Virus record (IMG/VR): IMGVR_UViG_2563366867_000008
Length of the DNA stretch: 23,271 nucleotides
Direction: 5' to 3' (one strand)
Source of the DNA: a virus
Taxonomy: Duplodnaviria > Heunggongvirae > Uroviricota > Caudoviricetes
The notes under the pieces were generated by a model. That model worked only from the letters and a program-made list of their open reading frames with translations. It ran no database searches and had not been told where the DNA came from. This document shows positions 1 to 23,271 of the stretch, in pieces. A program made the translations under genes and the position numbers. Every line of letters starts with the position of its first letter. Within the stretch, counting starts at the first letter, position 1.

Positions 1-626
1 ATGAAGTGGATTGTGATTGATACAGTTATCCAGCCATCATGCGGAATATCTTTTTCAGTCATATGGAGTAAAATAAAATTAATAATCTGGTATCAATCGG
101 ATGCTTTCTTACCTCCTGAAAGTATATTTACACTGACTCACACAGGTATCATGCTCAATAACAAAGTGCTACCTGTAACCATTTACAACGTAGCACCATT
201 CAATAAAACATTCTGGAATTTAATCAAAAACAGCCAGGAATGTCCTACAAATACAGATAACGTATTGAATGAATGCTTTAATAACCGTTGCACTCTGCAA
301 ATATGTCCTTATGGACTAAAACAACAAAGTCCATAAGGAGTTTACTCACATCTGACAAAATCAATATAAACAGCCCCTCCGGAGAGGGGCTGGAGAGTGG
401 CGCTATGTGCCATTGCATGGTGCCGGGTGCCTCCCGGTGAATTCAGTACCAGCACCTGAATCCGCGATTATCCCATATACCTACTCGCTGATTGCCCCTC
501 CGCACAGGGGGATTCACCATGCCAGTTTCTTTTAACAAACTCCCCGCAAAACAGACAACTGTCAACCGTCTGAATTGTGAGACATTTAAAAAAAGGCCCG
601 CAAAAGCGAGCCGGGAAAAATAAGTC

Positions 627-703
627 TGGCGCGTTGTACTGGATTCGAACCAGTGACCGATTGCTTAGAAGGCAATTGCTCTGTCCGGTTGAGCTAACAA
701 CGC
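627..703 (-). tRNA. tRNA-Arg, anticodon UCU
   Basis: Reverse complement folds as cloverleaf: acceptor GCGTTGT/ACAACGC, D-stem GCTC/GAGC, anticodon stem ATTGC/GCAAT with loop CTTCTAA, T-loop TTCGAAT, 3' CCA; last gene of a tRNA trio resembling the ileZ-argN-argO cluster of lambdoid/Stx phages. Confidence 0.85.
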
Positions 704-716
704 AGGGTACAGATAA

Positions 717-793
717 TGGACCGCCATCGAGGACTCGAACCCCGCGCAACCAGCTTCGAAGGCTGGCGCTCTATCCTGATGAGCTAATGGCGG
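717..793 (-). tRNA. tRNA-Arg, anticodon UCG as read from sequence
   Basis: Reverse complement: acceptor CCGCCAT/ATGGCGG, D-stem GCTC/GAGC, anticodon stem CCAGC/GCTGG with loop CTTCGAA, T-loop TTCGAGT, 3' CCA. Confidence 0.75.
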
Positions 794-800
794 TATGTGA

Positions 801-876
801 TGGTGGCCCTTGCTGGATTTGAACCAGCGACCTGGCGATTATGAGTCGCTCGCTCTCACCACTGAGCTAAAGGGCC
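801..876 (-). tRNA. tRNA with CAU anticodon (Ile2/lysidine type or Met)
   Basis: Reverse complement: acceptor GGCCCTT/AAGGGCC, D-loop AGTGGTGA, anticodon loop CTCATAA, T-loop TTCAAAT, 3' ACCA; first gene of the trio. Confidence 0.85.
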
Positions 877-916
877 GGGAGCCGCATAATAACGACGCGT
901 AATTAATTCTTCAATA

Positions 917-1195
917 TCATCCGTTCTGGCTGACTAAATCCTGTACTTCCCGAACCGTCTGCTCAAAACGTTCAGTCTCCAGCTCAACGCCAATTGCACG
1001 ACGCCCGAGCGCCAGTGCCGCTTTCACTGTCGAACCCGACCCCATGAAAAAATCTGCAATCAGGTCACCCGGACGACTGCTAGCGCTGATTATCTGCTGC
1101 AGCATTTCTGCCGGTTTTTCGCACGGATGTTTCCCGGGATAGAACTGCACCGGTTTATGCGTCCAGACATCGGTATACGGCACCTGCGCCGTCAC
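917..1195 (-). pseudogene. DNA methyltransferase remnant (C-terminal SAM-binding half only)
   Basis: 92-aa ORF with HPCEKP...DLIADFFMGSGST motif typical of beta-class N6A/N4C MTases; no DPPY-containing N-terminal half; GTG start; frame runs upstream into the tR' hairpin with no ATG. Confidence 0.5.
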
Positions 1196-1253
1196 GCCAA
1201 AATACCGCCGCAGTCGGCATTCACAACCACCAGCGCATTTAACGTTCAGCCAT

Positions 1254-1277
1254 AAAAAAACCCGCTCGCGGCGGGTT
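1254..1277 (-). terminator. Rho-independent terminator downstream of Q (tR'-like)
   Basis: On minus strand: GC stem CCCGCCGCGAGCGGG followed by TTTTTTT; located ~70 nt after the Q stop, as expected for the short pR' transcript. Confidence 0.75.
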
Positions 1278-1346
1278 TAAGCTGTGTGGCGAAGTAACCA
1301 CTCTTAACATACTGACATACTTTTTGCGGACCGCACTAATCATTTT

Positions 1347-1742
1347 TTACTTTTTTAGCAGCCAGTCGTCCATCTCCAGTCTTACCCCCAGCACAGACAA
1401 ACATCCGTCAATAAACCCTTCGGCTATCTGCATCTCAATTCGTATTGCTTTTTCGCTTTTCTTTCTCGTCCTGGCTATCTGTCTTTTTGATATTCGCAAC
1501 AAATAATGAGCAATGAGAAGCGAATACTCCTCAGGTTTTTTCTGCTTCAGACGAGCAAGACAGTTTTCAATGATAAGTCCGTCATCATCGCAGCAGGCCG
1601 GACGTGGTTTAGTGGCAGATGGTAAAAGTCCTTTGAATCCGGCAGCGATCGGAGAATAGTCCACCCCGGTGTTACCACTTGCAGCCCATGCCCCCCAGCG
1701 TTCAAGAACCATCTGAATATCACGCATCAACTTTCTCCACAA
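1347..1742 (-). CDS. Late antiterminator Q-like protein
   Basis: 131 aa; resembles small Q antiterminators of lambdoid phages as I remember them; sits immediately upstream of the tR'-like terminator and tRNA trio. Confidence 0.55.
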   Translation of the reverse strand: MWRKLMRDIQMVLERWGAWAASGNTGVDYSPIAAGFKGLLPSATKPRPACCDDDGLIIENCLARLKQKKPEEYSLLIAHYLLRISKRQIARTRKKSEKAIRIEMQIAEGFIDGCLSVLGVRLEMDDWLLKK

Positions 1743-1744
1743 AA

Positions 1745-2764
1745 TCAGGACAGCACACCAATCGCCAGCGCGCGATCGATAAAACGAAATATCAGCTCCA
1801 GTTGGGAGCCATACTTCTCTTCAAATGCCACGGTATCCGCATGCAGTTCGTCATGGTGTTTTCTGCACAAAGGCAACACAAAAAGGTCATGCGCTTTTGT
1901 TCCCATTCCACCCTGACCGTGACCTATCAGGTGGTGGGGATCATCAGCGGGCTTTCCACAACATGCACACGGCTGTGTCTTAACCCAGCGCGTGTACTTT
2001 TCATTAACCCAGCGGCGACGTTTTGGGCGTAACATAAAAGACTCCGGCGACTCCGGATCCACTTTCAGCGCCAGCACCTTTTTCGCCTTATCCCGGATGA
2101 TGCTGGTGGCAGGAACCGAAGGCACAAGGTCACTTTCCCGGGTAACAGTCGGCACAACAGGCTTCGGTAATCTCAGTGCCTTACGGGCTGCACTTTCCGG
2201 TAAGGCATCCGCCAGATCATTACGAATCAGCCACCAGCACAGTTCCGGCATTGTCACAACGTGACTGTCATCAAAACCGAGATCCCGACGCACAACAGAC
2301 AACACCCAGCGGGCACAGTTATCCGTTGCCCTTGATTCCAGCCGTTCCGTGAACTGATCGCGCAGCTGATTATCGCAGTGCCAGCACAGACGGATTGCAC
2401 CCGGAGCGTGTCGCATTGTGGTCATGTTCTCGCTGTGCCAGTCGGAATGAGGCCACTGGCAGCCTTTTTCACGAAGTAACCAGCTTTCAAGACATTCCAC
2501 GCCACCAGCACGACGGATCACTGCCTCATTGCGGAACACGGCCCGAACGGCAGGATCATCCGCCAGCGGTTGTGATGCCGCCGGAACGGCACCGCTGGCG
2601 AAAGATGAATAACGTTCCGGCTCAGGCTCCAGCAGGACACGCCCCTGCATAAACAGGGGCATCAGCTCTGAACCGGGCCTGAACAATACAATCCCCATAC
2701 GCGGGGCAATTTCAGGGGTCAGCAGTGCTCTCACGGTCACCTCAGCAAACGATATTGAATGCAT
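1745..2764 (-). CDS. DUF968-like prophage protein (Cys/His-rich C-terminal region)
   Basis: 339-aa ORF; C-terminal CACCGKP...HHLIGHGQGGMGTK...CRKHHDELH motif; nin-region position upstream of Q; start shares 4 nt with Q stop region. Confidence 0.5.
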   Translation of the reverse strand: MHSISFAEVTVRALLTPEIAPRMGIVLFRPGSELMPLFMQGRVLLEPEPERYSSFASGAVPAASQPLADDPAVRAVFRNEAVIRRAGGVECLESWLLREKGCQWPHSDWHSENMTTMRHAPGAIRLCWHCDNQLRDQFTERLESRATDNCARWVLSVVRRDLGFDDSHVVTMPELCWWLIRNDLADALPESAARKALRLPKPVVPTVTRESDLVPSVPATSIIRDKAKKVLALKVDPESPESFMLRPKRRRWVNEKYTRWVKTQPCACCGKPADDPHHLIGHGQGGMGTKAHDLFVLPLCRKHHDELHADTVAFEEKYGSQLELIFRFIDRALAIGVLS

Positions 2765-2785
2765 ACAGAGAAAAAAACTCAGTCA

Positions 2786-3043
2786 TCACGCAGTAAACTC
2801 CTTCACCAGTATTTCAAACTGGCTTACCTGTCCTTCCAGTTCCGCCACGCAATCCACCAGCTCATCCACCGCCTTTTGTGTGCGGTGTTTTGCCTGCAGC
2901 AGATCACGAAGCGCCGGAGTAAGCTGCTTGCGGAGCGTATCTTTTTTCACGCTCGTTTTTTCCATCTGTTCAGCACAACGAAGCATCTCCTGCGCCTGCC
3001 GACGAAGTTGTTCCGGTGAAACAGTGATTGTTCTGTTGTTCAA
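2786..3043 (-). CDS. Hypothetical small coiled-coil protein
   Basis: 85-aa ORF whose start overlaps the DnaB-like stop (translational coupling); no recognisable domain. Confidence 0.45.
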   Translation of the reverse strand: MNNRTITVSPEQLRRQAQEMLRCAEQMEKTSVKKDTLRKQLTPALRDLLQAKHRTQKAVDELVDCVAELEGQVSQFEILVKEFTA

Positions 3044-4440
3044 AATAAACGCTCCGTTTTACTGCCCGACATGCGGTTATTGCTGTATCTGCGCGGATTG
3101 CCCGGCGTCATGGGAGTGGAAAGAACCCGGGCACTCTCCTGGTCCACAGGCAGAAAATGTCCGTTATGAAAACGCCGGTAAATGGTCCCGAGTGTGCCAT
3201 TACGCTGTTTCGTGATGTTGATTTCTGCTATGCCTCTGGCCTGTGTATCCGGGTTATACACCTCATCCCTGTAAAGCATCAGAATGATATCGGCATCAGC
3301 CTCTATTTCCCCGGAGTTTTTCAGGTCTGAGTTCATGGGACGTTTATTGGGTCTGGATTCCACGCCTCGGGAGAGCTGGCTCAGAGCAATCAGCGGGAAA
3401 CCGCCGGATTTTGCCAGGCTTTTAAGTCCCTTTGAGATTTCCCCCACAGCAAGGTCGTGACGCCCCGTGCTGCGGGTTTTAATCAGACCGAGGTAATCGA
3501 CCACCACCAGCGCCGTTTCCGGGTGTTTCATCCGGTGGTGCTTCGTGGTTGCACATATCTCATCAATGGTCAGGTTTGCCTGATCCACCATCCAGATATT
3601 ACGCCCCGTCATTCGTCCCACGCCCTGCGAGAAACGCGCCCAGTCTTCATCTTCAAAACGGGCAACAGACTTAAGACGGGATACCGGCATTCCACCGGCA
3701 GCAGACACCATACGTTCACCAATCTGGATGTTCGCCATCTCCATGGTGAACAGAAGCACGCCATGCCCCTGCTCAGTCACCTTGTCGATGATGTCCAGCG
3801 CAAGTTCGGTTTTCCCCATCGAAGGACGGGCGGCAATGAATACCAGGTCTCCGGGCTCCATACCGCCCGTTTTTGCGTCCAGTTCATCAATACCGGTCAT
3901 CAGCGCCCTGGATTTCTCCAGTCCCTGATTGCGGCATTCAACACGGTCGACCACTTCCGGAAGGACATCATCAATGTGAACCGGCTGAATGACGCCCTTT
4001 CCGGTCGACAGTGAGGCCATCATGTTCTGCACATCCTTCAGGGCATCCTCGGCTGCTTCACAGGTATACGCATCACGTAAATTCTGTAATGCTTCAGTCA
4101 GTGTTTTTTCTGCATCGCGCAGTGCGGCATTGCGCCGCAACGCTGCGACATAGTGCTCCAGTGAAGACTTCACCCAGGTTTTGCGTCCGGTGTCGGTAAT
4201 CACCGGGGCAAGTTCCGGCATCTCATTGCACAGCAGTACGGGGTCAATGACGCCGGATATGCTAGCCTGTCTGCAAATCCCCGCGTAAATATCCCGGTAC
4301 TGACGCACAAAAAATACATCCGCCGGAAGTGTGGCCAGAATATCCATCACTTCCGGATCGGCCCCACGCAGAAAAAACGCACCGATGACAGCGCCTTCCA
4401 GGTCATCGTTACGCCATGCCGGGGTGTTCTGGCTGGTCAT
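3040..4440 (-). CDS. Replicative DNA helicase, DnaB family
   Basis: 466 aa; Walker A ARPSMGKTE, Walker B-like region and overall DnaB-like layout; start overlaps upstream stop. Confidence 0.85.
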   Translation of the reverse strand: MTSQNTPAWRNDDLEGAVIGAFFLRGADPEVMDILATLPADVFFVRQYRDIYAGICRQASISGVIDPVLLCNEMPELAPVITDTGRKTWVKSSLEHYVAALRRNAALRDAEKTLTEALQNLRDAYTCEAAEDALKDVQNMMASLSTGKGVIQPVHIDDVLPEVVDRVECRNQGLEKSRALMTGIDELDAKTGGMEPGDLVFIAARPSMGKTELALDIIDKVTEQGHGVLLFTMEMANIQIGERMVSAAGGMPVSRLKSVARFEDEDWARFSQGVGRMTGRNIWMVDQANLTIDEICATTKHHRMKHPETALVVVDYLGLIKTRSTGRHDLAVGEISKGLKSLAKSGGFPLIALSQLSRGVESRPNKRPMNSDLKNSGEIEADADIILMLYRDEVYNPDTQARGIAEINITKQRNGTLGTIYRRFHNGHFLPVDQESARVLSTPMTPGNPRRYSNNRMSGSKTERLF

Positions 4441-5345
4441 GCGGCAACACCTCCGATACGAGAACGGTAGCTGGGCCAGTTAAACGACAACCAGTTGCGC
4501 CCGCCATCGGTGATTCTGTCGGCAATCCGGGGACTGATGAACGCCCACAATTCTTCCGGTGAAAGGTTGCTGATCAGGATAGTTGGCAAAATACCCTCAT
4601 ACCGGGCATTGATAATTTCCTGCAAAATGGCCATTTCAGCCGCACTGCCAAACTGAACGCCGACTTCGTCGACAATCAGCAAATCCAGTGACGCATAATG
4701 CTCAATGACGTCATCCGCTGTTTTTTCACTGTCATTCCGCCAGCAGTTTTTCACAGCCCGGGTAAGGCGCATCACGTCGGTGATCTCCACACTGGCCAGA
4801 TAGTTACGGATGATGTGTTTTGCCATTGATACCGCCAGATGATTTTTCCCGGTACCGCAACTGCCGGTCATAACAAGACTGGTACCGTTCTCCAGCATAT
4901 CTGGCCAGTTCTCCGCATAGCGGCGACAGGCCGCAAGATTTCTGGCTGCGTCAGGATTAACCTCCAGATAATTATCAAACTCGCAGTCCCGAAAACGCAG
5001 AGCAATTCCGGCGTTATCAGTCAGTTCTTCCGCCTTGAGGGACGACAGTTCCATGGTCAAATCACTGGCCTCAGCGATCAAGCAGTCAGGGCAGCATGAA
5101 ATTTTTTCTCTGTCCTCGCCATTACGATCGATCCACACCAGTATATGCGTACGATATTTACCGTGTTTTTCGCAATATCCGCGACCTTCACGCATCAGGC
5201 AGGAACGATAAGGCCATGGCTTTTCGCCCTTCTGAGCAAATGCAATCTCTGCCCGTAACTCATCCATTTCTGCCCGTAACTCATCCATTCGCGCCTGTAG
5301 TCTTGTTTGTTTCTCACGTTGGTCAATCGTCATCATCGCTGTCAC
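4437..5345 (-). CDS. DnaC/IstB-like AAA+ helicase loader with Cys-rich N-terminal region
   Basis: 302 aa; Walker A GSCGTGKNH, Walker B LLIVDEVG; contains an in-frame 21-bp tandem duplication (MDELRAE x2). Confidence 0.8.
   Translation of the reverse strand: MTAMMTIDQREKQTRLQARMDELRAEMDELRAEIAFAQKGEKPWPYRSCLMREGRGYCEKHGKYRTHILVWIDRNGEDREKISCCPDCLIAEASDLTMELSSLKAEELTDNAGIALRFRDCEFDNYLEVNPDAARNLAACRRYAENWPDMLENGTSLVMTGSCGTGKNHLAVSMAKHIIRNYLASVEITDVMRLTRAVKNCWRNDSEKTADDVIEHYASLDLLIVDEVGVQFGSAAEMAILQEIINARYEGILPTILISNLSPEELWAFISPRIADRITDGGRNWLSFNWPSYRSRIGGVAA
5247..5288. repeat. Perfect 21-bp tandem duplication (2 copies) inside the DnaC-like gene
   Basis: tctgcccgtaactcatccatt repeated head-to-tail at 5247-5267 and 5268-5288. 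Confidence 0.9.
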
Positions 5346-5346
5346 C

Positions 5347-6273
5347 TCAGAATGTCAATTTGTTACTGGATTTACCGAATTTGTCAGACATGGCTCCCAG
5401 GCCAGCCAGGACATCGACCTGTCGCTGTCGCCCACCTCCGTGAGCGGCTGGCTGTTGCCAGTAATCTTCGAAGTGACGATCGGGTCCAAAGAACGTCGCA
5501 GCCTGCTTCACGAACTGTGTGCCGGTATTTCCTGTAGCACGTACCCAGGCGGCATACCGCTTCACGCCATCAAGCATGGTCTCCGGTTTTATTCCCTCCC
5601 TGATACGGGCTTTCCAGGCTTTGAAGGCTGCTGATTTGGAATTGCCACCAGCACGTTTGGGATATTCCTGCCAGGCCTGTTCAAATTCCGGTGAATATTC
5701 CTGTCTGGCAGAACGCGCTGGTGCAGACGCGTCAGCGGATGCGCCAATATCTTGCGGTTCATGTTTTGAATTTACTGGTGGTTCATGTTTTAAACCTTGT
5801 GGATCTGGAGTCAGATTCTGAAGGGTCAAACGCGTATTTTTGCCAGAATCTGAAGGGTCAAACACGCCTGAACATACAGATTCTGACGGTTCAGATTTTG
5901 AAGGTTCAGAATCTGAAGGGTCACGTAATACTGAAAGTCTGCGCTGCTGTTTCAGTTCTGCAACCTTATCCCGCTCAGTTCTGGCAAGCTGCTCAAGCCG
6001 ATCAGCATTCAGATGATAAAGATTGGACGTATTACGGTTACCTTTGCGGCGTGACTGACGCGTCAGCCAGCCATCAGCCTCCAGTTCGGAGATTGCCGTT
6101 CTGACTGTACTTTCTCCCAATCCAAGCTGTCGACATATGGTTTCAACACCCGGGTAGCACACCCCGTCATCATTCGAATAATCAGCCAGGCGCGCCATAA
6201 TCATCAGTTTTGCACCTTTGACGCCATATGCTGCGCATGCATCCCAGACATTACCGAGGATCTTGCTACTCAT
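5347..6273 (-). CDS. Replication initiator, O-like (N-terminal HTH, Pro/Ser/Asp-rich linker)
   Basis: 308 aa; position directly upstream of DnaC/DnaB-like genes; iteron array lies within the linker-coding region. Confidence 0.65.
   Translation of the reverse strand: MSSKILGNVWDACAAYGVKGAKLMIMARLADYSNDDGVCYPGVETICRQLGLGESTVRTAISELEADGWLTRQSRRKGNRNTSNLYHLNADRLEQLARTERDKVAELKQQRRLSVLRDPSDSEPSKSEPSESVCSGVFDPSDSGKNTRLTLQNLTPDPQGLKHEPPVNSKHEPQDIGASADASAPARSARQEYSPEFEQAWQEYPKRAGGNSKSAAFKAWKARIREGIKPETMLDGVKRYAAWVRATGNTGTQFVKQAATFFGPDRHFEDYWQQPAAHGGGRQRQVDVLAGLGAMSDKFGKSSNKLTF
5757..5925. repeat. Iteron array plus AT-rich repeat: putative phage origin of replication inside the O-like gene
   Basis: Five copies of CAGAWTCTGAAGGGTCA-like 17-mers (starts 5812, 5844, 5877, 5892, 5907), flanked by duplicated GGTTCATGTTTT at 5756-5766 and 5781-5791. 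Confidence 0.7.
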
Positions 6274-6494
6274 ACGACACCTCCCAGACGCTTAAACATT
6301 TTTCCGGACTGAAACGCCACCAGCGGGTAACTCAGGGTATAAGTACGCCCCTGCACCTGGCAGACAACCTTCTGACTTTCTGCATTGACCAGGCAAACCC
6401 GCAGAACGAGGCCGTTGCTGGTGGTAAACCACTGCCCCACTCGGGGGCAACGGTTGTATCGGTGATACAGGGAATTAACGATGTGGCGGATCAT
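6270..6494 (-). CDS. Hypothetical protein (cII position, not HTH-like)
   Basis: 74-aa ORF overlapping O-like start and upstream stop by 4 nt. Confidence 0.45.
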   Translation of the reverse strand: MIRHIVNSLYHRYNRCPRVGQWFTTSNGLVLRVCLVNAESQKVVCQVQGRTYTLSYPLVAFQSGKMFKRLGGVV

Positions 6495-6685
6495 GGACGC
6501 ACCTCCGCCGTAGTTACGTATTTAACCGGGCTACCTTTCATTGAGATGGTTTCACACATCTCTGCCGCTTTCAGTTCCGCTGTTTTTCTGGATTTATAGC
6601 GACGGTGCCAGACAGATACATCCGTGCGAACTGATACATCGTTTCTGTATTCCGTAGTGGAGATGATGATTTCGTAACTAATCAT
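6491..6685 (-). CDS. Hypothetical protein
   Basis: 64-aa ORF translationally coupled on both sides. Confidence 0.4.
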   Translation of the reverse strand: MISYEIIISTTEYRNDVSVRTDVSVWHRRYKSRKTAELKAAEMCETISMKGSPVKYVTTAEVRP

Positions 6686-7245
6686 GGGCGAACCTCCTTG
6701 TCAGAACCATTCAGCCTAGAATCAACAAGTGCAGCGCCAAAAACAGCATCACCAACACGGTCGTACAGTTTGCTAGCCAGCGGAGATTCAACGGCCTTAA
6801 GCATTGGATAAAGCTGGCTTGTCCAGATTTGATGGATTTCACGCAAATGCAGGTATACGCCTCTGGCGTTTCGTGCGACAGCTGACATATCAGACGCATC
6901 GGCACCTGATAAACTCTTCTCCATCAGGTTAAAGGCGTTGATGTATGCCTCTTTGAACCGGGCAGCACGTTTACCCGTGAAACCCATAGCAAGAAATGCA
7001 AAACCGTCTCGTGTGATTTGATAGCAAGGGAGCTTGCGTGTACCGCCGTTCGGTTGATTTACCGAAATCGATGTCTCCGCAAAATTGCGGGCACAAAACT
7101 CTGGAGAACAATCCAAAATGCGAATCTTTTTCAGAACATCGTCATGACGTTTAGAGAAGAAGTCAGCAACAGCCAAAGAAGATGTAACAGCCTGACCATC
7201 AACGATGGCAATTTCAGGTTGAGAGAGGGTTGGGAGAGTAGTCAT
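6682..7245 (-). CDS. Rha-family phage regulatory protein (second copy); start uncertain
   Basis: Rha-like motif IAIVDGQAVTSSLAVADFFSKRHDDVLKKI begins ~10 aa after internal Met at 7245; the longest ORF extends to 7548 but that 100-aa extension covers a hairpin-rich, terminator-like region. Confidence 0.6.
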   Translation of the reverse strand: MTTLPTLSQPEIAIVDGQAVTSSLAVADFFSKRHDDVLKKIRILDCSPEFCARNFAETSISVNQPNGGTRKLPCYQITRDGFAFLAMGFTGKRAARFKEAYINAFNLMEKSLSGADASDMSAVARNARGVYLHLREIHQIWTSQLYPMLKAVESPLASKLYDRVGDAVFGAALVDSRLNGSDKEVRP

Positions 7246-7631
7246 AGTGACAGCCCCGGTAGTCAGTTTTTTAGAAAACTCACCACATGGGACGCCAATC
7301 ACAGAGGTGGTGAGACGTACAGGGTTGGCGTTACCGGAGACTACCGAACCCGGCCCGACCGAAGTCGGCCCTGTACGCCCCACCATAATTTGGGCGTAGC
7401 AATGCTCATGACACGAAAAAACCGCATGAGCGCGGTTATGCTCAGTAATCAATTTCAGGACGCCAATCCCGGCACCCGCTTTATAAGGTGCGGAGACAGT
7501 GTAACGTCCCGAAATTGCAGAATCAATATTTGGTCTTGAAATGATCATATAGCTGCTGATATCTTTAGAACTGTTCTTGGATGTTTCGGAGCCGTTTTAT
7601 GCGAAACAGCTCCCCGTTATTGATGTTGAGT

Positions 7632-7657
7632 GAGCCGGGTTACTCCCGGCTTTTTTT
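7632..7657 (+). terminator. Plus-strand rho-independent terminator (orphan) immediately 3' of the first Rha gene stop
   Basis: Stem GCCGGG-ttact-CCCGGC followed by TTTTTTT on plus strand; on the minus strand the same hairpin is boxB-like (6-bp stem, 5-nt loop). Confidence 0.55.
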
Positions 7658-8364
7658 CACCGCTGCCAACCAATAACCTGAAATAACCCCATTTTCGGGT
7701 GATACCAGCGAGTCCCTCGCGGTTCTGCTTCCTCCATAACCCGATAAAAAGCAGCCATAAACGGTTCCACAGCAACAATTGCGCGACGTGACAACAATCC
7801 GTCCGGCGTCATGAACTCATGGGTGTCTGTAGGAATCTGATAGGCGTTCACCAGATTGCGGCATTTATCATCTGACAAACCGGTTTTTGCTTTCAGTTGG
7901 CGATATCCGGCATAGCCCTCACGAATAGTGCCCTTTTTAATTTGCTCGACTGTTTCAGCAACGTGGCTGACTTTTTCTTCCACCTGAGTGATCCGTTTCT
8001 GCTGACGAACTGCTTCAAGAGCCATCGCGGCAACCATTTCGATTTCGCTCATTGGCTTACGGATCTGTTCTTCCAGTTCGCGCCAGCGATCTACCAGGCG
8101 AGCAGTGAATTCAGGACAGAGCTGTGCGACGACAATGATGCTGTCGCGCTTACCTTGTTCTCCTTCAAACAGGTAATGCTCATATTGAACTTTAAAACCT
8201 AAGTTATTGATTCTTTCGGAAACCTCAATTTGAGGAGACCGGACAACGCCACCTTTGGCTAATGTTTCAATAGTGCGTTTCACATTGTCATGACGTTTAC
8301 CCACCAGCTCTGCAATTTCAACGCTGGTCATGGATGCTTTGCCGTTAAAAATTGCGGTGTTCAT
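7657..8364 (-). CDS. Rha-family phage regulatory protein (antirepressor-like)
   Basis: 235 aa; N-terminal MTSVEIAELVGKRHDNVKRTIETL Rha signature; strong RBS AGGAGA 8 nt upstream. Confidence 0.8.
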   Translation of the reverse strand: MNTAIFNGKASMTSVEIAELVGKRHDNVKRTIETLAKGGVVRSPQIEVSERINNLGFKVQYEHYLFEGEQGKRDSIIVVAQLCPEFTARLVDRWRELEEQIRKPMSEIEMVAAMALEAVRQQKRITQVEEKVSHVAETVEQIKKGTIREGYAGYRQLKAKTGLSDDKCRNLVNAYQIPTDTHEFMTPDGLLSRRAIVAVEPFMAAFYRVMEEAEPRGTRWYHPKMGLFQVIGWQR

Positions 8365-8588
8365 TGTTGGTCTCCTGTGGGCTTGTCATCTTCTGTATTC
8401 GCTAGACTTGGGTGTGTATATGGAATGCTCGTATCCAGATGACAAAGAATGGCAACATCCTCCGGAACACCTCGCGTTTTCCACTTTCCAACACCTTGAC
8501 TGCCACGAGGCCTTCCTTTCTTTGGGAACCTGCGACCAATAGCGGCATTGGTTTTAAATTGAATTTTTAATATTTCATAAAGGGTCAT
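8361..8588 (-). CDS. Hypothetical small basic protein in the cro position (doubtful)
   Basis: 75-aa ORF, ATGA overlap with Rha gene, weak RBS, low-complexity K/R/G/P-rich composition; no HTH recognised. Confidence 0.25.
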   Translation of the reverse strand: MTLYEILKIQFKTNAAIGRRFPKKGRPRGSQGVGKWKTRGVPEDVAILCHLDTSIPYTHPSLANTEDDKPTGDQQ

Positions 8589-8599
8589 TCTTTAGTCTC

Positions 8600-8680
8600 A
8601 CACCAGATACTTTGTTATCCAACGATGTTAACCACAGGAACCCAAAGTATCAAGAAATTCTGTTACTTTAGTATCAACAG
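8600..8680. promoter_or_regulatory. Right operator/divergent promoter region (OR-like)
   Basis: AGTATCAA half-sites at 8646-8653 and 8668-8675, inverted GATACTTTG at 8606-8614; lies between the cI-like start and the minus-strand early operon. Confidence 0.6.
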
Positions 8681-8699
8681 CCATGAGAGGAGAAGAAAA

Positions 8700-9356
8700 A
8701 TGAAGTCTTTAGGTGAACGTCTCATCAACGCACGGCAAAAAGCTGGGTTAACACAAGATGCGTTGGCTAAAAAAGCTGGGGTCACCAGAGTTGCAATCAG
8801 TAAAGCCGAGCAAGGCCTTACAAAAAGTTTCAACGGTGACACCCTTTTTAAAGTTGCAGCTGCACTGCAGTGTTCACCGCAGTGGCTTCAGAACGGAGAT
8901 GAAAAAGATAAGCATTGGGAAAATAATGTTAAGAGCTGCCCACAGAGAGACACAGCATACTCTTACCCTGTAATTAACTGGGTTCAGGCAGGATTATTCG
9001 CAACTTCTGGTGATGACTACAACATGTATGATCAGGATAATTGGAGGCATTCTGTAAAATACGCTGGTGAGAGGGGGTTCTGGCTGGAAGTGCACGGAGA
9101 CTCAATGACTTCGCCCGTAGGAATAACATTTCCTGAAGGAATGTCGATCCTTGTCAACCCAGATAAAGAAGTTTTTTCAGGGTGTTACGTCATCGCCAGA
9201 AAAAAATCTACCAATGAAGCAACATTCAAAAAATATATTTCTGAAATGGGAAAGGCGTTTCTAAAGCCCCTTAATCCACAATATCCAATCATAGAAATGG
9301 ACAATGATTGCGAAATAGTAGGTGTTGTGGTTGATGCCAGGTGGGATATTTTCTAA
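8700..9356 (+). CDS. cI-type repressor (N-terminal HTH-XRE, C-terminal S24 LexA-like autopeptidase)
   Basis: Start at internal ATG with RBS GAGAGGAGAAG; HTH LTQDALAKKAGVTRVAISKAE; GDSM serine and downstream Lys typical of S24. Confidence 0.85.
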   Translation: MKSLGERLINARQKAGLTQDALAKKAGVTRVAISKAEQGLTKSFNGDTLFKVAAALQCSPQWLQNGDEKDKHWENNVKSCPQRDTAYSYPVINWVQAGLFATSGDDYNMYDQDNWRHSVKYAGERGFWLEVHGDSMTSPVGITFPEGMSILVNPDKEVFSGCYVIARKKSTNEATFKKYISEMGKAFLKPLNPQYPIIEMDNDCEIVGVVVDARWDIF

Positions 9357-9379
9357 CCAGACACAAAACACAAAAAGAA

Positions 9380-9456
9380 ACCAAAGTATCAAAAATCACT
9401 TGCCACACCTTGATACCTTAGTTACCATAAAACAAAGTTCGTAACTGAGGTATCAT
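9380..9456. promoter_or_regulatory. Left operator/promoter region (OL/PL-like)
   Basis: AAAGTATCAA (9382-9392) and inverted TTGATACCTT (9410-9419), GGTATCA at 9449-9455, plus GTTAC...GTAAC inverted repeat; same half-site as the OR region. Confidence 0.6.
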
Positions 9457-9459
9457 CTC

Positions 9460-9876
9460 ATGATCAATAAAGCTACAACTCTTGACTGTCTCGAAGAACT
9501 GAAAAACCTCGGCAGCCTCATTACACTAATAGCAAAAGCAACACCTGATGCTACGCTCTCTAGCGATATAGAGTCATGCGCAGGACTGGCATGGGATATG
9601 ACAAATAGCATATCCAGAAAGCTATCGTCAGCAATGCTTTTACAGAACAAAAATTCTGCAATCAACAACCGTCTTCGCACCCAACGCGAAGCCTGCGGCT
9701 TAACAACCGCCGAACTCGCCAGGCTGCTCGATCTCGATGAAGAAATTATCATCCAGTGGGAGAGCGGAGAGTATGAACCAACTATCAGTATGCTTATCCC
9801 ACTGGCAAATATTCTTGGCTGCGATCCGATGTGGCTGTTAACTGGCGAAACGGCAGCAAAGGATATCTGCGCATGA
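9460..9876 (+). CDS. HTH-XRE DNA-binding protein (C-terminal HTH), first gene of the PL-side operon
   Basis: 138 aa; LTTAELARLLDLDEEIIIQWESGEYEPT HTH; occupies the position of N but has no arginine-rich motif. Confidence 0.7.
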   Translation: MINKATTLDCLEELKNLGSLITLIAKATPDATLSSDIESCAGLAWDMTNSISRKLSSAMLLQNKNSAINNRLRTQREACGLTTAELARLLDLDEEIIIQWESGEYEPTISMLIPLANILGCDPMWLLTGETAAKDICA

Positions 9877-10115
9877 AAAACTGTGATGCTTACCATATTT
9901 GTCTCATTGGTGAATTGCTTGATTTCATACAAAAAAGCACTGCGCGCAATAATAAAAATATAACATATGGTGATCTGGTAATAATTTCAGAGGATATAAA
10001 GAGCATCGCTCTTAAATTCAAGAGCGACGCGAGTATTGATGACGCTATTTACGCTTATCTTGCGAAAATAATTGACGGATCCAAAATCCAGCCTCTGGAT
10101 GAACCTCGTCAGTGA
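9873..10115 (+). CDS. Hypothetical protein coupled to the HTH gene
   Basis: 80 aa from ATG at 9873 (ATGA overlap with upstream stop); AT-rich codon usage; 3' end overlaps a convergent ORF. Confidence 0.4.
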   Translation: MKNCDAYHICLIGELLDFIQKSTARNNKNITYGDLVIISEDIKSIALKFKSDASIDDAIYAYLAKIIDGSKIQPLDEPRQ

Positions 10116-10272
10116 AAAACTCCTTTGATGAAGATGAGAACTGCTTCATAAACTTTACTTTATCTTCAGGTGAAACTACCTGACGAATTAATGCGGAGAT
10201 AGCAACTTTGTGCCAAATTAATTCTTTTTTGAGTTCTGAAATCTCTTTTTCGAGTTGCTCTGCGTTAATCAT
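10045..10272 (-). CDS. Hypothetical coiled-coil protein, own promoter, opposite to PL transcription
   Basis: 75 aa; strong RBS GGAGGA 4-5 nt upstream of ATG. Confidence 0.55.
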   Translation of the reverse strand: MINAEQLEKEISELKKELIWHKVAISALIRQVVSPEDKVKFMKQFSSSSKEFFTDEVHPEAGFWIRQLFSQDKRK

Positions 10273-10451
10273 TTATCCTCCATTGAGAGCTGAATTGAAA
10301 ATGGGGACCAACACGCGGCTACGTGTGGTCGTGCGCCGGACACGGATAAGCATCCGGTAACTGATTATCAATCATTGCGGAAACAGTCTCAATATGAAAA
10401 CACTTCTGAGACTCGCTATATAGCAGGACATATAAGTCAGCTGAGGAAGCC

Positions 10452-10817
10452 ATGAAAAAGTTCGAAAACATAACTGTTCTCCATGTTGATGACTTTGATT
10501 ATACAAACCCGGAACTTCTCCCGGAGGTTGTAAAGGCAATAGATGTTGCCGATATAGTGATTAGAGGAAAGAGAATTGTCAAAAACAGGCTCGCATGCAC
10601 TTCAGAAGCAATGACAGAAACAACCTCACAGCAAGATAATTACGAAGGCATTTGTCTGGAGCCTGATTCATTTGCGGTAAATGTTTATCATTTATTGCAT
10701 GCAACACAGGTATTACATATGTCCAGTAATCACGAAACGAAAACACTCGGCAGCGAAATTCTGAATTTTGCATGTGAGTATGCAAAAACTGCTGCCGAAA
10801 AAGAATTAGCGCAATAA
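10452..10817 (+). CDS. Hypothetical protein
   Basis: 121 aa; RBS GAGGAAG; divergent from the 10045-10272 gene across a palindrome-rich 180-bp spacer. Confidence 0.55.
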   Translation: MKKFENITVLHVDDFDYTNPELLPEVVKAIDVADIVIRGKRIVKNRLACTSEAMTETTSQQDNYEGICLEPDSFAVNVYHLLHATQVLHMSSNHETKTLGSEILNFACEYAKTAAEKELAQ

Positions 10818-10895
10818 CAACAAATATGCTCTGAACGTTTATTGCGGTTTTATCGCCGGGGATTGTTACAATCTTAATCCACAGGAGGATTTATT

Positions 10896-11009
10896 ATGAC
10901 TTTTATAAAGAATATGGCATCACACAAGACCGCCTGTCTTATTGCACAATACGGTGAAAATTACATGCATATTGCCTGCTTATTTCTGCGTAAAGCATAC
11001 GGGAAATAA
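10896..11009 (+). CDS. Small ORF (37 aa) with strong RBS
   Basis: AGGAGG 7 nt upstream of ATG; below the 60-aa cutoff of the ORF track; translated manually. Confidence 0.3.
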   Translation: MTFIKNMASHKTACLIAQYGENYMHIACLFLRKAYGK

Positions 11010-11012
11010 CAA

Positions 11013-11372
11013 ATGACACATGAACCCATTAATACATATCGTCGCCGTATAGCTGTTGCAGCACTCCATCGAATAAAACGTAAAACAGGTGGTGATCTGC
11101 TTATTGTTGACCTTCTGGATGGGAACATTACGACCATAGAAATAACAGAACAGTTTATAAACCAGTTGCTGTTGCGCTTTGAAGATATTACCCGTGGTGA
11201 ATTGGGTCGAGTGGAGGGTGAAACAGAATTCCGAACTGCATACCAGAATGCCATCGGGATTAATCAACATACTGAATACCAGGCTGAAACCGGAAAGTTA
11301 ATTATAGACAACCTTTTACAAGAGGTTATTGATTACGCGAAAGAAAAATATATCAGCGGAGGAATTAACTGA
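11013..11372 (+). CDS. Hypothetical protein
   Basis: 119-aa ORF, first of four tightly packed same-strand ORFs. Confidence 0.5.
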   Translation: MTHEPINTYRRRIAVAALHRIKRKTGGDLLIVDLLDGNITTIEITEQFINQLLLRFEDITRGELGRVEGETEFRTAYQNAIGINQHTEYQAETGKLIIDNLLQEVIDYAKEKYISGGIN

Positions 11373-11587
11373 TGGCTAATTTATCCCCTGTATCTGTTGT
11401 GCACGAAAAAGTGCAGATCGTTATGACAATTGAAAATGGCCAGGTAACAGATGTCTGCAAAGTCCGCGATGGAGAGCTGATTGCCAGCATGGATACATTC
11501 ATATGGCTGGCAGAAAGAGCGGGGTATCAGATAACAGCACCTGCTCAGGAGGAAACCAGTGACATTAACAGCAACGCGAATTCCTGA
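11372..11587 (+). CDS. Hypothetical protein
   Basis: 71 aa; RBS GGAGG; start overlaps upstream stop. Confidence 0.5.
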   Translation: MANLSPVSVVHEKVQIVMTIENGQVTDVCKVRDGELIASMDTFIWLAERAGYQITAPAQEETSDINSNANS

Positions 11588-11777
11588 GTGGGTCCACCAG
11601 CAGGCGTTGCTGGTCCTGCGGCGGTACAGATGCCGACGTATATTCCCGCATCGGATACAGCGCAACGGATATCTCAGTCTGAAGGTTAACCGTCGCTGGC
11701 GGCTGTTATCGAAAGACGACGGCCGGAACTGGGAAATAATGAGTCATGAACGTTATTCGGGAGAAATAAAGAAATGA
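11559..11777 (+). CDS. Hypothetical basic protein (GTG start)
   Basis: 72 aa; AGGAGG 6 nt upstream of GTG. Confidence 0.45.
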   Translation: MTLTATRIPEWVHQQALLVLRRYRCRRIFPHRIQRNGYLSLKVNRRWRLLSKDDGRNWEIMSHERYSGEIKK

Positions 11778-12166
11778 TCGACAACCGCACCGCCAGCGCC
11801 ATTGACCAGGCATTACAGAAACATGATACACCCGTCGGCCCGTTATTTTTTGTAACACATCACGGAAGAACAAAAAAATGCCTCACTCGAAAAACGGCAA
11901 TTCGTTACCTGGCATTCTTTATGACCACCCGCGCTTTTGAACGTTCAGGATTCCGACAACGCCATCCTGACAAGCGTTTTATCTTCAACGGGAATGAAAT
12001 ATGGAAACGTGGAGAATCAACCACAGAGTACACCCGCGCACACCAGCGAACAATCAGACGACTGCGCAGACTCATCGCCAGGAAACAGTATACAGAAAAA
12101 TGGTTCAGAAAATATGACACATGGAGCGCCGGATATTACGAACTGATGGCAACAAAACCATTCTGA
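11774..12166 (+). CDS. Hypothetical basic protein
   Basis: 130 aa; ATGA overlap with upstream gene. Confidence 0.5.
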   Translation: MIDNRTASAIDQALQKHDTPVGPLFFVTHHGRTKKCLTRKTAIRYLAFFMTTRAFERSGFRQRHPDKRFIFNGNEIWKRGESTTEYTRAHQRTIRRLRRLIARKQYTEKWFRKYDTWSAGYYELMATKPF

Positions 12167-12226
12167 CGTAAACGAAATTAACCATGACGCAATTAAATAA
12201 GGCAAGCTGAATACAGCAGGAGGACC

Positions 12227-12415
12227 ATGAACATTTATTTCAGAATAGTTATATCACTGGCAATTATCGCATGTATTTACGGATTGCTCGTCCCGTTTCT
12301 GATATCAATGAAGGATACGGTAGCGGTGATTTCTGGCTTTGCACTGACGTTTCTAACCCCGCCATGTATTTATACCATTTATAAGGGGCTTTCTTTCACT
12401 AAGGATAAAAGATGA
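12227..12415 (+). CDS. Small membrane protein (two predicted TM helices)
   Basis: 62 aa, hydrophobic; RBS AGGAGG; stop overlaps start of SPFH gene (ATGA). Confidence 0.6.
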   Translation: MNIYFRIVISLAIIACIYGLLVPFLISMKDTVAVISGFALTFLTPPCIYTIYKGLSFTKDKR

Positions 12416-13239
12416 AAAAAATTATTTTTTCTTTAGCCATTGTTCTGCCTGCCATTGGCCTTGTCGGTTGTGATCGTGTTGAGCCTGGTAATGTGGGCAT
12501 CAAAGTCAACAAACTTGGCGACGACAAAGGCGTCGGTGAAGTGGTCGGTGTTGGTCGCTACTGGACAGGCTGGAACACTGAAGTTTATATCTTCCCGACC
12601 TTTAAGCAGATGAAGACCTACGATGATCCATTCAGTTTCCAGATGAGCGATGGAACAACCATTGGTTACCACATCGGAGTAGCCTACAAGGTTGATCCAT
12701 CCAAAGTTACCACAGTCTTTCAGACCTACCGCAAAGGCGTGGACGACATTACCGACACCGACCTGCGCCAGAAGATAGCCGACGCACTCAACCGACTGGC
12801 CAGCAAAATGACCACCGACAAATTTATCGACGGCGGCAAGTCTGAGCTGCTGGATGCAGCTCTTAAAGACATTCAGGAAGAAATGACGCCCATCGGTATT
12901 CAGGTAATAAGCCTCTCATATGTGGGTAAGCCGGAGTACCCGCCTACTGTTATCGACAGCATTAATGCCAAAGTCACGGCGAACCAGAAAACTCTGCAAC
13001 GCGAGCAGGAAGTAAAACAGCGCGAAGCGGAAGCCAACATGTTGCGCGCGGAAGCTGCCGGACAGGCTGATGCGATTCGCACAAAAGCCCAGGCTGAAGC
13101 CGATGCTATTCGTTTACGCGGTGAAGCTCTGCGTCAGAACCCCGGTGTTATGGAGCTGGAAGCCATCAATAAATGGAACGGCACGCTGCCGCAATACATG
13201 ACCAGCGGTGCCAATACACCATTTATCCAGGTTAAATAA
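12412..13239 (+). CDS. SPFH/band-7 (prohibitin/stomatin-like) lipoprotein with C-terminal Ala/Glu-rich coiled coil
   Basis: 275 aa; signal peptide with lipobox LVGC; SPFH-like core; RBS AAGGA. Confidence 0.7.
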   Translation: MKKIIFSLAIVLPAIGLVGCDRVEPGNVGIKVNKLGDDKGVGEVVGVGRYWTGWNTEVYIFPTFKQMKTYDDPFSFQMSDGTTIGYHIGVAYKVDPSKVTTVFQTYRKGVDDITDTDLRQKIADALNRLASKMTTDKFIDGGKSELLDAALKDIQEEMTPIGIQVISLSYVGKPEYPPTVIDSINAKVTANQKTLQREQEVKQREAEANMLRAEAAGQADAIRTKAQAEADAIRLRGEALRQNPGVMELEAINKWNGTLPQYMTSGANTPFIQVK

Positions 13240-13310
13240 CTTAATATGCCCGGCAGGCCGTCGGGCTAAGGGAAAAGCAGATAAACACTCATAATACTCA
13301 ACCGCAAATA

Positions 13311-13652
13311 ATGAACTATGACCCAAATCTGACGTCATGCGGACGCATGGCGAAACAAACCGTTCGATTAACTTTCGGGCAATGGGAATACCGCGAAACA
13401 TTCGAAGTCACTGTCGGTGGCAACCTGACCGGACTCGATGTTATCAGTTGCGCTATTGAAAGCCTGTACGCAACGCTGCCTTATGAAGAAGTCGAGGATG
13501 AGCGTACAGGGGAAACAGATATCATGGCCACCATTAATATTGGCGAACTGACATGCCAGGATGAAGACCTGTCCGGAGAGCTCTGGCTTGCCGGGATGCT
13601 TATCTCAGCAGAAATTATCAGTATTGAACCCGCTACAAACATACGGCTCTGA
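13311..13652 (+). CDS. Hypothetical acidic protein (start uncertain, possibly 13347)
   Basis: 113-aa ORF, no recognised domain. Confidence 0.4.
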   Translation: MNYDPNLTSCGRMAKQTVRLTFGQWEYRETFEVTVGGNLTGLDVISCAIESLYATLPYEEVEDERTGETDIMATINIGELTCQDEDLSGELWLAGMLISAEIISIEPATNIRL

Positions 13653-13683
13653 AGTTCTCACTATTCAGAGAGCAGGAGAAAAA

Positions 13684-13926
13684 ATGTTCGCTTTGATTAA
13701 TCAGGGACAACTGTATACCGACAGTGCCGGTTACCCGGTAATAATTATTCGCTGCATAAACAACACTGTGTTGTACAGAAGAATTGATGGGCGAACACAG
13801 TCAGTAAAAATAAACGATTTCAATGAACTGTTTGAACGGATTGATCACCAGGAATACCGACAAATTCTGGCAGAAACAGAGCAGGAGGCTCATCTGAAAA
13901 AATTACGGGCCATGAAAAGGAAGTAA
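13684..13926 (+). CDS. Hypothetical protein
   Basis: 80 aa from internal ATG with RBS AGGAG; longer ORF from 13561 less likely. Confidence 0.45.
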   Translation: MFALINQGQLYTDSAGYPVIIIRCINNTVLYRRIDGRTQSVKINDFNELFERIDHQEYRQILAETEQEAHLKKLRAMKRK

Positions 13927-13929
13927 AGA

Positions 13930-14076
13930 ATGAATAAAGCGTTTGAGCTATGGGTGCGCCAGCGTTACGGCAATCGCTATGACCTGACGCGAGATGTTGA
14001 CGGCTTCTACTGTCGTGAAATTGTGAAACGAATGTTTGAAGTGTGGTGCCACTGCCGTGGGCTGAGTGTTGTGTGA
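13930..14076 (+). CDS. Small Cys-containing protein (48 aa)
   Basis: RBS AAGGAAG; manually translated; immediately precedes putative xis. Confidence 0.35.
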   Translation: MNKAFELWVRQRYGNRYDLTRDVDGFYCREIVKRMFEVWCHCRGLSVV

Positions 14077-14084
14077 GGTAATAC

Positions 14085-14321
14085 ATGGGCAATGTGATTC
14101 AACTGGCTCCCAATGAATGGGTTTGTGAAAGCGTTCTTATCGCAATTACCGGGCTCAAACCAGGCACAATTCTTCGGGCCCGGAAAGAATGCTGGATGGT
14201 TGGAAGAGAGTATATTCACGTATCACCAGACGGTAATCCAAAGCCTTCCAGTGAATGTATGTATAACAGAAAAGCAATAGATGCCTGGGTCGCCTCAATG
14301 AAAAACAAACAACCCAGGTGA
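14085..14321 (+). CDS. Putative excisionase
   Basis: 78 aa directly upstream of integrase in the same orientation; assignment is positional, sequence not confidently matched to a family. Confidence 0.45.
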   Translation: MGNVIQLAPNEWVCESVLIAITGLKPGTILRARKECWMVGREYIHVSPDGNPKPSSECMYNRKAIDAWVASMKNKQPR

Positions 14322-14376
14322 TTTAATATCATGAAATATGTAAGCTCGTATCGCTCTTGGGCGTCTGGAGGTATCG

Positions 14377-15690
14377 ATGGATAAAGTCAAATATCCAACA
14401 GGCGTCGAAAACCACGGCGGCACATTACGCATCTGGTTTAATTTTAAAGGTAAACGTGTCAGGGAAAATCTTGGTGTCCCTGACACTGCCAAGAACAGGA
14501 AGATCGCCGGGGAACTGCGGACATCAGTATGTTTTGCCATCCGCACAGGAAGCTTTGATTATGCTGCACAGTTCCCTGACTCCCCCAACCTTCAGGCTTT
14601 TGGGGTAAGTAAAAAAGAAATTACGGTGAAGGAACTTGAAGAAAAGTGGCTGGATCTGAAACGAATGGAAATCTCTGCAAATGCATTCAATCGCTATGAA
14701 TCCGTTGCAAGAACGATGGTTCCGAAAATTGGAGGCAGTAAACTGGTGTCATCGGTAACCAAAGAGGAATTGCTGTATATCAGGAAAGATTTGCTGACCG
14801 GGTATCAGAATTCAACGAAAAACAAAGCAGCAGCAAAAGGACGGAGCGTCGTTACTGTAAATTATTACATGACGACAATCGCTGGAATGTTTCAGTTTGC
14901 TGCAGATCACGGTTACTTAGAAGCAAATCCCTTCCAGGGAATTAAGCCTCTTAAAAGAGCCAGGGCAGAGCCAGATCCGCTAACTCGTGACGAATTTATT
15001 CGCCTGATAGATGCTTGCCGACATCAGCAGACGAAAAACCTGTGGTCATTGGCTGTGTACACAGGAATGCGTCACGGTGAACTGGTCTCCCTGGCCTGGG
15101 AAGATATCGATCTGAAGGCAGGAACAATTACCATCAGGCGCAATTATACGAAACTTGGTGAGTTCACTCTACCGAAAACTGAAGCAAGCACAAACAGGGT
15201 TGTGCACCTTATCCAGCCCGCTATCAGTGTCCTGAAAAATCAGGCTGAAATGACAAGACTGGGTAAGCAGTACAACATCAAGGTGCAACTACGTGAATAT
15301 GGACGTTCAGTGAACCATGAATGTACTTTCGTGTTTAACCCTCAAGTGGTTAGAAAAAGCGAACAGGTAGGTTTTGTCTACAAAGTCGATTCTGTAGGTG
15401 ACTCATGGGAAACAGCCATTAAGCGTGCAGGGATCAGGCATCGAAAGGCATACCAGTCACGACACACTTATGCGTGCTGGTCATTATCTGCCGGAGCAAA
15501 CCCAAGCTTCATTGCCAGCCAGATGGGCCATGCAAGTGCCCAGATGGTATTCAATGTATACGGAGCATGGATGACTGACAGCAATGCAGAACAGATCGCA
15601 ATGCTGAATCAGAAGCTGACAGATTATGTCCCAATGATGCCCCATAGTCACCAAAGTGACACCAGAGGCTTATTAAAATCAGTAAGTTAA
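14377..15690 (+). CDS. Tyrosine integrase (lambda Int family)
   Basis: 437 aa; RBS GGAGG; C-terminal catalytic region with R...HxxR...Y-type residues (RHTYACWSLSAGANPSFIASQMGHASAQMVFNVY); abuts disrupted host gene. Confidence 0.85.
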   Translation: MDKVKYPTGVENHGGTLRIWFNFKGKRVRENLGVPDTAKNRKIAGELRTSVCFAIRTGSFDYAAQFPDSPNLQAFGVSKKEITVKELEEKWLDLKRMEISANAFNRYESVARTMVPKIGGSKLVSSVTKEELLYIRKDLLTGYQNSTKNKAAAKGRSVVTVNYYMTTIAGMFQFAADHGYLEANPFQGIKPLKRARAEPDPLTRDEFIRLIDACRHQQTKNLWSLAVYTGMRHGELVSLAWEDIDLKAGTITIRRNYTKLGEFTLPKTEASTNRVVHLIQPAISVLKNQAEMTRLGKQYNIKVQLREYGRSVNHECTFVFNPQVVRKSEQVGFVYKVDSVGDSWETAIKRAGIRHRKAYQSRHTYACWSLSAGANPSFIASQMGHASAQMVFNVYGAWMTDSNAEQIAMLNQKLTDYVPMMPHSHQSDTRGLLKSVS

Positions 15691-15716
15691 TCCTTAATAC
15701 CCGTCATGTTAACTGC

Positions 15717-16118
15717 GTGGAGGGTAACACCACGCTTTATGCCCTGCCGAAACCCGAGGTTGTCCTGCGCTGGCGTGAGCAGACCACAGATGACTTCCGC
15801 TTCTGTTTTAAGTTTCCGGCGACCATTTCGCATCAGGCAGCATTACGGCATTGCGATGATTTAGTGACTGAATTTTTGACCCGCATGTCACCGTTGGCTC
15901 CGCGCATTGGACAATACTGGCTGCAACTGCCTGCCACATTCGGCCCACGGGAGCTGCCTGCGCTTTGGCATTTTCTCGATTCTCTTCCCGGTGAATTTAA
16001 TTATGGGGTGGAAGTCCGCCATCCACAGTTTTTCGCCAAAGGGGAAGAGGAACAAACGCTTAATCGCGGTTTACATCAGCGCGGCGTTAATCGGGTGATT
16101 TTTATTAGACACGTTTAA
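15717..16118 (+). pseudogene. Internal fragment of a DUF72-family (yecE-like) host gene, cut on both sides
   Basis: 133-aa frame with no proper start; EVRH-containing DUF72-like motifs; frame ends 5 codons after a sharp GC drop at ~16100; recognition of yecE is from memory. Confidence 0.45.
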
Positions 16119-16168
16119 ATACACCATCTAAAACGATACAATCTAGGGCATCAGTTTTGAGGTGAACA

Positions 16169-17692
16169 ATGAAACGTGCCATTTCTTACATCAGGTTTTC
16201 ATCTGAGAAGCAATCCCGAGGTGATTCATTACGCCGACAGTCTAAGATGGTTAATGACTGGCTTAAGGCTCATCCTGAGTACTACCTTGACCAAGATTTA
16301 TCTTTTCGTGATTTGGGGGTGAGTGGGTTCACTGGTAAGCACTTGAAAGGTGGCTTAGGTGACTTTTTAACCGCTATCGAGAAAGGGCTTGTTAAAGCTG
16401 GTGATACGCTCTTGATAGAATCTCTTGACCGTCTGTCACGTCAAGATGTAGACCAAGCAAGTGAGCTACTCAGAAACATTCTTCGCTCTGGTGTAGATGT
16501 GGTCACCTTGTCCGATGGTGAACATTACACAAAGGAAAGCTTAAAAGACCCGTTAGCTCTGATTAAAAGCATTTTGATAATGCAGCGGTCGCATGAGGAG
16601 AGTTTGCGTAAATCTGAACGTATCCAAGCTGCATGGGATGCAAAGAAAGAAGCTGCTAAAGCCGGTATCAAGATTTATAAGCGTTGTCCTGCATGGCTTA
16701 AGCTTAATGATGACCGTAAGACCTTCTCTGTGATACCTGAGAAGGTAGAAACTGTGAAGAGGTGCTTTCAATTACGGTTAGAGGGTAAGTCTATTTGGGA
16801 GATTGTCAGGACTCTTAATGATGAAGGTCACCAGACACTTAACCAGTACAAAGCAGGTAAGTTTGGTCAAACCTCAGTGCAAGACCTTCTGAAAAATCGC
16901 TCTGTAATTGGTTACTTCACACCTAAAGGCTGTGAGGAGATAGCTGGTTATTTCCCCCCTATCATCCCTGAGACTGATTTCTACAAAGTCCAGCAACTAT
17001 CATATTCTCGTTATGGAAGAAAGCCTGCTTCAGATAAACCATTGAGTGTGAATCTTTTCAAAGGTGTTATCCGTTGTTCTGAATGTGGTCATGCTTTGAT
17101 TATCACAGGCTTTAGCGATACAAGAAACGGGATTTATCGTTGTCCTCTTCGTAATGAAAACCGTTGTAGTGCTAAAGGACTTTCACGTAAGCAAACCGAT
17201 GGTACATTGCTTGCCCTGCTATCCCGTATAGACCGATTTGATAGCGATATGACGAATACCATAGACACACTGAAGCTACACCGTGAACACATCTCAAGCA
17301 ATATTGAAAAGCTGGTACAGCTATCACTTGAAATTGAAGACTTGTCCGCTATTACCAGCAAACTAAAACAGTTAAAAGGTGAGCTATCACAGGTTGATGC
17401 GGATATCGAGAAGGAGACACAACGCCTTAAATCTATTGATGTTGGTTGTTTGTCTGATTGTGACTTGACTACAAAGGCGGGAAGGATTGAAGCACAACTG
17501 ATAATCAAAAGTGCTGTTAAAGAGGTCATTTTAAATACTGCTAAACGTCGCTGTAAAGTAACTTTTCACAATAGTAAGTCAATCACCCTACCAATAACAG
17601 AAACCCCCTCAGAGGACGTTACAGAGGCTATACAGTCGCTTTCTGAAGTCACTGAGAGGGGGTTGATAGATGTTGATGAGGTTATCATATAG
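16169..17692 (+). CDS. Large serine recombinase (serine integrase)
   Basis: 507 aa; N-terminal resolvase catalytic motif AISYIRFSSEKQ...RQ, recombinase domain, Cys-rich zinc ribbon (CSECGH...YRCP...RC), C-terminal coiled coil; RBS GAGGTGA; candidate -10 TACAAT upstream. Confidence 0.85.
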   Translation: MKRAISYIRFSSEKQSRGDSLRRQSKMVNDWLKAHPEYYLDQDLSFRDLGVSGFTGKHLKGGLGDFLTAIEKGLVKAGDTLLIESLDRLSRQDVDQASELLRNILRSGVDVVTLSDGEHYTKESLKDPLALIKSILIMQRSHEESLRKSERIQAAWDAKKEAAKAGIKIYKRCPAWLKLNDDRKTFSVIPEKVETVKRCFQLRLEGKSIWEIVRTLNDEGHQTLNQYKAGKFGQTSVQDLLKNRSVIGYFTPKGCEEIAGYFPPIIPETDFYKVQQLSYSRYGRKPASDKPLSVNLFKGVIRCSECGHALIITGFSDTRNGIYRCPLRNENRCSAKGLSRKQTDGTLLALLSRIDRFDSDMTNTIDTLKLHREHISSNIEKLVQLSLEIEDLSAITSKLKQLKGELSQVDADIEKETQRLKSIDVGCLSDCDLTTKAGRIEAQLIIKSAVKEVILNTAKRRCKVTFHNSKSITLPITETPSEDVTEAIQSLSEVTERGLIDVDEVII

Positions 17693-17706
17693 TTGAGATT
17701 CTATCG

Positions 17707-18480
17707 TCAGAATCGCTTGTTAGGATTCACAGAAAATTTCTTCAAAGTACTACCTGTACCAGCATTATTAAGCACCTTTGAAGCTTGCGCATTAGCGGCA
17801 TCTGAGAAGGTGCTTTTTCCATTCTCAACTTTGACACTTTTACCACAATTGATACGGGCTTGAAGTTGCTCATTAGTGAGTTCACTCGTAGAGCGATTAT
17901 ATAGCTCCTGACACAGCAACATACCATTACCTAGACTTGTCGTAGTGTTACCAGTGTTCTTCTTAGAAGTTGCACCACCATCATTCGTGGTAGCAGTCTT
18001 TCCAGTTGCAGCAGAAATATCAGTCTGACCAACAATAGCTTTGAAGTTAATTTCCTGAAAAGTTAGCTGGATTCTTAGACCGTTTGAAATCCCCACATCT
18101 TTAGAGGCTTTAAAACTCGTAATAATGGAATCGTCAATTTTAATTCCGTCTTTACAGATGACCGAAATAATCTGTTTCTGGTCACGCCAGCTTTCAAGAG
18201 TGTCGATGAAGTTTTCTACTAATTGACCCTGACGAGTTAATAATAAGCTTCCTTCATAGCCAACTACAACGACACCACTAATAGTGATTGTTCTGGGTGC
18301 TCTTTGCACATTATCTGTAACGGTTTGTCCTGATTGCATGTTCTGTGTAGTCACCTGCATAGGACTATCAAATTCCATGTTTTCAGTTGCTGATAAGGTT
18401 AAGAAGGCATCTACATTATCTCTTAAGTGGAAATAGATGCCGTCTTTGCCACTATATTTGATTTGGTTAGAGTAAATCAT
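17707..18480 (-). CDS. Hypothetical protein with Thr/Gly-rich linker (possible tail-associated protein)
   Basis: 257 aa from internal ATG with RBS AAAGGGGA (ORF extends to 18501); follows the tape-measure-like gene; no domain recognised. Confidence 0.5.
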
Positions 18481-18555
18481 TAAATTCCCCTTTGATTTCA
18501 AAGGCTTAGTGTATTTTAATCATTTTTAACCAAGCCTTTGATATATAAGTGTTTT

Positions 18556-18626
18556 CTCTGTTAAGCGTGTTGTACGTAAATTCTATTTTTCAGTGTGGGT
18601 ATTAGCTTTACAGATTTCACGTAGCA
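18556..18626 (-). promoter_or_regulatory. Conserved cis-element, copy B (upstream of 264-aa gene)
   Basis: Blocks CTCTGTTAAGCGTG / TACGTAAA / GTGGGTAT / AGATTTCACGTAGCA shared with copy A at 20702-20772. Confidence 0.6.
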
Positions 18627-18637
18627 TTCGACTATTA

Positions 18638-20686
18638 TCAATCATCTTCTGGGAATGATGAACTTAATAGCGTAGCTTCTGCGTATTGGTCGTAGATATT
18701 ACTGCTAAAGGTCATAAAGCTGGTTTCATCTGGTTTAATGGCAACTTCACCACCAAGTGAAACTTTCACAGGCTCCTGAATACGTTTGCTCAAAGCACTA
18801 ATTTCATCTCTCAGGCTTTGGATATCCGTATTCGTTAATGCCGCATCTTGTCTCATGGTGATTAATTCTGGATGCTGGAAGTTAGCAAGATTCATAGCTG
18901 CACTATTAAACCAACCTTTCACATCGTCCATAGTAAATACTGGCTTAAGTCCAGATTCTTTAGCTAACTCTGGTAATTTAGCTTGTGCTTCCATTCGTTC
19001 AGGTGTAGAGGCTAGTCTTTCATAACCTGCATAGAGAGCGCTACCAGCTAATAGCATATTCCCAAGATTCAGTCTTGATGGTTTCCCATTCTTTCTATTC
19101 ACGTTATCCGCTGTAGTATCAGCAACCTGACCTAATCTTGTGATAGCAGTCATAAGCCCGTAAATACTTCTGGTTACACCAACAACTTTATTTACAGCAA
19201 TAACACCAGCCAAGACTTTTAAACTATTAATCAAGCCAGAACCTAAAGCATCAACAACTTTCTTTTGTTCATCGGTTAAACCACGATAAGCTAATGTCAC
19301 CTCATCAAAGAACGCTCGCACCTTGTAACTAATATCGGCCAGACTATCGACACCATGTGACATATCAGTCATCAAGCTACCAAGAGATTCACCAAGACTT
19401 TTACCACTTCCACCAAGAGCGTTTAAAAGCGTTGTTAAGCTTCTTGTAAAATCTTGCAGACCACTTTCAGAACCTCTGAAGATACTATCAAGCGTGGTAT
19501 TCCAAGAGTTTTTCAGGTTCCCTAATTGTGCCTGTGTACTTTCTGAAATAGCTTTCCAGCCACCTTTAGCGGTGATTTGTCTATTCAGTTCCTGAGTGAC
19601 CTTCTGAAGAGTATCGGCAGATTTTAAAGCCCCCTTCTTCATGGCATCAAATAATTCCTGTTCAGTCTTTCCGGTTGCTTTAGCGAATACCTGAACCATA
19701 CCAGGAACAGCTTCAGCTAGTTGCCCCTTAAGCTCTTCAGCCATAACCTGACCCTTACCAGCCATCTGTGATAATGCTGTCAGTGCTCGCTTAATCTCTT
19801 CTTCACTTCGACCCATCAGACGAGAATAGCCAATCATACTTCTAAAAAGTTCTTCAGAACCTTGAATACCCATAGACTCTTTAGCTGAAGCACCGAAACC
19901 AGCAAACTGTGATTGCAGTTCAGCGATATCTAAACCCGTTGTTTGAGCTAATGACTTTGTGAACTCTTTTACCTGACCTGCATCTTTATCAAATACGAAA
20001 TCAATTGAACGTTCAGCACTTGCACGCTGTAAACCAATTTCCATTACTCGCTGATAAGCTGCCAAAGCACTTTGAAAAGTGTAAATAGCCGTACCCGCTT
20101 TAATTGCACTTGAAGCTAGTACATCTAAACCATTTGAAGCATTTTCACTGTGATTATTTTTGCTGGTGGTCTTGTTAAACTTAGAAAGTGTTTCACGTAG
20201 ATTTTGATTTAACTTTGCTAACTCACGATTAAAAGCTTCGTTTCCAAGTGTCTTGGATTTACTACTTAATGCGTAAAACTGACTCTTAATGTATTTCTCG
20301 ACAATTGGGTTAAGACCTTTCAGCTTAGACATATTCGCTGAATAAGCCGCTGTGATTGCTCTGTTGCCGCTAATTCGTGGCTGTCTTGGCTGTCTAAGTG
20401 GCTTTAAAGTATCCTCAATTTCCGTTTTAATCTTAAACGCTCTAGTGTTTTTAAGACGCTGCTCAATCTTGTCAAAGGTCTTATTAAACTTCCTTTCAAG
20501 TTGCCCTAAAGAACTTGTCAGATTGCTGTCAAGTTGCTTGGTATCGACCTTAAACGCTCTATTCAAATTACGTTCAATTCTTTGTGCTGACTGCAAAGCT
20601 GCCTTTTCAACTCTTTGCAAGCCCTTAATAACGTTCTCGCTGAAGCCTAGCTCAACGATAAAACTATCAACTTTAAATTGTGCCAT
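18638..20686 (-). CDS. Phage tail tape-measure-like protein
   Basis: 682 aa, largely alpha-helical/coiled-coil; central LSQMAGKGQVMAEELKGQLAEAVPGMVQVFAKATGKTEQELFDAMKKGAL segment matches the tape-measure core motif as I remember it. Confidence 0.65.
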   Translation of the reverse strand: MAQFKVDSFIVELGFSENVIKGLQRVEKAALQSAQRIERNLNRAFKVDTKQLDSNLTSSLGQLERKFNKTFDKIEQRLKNTRAFKIKTEIEDTLKPLRQPRQPRISGNRAITAAYSANMSKLKGLNPIVEKYIKSQFYALSSKSKTLGNEAFNRELAKLNQNLRETLSKFNKTTSKNNHSENASNGLDVLASSAIKAGTAIYTFQSALAAYQRVMEIGLQRASAERSIDFVFDKDAGQVKEFTKSLAQTTGLDIAELQSQFAGFGASAKESMGIQGSEELFRSMIGYSRLMGRSEEEIKRALTALSQMAGKGQVMAEELKGQLAEAVPGMVQVFAKATGKTEQELFDAMKKGALKSADTLQKVTQELNRQITAKGGWKAISESTQAQLGNLKNSWNTTLDSIFRGSESGLQDFTRSLTTLLNALGGSGKSLGESLGSLMTDMSHGVDSLADISYKVRAFFDEVTLAYRGLTDEQKKVVDALGSGLINSLKVLAGVIAVNKVVGVTRSIYGLMTAITRLGQVADTTADNVNRKNGKPSRLNLGNMLLAGSALYAGYERLASTPERMEAQAKLPELAKESGLKPVFTMDDVKGWFNSAAMNLANFQHPELITMRQDAALTNTDIQSLRDEISALSKRIQEPVKVSLGGEVAIKPDETSFMTFSSNIYDQYAEATLLSSSFPEDD

Positions 20687-20701
20687 TGTTCATATTTCAC
20701 C

Positions 20702-20772
20702 TCTGTTAAGCGTGAGCTACGTAAAAAATAATTTTTGGTGGGTATATCTGTTCAGAAGATTTCACGTAGCAC
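20702..20772 (-). promoter_or_regulatory. Conserved cis-element, copy A (upstream of tape-measure-like gene)
   Basis: Same block order as copy B; ends 15 nt from the ATG; contains inverted repeat GCTACGT...ACGTAGC. Confidence 0.6.
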
Positions 20773-20779
20773 ACATACA

Positions 20780-20821
20780 AAAAAGGGAGAAACTACCGAA
20801 TAATATCGATAATCTCTCCCC
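20780..20821 (-). terminator. Rho-independent terminator after the 69-aa gene
   Basis: Minus strand: GGGAGA...TCTCCC stem followed by TTTTTT. Confidence 0.6.
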
Positions 20822-20869
20822 GTGTTATAGATTCGATAGAACCTATCTCATACACCCAACCAATCTTTT

Positions 20870-21079
20870 TTAATGCCTGACAAGATAATGTAGTTCCGTT
20901 TCACCTATAATTTGAGCATCGGAAGGGATACGGTCGATACACCACTTTGGAATCTTGCGTGTTTTTGGTTTGCGTGAGGTGATAATTTGATGTTTGGTTT
21001 TAATTCTTAAGGCTGGCTTAGTTTGTAACTTTAAGTTTTCACAAACAGACCGAATAGTCTCTAAACGTTCTTCAAACAT
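20870..21079 (-). CDS. Small basic protein
   Basis: 69 aa; RBS GAGGTG; Lys/Arg-rich. Confidence 0.5.
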   Translation of the reverse strand: MFEERLETIRSVCENLKLQTKPALRIKTKHQIITSRKPKTRKIPKWCIDRIPSDAQIIGETELHYLVRH

Positions 21080-21102
21080 TAATCACCTCTTTTAATTCAT
21101 AA

Positions 21103-21810
21103 TCAAAGTGCTTTGCTGTATTTCTGAGAAATCTTCGTTAACTGCTCAATATCAGCCTGCATAGCAACCTTCTTCTGCGTTTCATAGTCACTAATAATCG
21201 CTTTCATGCTATCAAGTTCTTTTTTAAGCTTTTGCTTTAACTTATCCAGTTTACCGGAATAATGCTTAGTCAAATTAGCTTCAGCTAACTGAAGAATCTC
21301 TTCATCTGTTTTATCAGTCGTCAAAATAAATTGACCAGAACCCCTTAATGCTTGTCTGACATCAATTAACCGGAACCCTTCAGGGATACTTTGAAGAACT
21401 TTAGGAACGTCTTCAATCGCTGTACCAAAACCATCATTAAAGTTTCCTTCATAATAGATAAACGGGTTTGACTTAATCTCGTAAGCAATATCATATTCTG
21501 AAGGTTTCGAGGTTTCTTCGAAGTTCTTAACCGCATCGTAAGCAATATCAAGTTTAATTCTTTGTGCTTTCAGTAGTGGGTAATATTCACGCTCAAGCTC
21601 AAGTAATGATTCAGTTTTGCATACATCAGGCATCTCTTGAGGTTCAGGAGTCACAAAGATGATTTCCTTTGGTGACATCTTTAACTCTTGCTCAAGTGCA
21701 ATTCTTTCATCGTGCTCTTTGCGCTGAATAGCGATAGCTGGATGTTCAGTCTGTGGTGACCAGTCACCGAAGCTATCAATCTTTTTACCGTTAATATATA
21801 GATTTTCCAT
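21103..21810 (-). CDS. Acidic hypothetical protein with C-terminal coiled coil
   Basis: 235 aa from internal ATG with RBS GAGGAAAA (ORF extends to 21855). Confidence 0.5.
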   Translation of the reverse strand: MENLYINGKKIDSFGDWSPQTEHPAIAIQRKEHDERIALEQELKMSPKEIIFVTPEPQEMPDVCKTESLLELEREYYPLLKAQRIKLDIAYDAVKNFEETSKPSEYDIAYEIKSNPFIYYEGNFNDGFGTAIEDVPKVLQSIPEGFRLIDVRQALRGSGQFILTTDKTDEEILQLAEANLTKHYSGKLDKLKQKLKKELDSMKAIISDYETQKKVAMQADIEQLTKISQKYSKAL

Positions 21811-22063
21811 TTCATTTTCCTCTTCTAAGTAATATTCAGTTTTTAAAAAGCACACCTGACAGCCTATCTAAACTTAGAAGAGACTTAAAAGGCGGTTTGC
21901 CAAGTATGCTTTTTAAAAGCTGAAAAAGCCCTAAACATAGGTGATTCGGATATTCATGGAATCATCCTTATCTGTGAAGGGCTTTGGAGGTTTGCTTTAT
22001 AACGTTAACGAAGTTTCAGGAAAAACTTTCTTTAAAAGTTCTGTTTAAAAACTCTTAAAGAAA

Positions 22064-22083
22064 GCCCTAATCATGATTAGGGC
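22064..22083. promoter_or_regulatory. Perfect 20-bp palindrome GCCCTAATCATGATTAGGGC (operator-like)
   Basis: Exact palindrome; related half-sites AAAGCCCT at 21925-21932, AGGGCTTT at 21979-21986 and CCCTAA/TTAGGG at 22757-22778. Confidence 0.6.
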
Positions 22084-22216
22084 AAAGCTGTAAAGGGTTC
22101 AATGAATGAATGATTAAGCACTTTTCGAGATGACCTCTCAGGTTATATAAGAGGCCATGTAGCGAAAAGCATTGCACCTTTCAGAATAACTATCCCTAGA
22201 TGTAGATGGAATTGTT

Positions 22217-22243
22217 GAAAGAAATAAGAGAGCAATTCTCTCT
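22217..22243 (-). terminator. Putative terminator after the 101-aa/25-aa operon
   Basis: Minus strand: AGAGAG-aattg-CTCTCT stem followed by TATTTCTTTC. Confidence 0.45.
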
Positions 22244-22305
22244 ATAATTAAAATTATGTCATGCTTAAGGTTATTTGTCAACAGCTTTTTAACAGATTGG
22301 TAACA

Positions 22306-22383
22306 TTAATTCTTATTTACCGTATTACCTACCCAGCAACCAACAAATAGCCCTAAAACCGTCCAGAGAATAACGAGTGTCAT
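22306..22383 (-). CDS. 25-aa hydrophobic peptide (MTLVILWTVLGLFVGCWVGNTVNKN)
   Basis: Manually translated; GAGGTG 5 nt upstream; start overlaps stop of the 101-aa gene; single predicted TM helix. Confidence 0.4.
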   Translation of the reverse strand: MTLVILWTVLGLFVGCWVGNTVNKN

Positions 22384-22688
22384 TACATCACCTCACTGTA
22401 AGGGTTTAATTCATTCTGATAGGTCAAGAATACATTCAGCTTCAATAATTGCTCCGGGCTTAAATCAAGTCGGTTGCATTCGCTTGTGATAAATCTCTTG
22501 TAGTCTGGGTCTGTTACTTCCAGTTTATGAACAAAGTCACCAAGTTTAATTTCGTTGATTATATGCTTGTCAATATACGTTGACGCTTCAAAACAATGCA
22601 TGAAATAGATATTAAAGCCCGACCTGTTCAGGTCATTAAGCCAATTCATAGTTTCTTGGTCAACCATAACTTGCATTGAATAATTCAT
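22383..22688 (-). CDS. Hypothetical protein
   Basis: 101 aa; RBS AGGAAGGA; no domain recognised. Confidence 0.5.
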   Translation of the reverse strand: MNYSMQVMVDQETMNWLNDLNRSGFNIYFMHCFEASTYIDKHIINEIKLGDFVHKLEVTDPDYKRFITSECNRLDLSPEQLLKLNVFLTYQNELNPYSEVM

Positions 22689-22834
22689 TTTTAAAATCCT
22701 TCCTGTATCGCATTCTAAGACGTTTTAACCCCTTTTTTAGACCACTTAAGGCGATTCCCTAAGTTACCCTGATTAGGGGCTTAAAATCGCTTAGAATTCG
22801 TCTGGTAAAGCCTGAGAGATATGTTTTACTGTTT

Positions 22835-23050
22835 TTAGCTCAAGTCTGAGACTAATAGCCCCATCTGGTGACCGTAGTCTTTTAACCAGCTTTGCTTAAC
22901 CGGAGCCTTCAGAGAATAGTTAGGGGCTGACAAGTGAAGATAGATATCATCTTTGCCGTGGATGCTTCCCCATCCTTCGTATAACTCAAGCAAGTTTTCA
23001 AAATAACGAAATGCTTTATTAGTCTGAAGTTGTACTGTGATAGTTTTCAT
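22835..23050 (-). CDS. Hypothetical protein, second gene of an overlapping pair
   Basis: 71 aa from ATG at 23050 preceded by GGGGTG; start overlaps upstream stop by 1 nt. Confidence 0.4.
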   Translation of the reverse strand: MKTITVQLQTNKAFRYFENLLELYEGWGSIHGKDDIYLHLSAPNYSLKAPVKQSWLKDYGHQMGLLVSDLS

Positions 23051-23271
23051 CAAGCACCCCATTCAGAAATAAGCTTAATTCCCTGCTCAAGCTGTTCAGG
23101 GTCGTTATAGTCGAGTATTACCAGTGGCTTTAATTCGTGTTTAAGCTGGTGGATTTGAGAGGGTTTTAATCGTTTGTTTGCTTTGAGGGTCACATCTTCA
23201 AATTCAGCATCTGCTAAATTCTGTCTGATTAGGTGGCTGCCAAGTGTGGAATATTGGAACCTGTAACACAT
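23050..23271 (-). CDS. Hypothetical protein, first gene of the pair; 5' end may lie beyond the window
   Basis: 73-aa ORF reaching the window edge. Confidence 0.35.
   Translation of the reverse strand: MCYRFQYSTLGSHLIRQNLADAEFEDVTLKANKRLKPSQIHQLKHELKPLVILDYNDPEQLEQGIKLISEWGA

Follow-up and report, generated by a model that had tools for sequence, protein, structure and literature searches.

A small RNA gene and iraM beside an unoccupied toxin slot at the late-operon entry of a probable stx-negative, Stx2-phage-like prophage

A late antiterminator gene followed by three tRNA genes and no toxin gene raises the question of what, if anything, stands in the place of the missing cargo, and whether such a locus is unusual. 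We addressed this question in a window of 23,271 nt (the whole stretch of DNA analyzed, IMG/VR record IMGVR_UViG_2563366867_000008, from a Caudoviricetes virus), to which all positions refer unless another locus is named. The source scaffold, KE136862.1 of an Escherichia coli assembly (GCA_000408065.1), shows identity to the window over 10336 bp, and an integrase together with a DUF72 fragment was found, as in a related locus (L006), in agreement with integration at yecE.

Results

Layout of the locus

Read along the minus strand, the locus comprises a Q21-family gene, a leader with a hairpin, the 3′ third of a methyltransferase gene, the promoter pT, three tRNA genes, a terminator and an STnc100-family small RNA gene, toward which iraM converges from the plus strand. 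In phage Stx2_EH2201, the order is Q, a 198-bp ORF, the methyltransferase gene, the tRNA trio, stx2AB, STnc100, iraM, an esterase gene and the holin gene, such that the window order is that of Stx2_EH2201 minus stx2AB and minus a deleted segment of 1.2 kb. The 933W annotations pR′, pT, ileZ, argN, argO and the pre-stx terminator all map onto features of the window, and alignment with 933W-type phages shows the same architecture, namely Q, tR′-like hairpin, methyltransferase fragment and ileZ-argN-argO. The region, we conclude, is very probably where the late operon is entered in a lambdoid prophage that resembles Stx2 phages, lacks stx and sits at yecE of E. coli. All of its components and their arrangement have already been described, and the layout is ordinary. 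Nearly every feature listed in an earlier, sequence-only reading of this DNA is present; what did not hold is its view of the cargo region as empty or unusual.

A small RNA gene and iraM beyond the tRNA genes

Below position 627, that reading had seen no convincing minus-strand ORF, only AT-rich sequence and a cluster of hairpins. No credible minus-strand ORF is indeed found there, and the stretch holds two genes of other kinds. The hairpins belong to a full-length gene on the minus strand (362-551) of the STnc100 small RNA family, which includes EcOnc27, sRNA103 and PasD (PMC12711010, PMC7873438, bioRxiv 10.64898/2026.05.13.724894); a further terminator lies at 612-595. The match to Rfam RF02076 reaches 133.6 bits, against a gathering score of 47, and covers model positions 1-206 of 206. 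The terminator scan places a terminator of its own at 392-371, and the predicted fold has an energy of -74.6 kcal/mol with a z-score of -2.17. The 5′ end is uncertain, with a TTGACA at 565-560 that is without a good -10 element at the usual spacing, and an extended -10-like TGTTAAAAG that would set the start near 522. Small ORFs called over 407-532 by annotation pipelines fall inside the small RNA gene and should be corrected.

EcOnc27 (sRNA103) is an Hfq-binding small RNA located 3′ of stx2B, a demonstration limited to the copies of Sp5 and EDL933 (PMC7873438, PMC12711010). We found STnc100 directly after stx2B in Stx2_14040 (L003 3844-4058) and in 933W (L004 4778-4983). The 933W copy scores 207.7 bits, higher than that of the window, and the two differ in the 5′ ~30 nt and in the central loop; the targets of the window copy probably differ from those of its 933W counterpart. 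A permissive Rfam scan for the AsxR/AgvB partner (RF02703, RF02702) gave no match in 1-1500, even at E values up to 1, while AsxR is present in 933W (L004 4985-5037). The idea that AsxR is a relic of the iraM 3′ end was rejected, there being no similarity between them.

The second gene (1-336, plus strand), which accounts for the AT-rich sequence, is complete and encodes a 111-aa protein of the IraM anti-adaptor family. Its identity was settled by the NCBIfam model NF007393 (162.4 bits, cutoff 121, residues 1-110), a Pfam scan of the protein having returned no match. IraM and IraL are anti-adaptors of RssB, and iraM is horizontally acquired and prophage-associated (PMC4045071). With a GC content of 35.5%, the gene of the window is an AT-rich accessory gene converging on the late operon; IraM is annotated in three related loci (L001, L005 and L019), and the exact protein occurs in 8242 blocks of the assembly collection. 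An inverted repeat read from the sequence, CCTTATGGACT...AGTCCATAAGG, lies over the last iraM codons (306-337). It is not followed by a T run and was not called by the terminator scan, and it may represent the 3′ end of the iraM transcript. As a side observation, AUA accounts for 6 of the 13 Ile codons of iraM, and rare Arg codons are absent; a link between this codon use and the accessory tRNAs described below is suggestive, not more.

Upstream of the window, KE136862.1 carries a second STnc100 copy, followed by holin, lysozyme, terminase and capsid genes, with no stx. This upstream context rests on scaffolding, because a gap of 10 N lies 173 bp upstream of the window. The join at ~414, where iraM plus the 3′ portion of STnc100 meets a remainder resembling phage PhiR49_2, could be an assembly chimera created from the two STnc100 copies in a short-read scaffold. 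Besides the nearby gap, this would fit with the second copy being identical to window 414-544, with the homology to PhiR49_2 and to many genomes ending exactly at 414, and with the order holin, STnc100, iraM, STnc100 being absent from complete genomes. We nevertheless consider a chimera improbable. In closed genomes, iraM, STnc100, the terminator and the tRNA trio follow one another without interruption, EC08 matching window 1-894 at 99% and strain 100416 matching window 1-1212 at 95%. Because closed genomes show this contiguous run, and the gap lies outside the window, the arrangement within the window is taken as natural.

The stx slot is unoccupied

With Stx2A and Stx2B as tblastn queries, no match was obtained in the window or the adjoining upstream 10 kb, in agreement with the earlier claim that no toxin gene is present, and the phage is accordingly not classed as Stx-converting. 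A tblastn search of the same sequence likewise revealed no nanS-p esterase gene. In Stx2 phages, stx2AB lies exactly between the post-argO terminator and STnc100. Sequences flanking stx2AB align on either side of approximately 579-589, which we describe as an unoccupied cargo slot and which is uninterrupted in the window. The same slot is occupied by stx2AB (1335 bp) in 933W, Stx2_14040 and Stx2_EH2201, and by a cassette of ~640 bp with a DUF3927 ORF in the related loci L008-L017. Moreover, in phages of both the Stx2a and the Stx2c type, stx2B is followed immediately by the STnc100-iraM module, with iraM annotated as such in Stx2_EH2201.

This stx-free form is common. The argO-STnc100 junction is contiguous, with no stx between, in roughly one in five complete E. 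coli genomes (1033/5426), and iraM, STnc100 and argO form a run in 1119 of the same 5426. The proposal that cargo is absent or displaced thus stands as regards stx, but not as an oddity, since the slot region holds STnc100 and iraM and the layout is frequent. Likewise, the discovery of stx just outside the window had been put forward as what would make this a standard arrangement; none was found on the source scaffold, and the arrangement is standard all the same, because it is the common stx-free form.

Within the window, the stx2AB flanks of 933W, Stx2_14040 and Stx2_EH2201 abut within a few bases, as they would in a former Stx2-converting phage that lately lost stx2AB by precise deletion. 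Such an origin would agree with the 97-99% identity of the Q-to-tR′ segment to Stx2a phages, with the use of the yecE site by related prophages too, and with a 5-nt ATCTG found at both cassette ends in 933W, a repeat that is nonetheless too short to weigh. We regard it as quite improbable, given the 1033 complete genomes that share the stx-free junction and the small RNA flank, which is 72-82% identical to the Stx2-phage copies versus 99-100% to those of stx-free prophages. In addition, the ~640-bp cassette uses the same slot, which points to a general exchange point. The present data would fit gain as well as loss of stx, and the description as a stx-negative, Stx2-phage-like prophage is the one that we retain.

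Q gene, leader hairpin and methyltransferase remnant

The gene recognized earlier as Q-like (1347-1727, minus strand; 381 bp, 126 aa, with an upstream TTG at 1742) encodes a late antiterminator of the Q21 family. The protein aligns with the whole of PF06530 (profile positions 1-118 of 118, E = 1.6e-52) and resembles the Q21 structures PDB 6P18 and 6JNX (E = 7.5e-8), and the gene is annotated as Q in L001-L003. The adjacent segment (1279-1346, minus strand) is the predicted late promoter and leader region. In alignments, it shows a single mismatch to the Stx2a phage Stx2_14040 and partial homology to the 933W pR′ leader. The position of pR′ is given by homology only, because promoter scans of the leader region revealed no confident sigma-70 consensus and no convincing -35/-10 pair.

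Consistent with the tR′-like terminator proposed before, the terminator scan detects an intrinsic-terminator-like hairpin of 8 pairs with a T7 tail on the minus strand (1258-1278). Its homolog in 933W is the first of the annotated terminators (L004 2727-2749), at about +27 to +49. The promoter PR′, tR′ and the tRNA promoter have been mapped in phage Sp5 (PMC7547250), and the mapped tR′ of Sp5 and 933W is the second terminator, at +258 from PR′ (PMC7547250). By analogy, the hairpin would be the functional tR′ of this phage, a label that stays conditional because the hairpin matches the first 933W hairpin and not the mapped tR′. No StxS homolog was found in the window, where conservation of the 933W leader is confined to its initial ~50 nt and first hairpin and the StxS-short region is absent. 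Rfam matches to Trp_leader and isrK at 1252-1344 (E values of 0.17-0.36, far under thresholds) were dismissed as terminator-driven noise.

Beyond the hairpin lies the 3′ third of an N6/N4 DNA methyltransferase gene (917-1212, minus strand), a partial match to PF01555. Its ORF (1195-917, 92 aa) matches only positions 137-220 of 221 of this profile, while the full-length enzyme has 349 aa in the related locus L001. The fragment retains the FMGSGST AdoMet-binding motif and is without the catalytic DPPY motif, which lies in the deleted part, such that DPPY and FxGxG, taken together as the mark of PF01555 membership, do not both occur. Its frame is open upstream as far as a TAA within the terminator stem, as expected from the earlier description of a truncated gene whose upstream frame runs into the terminator. 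The suspected recombination scar also proved real, in the form of a deletion at 1213-1244, with a junction at 1213-1215 and, near 1242-1244, 3 nt replacing a 15-nt stretch. The missing ~1.2 kb (L001 7214-8396), which comprises the 198-bp ORF and 254 methyltransferase codons, can be seen in E. coli 100416 as well as in Stx2a phages; phage PhiR49_2 shares the deletion junction, as do 82 of 5426 complete E. coli genomes. The remnant is probably a pseudogene, and we propose that the “methylase” ORF be reannotated as a fragment predicted to be catalytically dead. It is very unlikely that the 92-aa fragment is a functional small protein kept by selection, for instance as an AdoMet-binding or regulatory domain, for although its ORF is intact from a GTG start, retains the AdoMet motif and is conserved in the 82 genomes and in PhiR49_2 (there labeled a methylase), it lacks both DPPY and the first 136 profile positions, no clear ribosome-binding site precedes the GTG, and 933W holds an even shorter methyltransferase piece of ~110 bp, which fits progressive decay beside the pT promoter.

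The tRNA genes and their flanking signals

A promoter scan identified a promoter-like site for the tRNA genes on the minus strand (886-914), composed of TTGAAG, a 17-nt spacer and TATTAT, and pT of 933W (L004 3083-3111) aligns with 914-886 as its positional homolog. The three genes that follow on the minus strand form cloverleafs with the anticodons CAU, UCG and UCU, in this order and in close identity to the 933W genes, which confirms the ileZ-argN-argO trio. The first (801-876; Rfam tRNA, 72.5 bits) is identical to 933W ileZ at 76/76 positions and to K-12 ileX at 68/76. ARAGORN calls it tRNA-Met, and NCBI PGAP calls it tRNA-Ile in L001, L006 and L019. It contains the pairs C4-G69 and C5-G68, which are reportedly the TilS determinants of CAU tRNA-Ile2. 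Judged from its sequence, this CAU tRNA is a tRNA-Ile2 of the ileX type, predicted to be lysidine-modified, and not a tRNA-Met. The second, an argN-type tRNA-Arg with anticodon UCG (717-793), and the third, an argO-type tRNA-Arg with anticodon UCU (627-703), were both called by ARAGORN; they score 56 and 70.1 bits with the Rfam tRNA model and share 74/77 and 75/77 positions with 933W argN and argO, respectively. The UCG anticodon, previously singled out, is normal for argN, as 933W argN has the same TCG and the Stx2a phage Stx2_14040 (L003) the same anticodons. The trio is followed by an intrinsic terminator on the minus strand (595-612; GGCTCGCTTTTGCGGGCC then T7), homologous to the one annotated upstream of the stx genes in 933W. 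A literature search on ileZ, argN and argO returned only unrelated papers.

Discussion

Based on the biology of 933W, Sp5 and lambda, we propose the following regulatory scheme. In the lysogenic state, dedicated promoters would serve the tRNAs, the small RNA and iraM, and transcription begun at pR′ would halt at the hairpin. The pT promoter would drive the trio, providing Ile2-CAU for AUA, Arg-UCG for CGA and CGG, and Arg-UCU for AGA and AGG. Upon induction, Q would render RNA polymerase resistant to termination, and the modified polymerase would read past the hairpin and the terminators of the tRNA and small RNA genes, then antisense over iraM and into the lysis and head genes. IraM would block RssB, leading to stabilization of RpoS, and the small RNA would act on host targets via Hfq.

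The distribution of homology around the small RNA gene raises the further question of how cargo moves in and out of this region. Among 18 related loci, homology breakpoints cluster at 366-372, 414, 544-547 and 584-592, the last cluster being the slot that holds stx2AB or the DUF3927 cassette. On the source scaffold, iraM is flanked by two direct STnc100 copies sharing 131 identical bases, and PhiR49_2, in which iraM is missing and the single small RNA gene is a hybrid, resembles what recombination between two such copies would leave behind. Tentatively, and at rather low confidence, we suggest that the conserved core of STnc100 and the short spacer to the tRNA terminator might serve as portable homology for late-region cargo swaps among lambdoid prophages. 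If true, the transfer of stx and iraM among phages whose backbones carry unlike Q types would be explained in part by the small RNA gene, and a possible role of STnc100 repeats in cargo exchange is a modest lead for work on phage mosaicism. As a discovery, the locus itself carries little weight; it provides a clean example of an unoccupied stx insertion slot, and shows that in stx-free prophages the space after the trio harbors a known small RNA gene together with an accessory gene expected to stabilize RpoS, rather than junk.

The Stx2a phages 933W and Sp5 carry Q, pR′, tR′, pT, ileZ-argN-argO, stx2AB, STnc100 (EcOnc27), AsxR, the nanS-p esterase gene, S, R and Rz. The window has the same order and orientation, with STnc100 in the same relative place; compared with 933W, ileZ is identical, argN and argO are 96-97% identical, pT and the post-argO terminator are homologous, and the last ~110 bp of the methyltransferase gene are shared. 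Unlike in these phages, stx2AB, AsxR and a StxS-short homolog are missing, iraM takes the position of AsxR, and the source scaffold shows no esterase gene upstream; the Q gene is also distant from that of 933W (~63% DNA identity). Closer in layout are Stx2_EH2201 (Stx2a) and the Stx2c phages 2851 and 1717, which display the arrangement of the window with the slot filled, i.e., Q (381 bp), the 198-bp ORF, methyltransferase, trio, stx2, STnc100 and a convergent iraM. They differ from it in the presence of stx2AB, in a full-length methyltransferase gene and in an iraM-STnc100 module that is 71-83% identical to that of the window. PhiR49_2 (from ECOR13) and the yecE prophages of ExPEC are 99-100% identical over window 414-1400 and beyond, a stretch that includes the scar in the methyltransferase gene, the tRNA genes and the 5′ portion of STnc100, whereas they are without iraM, their holin gene comes directly after STnc100, and the homology stops at 414 or 372. 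Finally, the iraM gene has its promoter outside the window, and may be under PhoP control, as K-12 iraM is, or be expressed in log phase, as is iraL. It resembles its counterparts at the K-12 e14 prophage (IraM) and in CFT073 (IraL) in being a horizontally acquired, prophage-associated gene, and its product passes the NCBIfam IraM model; unlike K-12 e14 iraM and CFT073 iraL, it sits beside tRNA genes in a lambdoid late region.

Gene order downstream of Q

All the features that the sequence-only reading had listed (a Q gene, a hairpin, a methyltransferase remnant and a tRNA trio) were recovered by profile matches, a terminator scan and tRNA calls. On the minus strand, a DUF968 (ydfU-like) gene (2764-1745) is followed by a Q gene of 126 aa (1727-1347), which matches PF06530 over its full length (E 1.6e-52) and the Q21 structures 6P18 and 6JNX (E 7.5e-8), and then by a hairpin with a T7 tail (1278-1258, terminator scan), a methyltransferase remnant ORF (1195-917), a promoter-like site (914-886, promoter scan) and tRNA genes with the anticodons CAT (876-801), TCG (793-717) and TCT (703-627). 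Further along the same strand lie a second intrinsic terminator (612-595, terminator scan) and the STnc100 small RNA gene (551-362), which matches the Rfam family over its full length (133.6 bits; gathering score 47) and has a terminator of its own (392-371, terminator scan). Convergent with the minus-strand genes is iraM, a complete 111-aa ORF on the plus strand (1-336; NCBIfam IraM model 162.4 bits, cutoff 121). At the level of sequence, the parts and their order are thus established.

In phage Sp5, tR' was mapped by Sy et al. at +258 from PR' (PMC7547250), equivalent to the second of the terminators annotated in 933W; the window hairpin at 1278-1258 has its homologue in the first 933W hairpin (~+27 to +49). 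Sequence comparison revealed no counterpart of the StxS-short region in the window, and promoter scans of the window gave no placement for a pR' consensus. The hairpin can fairly be called tR'-like, and it may serve as the functional late terminator of this phage.

A cargo slot without stx

In 933W and in the Stx2a phages Stx2_14040 and Stx2_EH2201, the terminator after argO forms the left flank of stx2AB and the sequence just upstream of STnc100 its right flank; in the window, these two flanks meet at ~579-589. STnc100 directly follows stx2B in Stx2_14040 and 933W, in agreement with published work on Stx2 phages, which places it ~75 nt after stx2 and overlapping the Hfq-binding small RNA EcOnc27 (sRNA103) (PMC12370729, PMC12711010, PMC7873438). 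As the earlier reading had stated, the window holds no toxin gene: tblastn with Stx2A and Stx2B gave no match in it. The suggestion that absent or displaced cargo is unusual did not hold, since the stx-free form is common: of 5426 complete E. coli genomes, 1033 have the junction uninterrupted (191-nt probe spanning it, coverage at least 80% per genome), and 1119 cover the longer run of iraM, STnc100 and argO. In other prophages, the same slot is filled by a cassette of ~640 bp with a DUF3927 ORF. Judged from these alignments, the site is a general cargo slot, unoccupied here.

Sequence just outside the window was examined for stx on the source scaffold, KE136862.1 (assembly GCA_000408065.1), reached through an exact match of the IraM protein; the scaffold agrees with the window at each of the 10336 bases compared. 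Upstream of the window it carries 173 bp, a gap of 10 N and a second STnc100 copy ending at that gap (L016 9625-9827 on the scaffold, 173-375 bp upstream; 138.3 bits; 131 bases identical to window 414-544), then holin, YdfR, lysozyme, Rz, terminase, portal and capsid genes. Neither stx nor an esterase was found by tblastn in the 10 kb upstream on the scaffold, and the presence of stx just outside the window, which would have refuted the earlier reading, is therefore not borne out.

On the scaffold, iraM is thus bracketed by direct small RNA repeats. Since the order holin, STnc100, iraM, STnc100 is absent from the closed E. coli genomes searched, this join, at a repeat with a gap, may be a scaffolding artefact. 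Closed genomes do support the order within the window: EC08 matches window 1-894 at 99%, and strain 100416 matches 1-1212 at 95%. Homology breakpoints of related loci are concentrated at the 584-592 slot and, in STnc100, at the core and the ends of the gene; given this clustering and the two copies bracketing iraM on the scaffold, the STnc100 gene may act as a recombination anchor for cargo exchange, an only mildly new lead.

iraM and STnc100

Two genes, iraM (35.5% GC) and one for a small RNA, make up what had been described as AT-rich sequence with a hairpin cluster. AUA, which the neighbouring ileZ tRNA reads, accounts for six of the 13 Ile codons in iraM. The window allele encodes 111 aa, against 107 codons (324 bp) in Stx2_EH2201 and 107 aa for IraM of K-12, and the extra codons fall in an inverted repeat at 306-337.

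PGAP annotates an "incomplete hypothetical protein" pseudogene over 407-532 (plus), as it does in strain 100416, E. coli JKHS016 and comparison locus L019; lying antisense within the STnc100 gene, it is most likely an annotation artefact. Two tandem STnc100 copies lie between the tRNAs and the lysis genes in comparison locus L005 (5362-6019) and in JKHS016 (L006 5506-6183), so STnc100 copy number varies among loci.

The tRNA trio

The CAT tRNA is identical to 933W ileZ at 76/76 positions and to K-12 ileX at 68/76, and it retains the pairs C4-G69 and C5-G68, which work by Ikeuchi and colleagues in 2005 reportedly showed to be determinants for the lysidine-forming enzyme TilS. Because of its identity to ileZ, its likeness to ileX and the presence of both pairs, we assign it as the AUA-reading tRNA-Ile2, not a tRNA-Met. 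The TCG and TCT tRNAs match 933W argN and argO at 74/77 and 75/77 positions, respectively. The UCG anticodon, singled out earlier as odd, is the rule for the trio, since the same three anticodons occur in Stx2_14040 and two stx-free relatives.

At position 37 of argO (window 666), the base 3' of UCU, the window has A and 933W argO (L004 3296-3372) has G. An A at position 37 is the usual site of t6A modification; the oddity belongs to 933W argO, not to the window gene.

A deletion in the methyltransferase gene

Between the hairpin and the tRNAs, strain 100416 and Stx2a phages carry a 198-bp ORF and a methyltransferase of 349-352 aa. The window aligns with strain 100416 (L001) at 1-1212 and again from 1245 on, L001 7214-8396 being absent, and the deletion junction lies at window 1213-1215. 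The ~95 codons left match only positions 137-220 of 221 of PF01555, the last third of this N6/N4 profile, with the AdoMet motif FMGSGST kept and the catalytic DPPY motif gone. A frame without a start codon does extend from the remnant into the terminator stem, as had been noticed. Phage PhiR49_2 shares this scar, as do 82 of the 5426 complete E. coli genomes, and 933W retains a still shorter piece, equivalent to window 1027-917. A weak terminator-like hairpin, TGCCGACTGCGGCG then GTATTTTGG, lies exactly across the junction (1206-1219, minus) and is probably fortuitous.

Proposed working of the region

By analogy with 933W, Sp5 and lambda, in a lysogen pT would drive the tRNAs as far as the terminator at 612-595, STnc100 and iraM would be transcribed independently, and pR' transcripts would stop at the hairpin. 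In 933W, pT is an annotated promoter, and in Sp5 a transcription start for the tRNAs has been mapped (PMC7547250). After induction, Q-modified polymerase would pass all three terminators, transcribe across iraM in antisense and then enter the lysis and morphogenesis genes. By blocking RssB, IraM would increase RpoS levels (PMC4045071), and the STnc100 small RNA would act through Hfq.

Other modules of the prophage

At 7303-7491 (minus), Rfam matches to C4 antisense RNA (82.3 bits) and isrK (59.3 bits) lie just upstream of an Ash/Rha-domain ORF (6682-7548), together forming a P1/P7-type antirepressor immunity module in a lambdoid prophage; the module also occurs in strain 100416, in comparison locus L002 and, twice, in JKHS016. 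A tyrosine integrase gene (14377-15690) adjoins a yecE (DUF72) fragment (15717-16118). Directly after this fragment comes a second element, which encodes a large serine recombinase (16169-17692), a Dit-like tail protein and a tape-measure protein. Over this stretch (14377-20686), yecE appears to harbour two elements in tandem, an arrangement also seen in JKHS016. In the early-left region, the gene at 12412-13239 (plus) encodes an SPFH/Band 7 domain protein (PF01145, E 2.9e-31) and may be an accessory or defence gene.

Comparison with Stx phages

Among versions with an occupied slot, the Stx2a phage Stx2_EH2201 is the closest, with Q, the 198-bp ORF, the methyltransferase, the tRNA trio, stx2A, stx2B, STnc100, iraM (so annotated), esterase and holin. 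This STnc100 and iraM module also occurs, at ~71% identity, in Stx2c phages, among them 2851 and 1717. Phage 933W differs in its type of Q, in having a 258-nt StxS leader, unlike the window, and in carrying AsxR, convergent with STnc100, at the position of iraM. The region is a well-described phage module in its common stx-free form, and every component of the module has already been named in databases and the literature.

Follow-up and report, generated by a model that had tools for sequence, protein, structure and literature searches.

A P4/P1-type RNA immunity module probably occupies the front part of a Rha-family regulator gene in a lambdoid prophage, next to a possible small RNA gene on the opposite strand

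One known type of phage switch combines a processed antisense RNA with a decoy or leader RNA, both lying in the front part of a regulator gene. In P1 and P4 the antisense RNA (C4-type) is cut out of the leader transcript, and RNase P makes its 5' end. In phage N15, whose anti-immunity was treated by Ravin and colleagues in 1999, a small processed RNA named CA reportedly controls antA, and this leader-derived RNA is said to act on premature termination or expression of the antirepressor. The P1/P7 immI region (c4, icd, ant) has the layout a1-b1-terminator-like hairpin-c4-a2-b2, in which b2 falls on the ribosome-binding site of the gene that follows, and the P1 record speaks of 'repression of icd ant translation'. 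The P4 immunity region comprises PLE, seqA, the CI RNA and seqC within eta/kil; PMC10111431, citing Forti et al. 1999, describes that the long eta frame is translated from upstream-initiated transcripts, and that this translation prevents RNA-dependent termination or repression. For the isrK-orf45-anrP segment of Gifsy-1, activation was explained by direct pairing of IsrK with the mRNA, in a paper whose text nowhere mentions phage P1, RNase P or immI (PMC4825925).

We analysed a window of 23,271 nucleotides (the whole stretch of IMG/VR record IMGVR_UViG_2563366867_000008), in which a hairpin-rich segment separates two Rha-type genes. Our conclusion, to which we assign a probability of roughly 0.8, is that minus-strand 7548-6682 constitutes an RNA "second immunity" module of the P4/P1/Gifsy-1 family, with nested genes resembling eta/kil of P4; an RNA on the plus strand most likely accompanies it. 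The hairpin-rich stretch is a switch of the known type, and it is ordinary in the sense that such "second immunity" switches are already well known; what may be new is a possible small RNA gene, so far without annotation, beside it on the other strand. In the lambdoid prophage to which it belongs, the module precedes the replication genes and is part of the early rightward operon. The following genes are involved:

6682..7548, minus strand: long open reading frame (ORF) of 288 aa, in which aa 1-101, the 'Ash' leader, continue in frame into a Rha-family regulator (Pfam)
6682..7245, minus strand: nested ORF of 187 aa, Rha-family regulator and putative antirepressor, with start ATG 7245-7243
7657..8364, minus strand: upstream Rha/Roi-like gene (Pfam), called 'Roi' or 'DNA-binding protein' in related phages

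Because two Rfam families pass their gathering thresholds here, the structures of this segment exceed chance; a terminator scan also found 7 terminator-like sites in 6600-8700, versus 2.6 +/- 1.4 in shuffled sequences. The isrK model (RF01394) gave 59.3 bits at 7491-7415 on the minus strand against a gathering score of 50, and the C4 model (RF01695) gave 82.3 bits against 45 at 7390-7303, also on the minus strand, covering its full length (model positions 1-87). The order of isrK followed by C4 is that of Gifsy-1 and P4: the isrK model also matches Gifsy-1 isrK (79.3 bits) and P4 seqA (60.8 bits), P4 CI is matched by the C4 model, and in Gifsy-1 both matches have the window's order and spacing. 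The Rfam c4-a1b1 model remained below its threshold on the window (23.9 vs 46.7 bits). Membership of the family is thus a direct observation, and the first-pass annotation, which had regarded the segment as regulatory and as structured RNA, was right in this respect; all structures it named are present in the sequence, at slightly offset coordinates. The elements of the module, in the order of its transcription, are:

7498..7526, minus strand: candidate internal promoter TTGATT-17-TACACT, a conserved motif with a predicted start at ~7491
7415..7491, minus strand: IsrK/seqA-type leader RNA, 77 nt (Rfam RF01394)
7460..7466, minus strand: a1 target UUGGCGU, in the loop of IsrK hairpin 2, complementary to a' and covarying across loci
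7440..7450, minus strand: b1 target GAUUACUGAGC, pairing at 11 positions (G-U included) with b' of the C4 loop, covarying across loci
7416..7437, minus strand: IsrK-type intrinsic terminator AACCGCGCTCATGCGG+T6 (AACCGCG-CUCA-UGCGGUU + U6; terminator scan, Rfam and fold)
7384..7386, minus strand: in-frame AUG at the C4 5' edge, homologue of the first Gifsy-1 orf45 start codon
7306..7384, minus strand: C4/CI-type antisense RNA, 79 nt (Rfam RF01695, fold and covariation)
7339..7349, minus strand: b' specificity element GUUCGGUAGUC, in the loop of C4 hairpin 2
7325..7331, minus strand: a' specificity element ACGCCAA, in the C4 3' junction
7279..7314, minus strand: a2 target hairpin CUCACCAC...GUGGUGAG, with a2 UUGGCGU (7298-7292) in its loop
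7254..7264, minus strand: b2 target GACUACCGGG, overlapping the Shine-Dalgarno GGGG of ATG 7245

The IsrK-type leader begins with two hairpins, the second of which displays a1 in its loop, and continues with a single-stranded b1 and an intrinsic terminator. Its predicted fold recovers all three hairpins, at a z of only -1.7, which is not exceptional alone. The terminator ends this RNA directly upstream of the C4-type RNA; it is the CCGC/GCGG+T6 hairpin noticed earlier near 7420, which we find at 7437-7416 on the minus strand and which scored as terminator-like. The earlier suggestion that termination control is involved also holds. As just 8/12 positions of the candidate internal promoter match the consensus, the site is absent from the promoter-scan list; its motif is retained at over 40 loci, which between them have 8 or more different contexts upstream, and the predicted transcription start at ~7491 coincides with position 1 of the Rfam isrK model. 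By position it is the homologue of Gifsy-1 PisrK, P1 P1c4 (formerly P51b) and P4 PLE. In the models for P4 and Gifsy-1, the promoter at this place is constitutive (PMC10111431; PMC4825925).

In the C4-type RNA, a closing helix of 17 bp encloses a UUCG hairpin and a hairpin 2 whose loop contains b', while a' is located in the 3' junction. Structure prediction and covariation, both suggested as checks in the first-pass annotation, agree on this element. Its 79 nt have a minimum free energy of -47.2 kcal/mol (z -5.0, with 0 of 200 shuffles as stable), the minimum-free-energy fold agrees with the Rfam model, and pairing is kept in 97.1% of pair cells over 46 unique homologues, with double compensatory changes in 13 of the 27 pairs. 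The 9-bp inverted repeat enclosing a UUCG hairpin, formerly placed at 7320-7378, does exist, at slightly offset limits: the arms are CGTACAGGG (7316-7324) and CCCTGTACG (7369-7377), with GGCCGACUUCGGUCGGGCC between them. The 5' boundary AAUUAUGGUGGGGCG is the same in the window, Gifsy-1 and P1, and the blocks AAUUAU / GGUGGGG on the two sides of the predicted cut point are conserved. In Gifsy-1, orf45 begins with the AUG found at the 5' edge of C4, the Gifsy-1 numbering (A107/AUG119-121) being consistent with AUG 7386-7384, and the processed RNA of ~80 nt known as STnc1160 corresponds by position to the C4 match. A tRNA-like element in the UUCG region was considered as well and rejected, as ARAGORN gives just three tRNAs, at 627-876.

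The two specificity elements, a' and b', are each complementary to sites both upstream (a1, b1) and downstream (a2, b2) of C4. Among 94 related leaders there are 39 different C4 specificity segments, each with compensating changes in both target pairs. Averaged over the 39 variants, the duplex energy at the downstream targets was -29.1 kcal/mol for cognate vs -18.3 kcal/mol for non-cognate combinations, and at the upstream targets -29.3 vs -22.2 kcal/mol; the cognate target ranked first in 30/39 downstream cases. The P1/P7-like variants likewise shift their specificity by co-variation of a'/b' with the targets. As to the a2 hairpin, its 8-bp stem (CTCACCAC/GTGGTGAG; -13.9 kcal/mol, z -2.4) had been recognised correctly, together with the UUUUCU that follows it on the minus strand, and only its position, formerly 7281-7316, is shifted by 2 nt, to 7279-7314. 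We rejected this hairpin (7314-7279) as an intrinsic terminator and take it as a target-presenting structure because the U-run behind it is not conserved among relatives. Its 5' arm doubles as the 3' arm of the C4 closing helix, and the hairpin is retained in all groups, with a different stem in P1 (CCUGC/GCAGG). The b2 site lies on a ribosome-binding site: it overlaps GGGG at 7257-7254, 8 nt ahead of ATG 7245, and the series of b2, Shine-Dalgarno, ~8 nt and ATG is conserved in essentially all related leaders.

An earlier reading took these hairpins for a nut/put-like antitermination site; a tR1-like terminator behind it would act on the early rightward transcript, and boxB would be the hairpin that comes after the first Rha gene. 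On one hand, the region does belong to the early rightward operon and contains hairpins and a terminator in sense orientation, and the hairpin at 7634-7650 is boxB-like, with a 6-bp GC stem and a 5-nt loop. On the other hand, the Rfam C4 and isrK elements and the a2 hairpin explain, with covariation, every minus-strand hairpin, those attributed to nut/put and to tR1 included, and none is left at 7250-7500 for an HK022-type put. The putative boxB, moreover, has its U-tract on the other strand, and relatives differ in the sequence and the length of its loop (AGUAA, UAGUGA, CAGUGG, GAGUGA). When the whole 23-kb window, including the leftward operon, was searched for a second CCGGG-N5-CCCGG hairpin, just an unrelated one at 423-437 was found, and a Pfam scan of the leftward ORFs recognised nothing N-like, though this is a weak negative. 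We consider an antitermination site at this locus very improbable.

The coding side of the second immunity module is less straightforward. Pfam places Phage_ASH (PF10554) at aa 16-111 of the long ORF (42.8 bits vs a cut-off of 26) and Phage_pRha at aa 122-211, that is after Met102, encoded by ATG 7245, just as the first-pass annotation had it. Met 7245 is probably also a genuine start, as was proposed: it has its own Shine-Dalgarno, in an arrangement conserved in related leaders. The role of the Rha-type protein as an antirepressor is putative and is taken from annotation. A LexA-like repressor of this prophage is encoded at 8700-9356. The upstream 100 codons had been implied to be non-coding; they are indeed an RNA region, but not a merely non-coding one, since the frame is open and matched by Phage_ASH. 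In 41 unique E. coli-type relatives, we counted 0 leader stop sites in the frame of the ORF, as against 16 and 22 in the remaining two, where many lie in hypervariable patches of the leader. In the leader, substitutions are spread about evenly over the three codon positions (45/55/59), whereas the Rha part shows an excess at third positions (109/87/217). The leader frame thus stays open without purifying selection on its peptide.

It could be argued that the leader is purely non-coding, that the 288-aa ORF is a chance product of a GC-rich structured region, and that solely the 187-aa protein is made. This would explain the lack of third-position bias in the leader substitutions, and it is compatible with both a promoter and an intrinsic terminator being located inside the ORF, as well as with the BLASTP search in which the window's leader peptide showed no similarity to P4 Eta. 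ATG 7548 has no recognisable Shine-Dalgarno and is 108 nt past the stop of the Roi-like gene, which means that a translational coupling of the P4 eta kind cannot operate in the window; members of the Gifsy-1 and P1 groups have a leader frame that is either closed or out of phase, so that read-through translation is not family-wide. Nevertheless, if the 38 stop sites of the other frames were independent, which they are not fully, the chance of none falling in the ORF frame would be ~(2/3)^38 = 2e-7, and the freely changing patches are included in this count. An in-frame ATG is supplied by at least 6 different, unrelated upstream contexts, several of them with the coupling features that the window lacks, a good GGAGGTG Shine-Dalgarno or an ATGA overlap; at some related loci an extra domain of ~100 aa is fused in frame to the N-terminus of the leader, and ATG 7548 itself is invariant across spacer variants that are only 71-73% identical. 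Translation of such leaders has published precedents in P4 eta (PMC10111431) and Gifsy-1 orf45 (PMC4825925). A purely non-coding leader therefore seems unlikely to us, and we prefer to say that the 100 codons are "not simply non-coding", a pattern which fits the published nested arrangement of P4 eta/kil.

The opposite extreme, in which the 100 residues are an ordinary folded 'Ash' protein domain and the hairpins are incidental, could draw on the above-threshold Phage_ASH match, on the open frame and on RefSeq, where equivalents of the long ORF are named 'ash family protein' or 'Rha family phage regulatory protein'. Yet the same bases are occupied by two above-threshold Rfam families, a massive compensatory covariation links sites up to 200 nt apart, and the flat codon-position pattern is unlike that of the adjoining Rha domain. 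Phage_ASH also matches the old P4 'cI' ORF that contains the CI RNA (59.7 bits), where it overlies the Rfam C4 match, and according to PMC10111431 this is the CI immunity RNA. We give a folded domain hardly any credence.

With nested translation of the leader as our preferred reading, P4 offers a close comparison. The order of elements is the same as in the window, Phage_ASH matches the leaders of both, and in both the promoter is inside a long ORF (8812/8767-8168 in P4), the ORF 6682-7548 being the counterpart of eta. Both have a nested in-frame start after the target site and a Shine-Dalgarno, ATG 7245 being the counterpart of the kil start, and the P4 kil-start context, AGGAGGCTGCCATCATGGC, is almost identical to that of several E. 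coli-type loci. There are also differences. The P4 cargo is a short Kil tail, whereas that of the window is a Rha-family regulator; the window's module is part of a lambdoid early rightward operon; and its long ORF is uncoupled from the upstream gene, owing to the 108-nt spacer. The P4 outcome is a termination which silences the replication operon (PMC10111431); for the window such an outcome is hypothetical. P1 shares with the window the layout from a1 to b2, including the place of b2 on a ribosome-binding site, which in P1 is that of icd. In comparison to P1, the window has no icd-like small gene, and b2 guards the regulator's own start; in P1 a TAA within b' closes the frame that runs through c4, and the P1 promoter is C1-controlled via an annotated operator. 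The Gifsy-1 module differs in being located after a Q-like gene and in having orf45 out of frame with anrP (AUGA overlap); ahead of orf45, moreover, a TGA at -2 closes the frame. In Shigella dysenteriae, however, orf45 and anrP are described as fused, giving 287 aa (Hershko-Shalev et al. 2016, PMC4825925), and this is the arrangement found in the window. The window's Rha-type protein had no BLASTP similarity to Gifsy-1 AnrP. Because neither AnrP nor Eta shows such similarity, the part shared by these systems is the RNA cassette and not its cargo.

Transcription, RNA processing, translation and the function of the Rha protein are aspects that we infer for this module, and we propose that it could work as follows. 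The 79-nt C4 RNA would be excised from transcripts reading past the IsrK terminator. In a lysogen, its b' loop and a' junction would pair with a2 and b2 and block ribosome entry at ATG 7245, and the Rha-family regulator, a putative antirepressor, would for this reason not be made. The balance would be set by pairing of C4 with a1/b1, either on the nascent leader or on a free short IsrK-type RNA. It might take the form of early termination, as in P4, or of a titration of C4 that activates translation, as in Gifsy-1 with over-expressed IsrK. Upon induction, transcripts started upstream, at the early rightward promoter, would cross the Rha/Roi-like gene (7657-8364) and carry ATG 7548; ribosomes translating the whole leader would then cross the targets, and the 288-aa form might be produced despite C4. 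In the window, such an eta-like bypass may be reflected, indirectly, in a frame that is open and yet free of peptide-level selection.

A second set of signals, on the plus strand, is located in the spacer between the two Rha-type genes:

7536..7565, plus strand: promoter-like site TTGAAA-18-TGaTATCTT (promoter scan), with its -10 at 7560-7565, back-to-back with the internal minus-strand promoter
7588..7613, strand not assigned: spacer hairpin GGAGC...GCUCC (fold)
7632..7657, plus strand: canonical intrinsic terminator GAGCCGGGTTACTCCCGGC+T7 (terminator scan), adjoining the stop codon of the Rha/Roi-like gene

The terminator had been reported at these positions in the first-pass annotation, and we too find it directly after the upstream Rha/Roi-like stop, scored as terminator-like; the RNA ending at ~7657 that was proposed from it is probable, given the conserved promoter-like site. 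Most likely, to judge by these signals, the terminator ends an unannotated RNA of ~87 nt (~7572-7658) begun at the promoter-like site 7536-7565. This RNA may be an undescribed small-RNA gene, antisense to the Roi-like/Ash-Rha junction of the early rightward transcript, and we give this idea slightly less than an even chance. The spacer of the window recurs with 100% identity in genomes of O157:H7, O145:H28 and O45:H2, and a matching promoter-like site (TTGAAA-18-TGgTATTTT) is present in two spacer variants of only 71-73% identity. At the position of the spacer hairpin the variants have another sequence, CTGC-ATAAA-GCAG or ACTTC-ACAAAAG-GAAGT, and at the terminator the stem and the T7-8 run are invariant among relatives while the loop is variable.

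It is also conceivable, at odds somewhat worse than even, that the terminator does not belong to a small RNA, and is instead a relic, an insulator that protects the Roi-like and cro-like genes against stray antisense transcription, or an mRNA 3' hairpin that stabilises the processed Roi-like mRNA. Since its stem never varies, the terminator has no covariation to support it, and the conservation of the promoter-like site could be explained by its overlap with the conserved start of the long ORF. No Rfam family matched (the best, sroD, reached 24.5 bits vs a threshold of 50 and was terminator-driven), there is no homology to lambda oop, and none of the papers searched literally for the hairpin sequence contains it. 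Against this speaks the similar spacing at which the promoter-like site, the changing hairpin and the T7-8 terminator are kept in three diverged spacer variants (71-73% identical, with indels), and the predicted RNA 7570-7660 folds at -30 kcal/mol, with a z of -3.7. Small regulatory RNAs usually consist of a hairpin, an AU-rich single strand and a terminator with a U-tail, and the layout of the unit resembles this. In papers on svsR, on the Pas sRNAs and on EHEC Hfq-CRAC, no RNA is described at the position of the plus-strand unit.

If there is a small RNA, lambda oop is its natural analogue. Like oop, the unit would give a short RNA, transcribed leftward from a promoter of its own to an intrinsic terminator and placed between early regulatory and replication genes, with a 3' end adjoining or overlapping that of the rightward gene upstream. 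The two are not similar in sequence (local alignment score 16 vs 15.6 +/- 2.1 for shuffles), and unlike oop the unit in the window overlaps only the Roi-like stop codon and not the coding 3' end. If it is real, the plus-strand RNA could set whether upstream-initiated transcripts bring ribosomes to ATG 7548 and thus bypass C4, and would then represent a third RNA layer of the immunity switch; another possibility is an action in trans on host targets.

For annotation, the module means that two RNA genes lacking annotation, along with an internal promoter, lie within a gene called 'ash family' or 'Rha family' in RefSeq, and that the Pfam Ash 'domain' is largely made of translated RNA elements. 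The correspondence between STnc1160 and C4 ties the literature on Gifsy-1 IsrK to the older one on P1 and P4. These points on annotation and literature, like the distribution that follows, contain nothing conceptually new. The 2-kb region matches 1749 of 5426 complete genomes, and matching DNA is also present in Shiga-toxin phages. A P4/P1-type RNA immunity cassette is therefore widespread in E. coli lambdoid prophages, where it precedes varied regulator cargos and exists in dozens of mutually exclusive specificities, and these could govern cross-induction and cross-immunity between prophages residing in the same host.

The hairpins between the two Rha genes form an RNA cassette of a known kind, and the finding, while real, is mostly another case of the well-described P4 CI/seqA, P1 c4 and Gifsy-1 IsrK systems. 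All four structures named in the first-pass annotation are in the sequence: the first stem (at 7279-7314, 2 nt from where it had been placed), the 9-bp repeat (7316-7324 and 7369-7377), a sense-strand terminator (7437-7416) and a plus-strand terminator (7632-7657). On the minus strand, Rfam finds isrK at 7491-7415 (59.3 against a gathering score of 50) and the C4 antisense RNA at 7390-7303 (82.3 against 45), and both models match the Gifsy-1 isrK locus and the phage P4 immunity region in unchanged order. The 79-nt C4 RNA folds into the Rfam structure at -47.2 kcal/mol (z -5.0). The 9-bp repeat with its UUCG hairpin is the C4 core, the hairpin near 7420 is the IsrK terminator, and the 8-bp stem is a hairpin displaying in its loop a2, one of the C4 targets. 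This a2 hairpin has one arm in common with the C4 closing helix and is kept in all groups, with a different stem in P1. We rejected the 8-bp stem (7279-7314) as a terminator, because the U-run 3' of it varies among relatives. The earlier reading of the segment as a nut/put-like antitermination site with a tR1-like terminator is not supported either, as the minus-strand hairpins are isrK and C4, both above their gathering scores, and the a2 hairpin.

The window is a lambdoid prophage; its 6600-8650 region is matched in 1749 of 5426 complete E. coli genomes, and DNA matching the window also occurs in Stx-converting phages. Its genes are as follows.

8625/8700-9356, plus strand: LexA/S24-type repressor
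Plus strand, with the repressor: HTH gene
8588-8361, minus strand: small gene in the cro position
8364-7657, minus strand: Rha/Roi-like gene
7548-6682, minus strand: the ORF at issue
Minus strand, after that ORF, in order: two small ORFs, O-like initiator, DnaC-like gene, DnaB-like helicase
Minus strand, after the helicase, in order: DUF968/HNH gene, Q antiterminator, three tRNAs, STnc100 RNA

The genes at 7657-8364 and 6682-7548 (both minus strand) are adjacent and each has an N-terminal Phage_pRha domain; the RNA cassette is predicted to control only the second, and the first is named Roi or DNA-binding protein in related phages. The Q gene and, downstream of it, the three tRNA genes (627-876; CAT, TCG and TCT anticodons) and the STnc100 RNA (133.6 bits) occupy 362-551, 627-876 and 1347-1742 (minus strand), a late-promoter-proximal arrangement as in Shiga-toxin-type phages. 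A 92-aa ORF at 917-1195 (minus strand), probably a methylase gene that has been truncated or split, matches the N6_N4 DNA methylase family in the C-terminal part of the profile only (positions 137-220 of 221).

Scanning viral contigs with a 15-mer from the C4 5' boundary, identical in P1 and the window, yielded 94 unique true leaders. Among 46 unique C4 sequences, 97.1% of pair cells hold standard pairs, and compensatory double changes occur at 13 of the 27 pairs. The exposed C4 specificity elements, b' (hairpin 2 loop) and a' (3' junction), are hypervariable, with 39 different specificity segments, and locus by locus their complement is present both upstream of C4 (a1, b1) and downstream of it (a2, b2). 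Downstream duplexes average -29.1 kcal/mol for cognate and -18.3 for non-cognate pairs, upstream ones -29.3 and -22.2 kcal/mol, respectively; in 30 cases the cognate downstream target ranks first among all 39. The elements in the window are:

7331-7325, minus strand: a', ACGCCAA
7349-7339, minus strand: b', GUUCGGUAGUC
7466-7460, minus strand: a1
7450-7440, minus strand: b1
7298-7292, minus strand: a2
7264-7255, minus strand: b2, overlapping the Shine-Dalgarno GGGG before ATG 7245

In essentially all leaders b2, a Shine-Dalgarno, about 8 nt and an ATG precede the downstream gene, irrespective of its product. This cargo varies, being Rha-type or, as in the Stx2d phage L126, a 220-aa 'hypothetical' protein. 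The a' and b' elements combine in many ways, one b' occurring with different a' and the reverse (L005-L124, e.g. L009, L011, L026, L038 and L117), a pattern resembling a modular exchange of specificity determinants; the sample has 39 distinct segments. One viral contig (L060) carries two complete C4 modules in tandem about 870 bp apart (7025-7039 and 7894-7908), differing in specificity (window type and L009 type).

The Rha domain (aa 122-211 of 288) starts downstream of Met102, that is ATG 7245, as had been noted. The first-pass annotation assumed the longer ORF to be spurious; for this subgroup that is probably wrong, given an open frame in 41 leaders and a Phage_ASH match. The 100-codon extension matches this Pfam family above cut-off. 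The P4 ORF once known as 'cI protein' does so too, and within it lies the Rfam C4 match corresponding to the P4 CI immunity RNA. Between the -35 hexamer and ATG 7245, none of the 41 unique E. coli-type leaders has a stop codon in the ORF frame; in the other two frames, stops fall at 16 and 22 distinct sites (132 and 241 occurrences), many of them within the freely changing a/b patches. An in-frame ATG, placed six or seven codons ahead of a conserved ATT GAT TCT, is contributed by no fewer than six unrelated upstream contexts, and in several of these it has a GGAGGTG Shine-Dalgarno or overlaps the preceding gene as ATGA. Substitutions are even across codon positions in the leader (45/55/59), against the usual third-position excess in the adjoining Rha part (109/87/217), and BLASTP found no similarity between the leader peptide and P4 Eta. 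The stop counts, the flat codon positions and the BLASTP result thus indicate that the frame is kept open without conservation of the peptide as a protein. The leader frame of the Gifsy-1 and P1 groups is closed or out of phase.

Many E. coli-type loci (L010, L011, L012, L043 and others) have the Ash leader fused in frame to an extra domain of about 100 aa at the N-terminal side; the resulting ORFs, 381-387 aa long, begin about 461 nt 5' of the C4 boundary. In a second leader group, with promoter TTGCCA-17-TACATT, the leader frame continues as a 205-aa ORF (L017, L031, L032, L047, L051, L074, L075, L103), and the gene that has b2 and a Shine-Dalgarno before it starts in another frame, so that over about 300 nt two long ORFs overlap out of phase. 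What Pfam PF10554 Phage_ASH describes is in effect a translated RNA cassette of isrK/seqA, C4/CI and targets: it overlies two Rfam families in the window (7246-7548, minus strand) and the C4 match that is CI RNA in P4 (L125, 8168-8584, minus strand). RefSeq propagates the name 'ash family protein'.

The annotated immI region of P1 is laid out as the window is, with promoter, a1, b1, a terminator-like hairpin, c4, a2, and b2 on the icd ribosome-binding site. The P4 kil start has the same target, Shine-Dalgarno and ATG context as ATG 7245. According to Mageeney et al. (PMC10111431, citing Sabbattini et al. 1995 and Forti et al. 1999), CI RNA lies within the P4 gene eta, read-through can yield the truncated product Kil, full-length Eta is translated only from transcripts begun at an upstream promoter, and Eta translation prevents termination. 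An open frame without a conserved peptide fits this model. For Gifsy-1, it was reported that the antirepressor-like gene anrP, downstream of isrK, is driven by the isrK promoter from a long transcript that is translationally silent, that anrP translation rises 139-fold with over-expressed short IsrK and needs the small ORF orf45, and that the read-through transcript is processed to an RNA of about 80 nt, STnc1160 (PMC4825925, Hershko-Shalev et al.). That article compares the IsrK system with P4 seqA/CI, and neither 'phage P1' nor 'RNase P' nor 'immI' occurs in its main text. The orf45 start is the AUG bordering C4, and in Gifsy-1 (L002, 2565-2648 and 2674-2750, minus strand) the Rfam C4 match lies just downstream of isrK, overlapping orf45, where STnc1160 maps. 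The 287-aa orf45-anrP fusion of Shigella dysenteriae (PMC4825925) has the same arrangement as the window.

The plus-strand terminator is canonical (8-9 bp stem, T7), adjoins the stop codon of the Roi-like gene and has no U-tract on the sense strand. As a nut site its hairpin was rejected: it has no second copy in the window, its loop differs between relatives both in sequence and in length, and, as a weak negative, Pfam recognised no N-like protein among the leftward ORFs. Upstream lies a promoter-like site, TTGAAA-18-TGaTATCTT (7536-7565, plus strand), back-to-back with the internal minus-strand promoter. Three variants of the spacer, only 71-73% identical and with indels, all keep promoter-like site, hairpin and terminator at similar spacing with different hairpin sequences (GGAGC..., CTGC-GCAG and ACTTC-GAAGT); the predicted RNAs are 82-93 nt long, and that of the window has a fold z of -3.7. 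The unit occurs in 236 of 5426 E. coli genomes. It has no homology to lambda oop, its RNA matches no Rfam family, and the hairpin sequence was not found in the literature searched. These elements (7536-7657, plus strand), which lie between the two Rha genes, predict an RNA of about 87 nt that is not annotated. An RNA ending near 7657, as earlier proposed, is plausible, and the odds that it is a dedicated small RNA are roughly even.

The most likely mechanism, as we infer it, is the following. In the lysogen, the internal promoter (7526-7498), whose modest consensus match is one weak point, would give a short IsrK-type RNA together with some read-through transcript; C4 would be excised from the latter. 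C4 pairing with a2/b2 would block initiation at ATG 7245, and the Rha-family regulator would therefore stay off; as the protein is unrelated to AnrP, calling it an antirepressor is an annotation-level inference. The a1/b1 interaction would tune termination or titrate C4. Once the early rightward promoter is derepressed, transcripts through the Roi-like gene would carry ATG 7548, the other weak point, since no Shine-Dalgarno precedes it and 108 nt separate it from the Roi-like stop; AUG 7386 would also be present on read-through RNAs. Ribosomes crossing the leader would then bypass the C4 block.

Follow-up and report, generated by a model that had tools for sequence, protein, structure and literature searches.

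The immunity region of the 23,271-nucleotide stretch of viral DNA analyzed here (the window) is very probably a standard lambda-type immunity switch, with the 75-amino-acid (aa) open reading frame (ORF) at positions 8361 to 8588 on the minus strand as its Cro. The window represents a lambdoid prophage of E. coli that resembles phiP27, and its immunity region is ordinary for a lambdoid phage rather than a switch of a new type. A preliminary description of this DNA held that the region lacks a recognizable Cro and that a Rha-family gene is the first clear gene opposite cI, so that either the switch partner is highly divergent or the lytic-side regulator is not a canonical Cro. Standard profiles do miss a Cro here, but a diverged P22-type Cro is present, and the first of the two readings is upheld: the partner is a diverged protein of the P22-Cro lineage, which present family models fail to recognize. 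The second reading is contradicted by the conserved Cro homologue that lies between the operators and the Rha gene. The 75-aa cro-like gene comes first in the operon and the Rha gene second.

The prophage and its immunity region

Over the segment from 7400 to 9400, identity is 93.6% to the Stx2e phage phiP27 and 84 to 86% to several converting phages of the Stx1a and Stx2a types. One complete E. coli genome matches positions 8300 to 8760 with 100% identity, and its prophage adjoins a DUF72 gene, yecN, and cmoA. PGAP gives the gene order there as a LexA family protein, a hypothetical protein (228 nt), a Rha family regulator, an ash family protein, replication genes, and a Q antiterminator. Of 5,426 complete E. 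coli genomes, 238 contain DNA that matches 8300 to 8760. The 75-aa family is also present in Stx-converting phages, both phiP27-type and yecE-integrated, and at least nine other enterobacterial genera have it in their prophages. The features of the region are as follows, in positions of the window.

7657 to 8364, minus strand: Rha-family gene (Roi/Ant-like), 235 aa, second gene of the PR operon; matches Phage_pRha
8361 to 8588, minus strand: cro-like gene, 75 aa, first gene of the rightward PR-like operon; "hypothetical protein" WP_001538848.1 in PGAP
8505 to 8519, minus strand: 5-residue insertion, codons 24 to 28 (K-G-R-P-R), placed by alignment A2, hhalign, and DSSP
8606 to 8619, no strand: OR1-like predicted operator GATACTTTGTTATC, nearest cro, one mismatch to GATAC-N4-GTATC; covers the predicted PR start near 8618
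8625 to 8653, minus strand: PR-like sigma-70 promoter from a promoter scan, TTGATA (8653 to 8648), 17-nt spacer, TAACAT (8630 to 8625)
8638 to 8651, no strand: OR2-like predicted operator GAACCCAAAGTATC, in the middle; overlaps the PR -35 hexamer
8662 to 8675, no strand: OR3-like predicted operator GTTACTTTAGTATC, nearest cI; holds the candidate PRM -10
8700 to 9356, plus strand: cI-type repressor, 218 aa, with HTH_3 and Peptidase_S24
9377 to 9390, 9412 to 9425, and 9441 to 9454, no strand: second trio of predicted operators (OL-like) from a pattern search, just downstream of cI
9400 to 9428, plus strand: PL-like promoter TTGCCA-17-TACCAT from the promoter scan, amid the second operator trio
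9460 to 9876, plus strand: 138-aa helix-turn-helix (HTH) gene, the first PL-side gene, downstream of the PL-like promoter

The 75-aa protein belongs to the P22-Cro lineage

The four small ORFs in 8330 to 8588 were all searched against Pfam, two of them against PHROGs, and the 75-aa ORF against NCBIfam. These profile searches, which the preliminary description had proposed, gave no direct Cro or HTH call: for the 75-aa ORF the best Pfam E value was 0.16, NCBIfam returned nothing useful, and the matching PHROG is labeled "unknown function." None of 37 family members matched P22_Cro (PF14549) or YdaS (PF15943) in a Pfam scan at E values up to 10, and the family profile gave only a chance match, to Nup358, among PDB sequences.

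A transitive profile route, however, reaches P22 Cro. The family profile (A1) was searched against 1.84 billion representative proteins, and 16 proteins were found, including relatives without the insertion in the turn. The distant relatives P0047 to P0056 (E values of 1.5e-11 to 4e-4 in this search) share the motifs LY..L...F.T...I, W-K, G-V-P-E, and LCHL..IPY with the family and are five residues shorter in the turn that joins the HTH helices. P22_Cro is the best Pfam family for 6 of these 10 proteins, and P0052 exceeds its curated cutoff (31.2 versus 30.2 bits; E value of 1.9e-7). A profile of the same relatives matches P22 Cro (PDB 1rzs) with an E value of 3.6e-5, and XPH1 and Xfaso 1 come next among the Cro proteins. 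The 75-aa family (A1) and the insert-less relatives (A3) were aligned by hhalign with 99.7% probability and an E value of 4.7e-26, with one 5-column gap in the turn. The 75-aa protein is thus linked to established Cro proteins by transitive sequence homology via the insert-less relatives, and its protein-level homologues reach down to about 30% identity. The hidden Markov models miss it because of the turn insertion. The usual links between distant Cro orthologues are a conserved position of the gene, similarity traced transitively, and structure (Hall, Roberts and Cordes 2019, PMC6649833).

The AlphaFold2 (AF2) model, which is confident, is a small single domain with the helical repressor (lambda-repressor-like) fold, and the closest matches in both structure and sequence are specifically Cro proteins. 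The preliminary description had judged neither small ORF to be HTH-like; this holds in the profile libraries but not for the predicted structure of the 75-aa ORF. It had also named a small ORF with a Cro/HTH fold by structure prediction as the observation that would contradict its reading, and the 75-aa ORF is such an ORF. The 75-aa protein is a diverged, helical HTH protein of the P22-Cro lineage.

The nearest known system is the P22 Cro or helical Cro branch (P22 Cro, 1rzs; N15 Cro, 2hin; Xfaso 1 Cro, 3bd1; Pfam PF14549). Unlike the P22 Cro family, the 75-aa protein has no direct Pfam hit, and its model lacks a long C-terminal helix 5, with a conserved coil, D-x-x-I-P-Y-x-H, instead. Lambda Cro has an alpha+beta fold, whereas the 75-aa Cro is all helical, like P22 and N15 Cro. 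The eukaryotic POU-specific domain, which also combines a lambda-repressor-like fold with a lengthened HTH turn, offers a structural analogy only; its structural matches to the 75-aa protein were not significant, and a sequence relationship was undetectable.

An insertion in the HTH turn

The sole unusual feature of the 75-aa Cro is the turn insertion. Alignment A2 has a clean 5-column gap in the insert-less relatives, and hhalign puts the gap at the same place. The full loop comprises residues 21 to 29, FPKKGRPRG, in which P22, G25, and R28 are invariant. DSSP assigns a helix to residues 14 to 20 of the model, the loop to 21 to 29, and a helix to 30 to 39, whereas the relative P0052 has a helix at 16 to 23, a 3-residue turn, and a helix at 27 to 34. 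P22 Cro and the insert-less relatives have this 3-residue turn in place of the basic 5-residue insertion. The 75-aa protein, with its 9-residue loop, therefore does not have the canonical 20-residue HTH with a turn of 3 to 4 residues.

Among viral loci, the insertion occurs only with a cI whose HTH reads AGV[ST]RVAISKAE and with GAYAC-N4-GTWAC operators, and the insert-less relatives go with other cI types and other operator sequences. At many of the insert-less loci (e.g., L015, L016, L020, L023, L025, L027, L031, and L032), the cI HTH turn has extra residues, as in LAQKVAKRIPEMKFSRVSLSNVELG. Because the HTH-turn insertion in a sister clade is borne by the cI repressor and not by Cro, turn expansion may recur as a route to new immunity specificities. 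With less than even probability, the invariant basic insertion (F-P-x-[KR]-G-x-x-R, residues 21 to 28) might be a new DNA-recognition element in the Cro lineage, an extra arm to the backbone or minor groove that arose with the GAYAC-N4-GTWAC operators and possibly helps Cro and cI to rank their shared operators differently.

Operators, promoters, and the cI repressor

The control region between cI and cro is 111 bp long and contains three 14-bp pseudo-palindromes of the form GAWAC-N4-GTWWC, the half-site GAWAC being unlike the half-sites of other phages. Their start-to-start spacings of 32 and 24 bp are fixed in relatives. In an alignment of 12 such spacers from about nine genera, conservation is almost confined to the three operators and the promoter hexamers, and the PR -35 sequence TTGATAC is invariant or nearly so (alignment A4). 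The two regulators may share these operators. The three conserved sites overlap PR, and the insertion co-varies with the operator type. The promoter scan detected no consensus-like promoter for PRM; TAGTAT at 8669 to 8674, within the cI-proximal operator, may be its -10 element. The pattern GATAC-N4-GTATC with at most two mismatches occurs 15 times in the window versus 6.5 expected, a count reached by 0 of 100 shuffles, and 6 of the 15 matches form two clusters flanking cI.

The preliminary description was correct in placing a cI-like repressor opposite this operon. Pfam identifies an N-terminal HTH_3 domain (E value of 8.5e-15) and a C-terminal Peptidase_S24 domain (E value of 4e-22). The ORF spans 8625 to 9356 and is named "LexA family protein" by PGAP, but its real start is most likely at 8700 and not at 8625, because phiP27 L11 (also 218 aa) and all relatives agree on it. 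The translation contains the motifs VQAGLF (VQ-AG-LF), GDSM, and FKK, which, by lambda cI and LexA, we take to be the cleavage site, the catalytic Ser, and the catalytic Lys, respectively. With these autocleavage motifs, RecA-dependent induction would be expected without an antirepressor.

The 75-aa gene occupies the cro position

In the window, the 75-aa gene opens the rightward early operon; it is the neighbor of cI, points away from it, and is separated from it by the operators. At all 10 loci examined from other genera, the homologue is likewise divergent from a cI-like repressor of 218 to 246 aa across about 100 to 130 bp, and the same cI pairing is seen in 35 of 44 viral contigs carrying relatives. 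These observations bear on whether a Cro-superfamily HTH protein in this place could have another job, as a CII-like activator, an excisionase or Apl-like dual regulator, an autorepressor of the anti-CRISPR-associated (Aca) type, or a YdaS-like prophage regulator, with the Cro function absent or elsewhere, for example in the 138-aa HTH protein (9460 to 9876). We consider this improbable: the gene is always first beside the operators, a place taken by cro and not by cII or xis; it varies together with cI and the operator type; and the near-identical prophage has a separate excisionase annotated near int. The specificity of the closest structural and sequence matches for Cro proteins argues against it as well.

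The Rha genes lie downstream of the switch

The 235-aa Rha-family ORF with a strong ribosome-binding site, as the preliminary description had it, is confirmed. It matches Pfam Phage_pRha (PF09669) with 40.2 bits against a curated cutoff of 29.9 and phrog_63 with an E value of 1.5e-48, and PGAP names it "Rha family transcriptional regulator"; its NCBIfam TIGR02681 score is below the cutoff (19.8 versus 45.95). Its ATG overlaps the cro stop (ATGA), with AGGAG seven nucleotides upstream, inside the last cro codons. The second Rha gene noted earlier is also present, within the following features.

6682 to 7548, minus strand: second "Rha" ORF, 288 aa; Phage_pRha, 92.7 bits
7303 to 7390, minus strand (7390 to 7303 as transcribed): C4-like antisense RNA; Rfam, 82.3 bits versus a cutoff of 45
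7415 to 7491, minus strand (7491 to 7415 as transcribed): isrK-like small RNA (sRNA) ending in a hairpin and U-run; Rfam, 59.3 bits versus a cutoff of 50
7498 to 7526, minus strand (7526 to 7498 as transcribed): promoter TTGATT-17-TACACT of the isrK-like sRNA, read from the sequence, inside the first 17 codons of the ORF

This second ORF is probably overextended; its Rha domain follows M102 (ATG at 7245). The isrK-like and C4-like RNAs both score above the Rfam gathering threshold, lie on the same strand, and are upstream of the Rha domain. The Pfam "Phage_ASH" match of the ORF would thus cover RNA genes. Between the two Rha genes, hairpins were considered as a terminator of the PR transcript and rejected, as the minus strand has no U-tract and a T-run follows on the plus strand only. 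A sroD-like Rfam match there (24.5 bits versus a cutoff of 50) was treated as a terminator look-alike.

For the second Rha ORF only, the arrangement resembles the antirepressor locus isrK-orf45-anrP of Gifsy-1 (PMC4825925) and c4-icd-ant (immI) of P1 and P7: an isrK-like sRNA with promoter and terminator, a C4-like RNA, and then an antirepressor-like Rha-domain gene, all on one strand. Unlike in Gifsy-1, P1, and P7, the module here is contained in the PR operon, where it immediately follows the first Rha gene. Also unlike Gifsy-1, the stretch equivalent to orf45 is in frame with the Rha domain, so that gene callers give one long "Ash+Rha" protein.

This module, the presence of two Rha-family ORFs in succession, and the PHROGs labels of these ORFs (anti-repressor or transcriptional regulator) would fit a switch with no Cro, in which the Rha-family protein or proteins opposite cI act as a noncanonical lytic-side antirepressor or regulator. 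Such a switch is nevertheless very unlikely, given the conserved Cro homologue between the operators and the Rha gene and the autocleavage motifs of cI, with which induction needs no antirepressor. Relatives with the same cI-operator-cro module have non-Rha genes downstream; at the 10 loci from other genera these vary (replication proteins, helicases, and others), and none is a Rha gene. Most relatives of the immunity module lack the Rha gene, which therefore does not belong to the conserved switch.

In Escherichia phage PhiR49_2, moreover, a 98% identical Rha/Roi gene follows an unrelated, recognizable Cro, a 96-aa annotated protein that matches Pfam YdaS_toxin (47.7 bits) and P22_Cro, with the same 4-nt overlap. 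DNA homology between PhiR49_2 and the window ends at about 8377, and in BLASTP the 75-aa protein resembles the PhiR49_2 Cro only in the last residues, where the Rha ribosome-binding site lies. Together, these gene contexts mean that the cI-operator-cro block is exchanged as a cassette, with the 75-aa gene in the cro position.

The 75-aa ORF is a real gene

As previously described, the interval 8365 to 8600 holds the 75-aa ORF and, in another frame, a 48-aa ORF (8402 to 8548, minus strand). The 75-aa ORF had been called doubtful and of low complexity, a view refuted by its conservation. It matches phrog_4749 end to end with an E value of 4e-48, and an alignment across the Enterobacterales contains 42 homologues with 60 to 93% identity and 23 invariant columns, from Klebsiella/Raoultella, Yersinia, Citrobacter, Salmonella, Kosakonia, Photorhabdus, Xenorhabdus, and Providencia. 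The basic stretch RRFPKKGRPRGSQGVGKWK, low complexity in appearance, is the best-conserved part of the protein. Overall dN/dS is 0.06 to 0.13, with synonymous sites saturated in distant pairs. By the Nei-Gojobori method over the first 60 codons, the ratio comes to 0.06 with phiP27 and 0.13 with a Stx2a phage, and distant pairs in which dS remains estimable give about 0.08 to 0.13. The 75-aa frame is the sole stop-free frame of the six in 12 of 12 loci. The 75-aa ORF is a real gene.

That the ORF is untranslated and conserved as a leader RNA or for DNA-level signals, for which its weak ribosome-binding site in the window and the want of a family name in Pfam and NCBIfam might speak, is scarcely credible against these dN/dS values, the interruption of all other frames, the confident AF2 model, the distant protein homologues, and the absence of any Rfam family match within 8361 to 8588. 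The other small ORFs were rejected as genes: the 48-aa ORF has no family hits in Pfam or PHROGs and its frame is interrupted by stops in relatives, and plus-strand ORFs of 70 and 52 aa have no family hits and stops in their frames in relatives.

A model of the switch

We infer DNA binding, operator preference, and regulatory outcome for the 75-aa protein as follows. The SOS-cleavable cI and the Cro-like gene are transcribed divergently from the 111-bp control region, in which the two cro-nearest predicted operators overlap the PR-like promoter and the cI-nearest overlaps the probable PRM. The second operator trio would guard the PL-like promoter downstream of cI. After cI cleavage, the Cro-like protein would be the first made from PR and would bind the operators of cI, the cI-proximal one first. 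It would thereby stop the production of cI and, at a later stage, dampen PR and PL, leading to lytic commitment. The Rha-family gene is just the next gene of the operon, translationally coupled by the ATGA overlap.

This region shares with lambda an autocleavable S24 repressor, divergent PR and PRM promoters, and two sets of three operators, one between cI and cro and the other beyond cI. Unlike in lambda, no N-like or CII orthologue has been reported for the P27 type (PMC3430580), and the first PL-side gene encodes a 138-aa HTH protein. The orthologue in phiP27, L12, is likewise 75 aa long and lies in the 93.6% identical immunity region; in phiP27, a 785-bp insertion with the opposite-strand ORF L13 lies between L12 and the Rha gene, unlike the ATGA overlap of the corresponding genes here.

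Naming and significance

The multilocus typing of Stx phages by Smith et al. (2012) lists "P27, Cro12" and also states that key lambdoid elements of P27, N and CII among them, "cannot be identified" (PMC3430580). The degenerate cro12 primers of that study decode to MTLYEI and, on the reverse strand, GKQSEV, which are the N and C termini of phiP27 L12. The phiP27 orthologue was therefore already labeled cro in 2012, apparently by position; the paper gives no structural, homology, or operator evidence for the label. GenBank, RefSeq, and PGAP still name the L12 protein hypothetical, and the cro label is absent from the sequence databases.

The main value of the present identification is in annotation, as the family is "hypothetical" in PGAP and in the GenBank records examined and of "unknown function" in PHROGs. 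The name Cro completes the switch of these Stx-related phages, whose induction controls toxin release, and sets right the notion that in P27-type genomes "key lambdoid regulatory elements cannot be identified" (PMC3430580). Studies of Cro evolution gain a helical Cro whose HTH turn is expanded and varies in step with its operators.

Cro terminus and the cro-Rha junction

The immunity-cassette mosaic junction lies within the last few cro codons, at about position 8377 in the window and at 3446-3462 in PhiR49_2 (L003), and the Cro C termini there read …GDQQ* and …GDKQ*, respectively. The Rha/Roi gene has its ribosome-binding site in these same codons. The tail of the window's Cro is unstructured (pLDDT < 50) and seems to be shaped by the translation signal of the downstream gene. 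In phiP27 (L001), a 785-bp insertion (4665-5449) separates the cro-like gene L12 from the Rha-like gene L14, whereas the window lacks it and its cro and Rha genes overlap by ATGA. The phiP27 insertion holds a 223-aa open reading frame on the opposite strand, L13, for which a Pfam search gave no match.

RNA genes within the second Rha ORF

The N-terminal third of the second Rha ORF, matched by Pfam as "Phage_ASH," is overlapped by RNA genes on the same strand (region 7303-7548, minus), including an isrK-like small RNA with its own promoter and terminator:
6682-7548, minus: second Rha ORF
7526-7498, minus: promoter of the isrK-like small RNA, TTGATT-17-TACACT
7491-7415, minus: isrK-like small RNA
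7437-7415, minus: its terminator
7504-7452, minus: weak c4-a1b1 target match
7390-7303, minus: C4 antisense RNA

The region is the same type of module as isrK-orf45-anrP of Gifsy-1, but in the window it lies inside the PR operon. The true start of the antirepressor-like gene of this ORF is probably M102 (ATG at 7245), and the Pfam Ash match may in part be a translated RNA gene.

Two signals lie on the plus strand in the region 7536-7660, and the second of them overlaps the first Rha gene's stop codon:
7536-7565, plus: promoter-like site, TTGAAA-18-TATCTT with TG, about 70 nt upstream of the terminator
7632-7652, plus: stem of an intrinsic terminator, followed by seven T

Together, these could produce a short antisense RNA against the PR transcript, and the position of this putative plus-strand RNA is comparable to that of lambda OOP. 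The minus strand of the inter-Rha spacer forms two hairpins (z = -4.1) that lack a U-tract, and the sole Rfam match was a subthreshold, sroD-like one.

OL-like operators and the rest of the prophage

A second trio of cI/Cro-type operators lies directly 3' of cI, with a PL-like promoter in its midst:
9377-9390, 9412-9425, and 9441-9454: operators
9400-9428, plus: PL-like promoter
9460-9876: 138-aa HTH_3 protein, PHROG "CII-like regulator"

The slot held here by the HTH_3 protein is occupied by N in lambda. No N or CII orthologue has been reported for P27-type phages (PMC3430580).

The remaining features include an STnc100 match (133.6 bits) adjoining three tRNA genes, an arrangement (362-876, minus) resembled by the tRNA clusters in the Q/late-gene region of Stx-type phages:
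362-551, minus: STnc100 small RNA match
627-703, minus: tRNA Arg-tct
717-793, minus: tRNA Arg-tcg
801-876, minus: tRNA Met-cat
12412-13239: SPFH/Band_7 gene in the leftward operon
14377-15690: integrase (Arm-DNA-bind_2 and Phage_integrase), marking the prophage end

The prophage of a closely related genome is flanked by host genes, namely a DUF72 gene, yecN, and cmoA, which is the yecE-type Stx-phage integration site. This related prophage also carries a ParE-like toxin gene.

HTH turns and C-terminal tails in relatives

Six of the 10 insertless relatives from the family profile search (P0048-P0052 and P0055) have long C-terminal tails ending in -AA (…QRAA, …SEAA, and …QEAA), several with a conserved VTTND stretch ahead of this end. 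P22 Cro ends in -RQAA. The -AA tail might serve in protease recognition; Cro of the window has none. In the sister clade, in which Cro has a canonical HTH (viral contig loci L015-L034), many partner cI proteins have extra residues in their own HTH turn, as in LAQKVAKRIPEMKFSRVSLSNVELG. Expansion of the HTH turn thus appears to affect cI in one clade and Cro in the other.

Follow-up and report, generated by a model that had tools for sequence, protein, structure and literature searches.

A putative early regulator with an immunity-linked helical hairpin occupies the place of N in a phiP27-type lambdoid prophage of Escherichia coli

In phage lambda, N is the first gene after OL/PL and is transcribed away from cI, and its protein joins an immunity-linked N-terminal part to a common C-terminal part. 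HK022 is a lambdoid phage without N protein, and it keeps Nun in the N slot. In phiP27 and in yecE-integrating Stx phages, the slot is held by L10 and related regulators, whose database entries carry no experimental function. SinR of Bacillus subtilis is an XRE regulator with a helical oligomerization module, and SinI, a small paralogue of that module, acts by titration; MOR of TP901-1, an HTH protein encoded in the lytic operon, reportedly acts on the CI repressor in an anti-repressor role. Here, we analyzed a stretch of 23,271 nt (the window), which we found to be a phiP27-type lambdoid prophage of E. coli whose early-left arm, as in HK022, lacks an N protein.

The order of the locus is a cI-like repressor gene (annotated as "LexA family protein" in strain ZH063), three operator copies with a promoter, and a 138-aa gene on the (+) strand (9460–9876), i.e., the first gene of the PL side (Table 1). 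Like lambda N, this gene is transcribed away from cI directly after OL/PL, and its product also consists of an immunity-linked N-terminal part and a common C-terminal part. The 23-kb window contains four exact copies of the operator motif GWWAC-N4-GTWWC versus 0.33 expected, none of 100 shuffles contained four, and all four copies flank cI (at 8662, 9377, 9412, and 9441). The middle left-side copy spans the spacer and −10 element of the candidate PL promoter, and the PL leader is only ~25 nt long. This operator/promoter layout upstream of the first gene recurs in relatives. Specifically, two distant ones (L029 and L031) have the same operator half-site and arrangement, and an equivalent TTGCNN-17-TACNNT layout with its operator can be read directly from their sequences. 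Both also have a terminator between cI and PL, whereas none was found there in the window, so some expression of the 138-aa gene in lysogens is possible. An earlier note on this DNA had placed an HTH-XRE gene in the N slot, immediately after OL-like operators, and the ORF, its Pfam match (see below), the operators, and the promoter confirm that assignment.

Table 1. Features of the early region and of the Q gene in the window
Feature	Coordinates	Strand	Evidence or details
Q-family late antiterminator	1347..1742	−	Pfam Phage_antitermQ, E 1.6e-52
Right-side operator cluster, between cro-like gene and cI	8606..8675		Exact copy 8662-8675; degenerate copies 8606-8619, 8638-8651
cI-like repressor, 219 aa, HTH_3 + Peptidase_S24	8697..9356	+	Pfam S24 E 3.1e-22, HTH_3 E 6.7e-15
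Left-side (OL-like) operator cluster, three exact copies	9377-9390, 9412-9425, 9441-9454		Motif scan
Candidate PL promoter, sigma-70-like, TTGCCA-17-TACCAT	9400..9428	+	−35, 17-nt spacer, −10
Type A helical-hairpin N-domain, codons 1-66	9460..9657	+	AF2 helices 7-27, 31-78; pN/pS 0.07
Single acidic XRE/Cro-C1 HTH domain, codons 67-138	9658..9876	+	Pfam HTH_3; pN/pS 0.10
Optional cassette, 516 bp	9849..10364		BLAST breakpoints vs L012, strain RIVM_C019217, which has 156 unrelated bp instead
80-aa ORF, predicted three-helix protein	9873..10115	+	Coding signature; PHROG 23054; AF2 pLDDT 69; no PGAP call
Intrinsic terminator of 75-aa gene	10003..10030	−	12-bp stem, then T-run; inside 80-aa ORF
Convergent 75-aa gene, independently transcribed moron	10045..10272	−	PGAP call; PHROG 20080
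Promoter and conserved structured leader of 75-aa gene	10273..10392	−	TTGAGA-17-GATAAT at 10392-10364; leader 10357-10270 with SD and ATG
121-aa gene	10452..10817	+	PGAP calls a 68-aa form from 10611; C-terminal 65 aa = type B stand-alone hairpin

The 138-aa protein matches Pfam HTH_3 (PF01381) over residues 72–126 (E 2.5e-11; 43.9 bits versus a cut-off of 23), and its fold matches P22 c2, which places it among XRE/Cro-C1 HTH proteins. The AF2 model (mean pLDDT 81) consists of a hairpin and an HTH domain, and in a fold search it found matches through the HTH alone, the closest structures to this domain being the DNA-binding domains of P22 c2 and 434 repressor. The corresponding domains of P22 c2, 434 cI, and DicA share the XRE fold at ~32% identity (TM-score ~0.9 to the target) but carry the opposite charge, with a pI of ~10 versus 4.19 for the HTH domain here (5 K+R versus 12 D+E). 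Its recognition helix, DEEIIIQWE, starts with D-E-E where 434 repressor has T-Q-Q. Conventional DNA binding by so atypically acidic an HTH with such a helix is therefore uncertain. In the Pfam scan, the protein matched HTH families only: Peptidase_S24, which the neighboring cI has, is absent, and matches at E values up to 0.1 included generic HTH models and no CII family, while the DicA model (NCBIfam NF007257) scored 46 bits against a curated cut-off of 101. The protein differs from P22 c2 and 434 cI in having no S24 domain and in carrying an N-terminal hairpin rather than a C-terminal oligomerization domain. The N-terminal part, which the earlier note had left unassigned, likewise matches no Pfam family over residues 1–66. 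A homology search of this domain against 1.84 billion representatives returned eight matches, none of them annotated: three stand-alone hairpins, three HTH-fused members of the family, and two weak matches in proteins of 1299 and 3417 aa, which we took as spurious. Both domains are under strong purifying selection, with in-frame pN/pS values of 0.07 (N-domain) and 0.10 (HTH) versus 0.78 to 5.5 out of frame. Our literature search found no paper on the 138-aa protein.

We found that the 138-aa protein is the ortholog of phiP27 L10 (P27p10, NP_543062; 93.5% identical), which sits in the same slot after cI, and that it matches PHROG 4739 (E 2.6e-84). The family, spread over PHROGs 4739 and 4836, also includes the "transcriptional regulator" of yecE-integrating Stx1a and Stx2a phages; the label "CII-like regulator" of PHROG 4836 is an annotation only. 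Its members hold this position in Stx1a, Stx2a, Stx2d, and Stx2e phages as well as in numerous E. coli prophages. Most relatives, including most Stx-phage members, have two HTH domains instead of the single one present here, and one double-HTH relative is recorded on at least 1000 contigs. Since most relatives are 215–232 aa long, a split gene was first suspected; however, reading the 138-aa and 80-aa ORFs as one frameshifted 218-aa gene was rejected, as what makes the relatives longer is a second HTH domain, to which the 80-aa ORF is unrelated. The type of the N-domain matches the type of cI in 12 of the 12 loci compared, which cover four immunity types, while the HTH varies independently, and the mosaic junction with other immunity types (at 9673) coincides with the domain boundary. 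This linkage could come from physical adjacency alone.

Some phages carry the hairpin by itself, and in the phiP27/yecE Stx-phage group it is joined to one or two acidic HTHs. Stand-alone homologues exist (P0127, P0128, and P0130), hairpin-only genes form tandem arrays, and in distant relatives that share the operators and have a 75% identical cI, a hairpin alone takes this first position after cI. The window itself encodes a further hairpin in the 121-aa gene (PHROGs 5451, 4587, and 4836), which is homologous to N-domains of other family members (45% identity to that of P0073 over 47 aa; E 3e-10) and orthologous to a 66-aa gene located directly 3′ of double-HTH genes. In type B loci (e.g., L008), the gene immediately downstream of the regulator specifies a hairpin-only paralogue of its N-domain.

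The 80-aa ORF starts within the ATGA that ends the 138-aa gene, and its GC content is ~0.37–0.385 versus ~0.47 for the HTH gene; the coupling to an AT-rich ORF described in the earlier note is thereby borne out. The ORF lies on a cassette that starts, at its left edge, within the final codons of the HTH gene and that is found after single-HTH genes belonging to four immunity types. Over positions 9873–10044, its pN/pS is 0.21 in frame versus 0.58–1.34 in the other five frames, and its tail (10045–10115) is unconstrained (1.46). Only five protein clusters contain it, the four full-length ones being 83–99% identical, and the HTH gene occurs without it in L002 and L008–L013, i.e., the two do not co-occur obligatorily. 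The 80-aa ORF looks like a real but narrowly distributed gene that probably stands apart from the core function of the regulator. The convergent 75-aa gene, which overlaps the 3′ end of this ORF by 71 nt, has a pN/pS of 0.30 outside and 0.36 inside the overlap and is likewise confined to a few (six) clusters. Its promoter matches at 10 of 12 positions, and its terminator hairpin lacks a subsequent T-run when read on the (+) strand. Of 1046 E. coli genomes that matched a 1.1-kb query anywhere, most did so through the leader segment (10272–10364), which has no Rfam match and is also found upstream of unrelated minus-strand genes.

Next, we examined the window for signs of early antitermination. 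Most called early-operon genes on both arms were scanned against Pfam without an N-family match, no real early ORF has an arginine-rich N-terminus, and arginine-rich stretches in real genes occur mid-protein only, in a 130-aa ORF (11774–12166) and a ParE-like ORF. The statement that no N-like protein is visible therefore holds: unlike lambda N, the 138-aa protein is acidic (pI 4.44; 11 K+R versus 19 D+E), has an HTH fold, and lacks an arginine-rich motif. A search for nut sites, suggested as a check, recognized none: no boxB (5–7 bp stem with a GNRNA loop) is present anywhere in the window, and the only two boxA-like strings lie inside the minus-strand terminator at 10003–10030. For put-like RNA, which had been raised as an option, we used a covariance model (R1) built from nine putL/putR sequences. 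This model recovered the positive controls, HK022 putL and putR, at 97 and 72 bits, whereas its best score in the window was 11 bits (E 0.83), on the wrong (−) strand at 13305–13373. Rfam found nothing over 8300–11100, and the ~25-nt PL leader leaves no room for putL at its HK022 position. Thus, the locus differs from HK022 in both respects, and the put option is not supported. The only (+) strand terminator-like site in 9430–15690 is weak (13725–13740; 6-bp stem, no T-run), and the early-left operon has no convincing predicted intrinsic terminator from PL to int; accordingly, there is no sign of processive antitermination on the PL arm. This prediction covers intrinsic terminators; with Rho-dependent ones on the arm, antitermination might still be required. 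In addition, the PR side has a real terminator in the isrK/C4 region, which separates PR from Q, and a terminator-like site is located downstream of Q (1278–1258).

These results point, on balance, to the 138-aa protein being a repressor-controlled early regulator of the early-left (PL) operon and not an analogue of N, which corresponds to the separate regulatory module under repressor control that the earlier note had listed beside its other options. Once cI is inactivated, PL would fire and the 138-aa protein would be made at once. It may then serve as a transcription or switch regulator, acting on DNA to which it would bind as a dimer or, in view of its acidic HTH, on another protein. The hairpin, genetically part of the immunity module and fused to one XRE-type HTH common across immunity types, probably mediates dimerization or partner binding, and late control would proceed via Q.

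Several other readings share parts of this evidence. The protein could be an immunity-specific, protein-binding switch factor whose hairpin, acidic HTH, or both bind hairpin-only paralogues or the cognate cI (or Cro) and lock in lytic development after PL fires, in the manner of MOR or through titration of the SinR/SinI kind. We consider this unlikely, albeit consistent with the acidic, D-E-E-bearing recognition helix, with the strict matching of N-domain and cI even where the cI proteins are 75% and the hairpins 37–42% identical, with hairpin-only proteins in the same slot and in tandem arrays, and with the downstream paralogues of type B loci. However, physical linkage accounts equally well for the co-variation, and in the window, the regulator has a type A hairpin and its neighbor a type B hairpin (hhalign probability 0.1%), a profile comparison of type A with type C being negative as well. 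More broadly, the first-slot hairpin may be an immunity-specific part of the lysis–lysogeny switch, which would make it a novel type of early factor directed at the cognate repressor, at Cro, or at operators, either like an anti-repressor (MOR-like) or by paralogue titration (SinI-like); this is speculative, and we rate it as quite unlikely. The logic may be shared with SinR/SinI and TP901-1 CI/MOR, neither of which has a sequence relationship to the 138-aa protein. A SinI-like adjacent homologue of the regulator's hairpin is present in type B loci (45% identity), but the window departs from SinR/SinI in that the hairpin of the regulator is N-terminal and the adjacent hairpin protein is of the other type. 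Finally, the single-HTH form might be a decaying, functionless deletion remnant of a two-HTH protein, as its sequence reads like a fusion of HTH1 with the end of HTH2 through a repeated IPLANxLGCDP motif and its DNA homology to double-HTH genes stops at 9828. The strong purifying selection on both domains and the existence of intact single-HTH forms for all four N-domain types, in clusters with many sequences, make this reading scarcely credible.

The earlier note had also considered a toxin-antitoxin-like module, and a toxin-antitoxin or abortive-infection pair, in which the XRE protein is the antitoxin and the coupled 80-aa protein a small toxin, would fit the ATGA overlap, the coding signature of the ORF, its invariable position directly after a single-HTH gene where found, and weak, sub-threshold HTH matches to HipB/MqsA-type antitoxin models. 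Those matches are generic to the HTH and far under the cut-offs, though, and the ORF is missing from most family members, resides on an optional cassette, and shows no similarity to toxin or defense families in Pfam, NCBIfam, PADLOC, or PDB sequences (best Foldseek E value, 7.4) or to the type A hairpin in a profile comparison. Since, moreover, a ParE-like toxin candidate is encoded elsewhere in the operon, we regard such a pair as very improbable. Persistence of early processive antitermination, through an unrecognized RNA (e.g., the two hairpins at 10300–10360 on the (+) strand) or with either the 138-aa protein or the basic 130-aa one as a non-canonical N, appears extremely improbable. The RNA element is conserved, has a constant orientation with respect to the early operon across the seven distinct loci that were compared, and folds into two stable hairpins on either strand, and the arginine-rich stretch of the 130-aa ORF and the PR-side terminator also speak for this reading. 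Yet the surrounding segment (10272–10364) found no support as a (+) strand antiterminator or nut-like site: it bears the conserved SD and ATG of unrelated minus-strand genes, its covariation is strand-indifferent, and it gave no match to the put model or to Rfam. The missing boxB, the confinement of boxA-like strings to a minus-strand terminator, and the want of a convincing (+) strand intrinsic terminator to overcome count against it further.

The preferred reading, an early regulator under repressor control, bears on a family that opens the early-left operon in widespread E. coli prophages, including yecE-integrating Stx1a-, Stx2a-, Stx2d-, and Stx2e-converting phages. If the 138-aa protein tunes induction or commitment, Shiga toxin release would be affected. 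A lambdoid early-left arm with no recognizable N, nut, or put fits a phage that may need no early antitermination there, and should the hairpin prove to be a part of the switch, it would stand in, in lambdoid phages that lack N, for the part that N antitermination plays in timing and commitment in lambda. The strict pairing of hairpin and repressor types, together with the tandem arrays of hairpin-only genes, provides a concrete lead, open to testing, to a layer of the immunity switch that has not been described before.

The prophage region is 100% identical to that of E. coli ZH063 and 93.5% identical to the Stx2e phage phiP27, in which the 138-aa gene is annotated as L10 (P27p10), of unknown function. 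Past int there is a partial DUF72 gene, DUF72 being the family of the yecE insertion site.

Coordinates of genes and other features in the window
Feature	Position	Strand
STnc100 sRNA and three tRNA genes	362-876	-
Q antiterminator	1347-1742	-
DUF968 protein	1745-2764	-
DnaB-like helicase	3040-4440	-
DnaC-like loader	4437-5345	-
HTH_36 protein	5347-6273	-
Two Rha-type genes, with Rfam C4 and isrK RNAs	6682-8364	-
Long Ash/Rha ORF	6682-7548	
C4 antisense RNA and isrK	7303-7491	-
cro-like gene	8361-8588	-
cI (repressor)	8697-9356	+
HTH gene (138 aa)	9460-9876	+
Early-left genes	downstream of HTH gene to 15690	+
80-aa ORF	9873-10115	+
75-aa gene	10045-10272	-
Conserved segment	10272-10364	
Type B hairpin gene	10452 or 10611 to 10817	
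71-aa, ParE-like and 130-aa ORFs	11372-12166	+
ParE-like ORF (72 aa)	11559-11777	+
130-aa ORF	11774-12166	+
xis	14085-14321	+
int	14377-15690	+
Large serine recombinase (507 aa)	15717-17692	+

Several neighboring features deserve mention. The long Ash/Rha ORF holds the C4 (82 bits) and isrK (59 bits) RNAs in its 5′ portion. They are located between PR and the genes for replication and Q, have a terminator of their own (7437-7420), and resemble the P1 immI or Gifsy-1 isrK-type RNA-controlled antirepressor module. STnc100 (134 bits) and the tRNA genes follow Q and a DNA methylase fragment, at the site that stx occupies in Stx phages; the window showed no stx gene. In the early-left operon, the ParE-like toxin ORF (PF24732) overlaps the preceding 71-aa ORF and is followed by a very basic 130-aa ORF (pI 10.8; Arg-rich at residues 77-99); this trio, conserved in relatives, may be toxin-antitoxin-like. 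The serine recombinase (Resolvase, Recombinase, and zinc-ribbon domains), immediately past int and the truncated DUF72 fragment, suggests that a second mobile element inserted beside the prophage, and ZH063 differs from the window there.

The earlier note had described an HTH-XRE gene as the first downstream of OL/PL, coupled to an AT-rich 80-aa ORF, and both points hold. The 138-aa product matches Pfam HTH_3 at residues 72-126 (E = 2.5e-11; 43.9 bits, cut-off 23), and no Pfam family matched residues 1-66. The 80-aa ORF starts within ATGA, the end of the 138-aa gene, and has a GC content of 0.37-0.385 versus ~0.47 for the HTH gene. Upstream lies the cI-like repressor (HTH_3 and Peptidase_S24 in Pfam). 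Four copies of a 14-bp dyad, GWWAC-N4-GTWWC, are present in the window (expected number 0.33; 0 of 100 shuffles contained as many), at 8662 on the cro side of cI and at 9377, 9412, and 9441 between cI and the 138-aa gene, with degenerate copies at 8606 and 8638 giving a 3+3 operator arrangement. The middle operator spans the spacer and −10 of a candidate promoter, TTGCCA-17-TACCAT (9400-9428). With repressor, operators and promoter-like site all upstream, the description of the gene's position is fair. When window positions 9357-9399 were compared with the corresponding stretches of the distant relatives L029 (2864-2905) and L031 (2861-2905), the relatives had a strong intrinsic terminator directly behind cI. 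The window and phiP27 have none, so transcription that starts at the cI maintenance promoter could enter the HTH gene in lysogens.

An AlphaFold model of the 138-aa protein (25-sequence alignment; mean pLDDT 81) predicted a hairpin of two helices (7-27 and 31-78) at the N-terminus, continuous with a five-helix XRE domain, whose nearest structures are the DNA-binding domains of P22 c2 and the 434 repressor (TM ~0.9 to target, ~32% identity). The HTH is acidic (pI 4.19; 5 K+R versus 12 D+E), compared with pI 9.9 for the N-terminal domain of the same phage's cI and ~10 for the classical P22 and 434 domains, and its recognition helix reads D-E-E-I-I-I-Q-W-E where that of 434 reads T-Q-Q-S-I-E-Q-L-E. 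Across six loci with type A hairpins, in-frame pN/pS was 0.07 for the hairpin and 0.10 for the HTH (0.78-5.5 out of frame); both parts are under strong purifying selection. Cysteines C79 and C121 (numbering of the window protein) are invariant throughout the family, and in relatives with two HTHs (P0001, P0002, P0073, and others) the turn that follows the second HTH's recognition helix contains a conserved CxxC-like motif, C-G-I/T-C, a pattern that hints at redox or metal sensitivity.

Among the best 120 of 158 homologues, some two-thirds have a length of 196-242 aa, and the long homologues sampled carry a second, diverged HTH behind a linker. The 138-aa protein reads as HTH1 and the tail of HTH2, joined at the repeated IPLANxLGCDP motif, and DNA homology to double-HTH genes ends at 9828, within the codons of that motif. 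This pattern suggests that a deletion gave rise to the single-HTH form. The form is clearly kept by selection, and we regard a decaying remnant as scarcely probable.

We next compared hairpin and immunity types at 12 loci with four unrelated cI types. A 218-219-aa S24 cI accompanies hairpin A (window, L001 [phiP27], L002, L012, L016, L019), a 229-aa S24 cI hairpin B (L008, L017), a 230-aa S24 cI hairpin C (L018, L020), and a 128-aa, HTH-only cI hairpin A′ (L014, L015), with zero exceptions. HTH sequence, HTH domain number, and downstream genes assort independently, and the mosaic junction (9673) falls on the hairpin/HTH domain boundary. On these comparisons, the hairpin domain is probably part of the immunity module. 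By hhalign, type B is related to type C (81%), and no relationship of type A to either was detected. The window also carries its own type B hairpin gene. The N-domain of type B regulators is homologous to it (45% identity over 47 aa; E = 3e-10), as is a 66-aa gene directly behind double-HTH genes.

A hairpin-only query against 1.84 billion representatives returned eight matches, three of them stand-alone proteins of 65-72 aa (37-42% identical). Two of the three could be placed on contigs; each is the first gene after a cI 75% identical to the window's, and the operator half-sites and the layout of the promoter are the same as well. Behind each, three to four more proteins of 61-72 aa follow in tandem, most of them matching small-protein PHROGs of unknown function.

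The N-like position of the gene raises the question of antitermination. As the earlier note had reported, no N-like protein is recognizable: Pfam scans covering most of the genes called in the early operons matched no N family, and Arg-rich stretches in real genes are internal only (130-aa and ParE-like ORFs). Nor are nut sites recognizable: no perfect hairpin with a 5-7-bp stem and GNRNA loop exists anywhere in the window, and both boxA-like strings belong to the 10003-10030 terminator hairpin. Its suggestion of put-like RNA fared poorly. An Rfam scan of 8300-11100 (E up to 5) found nothing, and a model trained on nine put sequences, six putL and three putR (HK022 controls: putL 97 bits, putR 72 bits) gave at best 11 bits (E ~0.8) in the whole window, on the wrong strand; moreover, the PL leader of ~25 nt leaves no room for putL at its HK022 position (PMC9378689). 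Cryptic antitermination is thus given very little credence. A scan for intrinsic terminators found no convincing one on the (+) strand between PL and the 3′ end of int, and the early-left arm may not need an N analogue; for late control a Q-family antiterminator is present, with a terminator-like site downstream. Another proposal of the note, a toxin-antitoxin pair of the 138- and 80-aa products, we judge very unlikely. In seven related sequences, the 80-aa ORF looks coding over its first 57 codons (pN/pS 0.21 versus 0.58-1.34 in the other five frames), and its last 23, overlapping the convergent 75-aa gene, are free in the (+) frame (1.46) and constrained in the minus frame (0.36). Its family comprises five clusters (the four full-length ones 83-99% identical), with no match in Pfam, NCBIfam, PADLOC, or PDB sequences, and its AF2 model, a modest three-helix bundle (pLDDT 69), matched no fold. 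In strain RIVM_C019217 (L012), 156 unrelated bp replace 9849-10364, so that the 80-aa ORF, the 75-aa gene, and the latter's leader form an optional cassette, present behind single-HTH genes of all four immunity types and absent from other relatives, which argues against a core partnership.

The 75-aa gene, also an orphan family, has a candidate promoter at 10392-10364 (10/12 match) and a terminator with a 12-bp stem (10030-10003) within the 80-aa ORF. In phiP27 (NC_003356), an extra T in the T-run equivalent to 10225 frameshifts it, so that the name L09 there refers to another, shorter ORF; either the 2002 record contains a sequencing error or the gene is a genuine pseudogene. Directly upstream, the unannotated ~93-nt segment is conserved at 81-93% (L003 3501-3593; L006 3001-3092; L026-L028 1201-1293; L005 3001-3048) and largely explains why 1,046 of 5,426 complete E. 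coli genomes, including O157:H7 EDL933 and O104:H4, match a 1.1-kb query. It precedes unrelated small minus-strand genes, contains their SD and ATG, and forms two stable hairpins plus a helix pairing with the SD. It has no Rfam family, and its covariation is too sparse to assign a strand. The segment resembles a structured 5′ leader that prophage morons carry as a portable unit.

The main rival, which we consider unlikely, is a protein-binding switch factor, for which MOR and SinI/SinR offer the comparison; the acidic HTH, the strict cI/hairpin pairing, and the hairpin-only paralogues would fit such logic. On balance, we think it probable that the 138-aa protein is not an N analogue: control by cI/OL would make it an immediate-early regulator, in which a shared XRE HTH would dimerize or bind partners through the immunity-linked hairpin. 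The gene is orthologous to a catalogued protein of unknown function (phiP27 L10; PHROG 4739 and 4836), on which the library searched yielded no paper, and its XRE fold is ordinary. The hairpin-plus-HTH fusion, the strict pairing of hairpin and immunity types, the hairpin-only N-slot occupants with their tandem arrays, and the atypically acidic HTH appear to be undescribed. Family members always sit directly after a cI-type repressor, heading an operon that extends to xis and int, and among sequenced phages occur only in phiP27, yecE-integrating Stx1a, Stx2a, and Stx2d phages, and a few other E. coli phages. Since stand-alone hairpins fill the first slot, what this lineage conserves in the N slot would be the hairpin, with the HTH as its fusion partner.

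Follow-up and report, generated by a model that had tools for sequence, protein, structure and literature searches.

A probable antisense accessory-gene cassette with a portable 5′ leader in the early-left operon of a phiP27-like Escherichia coli prophage

Judged from its sequence, the window analysed here, a stretch of 23,271 nucleotides, is a phiP27-like E. coli prophage, and phiP27 synteny (repressor, L10, L09, L08 ... xis, int) is matched within it. The region between the repressor-side regulator genes and L08 contains a small minus-strand gene amid plus-strand genes, and the features that concern this gene and its surroundings are as follows.

9400..9428, plus strand, predicted PL-like promoter TTGCCA-17-TACCAT (consensus scan, 9/12 matches)
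9873..10115, plus strand, 80-aa open reading frame X80 (phrog_23054), ATGA-coupled to the L10 HTH gene
10030..10003, minus strand, intrinsic-terminator-like hairpin, 12-bp stem followed by UCUUUAUAU (consensus scan)
10272..10045, minus strand, Y75 cargo gene of 75 aa, phiP27 L09 family, phrog_20080 (open reading frame list and PGAP)
10281..10276, minus strand, Shine-Dalgarno sequence GGAGGA of Y75, 3 nt before the ATG (read from the sequence)
10273..10358, minus strand, conserved 5′ untranslated leader of about 86 nt (homology to other loci)
10307..10329, minus strand, leader hairpin 2, 8-bp stem with one bulge, including the CACGCGGCTACGTG core
10336..10357, minus strand, leader hairpin 1, CCGGA/UCCGG with a 12-nt loop, at the 5′ terminus
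10364..10392, minus strand, sigma-70-like promoter, -35 TTGAGA (10392..10387), 17-bp spacer, -10 GATAAT (10369..10364)
10365..11012, plus strand, mosaic module with the 121-aa L08 gene (10452-10817), an 87-bp upstream stretch and a 37-aa open reading frame (10896-11009)

The original prediction had placed the minus-strand gene inside the PL operon, and the gene order common with phiP27 supports this. On consensus matches, the plus-strand operon that runs through the locus would be driven from the PL-like promoter at 9400..9428. AARGTATCAA operator-like repeats lie around that promoter at 9383, 9410 and 9447, with further copies at 8604-8677 on the cI-cro side; these repressor-operator-like motifs cluster around PR and PL, and none was found within 2 mismatches at the promoter of the minus-strand gene. 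The plus-strand neighbour X80 has its true start at the ATG at 9873 (80 aa), not at the GTG of a 94-aa form. It is convergent with the 75-aa gene, the two 3′ ends overlapping by 71 nt, and the pair occurs together in 53 of 53 genomes. Its pN/pS ratio rises from about 0.2 in the non-overlapping part to about 0.8-0.9 where the two genes overlap. X80 appears to be a real gene that was left out by PGAP, whose annotation includes only the 75-aa gene of the two.

The 75-aa frame, its GGAGGA sequence and its overlap with the upstream plus-strand frame are all present as originally described. Y75 is predicted to be all-helical, with a long N-terminal helix (residues 4-32) that is consistent with the coiled coil proposed earlier; the protein is hydrophilic, as are the other cargo proteins, and its pN/pS ratio is about 0.2 both within and beyond the overlap with X80. 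In an exhaustive phmmer search of 1.84 billion representatives its own family was the sole convincing match, making it an orphan; the other match, a 612-aa repeat-plus-kinase protein, arose via a repeated 'I.AL.RQ.VSPE' motif and was judged uninformative. Y75 had no match in Pfam, NCBIfam, PADLOC or the PDB, and the PHROG search returned the unannotated phrog_20080 as its single match. Similarly, nothing significant was found for either the 75-aa or the 121-aa protein in Pfam, NCBIfam, PADLOC, PDB sequence or Foldseek searches. A low-ranking Foldseek match to the prophage defence protein Rip1 was dismissed (probability about 0.1, different genomic location). In line with the earlier description, no homologue with a known function was found. 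The family is known only from prophage-type loci of E. coli plus one Citrobacter record, and phiP27's own copy is frameshifted, so Y75 is dispensable for that phage.

The claim that this gene is a self-contained moron is supported by a promoter-like site and a terminator-like hairpin of its own. The promoter, the start site and the terminator are predictions from consensus. The promoter scores 10/12 consensus matches and would start the transcript at about 10358/10357; by the same scan, promoter-like sites in the region number 7 versus 4.7 in shuffles, which is not far above expectation. Of 6 independent upstream contexts, 5 have a TAnnnT hexamer whose distance from the CCGGA hairpin that follows it is identical. 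At the other end, the terminator-like hairpin lies 15 nt past the Y75 stop codon, inside the X80 frame, and is kept in L012, a diverged copy; loci with other cargo often show no clear terminator. Because no T-run follows the hairpin on the plus strand, it would not halt PL transcription. Presence and absence also vary as expected for a moron: PhiR49_2, a related phage, joins 9848 to 10365 and is missing 9849-10364, including the minus-strand gene.

The spacer between the minus-strand gene and the 121-aa frame (10452-10817) exists as predicted, at 179 bp, but the proposed divergent pair with a shared control region does not hold. The 121-aa module is also found without the minus-strand gene, in PhiR49_2 at 98% identity and in many E. 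coli genomes that far exceed the 53 carrying the Y75 cassette. This separate occurrence rules out a regulated divergent pair, and our consensus scan of the spacer revealed no plus-strand promoter. The 121-aa gene instead belongs to a mosaic block of its own, outside the cassette, and is an ordinary gene of the PL operon. Full-length L08 homologues extend down to 45% identity, and the product is likely the 121-aa form rather than a 68-aa form. In the predicted structure an alpha/beta domain at the N-terminus is joined by a linker to a helical hairpin modelled with confidence. Over residues 69-115 the protein aligns at 45% identity with the N-terminal domain of an L10-like HTH regulator (E = 2e-10); on this alignment, the C-terminal helical hairpin of L08 is a copy of the N-terminal domain of L10-type HTH regulators.

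The spacer was rightly called palindrome-rich. CCGGA-N12-TCCGG (10336-10357), AGTCTCA-N15-TGAGACT (10385-10413) and CACGCGGCTACGTG (10312-10325) are all present, and when perfect inverted repeats whose arms measure 5 nt or more were counted within 10273-10451 there were 12, versus 2.55 +/- 2.05 in 1000 shuffles, of which 0.2% reached 12. The proposal that these palindromes are operators fared less well. CCGGA-N12-TCCGG and the CACGCGGCTACGTG core correspond to two hairpins of the predicted transcribed leader, leaving as the sole possible operator AGTCTCA-N15-TGAGACT, a repeat within the 87-bp stretch upstream of L08 that shares bases with the -35 hexamer of the cassette promoter. This repeat is statistically unremarkable: 11% of shuffles contain a 7-bp repeat of this kind, 56 of 100 window shuffles match it when 3 mismatches are allowed, and it is imperfect in phiP27.

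Homology between this locus and every other leader-bearing locus is confined to leader nucleotides 1-86, beginning at the predicted start site and ending at the base before the ATG. Leader length is steady at 85-92 nt, mean identity among leaders is 86%, and a covariance model finds one copy in the window, at 103.8 bits. Hairpin 1 forms in the minimum-energy folds, and none of the 35 distinct leaders lacks its stem, one G-C to G-U substitution aside, while the loop is variable; it persists as a remnant in K-12 Qin. Being nearly invariant, it says little for or against pairing. Hairpin 2, of which 96.4% of cells are paired, holds two pairs with compensatory double changes (A-U to U-A and C-G to U-A) and G-U intermediates, and its top is inverted in some leader subtypes. 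Over the leader alignment 97.8% of cells are paired, and no more than 4-6 of 500 shuffles reached the observed measures; with leaders averaging 86% identity, covariation is thin. In 3 of 4 variants the fold of the leader strand is more stable than those of shuffles (z = -2.1 to -2.7), and the plus strand of the window gives z = -0.08. L006, a common subtype, carries two mismatched positions in hairpin 2, and its fold is no more stable than those of shuffles. Counts of G-U versus A-C changes, 5 events versus 3, do not discriminate between the strands.

Several functions within the leader were considered. GGAGGA has a predicted unpaired probability of 0.35-0.55 with little temperature dependence, and, tentatively, the folding model suggests that pairing with nearby bases, CCAUU/AAUGG or CUC/GAG, may partly occlude it; the proposed occluding helix shows no covariation and is absent from the minimum-energy folds. 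An RNA thermometer, in which the helix around this site should melt between about 30 and 42 C, finds little support in the predicted accessibility, which climbs from 0.41 to no more than 0.55 in the window and stays level in two further variants. A 32-aa open frame (10371..10273) ends beside the Y75 ATG, and a leader peptide was rejected because leader subtypes differ by 1- and 2-nt indels that put the frame out of register. A small RNA ending past hairpin 2 is unlikely, since the U-run stands 5 nt off the stem.

Of 5426 complete E. coli genomes, 1004 (about 18%) contain the leader, with up to 4 copies per genome; O157:H7 and other STEC, for example, carry up to four cassette copies each. When one genome per species was searched with a leader 19-mer, none was found in Enterobacterales and only chance matches in high-GC taxa. 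Downstream, the leader is fused to at least 8 small-ORF cargo families unrelated by BLASTP (for the 96-aa cargo this status rests on its first 68 residues), and identical cargo is found with different leader subtypes. Among the cargo families, one reaches the Pfam threshold for the GhoS antitoxin family. The cargo genes are nearly all annotated as 'hypothetical', and the leader is unannotated. Upstream, several unrelated promoter contexts precede the leader, and in the Qin-type promoters a near-palindrome lies in the stretch from -35 to -10. Each of the four context types, namely phiP27 PL, the Qin-type dicBF operon, the PR side of phiSTEC1589, and P13374, has the cassette antisense to the early operon, and the usual site of the cassette is just upstream of dicF-dicB; in O157:H7 Sakai and EDL933 a 69-aa homologue lies just upstream of dicF. 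At Qin-type loci the convergent X gene has a conserved N-terminus of about 55 aa, common to five PHROGs, and variable C-termini.

We found no description in the literature of the shared leader as a reusable expression cassette. Neither the leader sequence nor the protein accessions turned up in searches of full texts and supplements, the paper on the DicF operon is silent on the cassette, and Rfam returned no match in 9900-10900 even at E <= 1, with gathering-score matches elsewhere in the window. The known EHEC/EPEC prophage sRNAs were rejected as identities for the leader by location, AgvB and AsxR because they sit at the PR′ moron site and Pas sRNAs because they lie in late or structural regions. 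A type I toxin-antitoxin system was likewise set aside, as Y75 and the other cargo proteins are hydrophilic and no conserved neighbouring sRNA gene was found across contexts.

Taken as a whole, we favour, with a probability of roughly 0.7, the reading that minus-strand positions 10003-10392 form an autonomous antisense accessory-gene cassette, or moron, within the early-left PL operon, and that its leader is a portable module. A location between the repressor gene and N and an orientation antisense to lytic genes are typical of accessory loci according to published transcriptomics (PMC7067206). A sigma-70-type promoter would start the transcript directly at the 5′-terminal hairpin, and hairpin 1, hairpin 2, the strong Shine-Dalgarno sequence, Y75 and the terminator hairpin would follow in that order, the last probably ending the transcript before it could run antisense into the regulator genes. 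In this way E. coli lambdoid prophages would use one 86-nt leader to drive small ORFs of at least 8 unrelated families. The cassette would be on in the lysogen, while PL is repressed, and we infer that Y75 is an accessory gene expressed in that state. The 5′-terminal stem-loop and a fixed ribosome-binding context may set mRNA stability and translation for any cargo. Upon induction, convergent PL transcription would turn the cassette off through collision and through perfectly complementary antisense RNA. The Y75 product most likely acts by binding another protein, and we suppose that it could be a prophage-encoded exclusion factor, a host-modifying factor or a neutraliser of X80.

In a different reading of the locus, X80 would be a potentially harmful early PL function and Y75 its constitutive cognate inhibitor, a convergent pair resembling a colicin and its immunity gene, with the conserved leader and the N-terminus of X serving as recombination handles for swapping blocks of X C-terminus and Y. 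We consider this unlikely, though several observations fit it. Pore-forming colicin immunity genes offer a precedent for the layout; X80 and Y75 co-occur without exception in the 53 genomes, overlap 3′ to 3′ and are both under purifying selection; the C-termini of Qin-type X genes vary in step with the cargo block while the N-terminus is conserved; and there is the GhoS-family cargo. However, genes that physically overlap co-occur trivially, the KHVIALLLEDAKRL-type X C-terminus is seen with both 57-aa and 94-aa cargo, the 61-aa cargo adjoins an X without a C-terminal domain, X80 itself is a stand-alone 80-aa frame lacking the conserved N-terminus, and a toxin-like domain was found in no X. A combined picture seems to us improbable as well, namely that the leader and the Qin-type X N-terminus frame an exchange hot spot at which blocks of a variable X C-terminus and a small antisense protein are swapped, that these small proteins, expressed in the lysogen, inhibit early phage effectors as immunity or exclusion factors, and that antisense PL transcripts of induced or incoming phages cross-silence cassettes.

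It is also conceivable, if distinctly improbable, that the conserved 86 nt are chiefly an antisense target or handle, through which PL transcripts of an induced or superinfecting phage silence resident cassettes. Since the cassette invariably lies antisense to an early operon, induction of that operon must yield anti-leader RNA, and the conservation of the leader between phages of differing cargo, at up to 4 copies per genome, would suit such a role, for which P22 supplies a precedent in the control of sieB mRNA translation by sas RNA (PMC12197685). Yet no separate plus-strand promoter or terminator was found around 10273-10358, no T-run follows the hairpins, the plus-strand RNA of the window is not unusually structured, as its z-score above indicates, and a function in cis would explain the conservation equally. 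Finally, that the palindromes are protein-binding operators in a control region shared by two divergent promoters is very improbable: inverted repeats are enriched in the spacer, AGTCTCA-N15-TGAGACT covers part of the -35 and Qin-type promoters have their near-palindrome, but 2 of the 3 palindromes lie downstream of the predicted start, inside the start-to-ATG homology unit, the 121-aa gene and its upstream region exist without the cassette, the spacer lacks a plus-strand promoter, and the remaining 7-bp repeat is ordinary and imperfect in phiP27.

The antisense accessory-gene cassette that we favour shares traits with several known systems. Pore-forming colicin immunity genes lie on the opposite strand and have their own constitutive promoter. 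As in colicin immunity and polymorphic toxin cassettes, a small gene with what would be its own constitutive promoter is convergent here with a larger, SOS-inducible gene, and at Qin-type loci the partner resembles polymorphic toxins in its conserved N-terminus and swappable C-termini. Unlike toxin-immunity systems, no toxin or immunity domain was found and pairing is not strictly one-to-one; unlike colicin immunity proteins, no cargo protein resembles a membrane protein. In acr-aca loci the promoter and the aca repressor gene are conserved, unrelated small ORFs exchange, and expression occurs early in infection. The likeness lies in a conserved regulatory element joined to fast-exchanging, unrelated small phage ORFs, whereas here it is the transcribed 5′ UTR that is conserved, a linked regulator gene is lacking, and the orientation favours lysogen expression. 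The ompA-type 5′-terminal stem-loop protects E. coli mRNA from 5′-end-dependent RNase E attack. Here too the hairpin begins at most 1-2 nt from the mRNA 5′ end, by the predicted start, although the two show no sequence relationship and a stabilising role would be by analogy. The sieB-esc-sas locus of P22 and lambda likewise holds a prophage-expressed gene in the early-left region. SieB is far longer than 75 aa, and Y75, in contrast, is without SieB homology in Pfam and the annotated PHROG families, and no dedicated antisense promoter was found at our locus. In the sieB-esc-sas system a complementary RNA controls translation via the mRNA 5′ region (PMC12197685).

In layout the locus also resembles morons and prophage accessory loci such as HK97 gp15, lambda rexAB, BTP1 bstA and ST64B STMMW_20121. 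In these, similarly, an added gene flanked by a promoter and a terminator of its own stands between genes of a phage operon near the immunity region, and its presence varies between related phages. An orientation antisense to lytic genes, likewise shared, is described as typical of accessory loci (PMC7067206). What sets the present locus apart from these is that the 5′ leader itself is a conserved, exchangeable module, associated with at least 8 unrelated cargo ORFs and several promoter contexts, a trait that lies outside the moron concept.

For the window, these results correct the gene model to two independent modules in place of a divergent pair. More broadly, the leader offers a sequence handle, either as a covariance model or as a 19-26-mer, for listing small prophage proteins that are probably expressed in lysogens, and such small prophage genes often prove to be exclusion, defence or host-modifying factors. 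The cassettes neighbour the immunity region or the dicF-dicB cell-division inhibitors in about 18% of complete E. coli genomes. They also pose a question of RNA biology, that of an 86-nt UTR kept nearly constant though both the promoter before it and the ORF behind it have been replaced.

The window represents an E. coli prophage of the phiP27 type; its region of interest is 100% identical to strain ZH063 in a BLAST search of complete E. coli genomes, and phage phiP27 matches the window at 93-94% identity.

Features of the early-left region (window coordinates)
8625-9356, listed in plus-strand gene order: S24/HTH repressor
9400-9428: PL-like promoter, with exact copies of the operator-like decamer AARGTATCAA on both flanks
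9460-9876, plus strand: HTH protein, L10 of phiP27
9873-10115, plus strand: 80-aa ORF, ATGA-coupled to L10
10272..10045, minus strand: 75-aa ORF, annotated L09 in phiP27
10312-10325: CACGCGGCTACGTG
10336-10357: inverted repeat CCGGA-N12-TCCGG
10385-10413: inverted repeat AGTCTCA-N15-TGAGACT
minus strand: promoter-like site TTGAGA-17-GATAAT, 10/12 consensus matches, the best in the region
10452-10817, plus strand: 121-aa ORF, L08 of phiP27
beyond L08: more small genes, SPFH lipoprotein, xis, int

Because the PL-like promoter is flanked by operator-like copies and more of them lie on the cI-cro side, the region falls inside the early-left (PL) operon, as had been proposed. These copies cluster at 8604-8677 and 9383-9456, bracketing the repressor gene and surrounding the PL-like promoter, and are probably the OR and OL operators of this immunity type. 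All sequence elements listed in the original prediction were located: GGAGGA lies 3 nt upstream of the 75-aa ATG, the 75-aa ORF overlaps the upstream ORF by 71 nt, and 179 bp separate it from the 121-aa ORF.

What is new here is a conserved, portable 86-nt leader that is common in E. coli prophages and unannotated. In a BLAST search of 5426 complete E. coli genomes the whole region was present in 53, and a ~93-nt stretch with no annotated feature (10272-10364) had matches of 80-90% identity in 1004; at one end this stretch starts with the 75-aa start codon, and at the other it runs to the -10 hexamer of TTGAGA-17-GATAAT, the promoter-like site that scores highest in the region. Loci were gathered by two independent IMG/VR scans, one with a 26-mer in the hairpin region and one with the Shine-Dalgarno region, and in pairwise comparison of the window with every other locus homology was confined to leader positions 1-86, from the C that opens the CCGGA hairpin to the base preceding the ATG. 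The hairpin-to-ATG distance is constant among loci at 85-92 nt. Upstream of position 1 at least six sequence contexts occur that are unrelated to one another, and in five of them a TAnnnT hexamer (GATAAT, TAAACT, TAAAAT, TAAATT, TAAGCT) precedes the hairpin by 6-7 nt. Rfam has no family matching the leader, and we did not find it described in the searchable literature. Since a leader 19-mer was absent from Enterobacterales representatives scanned at one genome per species, the element appears to be limited to some of the prophages in the E. coli group.

Downstream of the leader ATG the ORFs, or cargos, differ among loci, and BLASTP sorts them into no fewer than eight families unrelated to one another: the window's 75-aa protein; proteins of 69 aa and 64 aa; families of 57/59/61 aa and 96/99 aa; a GhoS/DUF2622-like family of 94/100 aa; a zinc-ribbon family of 80/61 aa; and a second zinc-ribbon protein, of 63 aa. 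Given these differing ORFs, and the same cargo being found behind different leader subtypes, leader and cargo recombine independently with the ATG as junction. Together with the ends of leader homology, this recombination argues that the conserved unit is the transcribed 5′ UTR of the minus-strand mRNA. Sequence analysis shows the anatomy of a predicted cassette (promoter, leader, ORF and terminator) with exact leader ends, many cargos, several promoter contexts and a constant antisense orientation.

In the majority of genomes the cassette sits in Qin-like prophages between ydfA/ydfB and dicF-dicB, opposing the dicBF operon; in phiSTEC1589-Stx1c it is on the replication/nin side, likewise antisense. 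In K-12 Qin (locus L143 ~3600-3640; NC_000913.3 ~1,649,100-1,649,140) all that survives is the Qin-type promoter region with leader hairpin 1, immediately after ydfC and ~250 nt before dicF (24 bits with the covariance model); minus-strand transcription, antisense to ydfC, might still begin at this site. Stx2a phage P13374 of O104:H4 (L125 3454-3546) carries a truncated leader (37 bits) joined to the 3′ portion of a cargo of the 96/99-aa type. This decayed cassette lies in the early-left region of the Stx phage family to which the outbreak strain's phage belongs.

The 75-aa gene is called by PGAP, is under purifying selection (pN/pS ~0.2) and is followed by a predicted 12-bp terminator hairpin. 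Its product was modelled as all-helical, with a long N-terminal helix at pLDDT ~86 and the rest weaker. Neither a word-indexed search nor an exhaustive phmmer search of 1.84 billion representatives found relatives outside its own narrow family, and it had no match in Pfam, NCBIfam, PADLOC or PDB and no structural neighbour. The minus-strand gene is a moron-like unit, in keeping with its original description as a self-contained moron, and the original interpretation is to that extent supported. In phiP27 (L001 5767-5961) the gene is frameshifted after 35 aa, and the deposited L09 (59 aa) is the out-of-frame remainder.

The convergent 80-aa ORF, a phrog_23054 member, looks real, with pN/pS ~0.2 outside the overlap and ~0.8-0.9 within it, where the constrained frame is the 75-aa one. 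The two genes co-occur in 53/53 genomes and form with the leader a block (9849-10364) missing from the related phage PhiR49_2. Qin-type prophages (L003, L006, L019, L022, L040, L085 and others) carry, in their 'ydfC slot' beside the cassette, a plus-strand gene convergent with the cargo. The encoded proteins have a polymorphic architecture: a conserved ~55-aa N-terminus (MEFKDLP...) is common to five or more PHROGs of unknown function, whereas the C-termini, 0-160 aa long, are unrelated and change along with the cargo block; the C-terminus/cargo pairing is not strictly one-to-one. A colicin-like effector/neutraliser pair is an unlikely account: the co-varying C-termini speak for it, the loose pairing against it.

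Folded at minimum energy, the leader strand forms a 5′-terminal hairpin (CCGGA/UCCGG and neighbours) followed by an 8-bp hairpin with one bulge. Across 35 distinct leaders 97.8% of cells are paired, and the observed measures were matched by only 4-6 of 500 shuffles, variation being small at a mean identity of 86%. Hairpin 2 shows compensatory double changes at two pairs (A-U to U-A, C-G to U-A) with G-U intermediates; hairpin 1 has an almost invariant stem and a variable loop. The top of hairpin 2 (A6 alignment columns 33-48) occurs in two exact reverse-complement forms, ACACGTGACAGCGTGT and ACACGCTGTCACGTGT (for example L003 versus L006/L010/L146), the stem-loop being flipped with the stem kept. 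G-U changes are compatible with the leader strand alone, A-C changes with the opposite strand alone; at 5 versus 3 events, covariation by itself is not enough to assign the strand. The assignment rests on the promoter-like hexamer position, the Shine-Dalgarno/ATG junction and predicted fold stability (z = -2.1 to -2.7 in 3/4 variants; z = -0.08 for the window plus strand). The covariance model built on the leader finds one copy per locus, the window copy at 103.8 bits. It is quite improbable that the leader is a trans-acting antisense handle. A CUCCAUU/AAUGGAG helix occluding the ribosome-binding site is possible; it is absent from the minimum-energy folds and shows no covariation, and the site has a predicted accessibility of 0.35-0.55, almost independent of temperature. 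A conserved upstream ORF in the leader was ruled out by indels that shift its frame between subtypes.

Exact inverted repeats whose arms are 5 nt or longer number 12 in the spacer, compared with 2.55 +/- 2.05 in shuffled sequence (0.2% of shuffles reach 12); the 7-bp repeat AGTCTCA-N15-TGAGACT taken singly is not unusual. Despite this enrichment, the original reading of a control region whose palindromes are operators is very hard to sustain, two of the three being, on our comparison, hairpins within the transcribed 5′ UTR.

Nor did the supposed divergent gene pair hold up: the 121-aa gene is part of a separate module (10365-11012), present in PhiR49_2 at 98% identity with the cassette absent, and in many other genomes (BLAST, complete E. 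coli genomes). Its 121-aa form is more likely to be real than the 68-aa PGAP form, because full-length homologues down to 45% identity keep the N-terminal half and GAGGA precedes the ATG at 10452. In a consensus scan the spacer yielded no plus-strand promoter, so this gene is probably read from PL. In the model of the protein a disordered linker joins a small alpha/beta domain to a helical hairpin that is predicted with confidence; residues 69-115 share 45% identity (E = 2e-10) with the N-terminal domain of the PhiR49_2 L10-like HTH regulator, which suggests a regulator-domain mimic. The L10-like HTH regulator whose N-terminal domain is homologous to this hairpin (45% identity, E = 2e-10) lies at L002 3743-4291, and in some window-type prophages that variant replaces the window's L10.

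Elsewhere in the window, a 72-aa ORF (11559-11777), called a 'ParE family toxin-like protein' by PGAP, overlaps the end of a 71-aa phrog_340 ORF (11372-11777, plus strand); this call and overlap suggest that the two may be a small toxin-antitoxin-like pair further along the PL operon. At 7303-7491 (minus strand), adjoining Rha/Ant-type genes, Rfam identifies a C4 antisense RNA at 82 bits and isrK at 59 bits, which points to an antirepressor module under RNA control, in the style of P1/P7, on the prophage's PR side. STnc100 sRNA (134 bits), tied to PasD in the Pas-sRNA preprint, and three tRNA genes (Arg-TCT, Arg-TCG, Met-CAT) lie at 362-876 (minus strand).

We propose that the cassette would be expressed in the lysogen from its own promoter, where we found no repressor-operator-like motif. 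Because 5′-end-dependent mRNA decay is established in E. coli, the 5′-terminal hairpin would be expected to stabilise the message. Upon induction, PL transcription running against the cassette, together with the antisense RNA it yields, would shut the cassette off, and the helical 75-aa product may have a protein-binding role. A place in the repressor-to-N region and an orientation antisense to lytic genes are typical of accessory loci (PMC7067206), a published pattern with which the cassette's position and orientation agree. For a gene of this sort being controlled by RNA, P22 sieB/sas (PMC12197685) is the nearest mechanistic precedent. The leader finding would be of greater interest if a reading as an exchange system or as cross-silencing were true.

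Follow-up and report, generated by a model that had tools for sequence, protein, structure and literature searches.

The locus analyzed here raises the question of whether five small open reading frames (ORFs), lying between the repressor and integrase genes of a caudovirus, are genuine genes and, if so, what their products could do for the phage. The block occupies positions 10896–12166 of the window, i.e., of the whole 23,271-nucleotide stretch of viral DNA under study (IMG/VR record IMGVR_UViG_2563366867_000008). All five ORFs are located on the same (+) strand, and their coordinates and lengths are those given in a preliminary description of this DNA: o37 (10896–11009; 37 aa, basic, pI 9.45), a member of a conserved family of about 35–37 aa; o119 (11013–11372; 119 aa, mildly acidic, pI 5.4), which belongs to phrog_1737, the “Fels-1 prophage protein” family; o71 (11372–11587; 71 aa, acidic, pI 4.3), assigned to phrog_340; o72 (11559–11777; 72 aa, GTG start, pI 11.3), matching Pfam family PF24732 (ParE_like) and phrog_1525; and o130 (11774–12166; 130 aa, pI 10.8), assigned to phrog_1886. 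The products of the last two genes are indeed very basic, as had been noted.

The genes are densely packed. A strong Shine-Dalgarno sequence, AGGAGG (+ strand, 10883–10888), is found 7 nt upstream of the ATG codon of o37 at position 10896, again in agreement with the preliminary description. Only three non-coding bases separate o37 from o119, and the following junctions are overlaps of 1 nt (o119/o71), 29 nt (o71/o72) and 4 nt (o72/o130). The o71 ORF is preceded by GGAGG. The last 29 nt of o71 form the start of o72, and the ribosome-binding site of o72 (AGGAGG, + strand, 11547–11552, 6 nt upstream of the GTG at 11559) also lies within the o71 coding sequence.

The segment 10800–12300 is 100% identical to several E. 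coli chromosomes, for example that of ZH063, and it was matched in 271 of the 5426 complete E. coli genomes. In ZH063, the annotation around the block comprises replication genes, Rha-family regulators, a cro-like gene and a divergent LexA-family repressor; on its 3′ side follow genes for an SPFH-domain protein, DUF5406, DUF4222, an excisionase and an integrase adjoining yecE/yecN. This annotation is that of a lambdoid prophage of E. coli, Fels-1/phiP27-like and integrated at yecE. In the window, the cI gene is located at 8625–9356 and int at 14377–15690. The block lies upstream of xis/int and, since it is downstream of the cI-type repressor and on the repressor's strand, its position corresponds to the early-left region, as had been proposed. 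The reported lack of Exo, Bet, Gam and Kil-type genes was borne out by profile searches: no ORF between cI and int matched Pfam or PHROG families of these proteins or of Erf/RecT.

Operator-like repeats and a promoter-like site (TTGCCA-17-TACCAT at 9400–9428) are present at 9370–9455 (+ strand), with motifs common to the cro-cI intergenic region (8606–8656). This segment is a candidate OL/pL, from which the block would be transcribed. A promoter, terminator or structured leader belonging to the block itself was considered and rejected. A crude consensus search of the span 8300–14500 yielded 12 promoter-like sites versus 11.3 in shuffled sequences, i.e., no excess; no terminator-like site was found on the + strand within the block, the 78-nt leader upstream of o37 has no unusual structure (fold z = 0.11), and no Rfam families were detected in the block. 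Given the missing promoter signal and the operator-like sites next to cI, the block would be part of a repressor-controlled pL-type operon, silent in the lysogen and transcribed only after induction or infection.

Conservation of the five ORFs was followed in four sets of loci. The first comprised contigs with genes for three close relatives of the 72-aa protein, and the second 34 loci taken from one genome per species. The other two were drawn from the viral contigs of IMG/VR: the best 80 of at least 580 with o72 as the anchor, and the best 80 of 407 with o130 as the anchor. Each of the five ORFs has dozens of distinct homologues. Median pN/pS values relative to the window copy are 0.35 for o37, 0.47 for o119, 0.49 for o71, 0.31 for o72, and 0.38 for o130, and these ratios understate the constraint because the uncorrected synonymous divergence, about 0.6–0.84 across the five ORFs, is near saturation. 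On these comparisons, all five ORFs can be regarded as genuine genes under purifying selection. It could be argued that some or all of them, the 37-aa ORF above all, are chance ORFs or regulatory DNA, as the RefSeq (PGAP) annotation leaves o37 out in both ZH063 and Fels-1 and as o37 falls into no PHROG, Pfam or NCBIfam family. However, its start, its length of 35–37 aa and its C-terminal LRKAYG motif are kept across genera, in relatives that share 35–62% identity with the window protein at an uncorrected synonymous divergence of about 0.84. Together with the pN/pS ratio of o37 and the strong AGGAGG ahead of it, this makes such an explanation extremely improbable.

The o37 protein was called unannotated in the preliminary description. 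This holds for the RefSeq annotation of ZH063 and for the Fels-1 record, where the gene is skipped, but not for PhiR49_2, in which it is annotated (XSB43068.1). At least 1000 contigs carry an entry for this very protein. BLAST clustering placed homologues in 24 of 38 genome loci, and an HMM search detected them in almost every one of about 200 loci. The family ends in ...L(F/Y)LRKAYG(K/R), and residues A13, A27, L31, A34, Y35, and G36 are invariant. In phiP27 and PhiR49_2 the DNA in common with the window extends only up to the o37 stop codon and is followed by different genes. No match to o37 was found in Pfam, NCBIfam, PHROGs, PADLOC or the PDB. Some similarity to the ANR family (NF033650) was noted, in that o37 is a short protein, expected to be helical, whose alignment starts at residue 1 and covers the N-terminal 30 residues of ANR proteins; however, it is only about half as long. 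The possibility that it is a truncated ANR regulator was rejected, with an hhalign probability of 3.9% against an ANR protein, and neither o37 nor two of its relatives matched NF033650 in the NCBIfam search. Genes for ANR proteins were, as a separate observation, found near o72 homologues in Serratia loci.

For o37, o119, o71, and o130, the earlier statement that the products are not recognisable stands, as no homologue of known function was detected for any of them. The latter three are catalogued PHROG families with no assigned function. Profile searches with o119 recovered 133 relatives, none of which carries a Pfam domain. Its predicted structure (pLDDT 85.8) consists of a helix, a β-hairpin and three helices, and a fold search of the PDB and BFVD returned nothing specific. 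The o71 protein, which occurs in two subtypes across the loci, matches phrog_340 with E = 2e-25 and has no relative in Pfam or the PDB. Two candidate assignments of o71 were rejected as too weak and partial: a match to the C-terminal part of an anti-repressor PHROG (E = 5.6e-5) and one to DUF7613 (E = 0.017). The o130 protein matches its PHROG with E = 6e-59. When 1.84 billion representative proteins were searched exhaustively, only 45 related clusters emerged, none with an assigned domain, and no relative of o130 was found in Pfam, NCBIfam or the PDB. A relation to CrpP (E = 0.1) was rejected, and so was an identity with SmpB, to which two relatives of o130 gave matches with E of about 0.009, below the cut-off, since the family profile recovers no SmpB among the PDB chains. 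Searches of solved structures with single sequences and family profiles of all five families gave chance matches only (polyubiquitin repeats, FGF8, a cupin, and a K+ channel). In PADLOC there was no significant match for the five ORFs, the sole one, of o119 to REase_II (E = 0.0076), being at chance level.

The gene order o37-(c5)-o119-(o71)-o72-(o130, c16, c18 or c7), with the genes in brackets optional or alternative, recurs in almost all of the approximately 200 Enterobacterales prophage loci fetched, following a cI-type repressor gene and preceding an integrase gene. The exact architecture of the window was seen in 33 of 118 and in 41 of 80 fetched loci. Shared ancestry alone may account for this conservation of order. 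A close named counterpart is the Salmonella prophage Fels-1, in which genes STM0898.4n to STM0898.1n, all recorded as “hypothetical protein,” and an unannotated o37 follow the same order (o37, c5, o119, a member of the o71 family, and o130), with identities to the window proteins of 54% for o119 and 57% for o130. Fels-1, however, lacks the ParE-like gene, so that o130 follows directly after o71, whereas the window lacks the c5 gene.

Other loci show which parts of this arrangement can be lost or replaced. In about 60% of loci the gene after o72 is o130; in the others, the unrelated c16, c18 or c7 stand in its place. Among the best 80 of the 407 o130-anchored loci, o72 is missing in 14; 52 of the 66 loci that have o72 also have o71, as do 11 of the 14 that lack it, an odds ratio of about 1, although these counts are not independent because many of the loci are near-identical E. 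coli prophages. In 30 loci there is no o71 between o119 and o72, so that o119 directly adjoins or runs into the start of o72. Two loci have an o119 with the C-terminal tail of o71 at its end, the footprint of a deletion that spared the ribosome-binding site of o72. Five genome loci of Klebsiella, Serratia and Cedecea contain o72 with neither o119 nor o71. The gene immediately upstream of o72 is variable, being represented by o71, o119, a ParB-like gene, or unrelated ORFs of 72, 77, 120 and 121 aa. The ParB-like gene adjoins the o72 homologue of Serratia phage OS31, and the 121-aa ORF that of a 95-kb phage. In a Murrayvirus, the homologue has the 120-aa ORF upstream and the lysis cassette just downstream, and no integrase is annotated in this record. 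These comparisons of gene content show that the five genes assort independently, each being present or absent without the others.

In this respect the block resembles the ea/exo-xis region of phage lambda. That region, located between the repressor and xis/int, consists of small, dense, mosaic genes that look non-essential and for the most part have no assigned function. The genes of the block are likewise small, densely packed, mosaic and seemingly dispensable, and are found in the same position; no sequence relationship to any lambda gene was detected, however, and homologues of Exo, Bet, Gam and Kil are absent. The genes o37, o119, o71, and o130 probably code for separate early accessory proteins with a status comparable to that of the lambda ea/exo-xis genes.

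The fifth gene, o72, is the exception to the claim that none of the products is recognisable. Residues 10–66 of its product align with positions 1–65 of the 67-position PF24732 model (E = 1.6e-17; 63.7 bits, cut-off 24.4), and its name in RefSeq is “ParE family toxin-like protein.” The precomputed PF24732 domain is also present on all 56 close homologues of o72, and in some phage records its homologues are named “mRNA interferase,” “HigB-like protein” or “putative toxin antitoxin system protein.” In the literature searched, family members are mentioned at the annotation level only, and no functional study of any of the five proteins was found. The gene has often been called incorrectly. Its GTG start is supported by the AGGAGG site and by the conserved N-terminus MTLTAIRIPEW, which forms β1 and the helix in a confident structural model, but in over a thousand contig records o72 is mis-started as a 40-aa protein. 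These 40-aa ParE-like entries do not represent a truncated toxin; since their DNA is identical to that of the window and the product is called from an ATA codon, they are start-codon miscalls.

No match of o72 to any solved chain or toxin was found at the sequence level. Its predicted model, on the other hand, has an antiparallel β-sheet and an N-terminal helix, and can be superposed on solved RelE/ParE toxins. By this model, o72 is a minimal protein of the RelE/ParE-superfamily toxin fold. All of 91 distinct homologues share P9, L20, W47, R48, G55, W58 and Y66, and 90 of them have H63. R48 is placed on β3 in the model, while H63 and Y66 come just after β4. This combination of an Arg on β3 with His and Tyr after β4 is reminiscent of RelE and YoeB, and the conservation and modelled positions of R48, H63 and Y66 suggest that these residues may resemble the catalytic ones of the two toxins. 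Compared with the ribosome-dependent mRNA interferases RelE, HigB, YoeB and YafQ, o72 is smaller (72 aa versus 84–121 aa for the structure matches), has a single helix between β1 and β2 in the predicted model, gives no sequence match, and is encoded inside a phage early operon with no conserved adjacent antitoxin. ParE toxins, including PrpT and the PaaA2-ParE2 pair of E. coli O157:H7 (5czf), were also compared with o72 by fold; unlike in these systems, neither a PaaA2- or ParD-type antitoxin nor a PaaR-type regulator is encoded beside o72. The structure scores of the RNase-type toxins against o72 are no worse than those of the ParE toxins. RNase-type and gyrase-poison-type toxins cannot be told apart by these scores.

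The reading that we prefer is that the block represents a set of independently assorting early accessory genes, among which o72 codes for a solitary RelE-like effector acting after derepression. For this statement as a whole we estimate a probability of about 0.45; its descriptive parts are well supported, and the mechanism is a proposal. A solitary RelE-like activity is suggested by the conserved R48, Y66 and H63 in combination with the lack of a fixed neighbor. The protein, made with no antitoxin, would cut translated mRNA, or stall its translation, early in lytic growth, in the service of host takeover or regulation rather than as an addiction module, and its translation would be coupled to that of whatever ORF precedes it. 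A role in the lytic phase is favored by the repressor-controlled operon, by the conserved putative active-site residues and by the occurrence of o72 relatives not only in temperate phages but also in one phage with no annotated integrase. The host-takeover or anti-defence function suggested in the preliminary description may be considered a plausible guess for o72, a toxin-fold protein with no conserved partner, but no observation made here is a specific indication of anti-defence. Some considerations speak against a solitary effector. An unspecific mRNA interferase would hit phage transcripts too, and a small acidic protein, o71 or o119, is always encoded directly upstream in these prophages and overlaps the o72 start, which is a classic antitoxin-toxin layout.

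This layout is the starting point of the main rival explanation, according to which o72 is the toxin of a prophage type II toxin-antitoxin pair that stabilises the prophage or aborts infection by other phages, with o71, or o119 where o71 is missing, as the antitoxin. Prophage-borne ParE/RelE modules, such as PaaR2-PaaA2-ParE2, are known, and o72 has the appropriate toxin fold. The ORFs upstream of it are acidic and translationally coupled, o71 (pI 4.3) through the 29-nt overlap and o119 (pI 5.4) through overlaps of 0–4 nt. Orphan antitoxins left after the loss of the toxin are also known in toxin-antitoxin biology, and the retention of o119 and o71 in Fels-1 in the absence of o72 is compatible with this. 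Genetically, however, a type II module is defined by a cognate antitoxin that is invariably linked to the toxin, and o72 has no such neighbor: there is no single conserved partner, o71 being about as frequent in loci with o72 as in those lacking it (52/66 and 11/14), and o72 occurs with neither o119 nor o71 in the five genome loci and in three distant phages, in the latter next to unrelated genes. Neither o71 nor o119 contains an RHH, HTH, AbrB or Phd domain according to Pfam and PDB profile searches, supplemented for o119 by the fold search. No dedicated promoter signal was found in the crude consensus scan, the gene lies within a repressor-controlled early operon, and a homologue is present in the phage with no annotated integrase. 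On balance, we consider a toxin-antitoxin pair unlikely.

Two further explanations have been considered for o72. As a ParE-type poison of DNA gyrase, it would arrest host replication for the benefit of the phage. The Pfam and RefSeq names point in this direction, but the similarity to ParE is one of name and fold, the RNase-type toxins matching o72 no less well, and this function appears improbable. Alternatively, o72 could be a toxin mimic that is catalytically inert and acts as a decoy in anti-defence or regulation, for instance by sitting in the ribosomal A site or by titrating a host antitoxin or protease, and its neighbors would then also have anti-defence roles. Early accessory regions of temperate phages, such as the one in which the block is located, are a frequent site of anti-defence genes, and a decoy would agree with the lack of a fixed partner of o72 and with its small size relative to the solved toxins matched. 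None of the five ORFs, however, matches a PADLOC or anti-defence family, and the strong conservation of Arg, His and Tyr points to a catalytic role or to a precise site of binding. We give little credence to the decoy.

A broader form of the preferred reading, that of a solitary early effector, would regard the o72 family as widespread, antitoxin-less miniature RelE-type nucleases, produced by enterobacterial phages early in infection under repressor control and reprogramming or shutting off host translation, with o119, o71, and o130 acting as unrecognised modulators or as host-directed effectors in their own right. In this generality the proposal is doubtful, and we regard it as rather unlikely.

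All five proteins are already present in public databases, one of them in a named Pfam family, and in other respects the block belongs to the usual mosaic accessory gene content of a lambdoid prophage. The gain for annotation consists of a real 37-aa gene missing from both RefSeq records examined, and of the corrected start of o72, miscalled at an ATA codon to give 40 aa. The conserved cassette and the toxin-fold gene with no fixed partner are mildly interesting leads, and the four conserved families, now defined together with their synteny, are candidates for toxicity or anti-defence screens. If o72 proved to be an active, partner-less RelE-like nuclease restrained by nothing but prophage repression, it would represent the use of a toxin fold as a weapon of the lytic phase rather than as an addiction module, and would provide a handle on a gene family encoded on at least 580 IMG/VR viral contigs.

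The ParE-like gene o72 (11559-11777, plus strand) encodes a 72-aa protein of the RelE/ParE toxin fold and begins with a GTG codon preceded by an AGGAGG site. On more than 1000 contig records this gene is recorded as a product of only 40 aa (or 37 aa) starting from an ATA codon. In three such loci fetched for comparison (L124-L126) the DNA at this position matches the window exactly, GTG codon and AGGAGG site included, and the short 40-aa/37-aa entries are therefore a systematic start-site miscall.

Relatives of the other small genes of the block are found in other prophages. The genome of Salmonella phage Fels-1 contains an unannotated homologue of o37 (positions 3186-3290, 59% identity), located just 5' of STM0898.4n. 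In loci L019 and L022 (about 2620-3029) the homologues of o119 carry at their C terminus the tail typical of the o71 family (...GTDCDTNS), which indicates a deletion that fused o119 with o71's 3' end and through which the ParE-like gene kept its start and its ribosome-binding site.

Distant ParE-like homologues have various neighbours. In the Serratia prophages L036-L038, small regulators of the ANR family (NF033650, E = 1e-13 and 4e-12) are encoded shortly 3' of them, at about +155 to +780 counted from the end of the homologue. Upstream of the homologue, L036 and L038 contain a 72-aa ORF, with HTH-type matches at chance level only (E = 0.03-0.06). The homologue in Escherichia phage vB-Eco-KMB41 (Murrayvirus; 800-1036) is located just 5' of the lysis genes, with genes for holin, lysozyme and endopeptidase directly downstream; an integrase was not found in the annotation of this phage's record.

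Two genes follow immediately 3' of the block (12227-13239), one for a membrane protein of 62 aa (phrog_1130), the other for an SPFH/Band-7 lipoprotein similar to HflK/C; part of the pair shares 87.7% DNA identity with genes of P1-like phages. This pair was not found in L124 and L125, relatives otherwise syntenic with the window, an absence that marks it as moron-like cargo.

A variable islet (9460-10272), bounded by the repressor gene cI and the L08-like gene, comprises a gene for a 138-aa HTH protein and a convergent minus-strand gene of 75 aa with a terminator-like hairpin of its own (10003-10030). The HTH protein matches the HTH portions of the PADLOC models RmrA and CapH, and also a CII-like PHROG. 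In the related phage PhiR49_2 this position is occupied by another gene ("L10"). Operator-like motifs are common to the cro-cI intergenic region (8606-8656) and the region just 3' of cI (9370-9455), namely the GATAC...GTATC type and the repeat ACCAAAGTATCAA; a 15-nt inverted repeat is present at 9411-9455. Judged by these motifs, the first region is probably OR and the second OL.

At its late-gene end the window carries an STnc100 sRNA (Rfam, 134 bits) plus three tRNA genes, Arg, Arg and Ile according to the RefSeq annotation (362-551 and 630-876, both on the minus strand). An Rfam scan of the window also placed two minus-strand RNAs, C4 antisense RNA (7303-7390, 82 bits) and the Hfq-binding RNA isrK (7415-7491, 59 bits), within or beside the Rha-family gene (6682-7548, minus strand). 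This arrangement suggests that an antirepressor of this lambdoid prophage is under antisense control of the P1/P7 type.

Follow-up and report, generated by a model that had tools for sequence, protein, structure and literature searches.

A conserved gene pair encoding an SPFH-domain protein with a lipobox and a small two-helix membrane protein in phages and bacterial chromosomes

The 23,271-nucleotide viral DNA stretch analyzed here (IMG/VR virus record IMGVR_UViG_2563366867_000008; hereinafter, the window) encodes two overlapping genes, one for a tiny two-helix membrane protein and the other for a predicted lipid-anchored scaffold of the SPFH (prohibitin/HflK-like) type. This pair is a conserved unit that several bacterial phyla carry in their chromosomes and that recurs in many phages, both temperate and virulent, and is best interpreted as the phage copy of an ancient two-gene membrane-scaffold module of cellular origin. 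With respect to function, we tentatively favor, with somewhat less than even confidence, the possibility that the SPFH protein forms an inner-membrane cage facing the periplasm which, together with its dedicated hairpin protein, compartmentalizes or stabilizes the host membrane early in lytic growth, the caging of FtsH-type proteases being the best precedent.

Gene layout and features of the two proteins

Both ORFs of the pair appear in the ORF list at positions 12227-13239 on the + strand, where the preliminary description had placed a 62-aa membrane protein coupled through ATGA to a 275-aa SPFH lipoprotein. On this strand, a Shine-Dalgarno-like AGGAGG (12218..12223) is located 3 nt ahead of the ATG of the small gene (12227..12415), and AAGGA (12401-12405) precedes the start of the SPFH gene (12412..13239). 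The start of the latter and the stop of the former overlap in the ATGA at 12412..12415, as had been described, an arrangement that implies translational coupling. The same 4-nt overlap is present in phiP27, P88, KpCHEMY26 and phiE125, i.e., together with the window, in five phage lineages.

The 275-aa protein contains a Pfam Band_7 domain (PF01145; residues 22-208, 12475..13035, + strand) that reaches 109.3 bits (cutoff 23.6; E 2.9e-31) over positions 2-176 of the 176-position profile, which bears out the SPFH assignment, and is a full-length match to PHROG 200, annotated ‘lipoprotein’ (E 9e-115). In the AF2 monomer model, a beta-sheet (residues 20-94), helices (96-161) and a strand (163-175) are followed by a single long Ala/Glu-rich helix (residues 178-242, 12943..13137, + strand), the coiled-coil tail of the preliminary description, so that the modeled structure combines an SPFH domain with a long oligomerization helix, the fold of the Band 7 superfamily. 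A Foldseek search with the full-length model retrieved HflK/C, prohibitin, erlin, stomatin, flotillin, MVP and QmcA with a probability of 1.00 over ~260–300 columns, the top match being HflK (7vhq_E, E 2.5e-13) and the second best prohibitin (8rrh). The length of the helix differs among homologs solely by exact 11-residue steps, and in the C-terminal motif I-N-K-W-N-G-T-L-P-Q-Y-M (residues 252-263, 13165..13200, + strand), delineated from homolog conservation, I252, K254, W255, G257 and P260 remain unchanged all the way from E. coli phages to those of Burkholderia and Pseudomonas. The 11-residue indels, along with an invariant motif lacking order in the monomer model (pLDDT is 74.6 overall, i.e., moderate, and <50 for residues 246-275), provide indirect indications of a large ring or cage assembly, in which the long helix presumably forms the coiled-coil wall of the oligomer. 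The SPFH gene is subject to purifying selection (dN/dS 0.03-0.055).

In place of the TM helix that is usual among SPFH proteins, the N-terminal membrane attachment of this protein, and of its homologs alike, consists of a lipoprotein signal peptide, MKKIIFSLAIVLPAIG, with the lipobox L-V-G-C (12412..12471, + strand; Cys20 codon 12469-12471). Cys20 is present as originally described, and the conservation of G19 and C20 reaches 90% or more among 27 homologs. The protein is predicted to be lipid-anchored and extracytoplasmic. The residue at +2, Asp in the window, is D or E in all enterobacterial loci in which a lipobox was detected (none was detected in the locus L101), and Ser, Asp or another residue in non-enterobacterial homologs. 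Because of this acidic +2 residue, the mature lipoprotein is probably retained in the inner membrane in Enterobacterales, although Asp+2 followed by Arg, or Glu+2 in some relatives, are unproven Lol-avoidance signals.

The small gene is a real gene rather than a chance ORF, judging from the full-length match of its product to the PHROG 1130 profile (‘membrane protein’, E 3.6e-23), a dN/dS of 0.115 in the comparison with phiP27, indicative of purifying selection on this gene as well, and a conserved signature. Hydropathy places TM1 at approximately residues 4-26 and TM2 at approximately residues 32-53; the turn between them, P23-x-L-I-S27-M-K-D-T31, is conserved, and in the family alignment P23 and G37 are invariant whereas S27 and V34 are conserved in at least 90% of the sequences. 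The C-terminal tail, KGLSFTKDKR, is basic, and an N-in/C-in topology is therefore predicted; the KpCHEMY26 homolog is annotated ‘2 TMDs N in C in’. As judged from sequence comparison, the small protein diverges very fast: the versions from the window and P88 share ~26% identity, compared to ~93% for the respective mature SPFH proteins, and therefore any contact between the two partners would rest on very few residues.

A word-indexed homolog search yielded 19 close relatives of the small protein and an exhaustive search of representatives 30, and three single-protein scans of viral contigs with divergent small proteins gave no matches. Pfam contained no family matching the small protein at E<=0.01, a PDB profile search produced no match, and NfeD was absent among the chance-level Pfam matches at E<=10 for four members of the small family, so that an NfeD identity of this protein was rejected.

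Distribution and genomic context

The loci were collected starting from the SPFH gene and then searched with a small-family HMM, the small-protein alignment being too variable for pattern design. In 7,623 six-frame segments around 77 species-level SPFH loci, the HMM (E<=1e-3) detected, at 57 loci, an ORF whose end falls between -16 and +34 nt relative to the SPFH start, and seven further loci have weak matches at the same spot (57-64 of 77). All 60 significant matches share the strand of the SPFH gene; 57 of them abut it and 3 lie within ~1 kb.

A first scan of viral contigs recovered loci with 97-100% identity only. The coupled pair is found in lambdoid (phiP27, Stx2 phages), P2-like, P1-like and SSU5-like elements and also in virulent N4-like and rV5-like phages, and carriers of the family include soil and plant-associated phages. 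For SPFH proteins, tblastn gave matches in 784 of the 50,697 phage records, with a range that extends from coliphages over Staphylococcus Kayvirus to haloarchaeal viruses; giant viruses encode SPFH proteins too, and several phage homologs carry the annotation ‘prohibitin family protein’. The pair also occurs in non-phage chromosomal surroundings in Dyella, with flanks common to 15-16 of 22 loci and a BlaR1-type peptidase and hemerythrin as neighbors, and in Leptospira, next to ArsR, AHSA1 and a beta-lactamase-like gene.

In the window, a lambdoid prophage, the pair belongs to the leftward (pL-side) arm, at the head of which is a cI-like XRE repressor gene (8625..9356, + strand), and is followed on the same strand by DUF5406, DUF4222, an excisionase (14085-14321; Pfam DUF1233, E 9.5e-33) and, at the prophage end, a tyrosine integrase (14377-15690; Pfam Arm-DNA-bind_2 and Phage_integrase), in agreement with the early-left position originally assigned to it. 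The repressor assignment agrees with the RefSeq annotation of the 99.9% identical prophage of E. coli ATCC 43886, and the flanking DUF72 annotation places the integrase end at the yecE/DUF72 site.

Comparable positions are seen in other phages. The module is flanked by cox and the replication endonuclease within the early region of P88 (P2-like); replaces tciABC exactly, downstream of the intact C1-controlled ban operator Oban, in a P1 variant; lies between the RNAP-II subunits and dUTPase/replication genes in KpCHEMY26 (N4-like); and is embedded among ligase and exonuclease genes in Seu621 (rV5-like). The phage copies of the pair sit in early or DNA-metabolism gene blocks, and the P1 and P2 blocks that host the module are repressor-controlled. 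These operon positions argue against expression from a repressed prophage. The P1 genes plp/upl, considered as candidates for this pair, were rejected given that plp of reference P1 is 125 aa long and is encoded on the opposite strand.

The preliminary description considered the pair to be moron-like accessory genes that could serve superinfection exclusion or abortive infection, a GC content above that of the preceding AT-rich genes being taken to suggest independent acquisition. The GC content of the SPFH gene is indeed 0.502, but that of the small gene is 0.381 and the two genes just upstream have 0.516 and 0.468, within a range of 0.39-0.52 among the neighboring genes; there is no clean composition step, and the GC argument is weak. 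Simple consensus scans of the + strand did not reveal a terminator between cI and the module or directly after 13239, nor a sigma-70-like promoter directly upstream (12100-12226), i.e., the promoter and terminator of its own that a moron would carry were not found. A hairpin following the SPFH stop (13248-13266) lacks a U-tract and is no better than shuffled sequences (z -1.36), and was rejected as a terminator. Presence/absence variation and swapping, also typical of morons, do occur: the module substitutes for tciABC in the P1 variant, is present in 570 of 5,426 E. coli genomes, and is represented by a decayed copy in the 23 genomes that have a shorter spacer at this slot, where alternative cargo was rejected because the remnants are those of the SPFH module itself.

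The pair is not private to prophages, and a role as a prophage defense gene is not supported. PADLOC-DB v2 includes 0 families matching either protein or three neighbors, so that assignment to a known defense system was rejected; the module is not mentioned in a preprint on an E. coli pangenome defense screen, and the searched literature contains no report tying SPFH proteins to anti-phage defense. The moron-for-exclusion framing is further weakened by the P1-variant and P88 copies residing in blocks deemed repressor-controlled, and by the presence of the same pair in virulent phages and, as an ordinary gene pair, in the Dyella and Leptospira chromosomes.

Superinfection exclusion or anti-phage defense nevertheless can be envisaged in a broader form, which we consider possible albeit on the doubtful side, whereby a cage facing the periplasm, alone or together with the hairpin, would stop incoming phages at DNA injection or at a periplasmic step, or else the hairpin would be a depolarizing effector restrained by the cage. 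The module is accessory and non-universal, decays in some prophages and is swapped against tciABC in P1; the predicted two-TM, basic-tail topology of the small protein resembles a holin or Imm; and virulent phages encode exclusion functions too, so that carriage by them is compatible with such a role. T4 Imm/Sp are early phage envelope exclusion proteins. The envelope protein described here, if made early as its position predicts, would be analogous to these and to T5 Llp, another phage envelope exclusion protein (PMC9586334). Against this possibility stand the PADLOC and literature results, the P1/P2-type repressor control of the blocks along with the negative promoter scan, and the low dN/dS of the mature SPFH protein (0.03-0.05) across unrelated phage types. 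This strong conservation and the fact that Dyella and Leptospira chromosomes retain the two genes as a unit are more compatible with a generic membrane function than with a specificity factor in an arms race.

A putative membrane cage and alternative roles

Under the membrane-cage hypothesis, the 275-aa protein would leave the cytoplasm, acquire a lipid at Cys20 and, in Enterobacterales, probably stay in the inner membrane. Its long helix and conserved C-terminus would there mediate assembly into a ring or cage exposed to the periplasm. The 62-aa hairpin, made in coupled amounts, would be a dedicated integral-membrane subunit of the cage that touches it through the conserved periplasmic turn P-x-L-I-S-x-x-D-T. 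Because the module is found in early/DNA-metabolism blocks that are repressor-controlled in the temperate examples, it would be produced early in lytic growth and would not serve as a stand-alone defense toxin made by the lysogen. The cage would then fence off or stabilize patches of the inner membrane, most likely by caging a host inner-membrane machine. To our knowledge, every solved full-length SPFH protein forms a ring or cage, and FtsH-type proteases are the sole well-documented clients of SPFH cages that face the periplasm or intermembrane space. HflK/C cages FtsH on the periplasmic side (PMC12048511), and mitochondrial prohibitins likewise cage an FtsH-type protease (PMC2636767); the HflK/C-FtsH structures 7wi3 and 9cz2, which embody this precedent, are among the PDB entries in the fold search.

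Several observations weigh against the cage hypothesis. Sequence similarity to HflK, the best PDB sequence match of the SPFH protein, is marginal (E 2e-4) and provides no specific tie to FtsH; the monomer model is moderate, with a low-scoring C-terminus; the small protein diverges rapidly; and low-level expression in the lysogen would be compatible with the early-operon placement, the pL-equivalent promoter not having been located.

A different function for the same cage would be that of a guard of membrane integrity or lysis timing, which stabilizes the energized inner membrane or sequesters holins or further membrane proteins of the phage and thereby averts premature lysis. In the Staphylococcus Kayvirus, the SPFH gene mbpS is placed between lysK and tgl (PMC7150955), beside a holin-like gene, and bacterial SPFH/flotillin proteins are linked to envelope stress and Psp systems (PMC8581546). 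The occurrence of SPFH genes in virulent phages of Gram-negatives, Gram-positives and archaea, and in giant viruses, also suggests a generic benefit in infection. However, neither the window nor the N4-like, rV5-like, P2-like and P1-like genomes carry the pair in the lysis cassette, and we regard a lysis guard as distinctly unlikely.

It is highly improbable, in our assessment, that the SPFH protein is a lysogenic-conversion or virulence lipoprotein released in OMVs and sensed by host TLR1/2. The precedent for such a role is PM0222 of Pasteurella multocida, described as an HflK/C-like SPFH protein from a prophage island and reported to be secreted in OMVs, to activate TLR1/2 and to promote virulence in mice (PMC9872710). 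Stx2 phages and ETEC/STEC strains of human origin harbor relatives of the window, which would fit this role. Any triacylated lipoprotein is a TLR2 ligand, and this property would account neither for the SPFH cage and the coupled hairpin partner nor for the presence of the genes in virulent phages, in phages from soil and plants, and in the Dyella and Leptospira chromosomes.

Returning to the membrane cage, a more ambitious version, which we regard as unlikely, is that these proteins comprise a new class of extracytoplasmic SPFH cages that in many phage families cap a specific host inner-membrane machine early in infection, either FtsH, as a protein-cage analogue of lambda CIII, or DNA-entry or energy-transducing complexes, and so control turnover, the lysis-lysogeny decision or the entry of competitors. 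Among the accessory membrane proteins of phages, those of the SPFH type are comparatively widespread; our literature search found no functional study of any phage SPFH homolog, and the reason for their presence in phages has been called unclear (PMC13239085). The partner linkage, the predicted lipid anchor and extracytoplasmic side, and the placement in early blocks turn a vague annotation into a defined unit. Should FtsH or an entry machine prove to be the target of the cage, this would be a new case of viral takeover of membrane compartmentalization, and the module would offer a tractable bacterial model of client choice by SPFH cages that is relevant to prohibitins, stomatins and flotillins.

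Comparison with known SPFH and exclusion systems

The HflK/HflC-FtsH system (SPFH3) resembles the module in its SPFH1/2 domains, long coiled-coil helix, C-terminal cap segment and periplasmic side, and has a historical tie to lambdoid phage biology via FtsH and CII. The module differs in possessing a single SPFH gene as opposed to the paralogous K/C pair, a predicted lipid anchor instead of the N-terminal TM helix, and a preceding gene for a dedicated 62-aa, two-TM, non-SPFH partner. The NCBIfam scores of the window protein are far below the equivalog cutoffs (26.2 bits against 134.4 for HflC and 23.6 against 159.4 for HflK; overall, 20-26 against 134-660) and, given also the marginal PDB sequence match, orthology to E. 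coli HflKC, QmcA and YqiK was rejected.

The SPFH-NfeD operons (QmcA-YbbJ, YqiK-YqiJ; PDB 8z5g) likewise encode a small membrane partner beside an SPFH scaffold, a recurring operon logic (PMC2636767), but the partner described here is ~60 aa long and lacks an NfeD/OB-fold domain, and QmcA and YqiK are cytoplasm-facing proteins, in contrast to the predicted export and lipidation of the SPFH protein of the window. Orthology to such a housekeeping pair of the host, an outcome considered in the preliminary description, was looked for and not found, the HflK/HflC matches being below the cutoffs and NfeD absent. The prohibitin fold match (8rrh) and the ‘prohibitin family protein’ annotations also suggest a candidate kinship with SPFH4, the prokaryotic prohibitin-like group, for which an extracytoplasmic orientation has been proposed, and with mitochondrial prohibitins; in the 2009 classification, no partner gene is reported for SPFH3, 4 and 6-12, and neither lipoproteins nor phages are mentioned (PMC2636767).

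A parallel to the two-gene logic is B. subtilis YdjI/SamI, an SPFH protein whose recruitment to the membrane requires the small co-operonic membrane proteins YdjG/YdjH (SamG/SamH) (PMC8581546; 10.64898/2026.02.06.704340). Unlike the window protein, YdjI/SamI is cytosolic and linked to PspA, and no sequence relation was found between the small partner and YdjG/YdjH. Finally, T4 Imm/Sp, T5 Llp and TP-J34 Ltp are likewise early-expressed phage membrane proteins or lipoproteins that act at the envelope, and they represent the functional class envisaged in the preliminary description. They show no homology to the pair and are small, lineage-specific blockers of receptors or injection, whereas the SPFH protein of the window is a large, deeply conserved and probably oligomeric scaffold that is also encoded in non-phage chromosomes.

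The gene pair and its prophage setting

The pair consists of a 62-aa ORF (12227–12415, plus strand) and a 275-aa ORF (12412–13239, plus strand), with the ATGA at 12412–12415 common to the stop codon of the former and the start codon of the latter. AGGAGG lies 3 nt upstream of the first ATG, and AAGGA is found 6 nt upstream of the second, within the 3' end of the small gene. The 62-aa protein has, by hydropathy, two hydrophobic stretches with a short polar turn between them, ends in a basic C-terminus, and matches PHROG 1130 ("membrane protein", E = 3.6e-23); given its dN/dS of 0.115 relative to the phiP27 counterpart, this ORF is a real gene. The 275-aa protein covers the full Pfam Band_7 profile (residues 22–208, E = 2.9e-31), matches PHROG 200 ("lipoprotein", E = 9e-115) and starts with MKKIIFSLAIVLPAIGLVGC|DR, a lipoprotein signal peptide with the lipobox LVGC, whose G19 and C20 are at least 90% conserved (n = 27 homologs). 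Both the coupled membrane protein and the SPFH lipoprotein of the preliminary description are borne out, as is their assignment to the leftward early arm of a lambdoid prophage: the cI-like XRE repressor (8625–9356) is followed by small plus strand genes, the pair, DUF5406, DUF4222, the excisionase (14085–14321) and the integrase (14377–15690). The prophage is 99.9% identical to that at the yecE (DUF72)/yecN site of E. coli ATCC 43886. The proposed elevated GC content is a weak argument: the SPFH gene stands at 0.502, but its partner is at 0.381 and the two genes upstream are at 0.516 and 0.468. A simple scan detected neither a promoter-like site directly upstream of the pair nor a terminator directly downstream; the hairpin after the SPFH stop codon lacks a U-tract and folds no better than shuffled sequences.

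Several other features of this region are worth recording. A 72-aa ORF (11559–11777) overlaps both of its neighbours and has RefSeq relatives labelled "ParE family toxin-like protein"; no antitoxin partner was identified for it. The 121-aa ORF at 10452–10817 strongly matches PHROG 5451, of unknown function, and weakly a CII-like regulator family (E = 3.7e-4). Past the integrase, 15717–19650 (only ~93% identical to E. coli) contains a yecE (DUF72) remnant and then the remains of a second mobile element, comprising a recombinase-family gene of 507 aa (16169–17692) and fragments whose E. coli counterparts carry tape-measure and baseplate annotations.

Linkage and spread of the two genes

The two genes overlap by ATGA in phiP27 and by 4 nt in the P2-like phage P88, in KpCHEMY26 (gp28/gp29, gp28 being annotated by its depositors as "2 TMDs N in C in") and in phiE125 (gp44/gp43); in a P1 variant, an unannotated 78-aa ORF overlaps the SPFH start, and in Klebsiella phage Seu621 a single 54-aa ORF separates them. 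The latter, a soluble ORF (5201–5365 of the Seu621 locus) also present in related ~145-kb myoviruses, is annotated "putative transcriptional regulator". More distant SPFH lipoproteins, for example, those of Pseudomonas phage Arefeen1 and the FelixO1-like phi63_307, have different upstream ORFs. Only 30 relatives of the small protein emerged when 1.84 billion representatives were searched exhaustively with HMMER; they share the signature Y-G-x3-P-x-L-[IV]-S-x-x-D-[ST]-x-x-V-x-x-G, with P23 and G37 invariant in the alignment.

One genome per species was scanned with a diverse SPFH alignment, yielding 80 loci (32–96% identity) from Enterobacterales, Sutterella, Dyella/Rhodanobacteraceae, Leptospira, Saprospirales, Flavobacterium, Dependentiae and others, and all six frames were searched with the HMM of the small family (significance at E ≤ 1e-3). 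Among the 77 loci having upstream sequence, 57 contain a significant match whose end lies between −16 and +34 nt of the projected start of the SPFH gene, 7 a weak match at the same abutting position, and 3 a significant match farther away on the same strand (two with an IS1 insertion between the genes and a 9-bp duplication, the third with the small gene downstream of the SPFH gene); the remaining 10 loci, mostly Bacteroidota and Kapaibacteria at 32–36% identity, yielded no match. All 60 significant matches among the 7,623 six-frame segments share the strand of the SPFH gene: 57 are directly next to it, the other 3 lie no more than ~1 kb away, and none occurs elsewhere; therefore, the pair is a conserved two-gene unit across phyla.

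IS1 lies exactly at the junction in Shigella flexneri SFBU1023 (L092, 1700–2490 of that locus) and E. coli ECMA0423 (L093), where, with the target duplication GGATAAAAG, it uncouples the pair. A decayed module occupies the same slot in a set of 23 E. coli genomes and at the E. coli TD225-C4 locus (L172, 1960–2469); the small ORF has lost its start codon and an internal deletion in the SPFH gene, annotated as a frameshifted pseudogene, fuses GRYWTG to QADAIR.

DNA matches were obtained in 570 of 5,426 complete E. coli genomes, 241 of the matched places being on plasmids. The 749 matches of the protein family in a large protein database come chiefly from Enterobacterales and include ~110-kb contigs; the pair is present on a 108-kb Y. 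pestis contig, and the phiE125 record cites similarity to Yersinia pestis YPMT1.49c and Salmonella HCM2.0006c. We take these contigs and the bearers of these two genes to be SSU5-like phage-plasmids. By tblastn, SPFH relatives occur in 784 of 50,697 phage records, with identity to the window protein falling from phiP27 (97.8%) and P88 (92.8%) through the N4-like KpCHEMY26 (74%) and phiEaP8 (65%), Klebsiella myoviruses of ~142–150 kb (47–49%), Burkholderia phiE125 (37%) and crAss-like phages (30%) to MbpS of the Staphylococcus Kayvirus (26%) and haloarchaeal viruses (24%). The SPFH protein of one Vi01-like phage has been seen by mass spectrometry with 3 peptides (PMC10892097).

In Dyella, a BlaR1-type M56 peptidase and a hemerythrin recur as flanking genes at 15–16 of 22 loci, and next to the Leptospira pair lie genes for an ArsR regulator, an AHSA1-like protein and a beta-lactamase-like protein. 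Both settings are ordinary chromosomal ones, and hence the phage copies are captures of a cellular module. Dyella marensis UNC178MFTsu3.1 encodes two separate copies of the pair (L128 and L138). In Dyella as a whole, either Ser or Asp occupies +2, next to the lipobox Cys, and this alternation suggests that there are two paralogous lineages.

Strong purifying selection acts on the SPFH gene (dN/dS 0.03–0.055), and the small gene evolves far faster (dN between the window and P88 of 0.76 for the small gene vs 0.04 for the SPFH gene). P88 and the P1 variants share with the window only the SPFH core (~12460–13206; ~87–90% DNA identity, 86.8% in the P1 variants), the small gene and the signal-peptide region being too diverged for megablast. 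This match starts at the lipobox, a mosaic boundary, and the small gene together with the signal peptide is therefore a separate, more variable 5' unit. Given that the hairpin proteins are only ~26% identical alongside near-identical mature SPFH proteins, any putative SPFH–hairpin contact must depend on a few invariant residues of the periplasmic turn.

Genomic position and predicted timing of expression

The module lies in the pL-side arm in the window, among early-region genes between cox and a replication endonuclease in P88, between the RNAP-II subunits and the dUTPase/replication genes in KpCHEMY26, and among ligase and exonuclease genes in Seu621. In the P1 variant MH422554 (3698–4793 of its locus), it sits downstream of the intact C1 operator Oban, exactly in place of tciABC (1601–2324 of the reference P1 locus). 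The displaced tciA-tciB-tciC are TerB-like "tellurite/colicin resistance" genes of the C1-controlled ban operon; the flanks of the swap are 99% identical, and the site is therefore a variable accessory slot in P1-like phage-plasmids. Together with the lack of a detectable promoter or terminator of its own, this placement argues that the module would be expressed at an early lytic stage and not by the repressed prophage.

The earlier interpretation stands in part, with respect to an accessory membrane module; there is no evidence of a defence moron expressed in the lysogen. Superinfection exclusion or defence, although plausible for an early envelope protein, appears unlikely in view of the operon placement, the deep conservation, the chromosomal copies and the lack of a match in defence databases. 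That the pair guards lysis timing or membrane integrity, as the adjacency of the Kayvirus SPFH gene to lysis genes could indicate, is more doubtful, the positions in phages of Gram-negative hosts giving it no support. That the SPFH protein serves as a virulence lipoprotein, like PM0222 of Pasteurella, is very improbable.

Predicted structure, proposed role and relation to known SPFH systems

The AF2 model of the SPFH protein (pLDDT 74.6) consists of a beta-sheet (residues 20–94), the SPFH-domain helices (96–161), a closing strand (163–175), a single 65-residue helix (178–242) and a low-confidence C-terminus (246–275). Over its full length, Foldseek matches it (prob 1.00, 14–19% identity) to every solved cage-forming SPFH protein, namely HflK/C, prohibitin, erlin, stomatin, flotillin, the major vault protein shoulder and QmcA-YbbJ. 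The long helix varies in length only in exact 11-residue steps (columns ~246–257 of the SPFH alignment, window residues ~226–237), with +11 in KpCHEMY26 and Seu621 and −11 in phiE125, as would be expected of a register-preserving coiled-coil wall. The C-terminal motif I-x-K-W-x-G-x-x-P is conserved without exception from the phages of E. coli to those of Pseudomonas; its disorder in the monomer model is consistent with a possible inter-subunit cap.

Every enterobacterial locus in which a lipobox was found has Asp or Glu at +2. Under the Lol-avoidance rule of E. coli, Asp at +2 favours inner-membrane retention; we infer such retention from this residue, Glu at +2 and Arg at +3 not being proven signals. 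In Gram-positive hosts, a lipoprotein can only be on the outer face of the cytoplasmic membrane, which is topologically the same place as the periplasmic face of the inner membrane.

We tentatively propose, as the most likely reading, that the SPFH lipoprotein assembles into a lipid-anchored ring or cage at the inner membrane, on its periplasmic side, that the hairpin protein is a dedicated subunit of this cage, and that the cage would act early in infection and could partition or stabilise patches of that membrane. The pL operon of lambda already encodes an FtsH inhibitor, cIII. For this reason, and because the nearest relatives in structure, HflK/C and prohibitins, both enclose proteases of the FtsH type from that same side (PMC2636767 for prohibitins; PMC12048511 for HflK/C), FtsH-type caging is the best precedent. 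The searched literature contained no functional study of any phage SPFH homolog; authors have speculated on lysogeny, by analogy with HflKC (PMC8540360), adsorption or entry (PMC13239085) and help with secretion (PMC7150955).

Orthology to the housekeeping SPFH pairs of E. coli is ruled out: the SPFH protein scores 20–26 bits against NCBIfam cutoffs of 134–660 for HflK/HflC, its best PDB sequence match is HflK at E = 2e-4, and the small protein contains no NfeD domain even at E ≤ 10 and has no profile match in PDB. The 2009 classification of prokaryotic SPFH proteins lists subfamilies 3, 4 and 6–12 without a partner gene and is silent on phages and lipoproteins (PMC2636767). The SPFH lipoprotein family is already annotated in databases; the obligate two-TM partner with phylum-wide conservation of the pair, and the extracytoplasmic lipid-anchored design with consistent early-operon placement in five phage lineages, appear not to have been described before.

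Follow-up and report, generated by a model that had tools for sequence, protein, structure and literature searches.

Insertion of mobile elements into the yecE gene of Escherichia coli is well documented. Genes disrupted by prophages include yecE (PMC3603311), the insertion sites of Stx phages are known to include it (PMC9413875; PMC8705337), the Stx phages that integrate there have a published att sequence, CAYGCAGTTAA (PMC5592225), and a 21-bp att was defined at the locus by Nakamura et al. in 2021 (PMC8112680). Hot spots of E. coli may hold more than one prophage, in tandem or nested, each with its own att site (PMC8112680). Integration within a protein-coding gene is also a property of the serine integrases of A118, Bxb1 and phiC31, which have a three-domain architecture and a catalytic serine motif, recombine at a 2-bp crossover without long repeats and use attP sites with imperfect inverted arms. 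The PLE of Vibrio cholerae, a small island in the chromosome, encodes a large serine recombinase and a replication initiator of its own and has a virulent myophage as partner. Prophages, PICIs and P4-like satellites carry Tai and Tab, small dedicated inhibitors that are not known to be homologous to tail parts. PLE is a satellite of the virulent phage ICP1 (PMC13595925), and interference with phage tail assembly is a defence strategy known from Tai and Tab (PMC11364771).

We analyzed a stretch of 23,271 bp (the window; IMG/VR record IMGVR_UViG_2563366867_000008) in which a piece of yecE lies between two elements. A sequence-only reading had proposed that a tyrosine and a serine integrase, unrelated to each other, had both targeted this host gene and left an internal fragment between their elements. 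This tandem-integration interpretation was supported by both junctions, by the att site found for each enzyme and by genomes in which only one of the two sites is occupied. The analysis demonstrated the two junctions, the att site of each element, their independence and a co-occupancy at chance level, and it can be stated with high confidence that two unrelated site-specific recombinases brought their own elements into different sites of yecE, leaving the piece in between. The presence of a yecE fragment with flanking integrases was itself confirmed far beyond chance. As in tandem and nested prophages at other hot spots, more than one element sits at the locus and each has its own att sites; the yecE case differs from these (PMC8112680) in that two recombinase classes used two attB sites in one gene; no site was used twice, and no resident prophage served as the target. 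The left element and the host fragment are made up as follows.

14085..14321, plus strand: excisionase of 78 aa of the phiP27-type lambdoid prophage ('excisionase family protein' in FAH; DUF1233 for the identical gene of L012)
14377..15690, plus strand: tyrosine integrase of 437 aa of the lambdoid prophage that fills window positions 1-15690
15697..15708, plus strand: arm on the phage side that imperfectly resembles yecE nt 74-85 (12 positions, 4 mismatches), from the attB/attL/attR alignment
15709..15719, plus strand: att core TTAACTGCGTG (yecE nt 86-96), integrase-proximal copy, tyrosine crossover
15720..16100, plus strand: interior piece of the host gene yecE (nt 97-477); identity 97% with K-12, 100% with FAH and further strains

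The frame read earlier as DUF72/yecE-like proved to be yecE. Window positions 15697-16102 correspond without gaps to nt 74-479 of the 819 nt of the E. coli gene (395 of 406 positions identical in the alignment to K-12), and the frame matches Pfam DUF72 with an E value of 1.3e-31; as only positions 22-138 of the 217 of the profile are covered, the piece is internal. Of 5,426 complete E. coli genomes, 5,418 have a match to the segment 15691-16110 at yecE. Alignment to the intact K-12 gene, which had been proposed as a check, placed the junctions at 15709-15719 and 16101-16102. The estimated spacing also held: the att core begins 19 bp past the integrase stop (about 20 bp had been given), and 394 bp lie between the start of the core and the right junction (about 390 bp had been given). 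The frame of the fragment has no canonical start codon upstream of a GTG at 15717, and a working protein cannot come from the fragment; each of the two insertions inactivates yecE in this lineage. To the right of the island junction the G+C content drops from ~0.50 to 0.36-0.44.

The left element is an additional member of the well-known phiP27/EH297-type group at its known yecE site. Its integrase gene, which ends with TAA at 15688-15690, encodes the Pfam domains Arm-DNA-bind_2 (PF12167, E 1e-23) and Phage_integrase (PF00589, E 3e-18), with the RHTY...Y region present; the protein is 95.4% identical to the phiP27 integrase over 436 of 437 residues and 99.8% identical to that of phage PhiR49_2. 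At the nucleotide level, phiP27 covers 72% of window positions 1-15690 at 91.6% identity. The att core TTAACTGCGTG is the reverse complement of the published CAYGCAGTTAA (PMC5592225) and is identical in attB (K-12), attL (FAH) and attR (window and FAH). The sequence-only reading had suggested looking for such attL/attR repeats; for the tyrosine element the repeat was found, read partly from FAH, from which attL was taken since the far prophage end falls outside the window. FAH carries a near-identical prophage, and the 3' end of its integrase gene together with the yecE fragment (window 15300-16102) is 100% identical to the window, yet in FAH yecE runs on uninterrupted past the prophage junction to its normal stop and no second element is present. 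At the far end of the FAH prophage lie yecD and then about the first 96-100 nt of yecE. The prophage genes annotated in FAH and SCU-387 include Q, a helicase, an O-like gene, Rha, a LexA-type repressor and Xis. This lambdoid gene content, with an excisionase adjoining the integrase, is that of yecE prophages of the phiP27/EH297 type: the window shares with phiP27 and the EH297/Stx1-Stx2 phages the att core TTAACTGCRTG, the integrase (95% for phiP27), the lambdoid early region and the excisionase next to int. It differs from phiP27, a Stx2e phage, and its relatives in stx. No stx is present in the window's part of the prophage (the late region lies outside the window), and the annotations of the FAH and SCU-387 relatives list none in the interval from Q to the lysis genes. 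Many members of the group carry Shiga toxin genes, but these do not define it.

Several irregularities were observed at this end of the locus in other strains. In prophage-only strains, RefSeq labels the 5'-truncated yecE as an intact gene of 256 aa with an ATT start (L001 3982-4752) lying 19 bp inside int (equivalent to window position 15672 onward), while the true first 28 codons are ~45 kb away. With the first 28 codons absent and no canonical start codon at that position, this gene call is an annotation artefact. In SCU-387 the far end of the lambdoid prophage adjoins potB instead of yecD and the yecE 5' end (L004 20245-21514), which suggests a chromosomal inversion or an exchange between prophages at the potC and yecE sites. 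A hit (H204) considered as a third insertion site in yecE turned out to be a deletion: in strain 23CRST022 (L029 3332-4692) the bet gene of a prophage runs straight into yecE at about nt 128, and exo-xis-int and the att junction have been lost, leaving a locked-in remnant at the yecE locus.

That the yecE piece might be an attB copy carried by a phage, as in 'prophage-in-prophage' integration, rather than the chromosomal gene was considered because ompW prophages do carry yecE-derived attB copies (PMC8112680). Those copies are ~100 bp long and 87% identical to yecE, whereas the window piece spans 406 bp and is 97-100% identical to the chromosomal gene. The flanking chromosomal genes refute such a copy: the 3' part of yecE directly follows the island in L012, L014 and SCU-387, in the last case with yecN-cmoA-cmoB beyond it, and yecD and the yecE 5' part lie at the other prophage end in FAH. 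The probability of a phage-borne origin is accordingly negligible, and the piece is treated below as part of the chromosomal yecE.

The right-hand junction and the enzyme next to it are composed of three features.

16101..16102, plus strand: TT dinucleotide (yecE nt 478-479) at which the serine recombinase crossed over; attL of the island
16103..16168, plus strand: island-side half of attP (GTCTAAATACACC-type arm: AGACACGTTTAAATACACC) and recombinase leader
16169..17692, plus strand: large serine recombinase of 507 aa, island integrase, with its ATG at 16169

Here the attB sequence GTGATT-TT-AGACAG becomes GTGATT-TT-TATTAGAC in the island attL; over a longer stretch, K-12 reads GTGATT-TT-AGACAGCC and the window GTGATT-TT-TATTAGACACG. 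The island attR lies outside the window and was read from other genomes: in three island variants it reads ...ATC-TT or ...ATT-TT followed by AGACAG, the far end being ...GCTAATC-TT-AGACAGCC in SCU-387 and ...GATGATT-TT-AGACAGCC in 2013C-4830, ECCNB20-2 and L012. Among four independent variants, TT represents the sole bases common to all at the junction. The island ends have no long direct repeat: attL and attR overlap by TT alone in the SCU-387 variant and by TGATTTT in the other variants. In the reconstructed attP, inverted arms GGTGTATTTAGAC and ACGTTTAAATACACC flank the TT, with 19-20 of 38 positions symmetrical around it compared to 13 in attB.

The adjoining gene encodes Resolvase (PF00239), Recombinase (PF07508) and Zn_ribbon_recom (PF13408) domains, all above gathering scores, matches the PHROG 95 integrase family (E 6e-77) and carries the serine motif in the N-terminal sequence YIRFSSEKQ; at 507 aa the protein falls within the size range of such enzymes (about 450-700 aa). 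Together with the TT crossover and the inverted attP arms, this domain set is the signature of a large serine recombinase, and the enzyme is a predicted attP x attB integrase acting at the TT of yecE. It has in common with the A118, Bxb1 and phiC31 integrases all of the properties listed above. It differs in being distant from them (E 1e-6 to the A118 integrase in the PDB) and in residing on an 11-kb island instead of a full phage. None of the deposited phage proteins is more than 36% identical to it, the nearest being YbcK-like proteins, and no recombination directionality factor was identified for it. With its defined attB and attP, the recombinase is a new candidate pair for genome engineering. 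A scan of species-representative genomes for the recombinase returned only a contig of 548 bp labelled Mycobacterium sp., which encodes the first 163 residues at 94% identity (L009 59-547) and is almost certainly enterobacterial contamination.

In the explanation that we propose, the tyrosine integrase of the phiP27-type prophage (window 1-15690) recombined at the 11-bp core and shifted the first ~96 nt of yecE by ~45 kb, to the opposite prophage end, and the serine recombinase of the 11.2-kb island recombined at the TT and shifted the last 340 nt of the gene 11.2 kb downstream. The two attB sites are 382 bp apart and do not overlap, so that each insertion is possible with or without the other. 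One consequence concerns PCR typing: when yecE is used to score occupancy by Stx phages, the result may be confounded by an unrelated insertion 382 bp downstream.

Genomes with a single element were found for both. Besides the prophage-only strains, the serine element is present alone, with the 5' end of yecE intact, in strains 2013C-4830 and ECCNB20-2 and in contig L013. L013 carries the window's island (1 SNP in 11,202 bp) and an identical yecE without the lambdoid prophage; the attB of the tyrosine integrase is unbroken there, with yecD immediately upstream. L012, found through the exact recombinase sequence, agrees with the window at every one of the 17,103 bases that overlap; its island of 11,202 bp is followed directly by yecE nt 480-819, and in-silico removal of the island rejoined yecE without a gap. 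L013 and the prophage-only strains show that, among very close relatives, either insertion can be present without the other.

These observations bear on whether the window could represent one composite element, in which the AT-rich segment and the tyrosine prophage belong together and the yecE piece is internal cargo. A prophage caller did merge both, the IMG/VR record UViG_2563367000_000015 (L020) ends exactly where the window ends, and the right-hand segment also carries phage tail-type genes. That each part occurs alone at yecE with precise junctions already refutes a composite, and each has its own recombinase and its own att sites, the island also its own attP circle; we consider a composite element vanishingly improbable. 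The AT-rich segment is therefore not part of the same prophage, as the sequence-only reading had held, and the fragment is indeed yecE; either finding to the contrary would have spoken against tandem integration. Given the shared right end, the window is probably a predicted 'viral' region that merges part of the prophage, the yecE fragment and part of the island. The case thus calls for caution in annotation: two elements with no relation to each other were called, along with a piece of a host gene, as a single 'viral contig', and RefSeq mislabels the truncated yecE of prophage-only strains as intact.

We then compared the frequencies of the two events in 5,426 complete E. coli genomes. The integrase-yecE junction is present in 505, the junction between yecE and the serine recombinase in 192 and both in tandem in 15, all three being lower bounds set by the megablast thresholds. 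Under independence 17.9 tandem genomes are expected (505 x 192 / 5426), in a test that treats genomes as independent and ignores their phylogeny. The 15 tandem genomes contain variants 85-97% identical to the window, which indicates several separate origins. Observed and expected numbers being this close, the tandem state is a coincidence at a known hot spot; tandem occupancy is neither favoured nor excluded, and nothing links the two events. A functional link, for example by read-through from int into the island recombinase, might be imagined since int and the recombinase share a strand, the latter 478 bp downstream, and the tandem is present in 22 of the 24 longest contigs with the exact recombinase allele. 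Such an excess for one allele is, however, what clonal spread of a single lineage would give, and with co-occupancy at the expected level and both elements common alone, linked integration is very unlikely. Independent integration at a known hot spot with a known att site, at chance-level co-occurrence, makes the tandem an ordinary event.

The larger potential value lies in the serine-recombinase island, which may be a new partner or antagonist of Felix O1-like phages. The right-hand element is a compact 11-kb island and not a full prophage, which refines the earlier reading. Its first 7,169 bp lie in the window, and a further 4,033 bp extend past the window end. The part in the window comprises, beyond the recombinase, the following genes.

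17707..18480, minus strand: tube-initiator (Dit-like) protein, homologue of Felixounavirus gp18 (Pfam Dit_like, E 3e-20)
18638..20686, minus strand: tape measure protein of 682 aa, distant homologue of Felixounavirus gp17 (Pfam TMP_3)
20870..23271, minus strand: block of unassigned island genes, to the window end
20870-21079, minus strand: ORF of 69 aa
21103-21810, minus strand: protein of 235 aa, named 'transposase' by NCBI without family support
22383-22688, minus strand: ORF of 101 aa
22835-23050, minus strand: ORF of 71 aa
23050-23271, minus strand: ORF of 73 aa, at the window end

In L012 the remainder consists of two ORFs of 96 aa, the replication initiator, a Dam methylase and 1.1 kb of non-coding DNA up to attR. 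In every genome examined the island measures 11.0-12.3 kb and has one shared architecture, with the serine recombinase on one strand, a single operon on the opposite strand (Dam methylase, replication-initiator-like protein, small ORFs, the 235-aa and 69-aa proteins, tape measure and Dit-like protein) and ~1.1 kb of non-coding DNA on the attR side. The replication-initiator-like protein matches PHROG replication-initiator families down to E 3e-11, and Pfam HTH_36 in the ECCNB20-2 copy only. Seven small or medium ORFs gave no Pfam, PHROG, NCBIfam or PADLOC family match, and inspection of genomes and profile searches detected no capsid, terminase or lysis genes in the island. Structure prediction for the 235-aa protein gave mostly long helices at a mean pLDDT of 58 and a pTM of 0.38, too poor for a fold search. 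In the literature searched we found no paper describing such an island, tying yecE to a serine-recombinase element or reporting such an element in connection with Felixounavirus; the 11-kb island appears to be undescribed so far.

The non-coding stretch of 1.1 kb holds a perfect inverted repeat of 24 nt (L012 20739-20762 and 21091-21114), one arm of which lies ~20 bp from the attR crossover, and several direct repeats as well. These could constitute an origin, an accessory site of the recombinase or a packaging signal.

Island copies are 10-30% apart in sequence. The genes examined are intact wherever a homologue was found (five divergent copies), with dN/dS values of 0.05-0.48, which points to purifying selection; in some copies no homologue of rep or of certain small ORFs could be detected. 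Searching for the attP junction yielded one metagenome contig without yecE flanks, L015 (11,473 bp), in which the whole island is circularly permuted, its two ends meeting inside the rep gene; the attP pattern had no match in IMG/VR viral contigs. This single low-coverage contig argues for an active element that excises as a circle. The island-sized contigs L016-L019, which carry the 235-aa protein, are not circles; the yecE flanks of 30 bp at the ends of L016 and L018 are assembly-graph breaks, and L017 is a related island with other ends, described below.

Such data have to be weighed against the possibility that the right-hand element is what is left of a temperate prophage in decay, with a historical junction and with tail genes and a recombinase that are relics. 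Only two virion genes are recognisable, capsid, terminase and lysis genes being absent, and some island copies carry IS insertions, as a remnant might. Decay would nevertheless have to be reconciled with an identical 11-12-kb architecture in copies this divergent, with intact genes that appear to be under purifying selection wherever a homologue was found, with the attP-junction contig and with the recent exchange with virulent phages described below (93% nucleotide identity in some copies against 71-73% in others); moreover, among the temperate phages of the collection the related recombinases do not exceed 36% identity. We therefore regard a remnant as unlikely.

Felix O1-like phages are widely used in typing, biocontrol and therapy of Salmonella and E. 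coli. The two virion genes of the island connect it to these virulent phages. The Dit-like protein is ~81% identical in amino acids to its Felixounavirus (Felix O1-like) counterpart and matches the 'Tube initiator protein (gp018)' of Bas63 (PDB 9ndy_A) with E 2e-129; the tape measure matches Bas63 gp17 (PDB 9ndy_F) with E 2e-63, is 29% identical in amino acids to the VpaE1 tape measure and has 76% identity to it in the first 136 nt. The order of the two genes is the same in the island and in Felixounavirus, and in Bas63 the baseplate hub complex is made up of these two plus the hub and PA proteins (PMC12609058). The tube-initiator gene is 93.4% identical to VpaE1 over 544 bp in the window and 93% in SCU-387, whereas two other island variants reach only 71-73%, which argues for recent exchange between islands and infecting virulent phages.

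A non-coding stretch upstream of the island operon (L012 20070-20203, outside the window) shares 58-79 bp at 81-88% identity with a phage intergenic element. That element was found in 253 phage records, all of them Felix O1-like, and never under an annotated feature; in VpaE1, ORF044, which has no known function, lies directly downstream. Some island variants share a second stretch with another Felixounavirus intergenic region; on the VpaE1 genome the two shared stretches lie at 14.65-14.77 kb and 23.36-23.42 kb. A possible role of the shared element as a packaging signal was considered. The Felixounavirus record RPN213 is linearised within 45 bp of this second stretch and has no annotated terminal repeat; papers on such phages report direct terminal repeats without giving their positions. 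Combined, the tail-gene homology, the recent exchange and the shared non-coding element suggest a functional tie between the island and virulent Felix O1-like phages, with the island probably tuned to Felixounavirus infection.

We envisage that infection would be sensed through the phage-type non-coding element upstream of the single leftward operon, upon which the island would excise as a circle and replicate. The island itself would then supply two of the four parts of the hub complex, the tape measure and the tube initiator, either to provide tails for its own spread or to poison those of the helper. The island could thus act as a satellite or interfere with Felixounavirus tail assembly, in the latter case with the diverged tape measure and tube initiator as possible poison subunits of the hub complex. 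This logic would resemble that of PLE and ICP1, but in enterobacteria. As in PLE, the island is small, encodes a large serine recombinase and a replication initiator and has sequence links to a virulent rather than temperate myophage; the likeness is one of layout, and the host and the candidate helper differ. The yecE island also carries tail-core genes, which to our knowledge are not among the features of PLE. With Tai and Tab it shares tail-assembly cargo on a mobile element, and it differs in that its proteins are homologues of tail parts. PADLOC-DB 2.0.0 (2023), a library older than the Tai and Tab papers, returned no relevant match for the island.

Like P4-like satellites, PICIs, cfPICIs and PLE, the element is a small island with its own integrase and replication gene and without a full virion set. 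No marker gene of a described satellite family (sid/psu/delta, alpA/ppi/rpp and cfPICI capsid genes, for example) had a PHROG, Pfam or NCBIfam match in the island, which, if a satellite, thus falls outside the described satellite families. It is conceivable, although we would put this at rather less than an even chance, that it is the first of an undescribed E. coli/Salmonella family that depends on, or defends against, Felix O1-like myophages. The island is carried by about 3.5% of complete E. coli genomes; if the proposal is true, a common island that swaps tail genes with Felix O1-like phages, and may parasitise or block them, would bear on host range and on therapy failure, and satellites of virulent phages would be extended beyond Vibrio.

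A related island of 11.3 kb was also found in a metagenome (L017 1-11330). It has the same operon layout (Dam, tape measure, tube initiator), a homologue of 236 aa of the window's 235-aa protein and an extra HNH gene, together with a different recombinase of 532 aa and ends unrelated to yecE. The different recombinase and ends suggest that the cargo module may move between recombinases and integration sites.

Follow-up and report, generated by a model that had tools for sequence, protein, structure and literature searches.

A yecE-borne integrative element of Escherichia coli and its relatives as probable PLE-like satellites of virulent Felix O1-like phages

The stretch of DNA analysed here (the window) was 23,271 nucleotides long. 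From the source genome, E. coli JNEC-KY173, an element of 11,196 bp with 38.8% GC was retrieved, bounded at both ends and inserted in the host gene yecE; its far end lay about 4 kb past the end of the window. The following features were found in the window (window coordinates, strand, description).

15717..16102, plus strand: 5' part of host yecE (DUF72), attL core included, aligning with intact yecE from strain Sakai as far as ...GGTGATTTT
16096..16102, no strand: attL core TGATTTT, with the identical 7 bp at attR (L001 31199-31205)
16103..16168, plus strand: P' arm of attP and 5' leader of the integrase, with the inverted-repeat arm GTTTAAATACAC at 16113-16124
16169..17692, plus strand: large serine recombinase (integrase), 507 aa; PF00239 1.6e-20, PF07508 8.6e-15, PF13408 3.5e-7
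17707..18480, minus strand: tail tube-initiator protein (Dit-like), 257 aa from ATG; PF21821 Dit_like 2.7e-20
18638..20686, minus strand: tape measure protein (TMP), 682 aa; PF20155, TIGR02675
20870..21079, minus strand: conserved basic protein (o69), 69 aa, pI 9.9, in all comparison copies covering the position
21103..21810, minus strand: conserved acidic, mostly helical protein (o235), 235 aa, or 250 aa from an upstream GTG
21811..22382, minus strand: 572-bp leader of the o235-o69-TMP-tube-initiator operon, with a sigma-70-like promoter and two terminator-like hairpins
22383..22688, minus strand: ORF of 101 aa in the variable region, no family match
22835..23050, minus strand: ORF of about 71-75 aa in the variable region, RefSeq-annotated, in only some variants
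23050..23271, minus strand: ORF of 73 aa whose start is the window end; the element runs on for 3.9 kb (L001 27172-31198)

Beyond the window, the element contained three small ORFs, a replication-initiator-like gene (phrog_8102 at 2e-11, also phrog_428 and phrog_270), a Dam-type methylase with HTH (PF05869 at 7e-16), a non-coding region of 1.1 kb and attR. In the source genome, attR was followed by the remainder of yecE and then by yecN-cmoA-cmoB.

The GC content was about 0.50 at window positions 15501-16000, fell to 0.44 and stayed at 0.35-0.43 up to the window end; the yecE flanks contained 50-53% GC as against 38.8% in the element. Alignment to the intact yecE of strain Sakai (L009) placed the junction at 16096-16102, and the yecE frame was found to continue for five codons inside the element, up to a stop at 16118. 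The original prediction, an abrupt drop of composition at about 16100, five codons before the end of the yecE frame, was borne out. The truncated yecE was annotated by PGAP as a DUF72 pseudogene without its C-terminus. The TGATTTT core occurs at each of the two junctions and a single time in intact yecE (nucleotides 472-478), and in the reconstructed attP the inverted arms GTGTATTTAGAC and GTTTAAATACAC flank a central TT. The attachment sites thus show the short identical core, the inverted attP arms and the precise interruption of the target that characterise an element of a large serine recombinase. The adjoining lambdoid prophage, with a tyrosine integrase at 14377-15690, was inserted in yecE at about nucleotide 86, so that the two share a host gene, as had been proposed, at different points. 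This prophage contained a terminase, portal, capsid, full tail module, lysis cassette and repressor switch, whereas the element contained none of them.

The exact predicted attP junction, with the P' arm joined to the attR-side arm, was found inside a metagenome contig of 11,473 bp (L021), which was a circular permutation of the whole element and contained no yecE DNA. An excised or head-to-tail form of the element exists in nature; the contig could derive from a tandem chromosomal array and not from a free circle. A pattern search of IMG/VR did not find the attP pattern.

The integrase contained the Resolvase, Recombinase and Zn_ribbon_recom domains, all over the Pfam cut-offs, in agreement with the earlier assignment of the gene opening the element to the large serine recombinases. 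It was 94-95% identical in other yecE-borne copies, with a dN/dS of 0.12-0.15. The 69-aa protein was present in seven of the seven comparison copies covering its position (45-91% identity) and had no match in Pfam, PHROG, NCBIfam or PADLOC. The o235 protein was restricted to this element family, and its homologues carry the name 'transposase' at NCBI. It formed 3042 near-identical clusters, which among those listed were all enterobacterial and devoid of any Pfam domain; at 50% identity, a set of 1.84 billion representatives contained just 17 clusters. Its AlphaFold2 model (pLDDT 72.6) consisted of long helices and had no fold match in PDB or BFVD; its dN/dS was 0.19-0.41. Neither o235 nor the 69-aa protein showed similarity to the Felix O1 tail chaperones gp65 and gp66, and no relatives of known function were detected for either. 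The 101-aa ORF was 100% identical in one copy (L003) and 23-30% identical or missing in the other copies.

Annotation of the whole 11.2 kb from attL to attR revealed no capsid, terminase, portal, sheath, tube or lysis gene, and no capsid-size-redirecting protein, small terminase or tail assembly chaperone was recognisable in the element, whose only recognisable virion genes were those of the TMP and the tube initiator. Pfam, PHROG and NCBIfam scans gave no sign of a relaxase or of oriT-related or conjugation genes, and the hits to PADLOC v2 models were limited to an orphan methyltransferase (6e-11) and a weak coiled-coil match to LmuB in the integrase. The original prediction had proposed that the full element, its other end and its att repeats be retrieved; the 11,196 bp recovered carry TGATTTT at both ends and hold no structural module outside the window. 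The view that the layout is not that of a standard prophage also stands: the remaining 4 kb added no structural genes, all prophage hallmarks were missing, and the features of an ordinary temperate prophage were not found between attL and attR. The element instead has the general make-up of a satellite, with most virion and packaging genes missing and its own integration and Rep-like replication genes present.

The 682-aa protein had been called tape-measure-like, and PF20155, TIGR02675 and a match to the solved TMP gp017 of Felixounavirus Bas63 (PDB 9ndy_F, E 8e-63) agree with this. The 264-aa protein that had been placed convergent to the integrase does lie on the minus strand; it was identified as the tube initiator, which has 257 aa from ATG and 264 aa when read from TTG at 18501, and it matched the 'tube initiator protein gp018' of Bas63 (PDB 9ndy_A) with an E of 1.8e-129. 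A tube initiator docks the TMP in the baseplate hub and is the normal neighbour of a myophage TMP. The TMP had been described as isolated, which does not hold, since the tube initiator lies directly downstream. The siphovirus frame given to the tail gene was not retained, as the tail genes come from virulent Felix O1-like myophages: both proteins matched essentially only Ounavirinae phages, plus the solved Bas63 proteins, and the order of TMP and then tube initiator is that of Felix O1 ORF67-ORF68. In Felix O1, gp67 and gp68 are virion proteins (PMC3185647), and the Bas63 hub contains the tube initiator and a TMP fragment (PMC12609058).

In BLASTP, amino acids 12-191 of the tube initiator differed from Felix O1 gp68 at only two positions and the last ~70 amino acids were much more divergent; by domain, the identity was ~96% in the N-domain and ~44% in the C-domain. 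Over 544 bp, the gene was 93% identical in nucleotides to a virulent phage, which implies recent recombination in an infected cell. Recent copying from a phage does not hold for every element, as the N-domain of copy L003 reached a nucleotide identity of only ~75% with any sequenced phage. The TMP was 60 aa shorter than Felix O1 gp67 (742 aa) and diverged apart from its termini: the first 45 aa were 78% identical and the middle 23%, and the C-terminal motif LLSSSFPEDD corresponded to LLSSSYPEEE in gp67. The same split into conserved and diverged parts held for the tube initiator in eight of eight copies, and for the TMP in each of the six copies where it is intact. These patterns indicate that the TMP and tube initiator of the element are chimeras of virulent Felixounavirus genes.

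Related elements were found in 570 of 5426 complete E. coli genomes (about one in ten), at up to five places per genome, and also at loci in Shigella, E. albertii and Citrobacter; o235 has homologues named from Salmonella and E. fergusonii. Comparison of yecE loci among strains, which had been suggested at the outset, showed that the same compact layout recurs, with the same gene order and size in other strains that are without the neighbouring prophage; the matched spans, listed for 40 sampled genomes, did not exceed ~12 kb. Conservation within the family was highest in a core formed by the tail genes captured from phages. The replication and small-gene region was highly modular, and several integrase types and insertion sites were found. 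The dN/dS ranged from 0.08 to 0.41 for the four core genes tested, namely those of the integrase, tube initiator (0.08-0.14), TMP (0.27-0.37) and o235, which indicates purifying selection. An IS element was present inside the TMP gene in the copies of the O157:H7 strain Vac_07.1 and Citrobacter, showing that some copies are decaying. Taken across copies, the sequences indicate a conserved element family, not debris.

The non-coding DNA upstream of o235, described earlier as 450 bp of structured DNA, measured 572 bp. It contained a sigma-70-like promoter at 22253-22281 (TTGACA-17-CATAAT, 11 of 12 matches, with TG), followed by terminator-like hairpins at 22227-22243 and 22064-22083, and was 71-94% conserved across variants. 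Its match to Felix O1 was weak, with 16 of 17 nucleotides (94%) at the P41 -35 region and an E of 0.49. The 1.1-kb non-coding region near attR was long and repeat-rich, and was 75-87% conserved across variants with differing replication genes. The non-coding matches were specific to Felix O1-like phages (253 phage records, essentially all of that group). The region holds the P41 promoter region CTTGACAAGGT of Felix O1 with its hairpin and T-tract, the hairpin in the element carrying a compensatory C:G insertion relative to Felix O1. The promoter match was short (46-58 bp) and faces the non-coding region rather than a gene. A segment of 165 bp was homologous to the region across the right boundary of the 613-bp terminal repeat in the record of phage Ro111lw, this boundary being a predicted one taken, like those of the other phages, from the ends of deposited records; blocks of the terminal-repeat boundary were common to seven element variants and two phages. 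The three phage-derived segments recur in all variants, the Citrobacter copy included, and the remainder of the element showed no similarity to Felix O1. The GC content was 38.8% in the element and 39.0% in Felix O1.

Of a reduced phage-derived element, a satellite and a tail-like module, all offered by the original prediction, the evidence favours the satellite. The element family is probably (at roughly 0.65) a PLE-like satellite, or hyperparasite, of virulent Felix O1-like myophages (Felixounavirus). Upon infection by such a phage, phage factors would switch the element on; it would excise, possibly with a directionality factor supplied by the phage, and then replicate. The phage terminase would package it via the terminal-repeat mimic, and its TMP and tube initiator would replace the phage versions in tails otherwise built by the phage. 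The phage-like parts (the N-domain of the tube initiator and both termini of the TMP) would fit the hub, tube and tail top of the phage, and the divergent parts may match one another, or may evade a block that the element itself places on tail assembly by the phage. The outcome would be transfer of the element at the cost of phage yield. For induction, packaging and transfer by a helper, the evidence is indirect: the promoter and terminal-repeat mimicry, the 93% nucleotide identity with a virulent phage and the existence of the attP form. Points against the satellite reading include the lack of a recognisable capsid-size-redirecting protein, and a genome of 11 kb has no obvious way to fill a capsid made for a genome of 86 kb.

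The best surviving alternative, though an unlikely one, is a stationary anti-phage island, in which the TMP and tube initiator would be dominant-negative decoys poisoning the assembly of Felix O1-like tails, with no packaging or transfer by the phage. Conservation of the interfaces only would also be expected of a poison subunit, defences that block the assembly of tails are known (Tai, PMC11364771; Rta, PMC12987554), and no packaging or capsid gene was recognised. However, defence alone would need neither a replication module nor a mimic of the terminal-repeat boundary kept across divergent variants, the attP form exists, and PADLOC gave no match save the orphan methylase. The defence-island and satellite readings are compatible, and PLEs do both.

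It is improbable that the element is mobilised otherwise, by conjugation or another helper phage, and that the Felix O1 tail genes and DNA were captured during infections and are functionless for it. Such a route would suit the high modularity of the replication and small-gene region and the several integrase types and insertion sites in use, and the dependence on a Felix O1-like helper is a prediction from sequence; but the scans found nothing related to a relaxase, oriT or conjugation, the captured genes form the best-conserved core and evolve under purifying selection, and the same three phage-derived segments are in all variants, including that of Citrobacter. Very improbable is the decay of a temperate phage formerly equipped with a full tail module, with the integrase, TMP and its neighbour as leftovers of deletion: although the genes are phage-derived, another prophage adjoins and some copies carry IS insertions, the identical 11-kb order with intact att sites occurs in many strains (spans up to ~12 kb in the 40 sampled genomes), purifying selection acts on each of the four core genes tested, the donor phages are strictly virulent and without integrase, the rest of the element lacks Felix O1 similarity, and the non-coding region is 75-87% conserved while the replication genes vary.

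On the satellite reading, there is a somewhat better than even chance that these are the first recognised satellites of strictly virulent phages in E. coli and its relatives with a helper readable from sequence, exploiting it by three putative routes: chimeric tails with their own TMP and tube initiator, a copy of the terminal-repeat boundary for packaging, and a copy of the promoter and hairpin for sensing of infection. No prior description of the element was found in the literature. If the reading is true, resistance to Felix O1-like phages used in typing, biocontrol and therapy could commonly stem, unrecognised, from these elements, which ~10% of complete E. coli genomes carry.

Among known systems, P4 and P4-like satellites of E. 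coli (helper P2-like) are likewise chromosomal, ~11 kb long and provided with their own replication functions, and they copy a packaging signal of the helper, which is cos in P4 and the putative terminal-repeat-boundary mimic here. P4 differs in its tyrosine integrase and temperate helper, as against a serine recombinase and a predicted virulent helper, and encodes Sid (capsid size) and Psu (decoration) but no tail proteins, whereas Sid and Psu are absent here. Some cf-PICIs are putative satellites with a tmp gene, which suggests that manipulation of tail assembly is widespread among satellites; they have their own capsids and PICI-type modules, whereas the element is without capsid and packaging genes and has another class of integrase. 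Membership of the PICIs, cf-PICIs or P4-like satellites was rejected, as the integrase is a serine recombinase and Pfam, PHROG and NCBIfam scans found no AlpA, Pri-Rep, terS/ppi/rpp, capsid genes or sid/psu/delta/cos. The hub proteins of Felixounavirus (Bas63 gp17 and gp18; Felix O1 gp67 and gp68) are direct sequence homologues in the same gene order, but here they lie on a chromosomal integrative element without the other ~20 structural genes, and the C-domain of the tube initiator has diverged.

The closest parallel was found in the PLEs of Vibrio cholerae, which carry a serine integrase, live as parasites of the virulent myophage ICP1 and place their own TMP, tail chaperone and, in some PLEs, hub protein in chimeric tails (PMC12987554). 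Both are small islands moved by a large serine recombinase (11 kb here, ~18 kb in PLE), both possess their own replication initiator (a putative, Rep-like one here) with a non-coding origin-like region, and both have a strictly virulent myophage as helper, which is predicted here. In both, the TMP encoded by the island is shorter than that of the phage and only ~20-27% identical to it, and the hub-associated protein is closer to the phage version than the TMP is; PLE11 builds both into chimeric tails (PMC12987554). No equivalent of the PLE tail chaperone, TcaP-like capsid scaffold, NixI, CapR or Rta was recognised in the element, its host (Enterobacteriaceae) and predicted helper group (Felixounavirus) are other than those of PLEs, and the hub-associated gene of the element is a domain chimera, 96% identical to the phage in one half. 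The element, with E. coli as its host, may be said to work like a PLE, without being filed as a member of the PLE family.

The fall in GC content noted at about position 16100 of the window was borne out by its composition (38.8% in the element vs. 50–53% in the flanks), and the DNA beyond it was found to belong to an element of 11,196 bp which we regard, with a probability of roughly 0.65, as a satellite of the virulent Felix O1-like phages. The window derives from the E. coli JNEC-KY173 chromosome (NZ_AP045169.1), which it matches with 100% identity in the region concerned; there, one locus, L001, holds the whole element (window position = L001 position − 3901). Alignment of both sides with the intact yecE of strain Sakai placed the break after nucleotide 478 of the gene. 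A 7-bp core, TGATTTT, was present at both junctions, at window 16096–16102 on the left (attL) and at L001 31199–31205 on the right (attR), 4 kb past the window end. The view that the same host gene had received two insertions also held; the lambdoid prophage on the left, which carries a tyrosine integrase (14377–15690), is separate and lies at about nucleotide 86 of yecE, the insertion site of Stx phages in other strains (PMC8112680). No stx gene was annotated within the retrieved part of this prophage. The prophage (window 1–15700) contained three tRNA genes (Arg, Arg, and Ile, at about window 627–876) and encoded a ParE-like toxin, an SPFH-domain protein, and two Rha-family regulators. Downstream of yecE-yecN-cmoAB, torZ (L001 33910–36338) was annotated as frameshifted in JNEC-KY173. 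We do not equate the element with SpLE2 of O157:H7 Sakai, where yecE is intact and SpLE2 maps near sbcB.

Apart from one 61-aa ORF, the integrase was the sole plus-strand gene, and the remaining annotated genes lay on the minus strand and were transcribed toward it. The features, with the minus-strand genes in order of transcription, were as follows.

Features of the yecE-inserted element
Plus strand: large serine recombinase, 507 aa, with Resolvase, Recombinase, and Zn-ribbon domains
From the methylase gene to attR: non-coding region of 1.1 kb, longest ORF at most 53 codons
Minus strand, first: Dam-type N6-adenine methylase with a C-terminal HTH
Minus strand, after the methylase: 320-aa HTH protein matching replication-initiator families phrog_8102 (2e-11), phrog_428, phrog_270, and the O-like phrog_678
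Minus strand, between the rep-like gene and the leader: several small unassigned ORFs
Minus strand, upstream of o235: leader of 572 bp, in which two terminator-like hairpins lie downstream of a strong sigma-70-like promoter
Minus strand, window 21103–21810: o235, acidic protein of 235 aa
Minus strand, after o235: o69, basic protein of 69 aa
Minus strand, after o69: tape measure protein (TMP), 682 aa (PF20155, TIGR02675)
Minus strand, last, after the TMP: Dit-like protein (tube initiator), 257 aa (PF21821)

Genes for a capsid, portal, terminase, sheath, tube, baseplate wedge, fibre, or lysis were not found anywhere in the annotated element, and an Rfam scan of it gave no match. The original prediction of a layout unlike that of a standard prophage was thus upheld on the complete element, as the full structural module named beforehand as the contrary result was absent beyond the window.

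The gene order, the size, and the yecE attachment site were shared by ECCNB20-2, C2, O157:H7 Vac_07.1, and one metagenome contig, all of which lacked the neighbouring prophage. Of 5426 complete E. coli genomes, 570 had related DNA when the whole element served as the megablast query; every match was chromosomal, with up to five places per genome, and some copies were at other insertion sites with other serine recombinases. Relatives were also present in loci of Shigella, E. albertii, and Citrobacter, and o235 homologues were additionally named from Salmonella and E. fergusonii. The conserved core of the family consisted of the non-coding region, o235, o69, the TMP gene, and the Dit-like gene, while the replication and small-gene region was exchanged between variants. 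The dN/dS against other copies was 0.12–0.15 for the integrase, 0.08–0.14 for the Dit-like gene, 0.27–0.37 for the TMP, and 0.19–0.41 for o235. The elements are a family rather than debris. The TMP gene was interrupted by an insertion sequence in two copies, by IS1203 in O157:H7 Vac_07.1 (L007) and apparently by an IS21-like ORF pair in Citrobacter sp. ANG330 (L012); either insertion sequences strike this gene repeatedly, or certain lineages tolerate or favour its inactivation.

The tail genes point to the phages concerned. The Dit-like protein matched 301 phage records, essentially all of Ounavirinae, with Escherichia, Salmonella, Shigella, Citrobacter, and Erwinia as hosts, and the best full-length matches of the TMP were the TMPs of those phages (27–30% identity). 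In Felix O1 the homologues lie side by side as ORF67, the TMP, followed by ORF68, and proteomics places both products in the virion (PMC3185647). The homologues in the Bas63 virion (PDB 9ndy) are named 'tape measure protein gp017' and 'tube initiator protein gp018'. Residues 12–191 of the tube initiator differed from Felix O1 gp68 at two positions (BLASTP; 93% nucleotide identity over 544 bp), whereas the last ~70 residues were far more diverged; by domain, the identity was 96% in the N-domain and 44% in the C-domain. Similarly, residues 1–45 of the TMP were 78% identical to Felix O1 gp67 and the extreme C-terminus was retained (LLSSSFPEDD vs. LLSSSYPEEE), whereas the ~600 residues between them had 23% identity, in a protein 60 residues shorter than gp67. 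All eight copies showed this partition in the tube initiator, and the six whose TMP is intact all showed it there as well. No Felix O1 counterpart was found for the other element proteins. The chimeric tail genes derive from virulent Felix O1-like phages. Since such phages are without an integrase, the presence of near-identical DNA in a chromosomal element implies recombination while an element-bearing cell was being infected. The claim that every variant tracks a known phage was dropped, as the tube-initiator N-domain of one comparison copy (L003) had only ~75% nucleotide identity to any sequenced phage.

For the 1.1-kb non-coding region, 253 phage records gave matches, always in unannotated DNA and essentially all from Felix O1-like phages; the region contained two phage-like segments. 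The first (L001 30108–30196) resembles Felix O1 21526–21633, where the predicted promoter P41 heads the morphogenesis transcription unit of genes 41–79 (PMC3185647). Both have CTTGACAAGGT in common, followed further along by a hairpin and a T-rich tract. An 11-mer of this shared segment occurred at three Felix O1 sites, two of them in intergenic promoter regions. The element's hairpin is longer than that of Felix O1 by a C in one arm and a G in the other, so that pairing is kept. In the phage itself, intergenic regions have in common a tandem TTGACA motif (…GTTGACAA(A/T)GCACTTGACAAGGT…), found at 21506–21545 in one Felix O1 record (L005) and at 63525–63560 and 79298 in another (L006); the copy at 21.5 kb is followed by the hairpin and T-tract, between P41 and gene 41. 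This order of promoter and terminator suggests that the morphogenesis unit may be controlled by antitermination; its control was left open by the 2010 genome paper (PMC3185647).

The second segment (L001 30232–30394) is inverted and homologous to Felix O1 13289–13452. The record of phage Ro111lw has an exact 613-bp direct repeat at both ends, corresponding to Felix O1 ~12771–13339, and other phage records start at or near those two boundary points. Felix O1 itself was inferred to have short terminal repeats (PMC3185647), and a genome announcement on six coliphages, Felixounavirus members among them, reported direct terminal repeats (PMC11737134). The segment crosses the right-hand terminal-repeat boundary, as inferred from the record ends. 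When seven element variants were aligned with two phages, the common blocks were AAAATTTTTATAAAA, GAAAATATCTG, TCTGCT(T/A)(G/A)GTA, and CCCCCTTTGCAAAATTTTAAAATATC, of which the third holds the boundary position. Some nucleotide match to this phage region was found in every variant tested, including the Citrobacter copy, with the exception of L007. We infer that the first segment may serve to sense the phage transcription programme or keep time with it, and that the second may act as a signal for packaging or for the terminus.

The two arms of a perfect 24-bp inverted repeat (ACTATGAGGTTGATTCCTAGAACA) lie at L001 30808–30831 and 31160–31183, 328 bp apart, and one of them stops 12 bp short of the attR core. 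A related palindrome, TTGATTC-N8–14-GAATCAA, occurred three times in the JNEC-KY173 copy (0.34 expected), once inside the o235 leader; it was missing in two of six other variants scanned and was treated as variant-specific. These repeats may be binding sites for integrase accessory machinery or the Rep protein.

The predicted attP joins the attR-side arm and the attL-side arm across the core (GACCTTGATGATTTTTATTAGACACG). A 26-nt probe of this junction had one exact match in the metagenome collection, inside the 11,473-bp contig ERZ1090866 NODE-760 (L021; 6x coverage). This contig is a circular permutation of the whole element, in the order methylase, non-coding region, attP, integrase, tube initiator, TMP, o235, small genes, and rep, with its ends abutting in the rep gene, and no yecE DNA was found in it. 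The contig probably represents an excised circle or a concatemer, the alternative being a tandem chromosomal array. Within positions 11400–11473 the contig ends in Illumina Nextera adapter sequence (CTGTCTCTTATACACATCT…), an untrimmed-read artefact of the public assembly. Two further candidates for a free circle were rejected, L016 because it has yecE flanks on both sides and L013 because it is a variant with a different integrase outside yecE. The attP had no match in IMG/VR, where the loci bearing o235 read, by their identifiers, as prophage calls from isolate genomes.

No match to o235 was found in Pfam, PHROG, NCBIfam, or PADLOC, and an exhaustive HMMER search gave just 17 clusters. The AlphaFold2 model was poor from the single sequence (pLDDT 56) and moderate from the alignment (pLDDT 72.6); the latter had no fold match in PDB or BFVD. 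More than 3000 o235 database clusters are labelled 'transposase' by NCBI sources, with a Pfam domain in none, and no similarity of o235 to any transposase was found. The label looks like a propagated misannotation, which would affect thousands of entries of this family that lack a supporting domain. No tail chaperone was recognised, neither o69 nor o235 being similar to Felix O1 gp65, gp66, or gp69.

As a satellite, the element would build its tail partly on that of the phage. The phage-like N-domain of the tube initiator would rest on the phage hub and nucleate the phage tube, both phage-like TMP termini would contact the hub and the tail top, and the diverged tube-initiator C-domain and TMP body would pair specifically with each other. 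Alternatively, the diverged parts would spare the element's tail from an element-encoded inhibitor of the phage TMP, comparable to Rta in PLE11. The TMP acts as a ruler for tail length, and a tail whose length follows that of the element's TMP would be ~9 nm shorter. Speculatively, the 11-kb genome could be packaged in small capsids made by an unrecognised factor, for which o235 is a candidate only by exclusion, or as multimers, seven copies amounting to 78 kb or 91% of the phage genome.

Literature searches of incomplete coverage, in which 'satellite' was combined with Felix O1, Felixounavirus, Ounavirinae, or Bas63, gave no description of such an element. To our knowledge, satellites of virulent phages are understood in detail only from the PLE–ICP1 pair of Vibrio cholerae, where satellite-encoded tape measures were first demonstrated in 2026. 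If the reading is true, a second, independent family, in the bacterium most amenable to genetics, would test the generality of tail piracy. The candidate helpers are well studied, both in the Felix O1 group and in Bas63, for which a gene-essentiality map and a complete cryo-EM structure are available. From the chimerism of the domains one can predict which surfaces of the TMP and the tube initiator touch the phage hub, tube, and tail terminator, a testable interface map. Felix O1-like phages are used in Salmonella typing, food biocontrol, and therapy, and an element aimed at them in about one-tenth of E. coli genomes would matter for host-range prediction.

Membership of the P4-like, PICI, and cf-PICI groups was excluded by the Pfam, PHROG, and NCBIfam scans, and the element is not a defence system catalogued in PADLOC. 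The PLEs of Vibrio cholerae are serine-recombinase islands that stay silent until infection by the virulent myophage ICP1, after which they excise, replicate, and are packaged (PMC12987554). Mathur et al. (2026) reported that the PLE-encoded TMP, tail chaperone, and hub protein replace those of ICP1 in chimeric tails (PMC12987554). The yecE element would work in a similar way, its predicted helpers being Felix O1-like phages; its host and helper differ, and the likeness lies in the working logic, hence we do not file it as a PLE.
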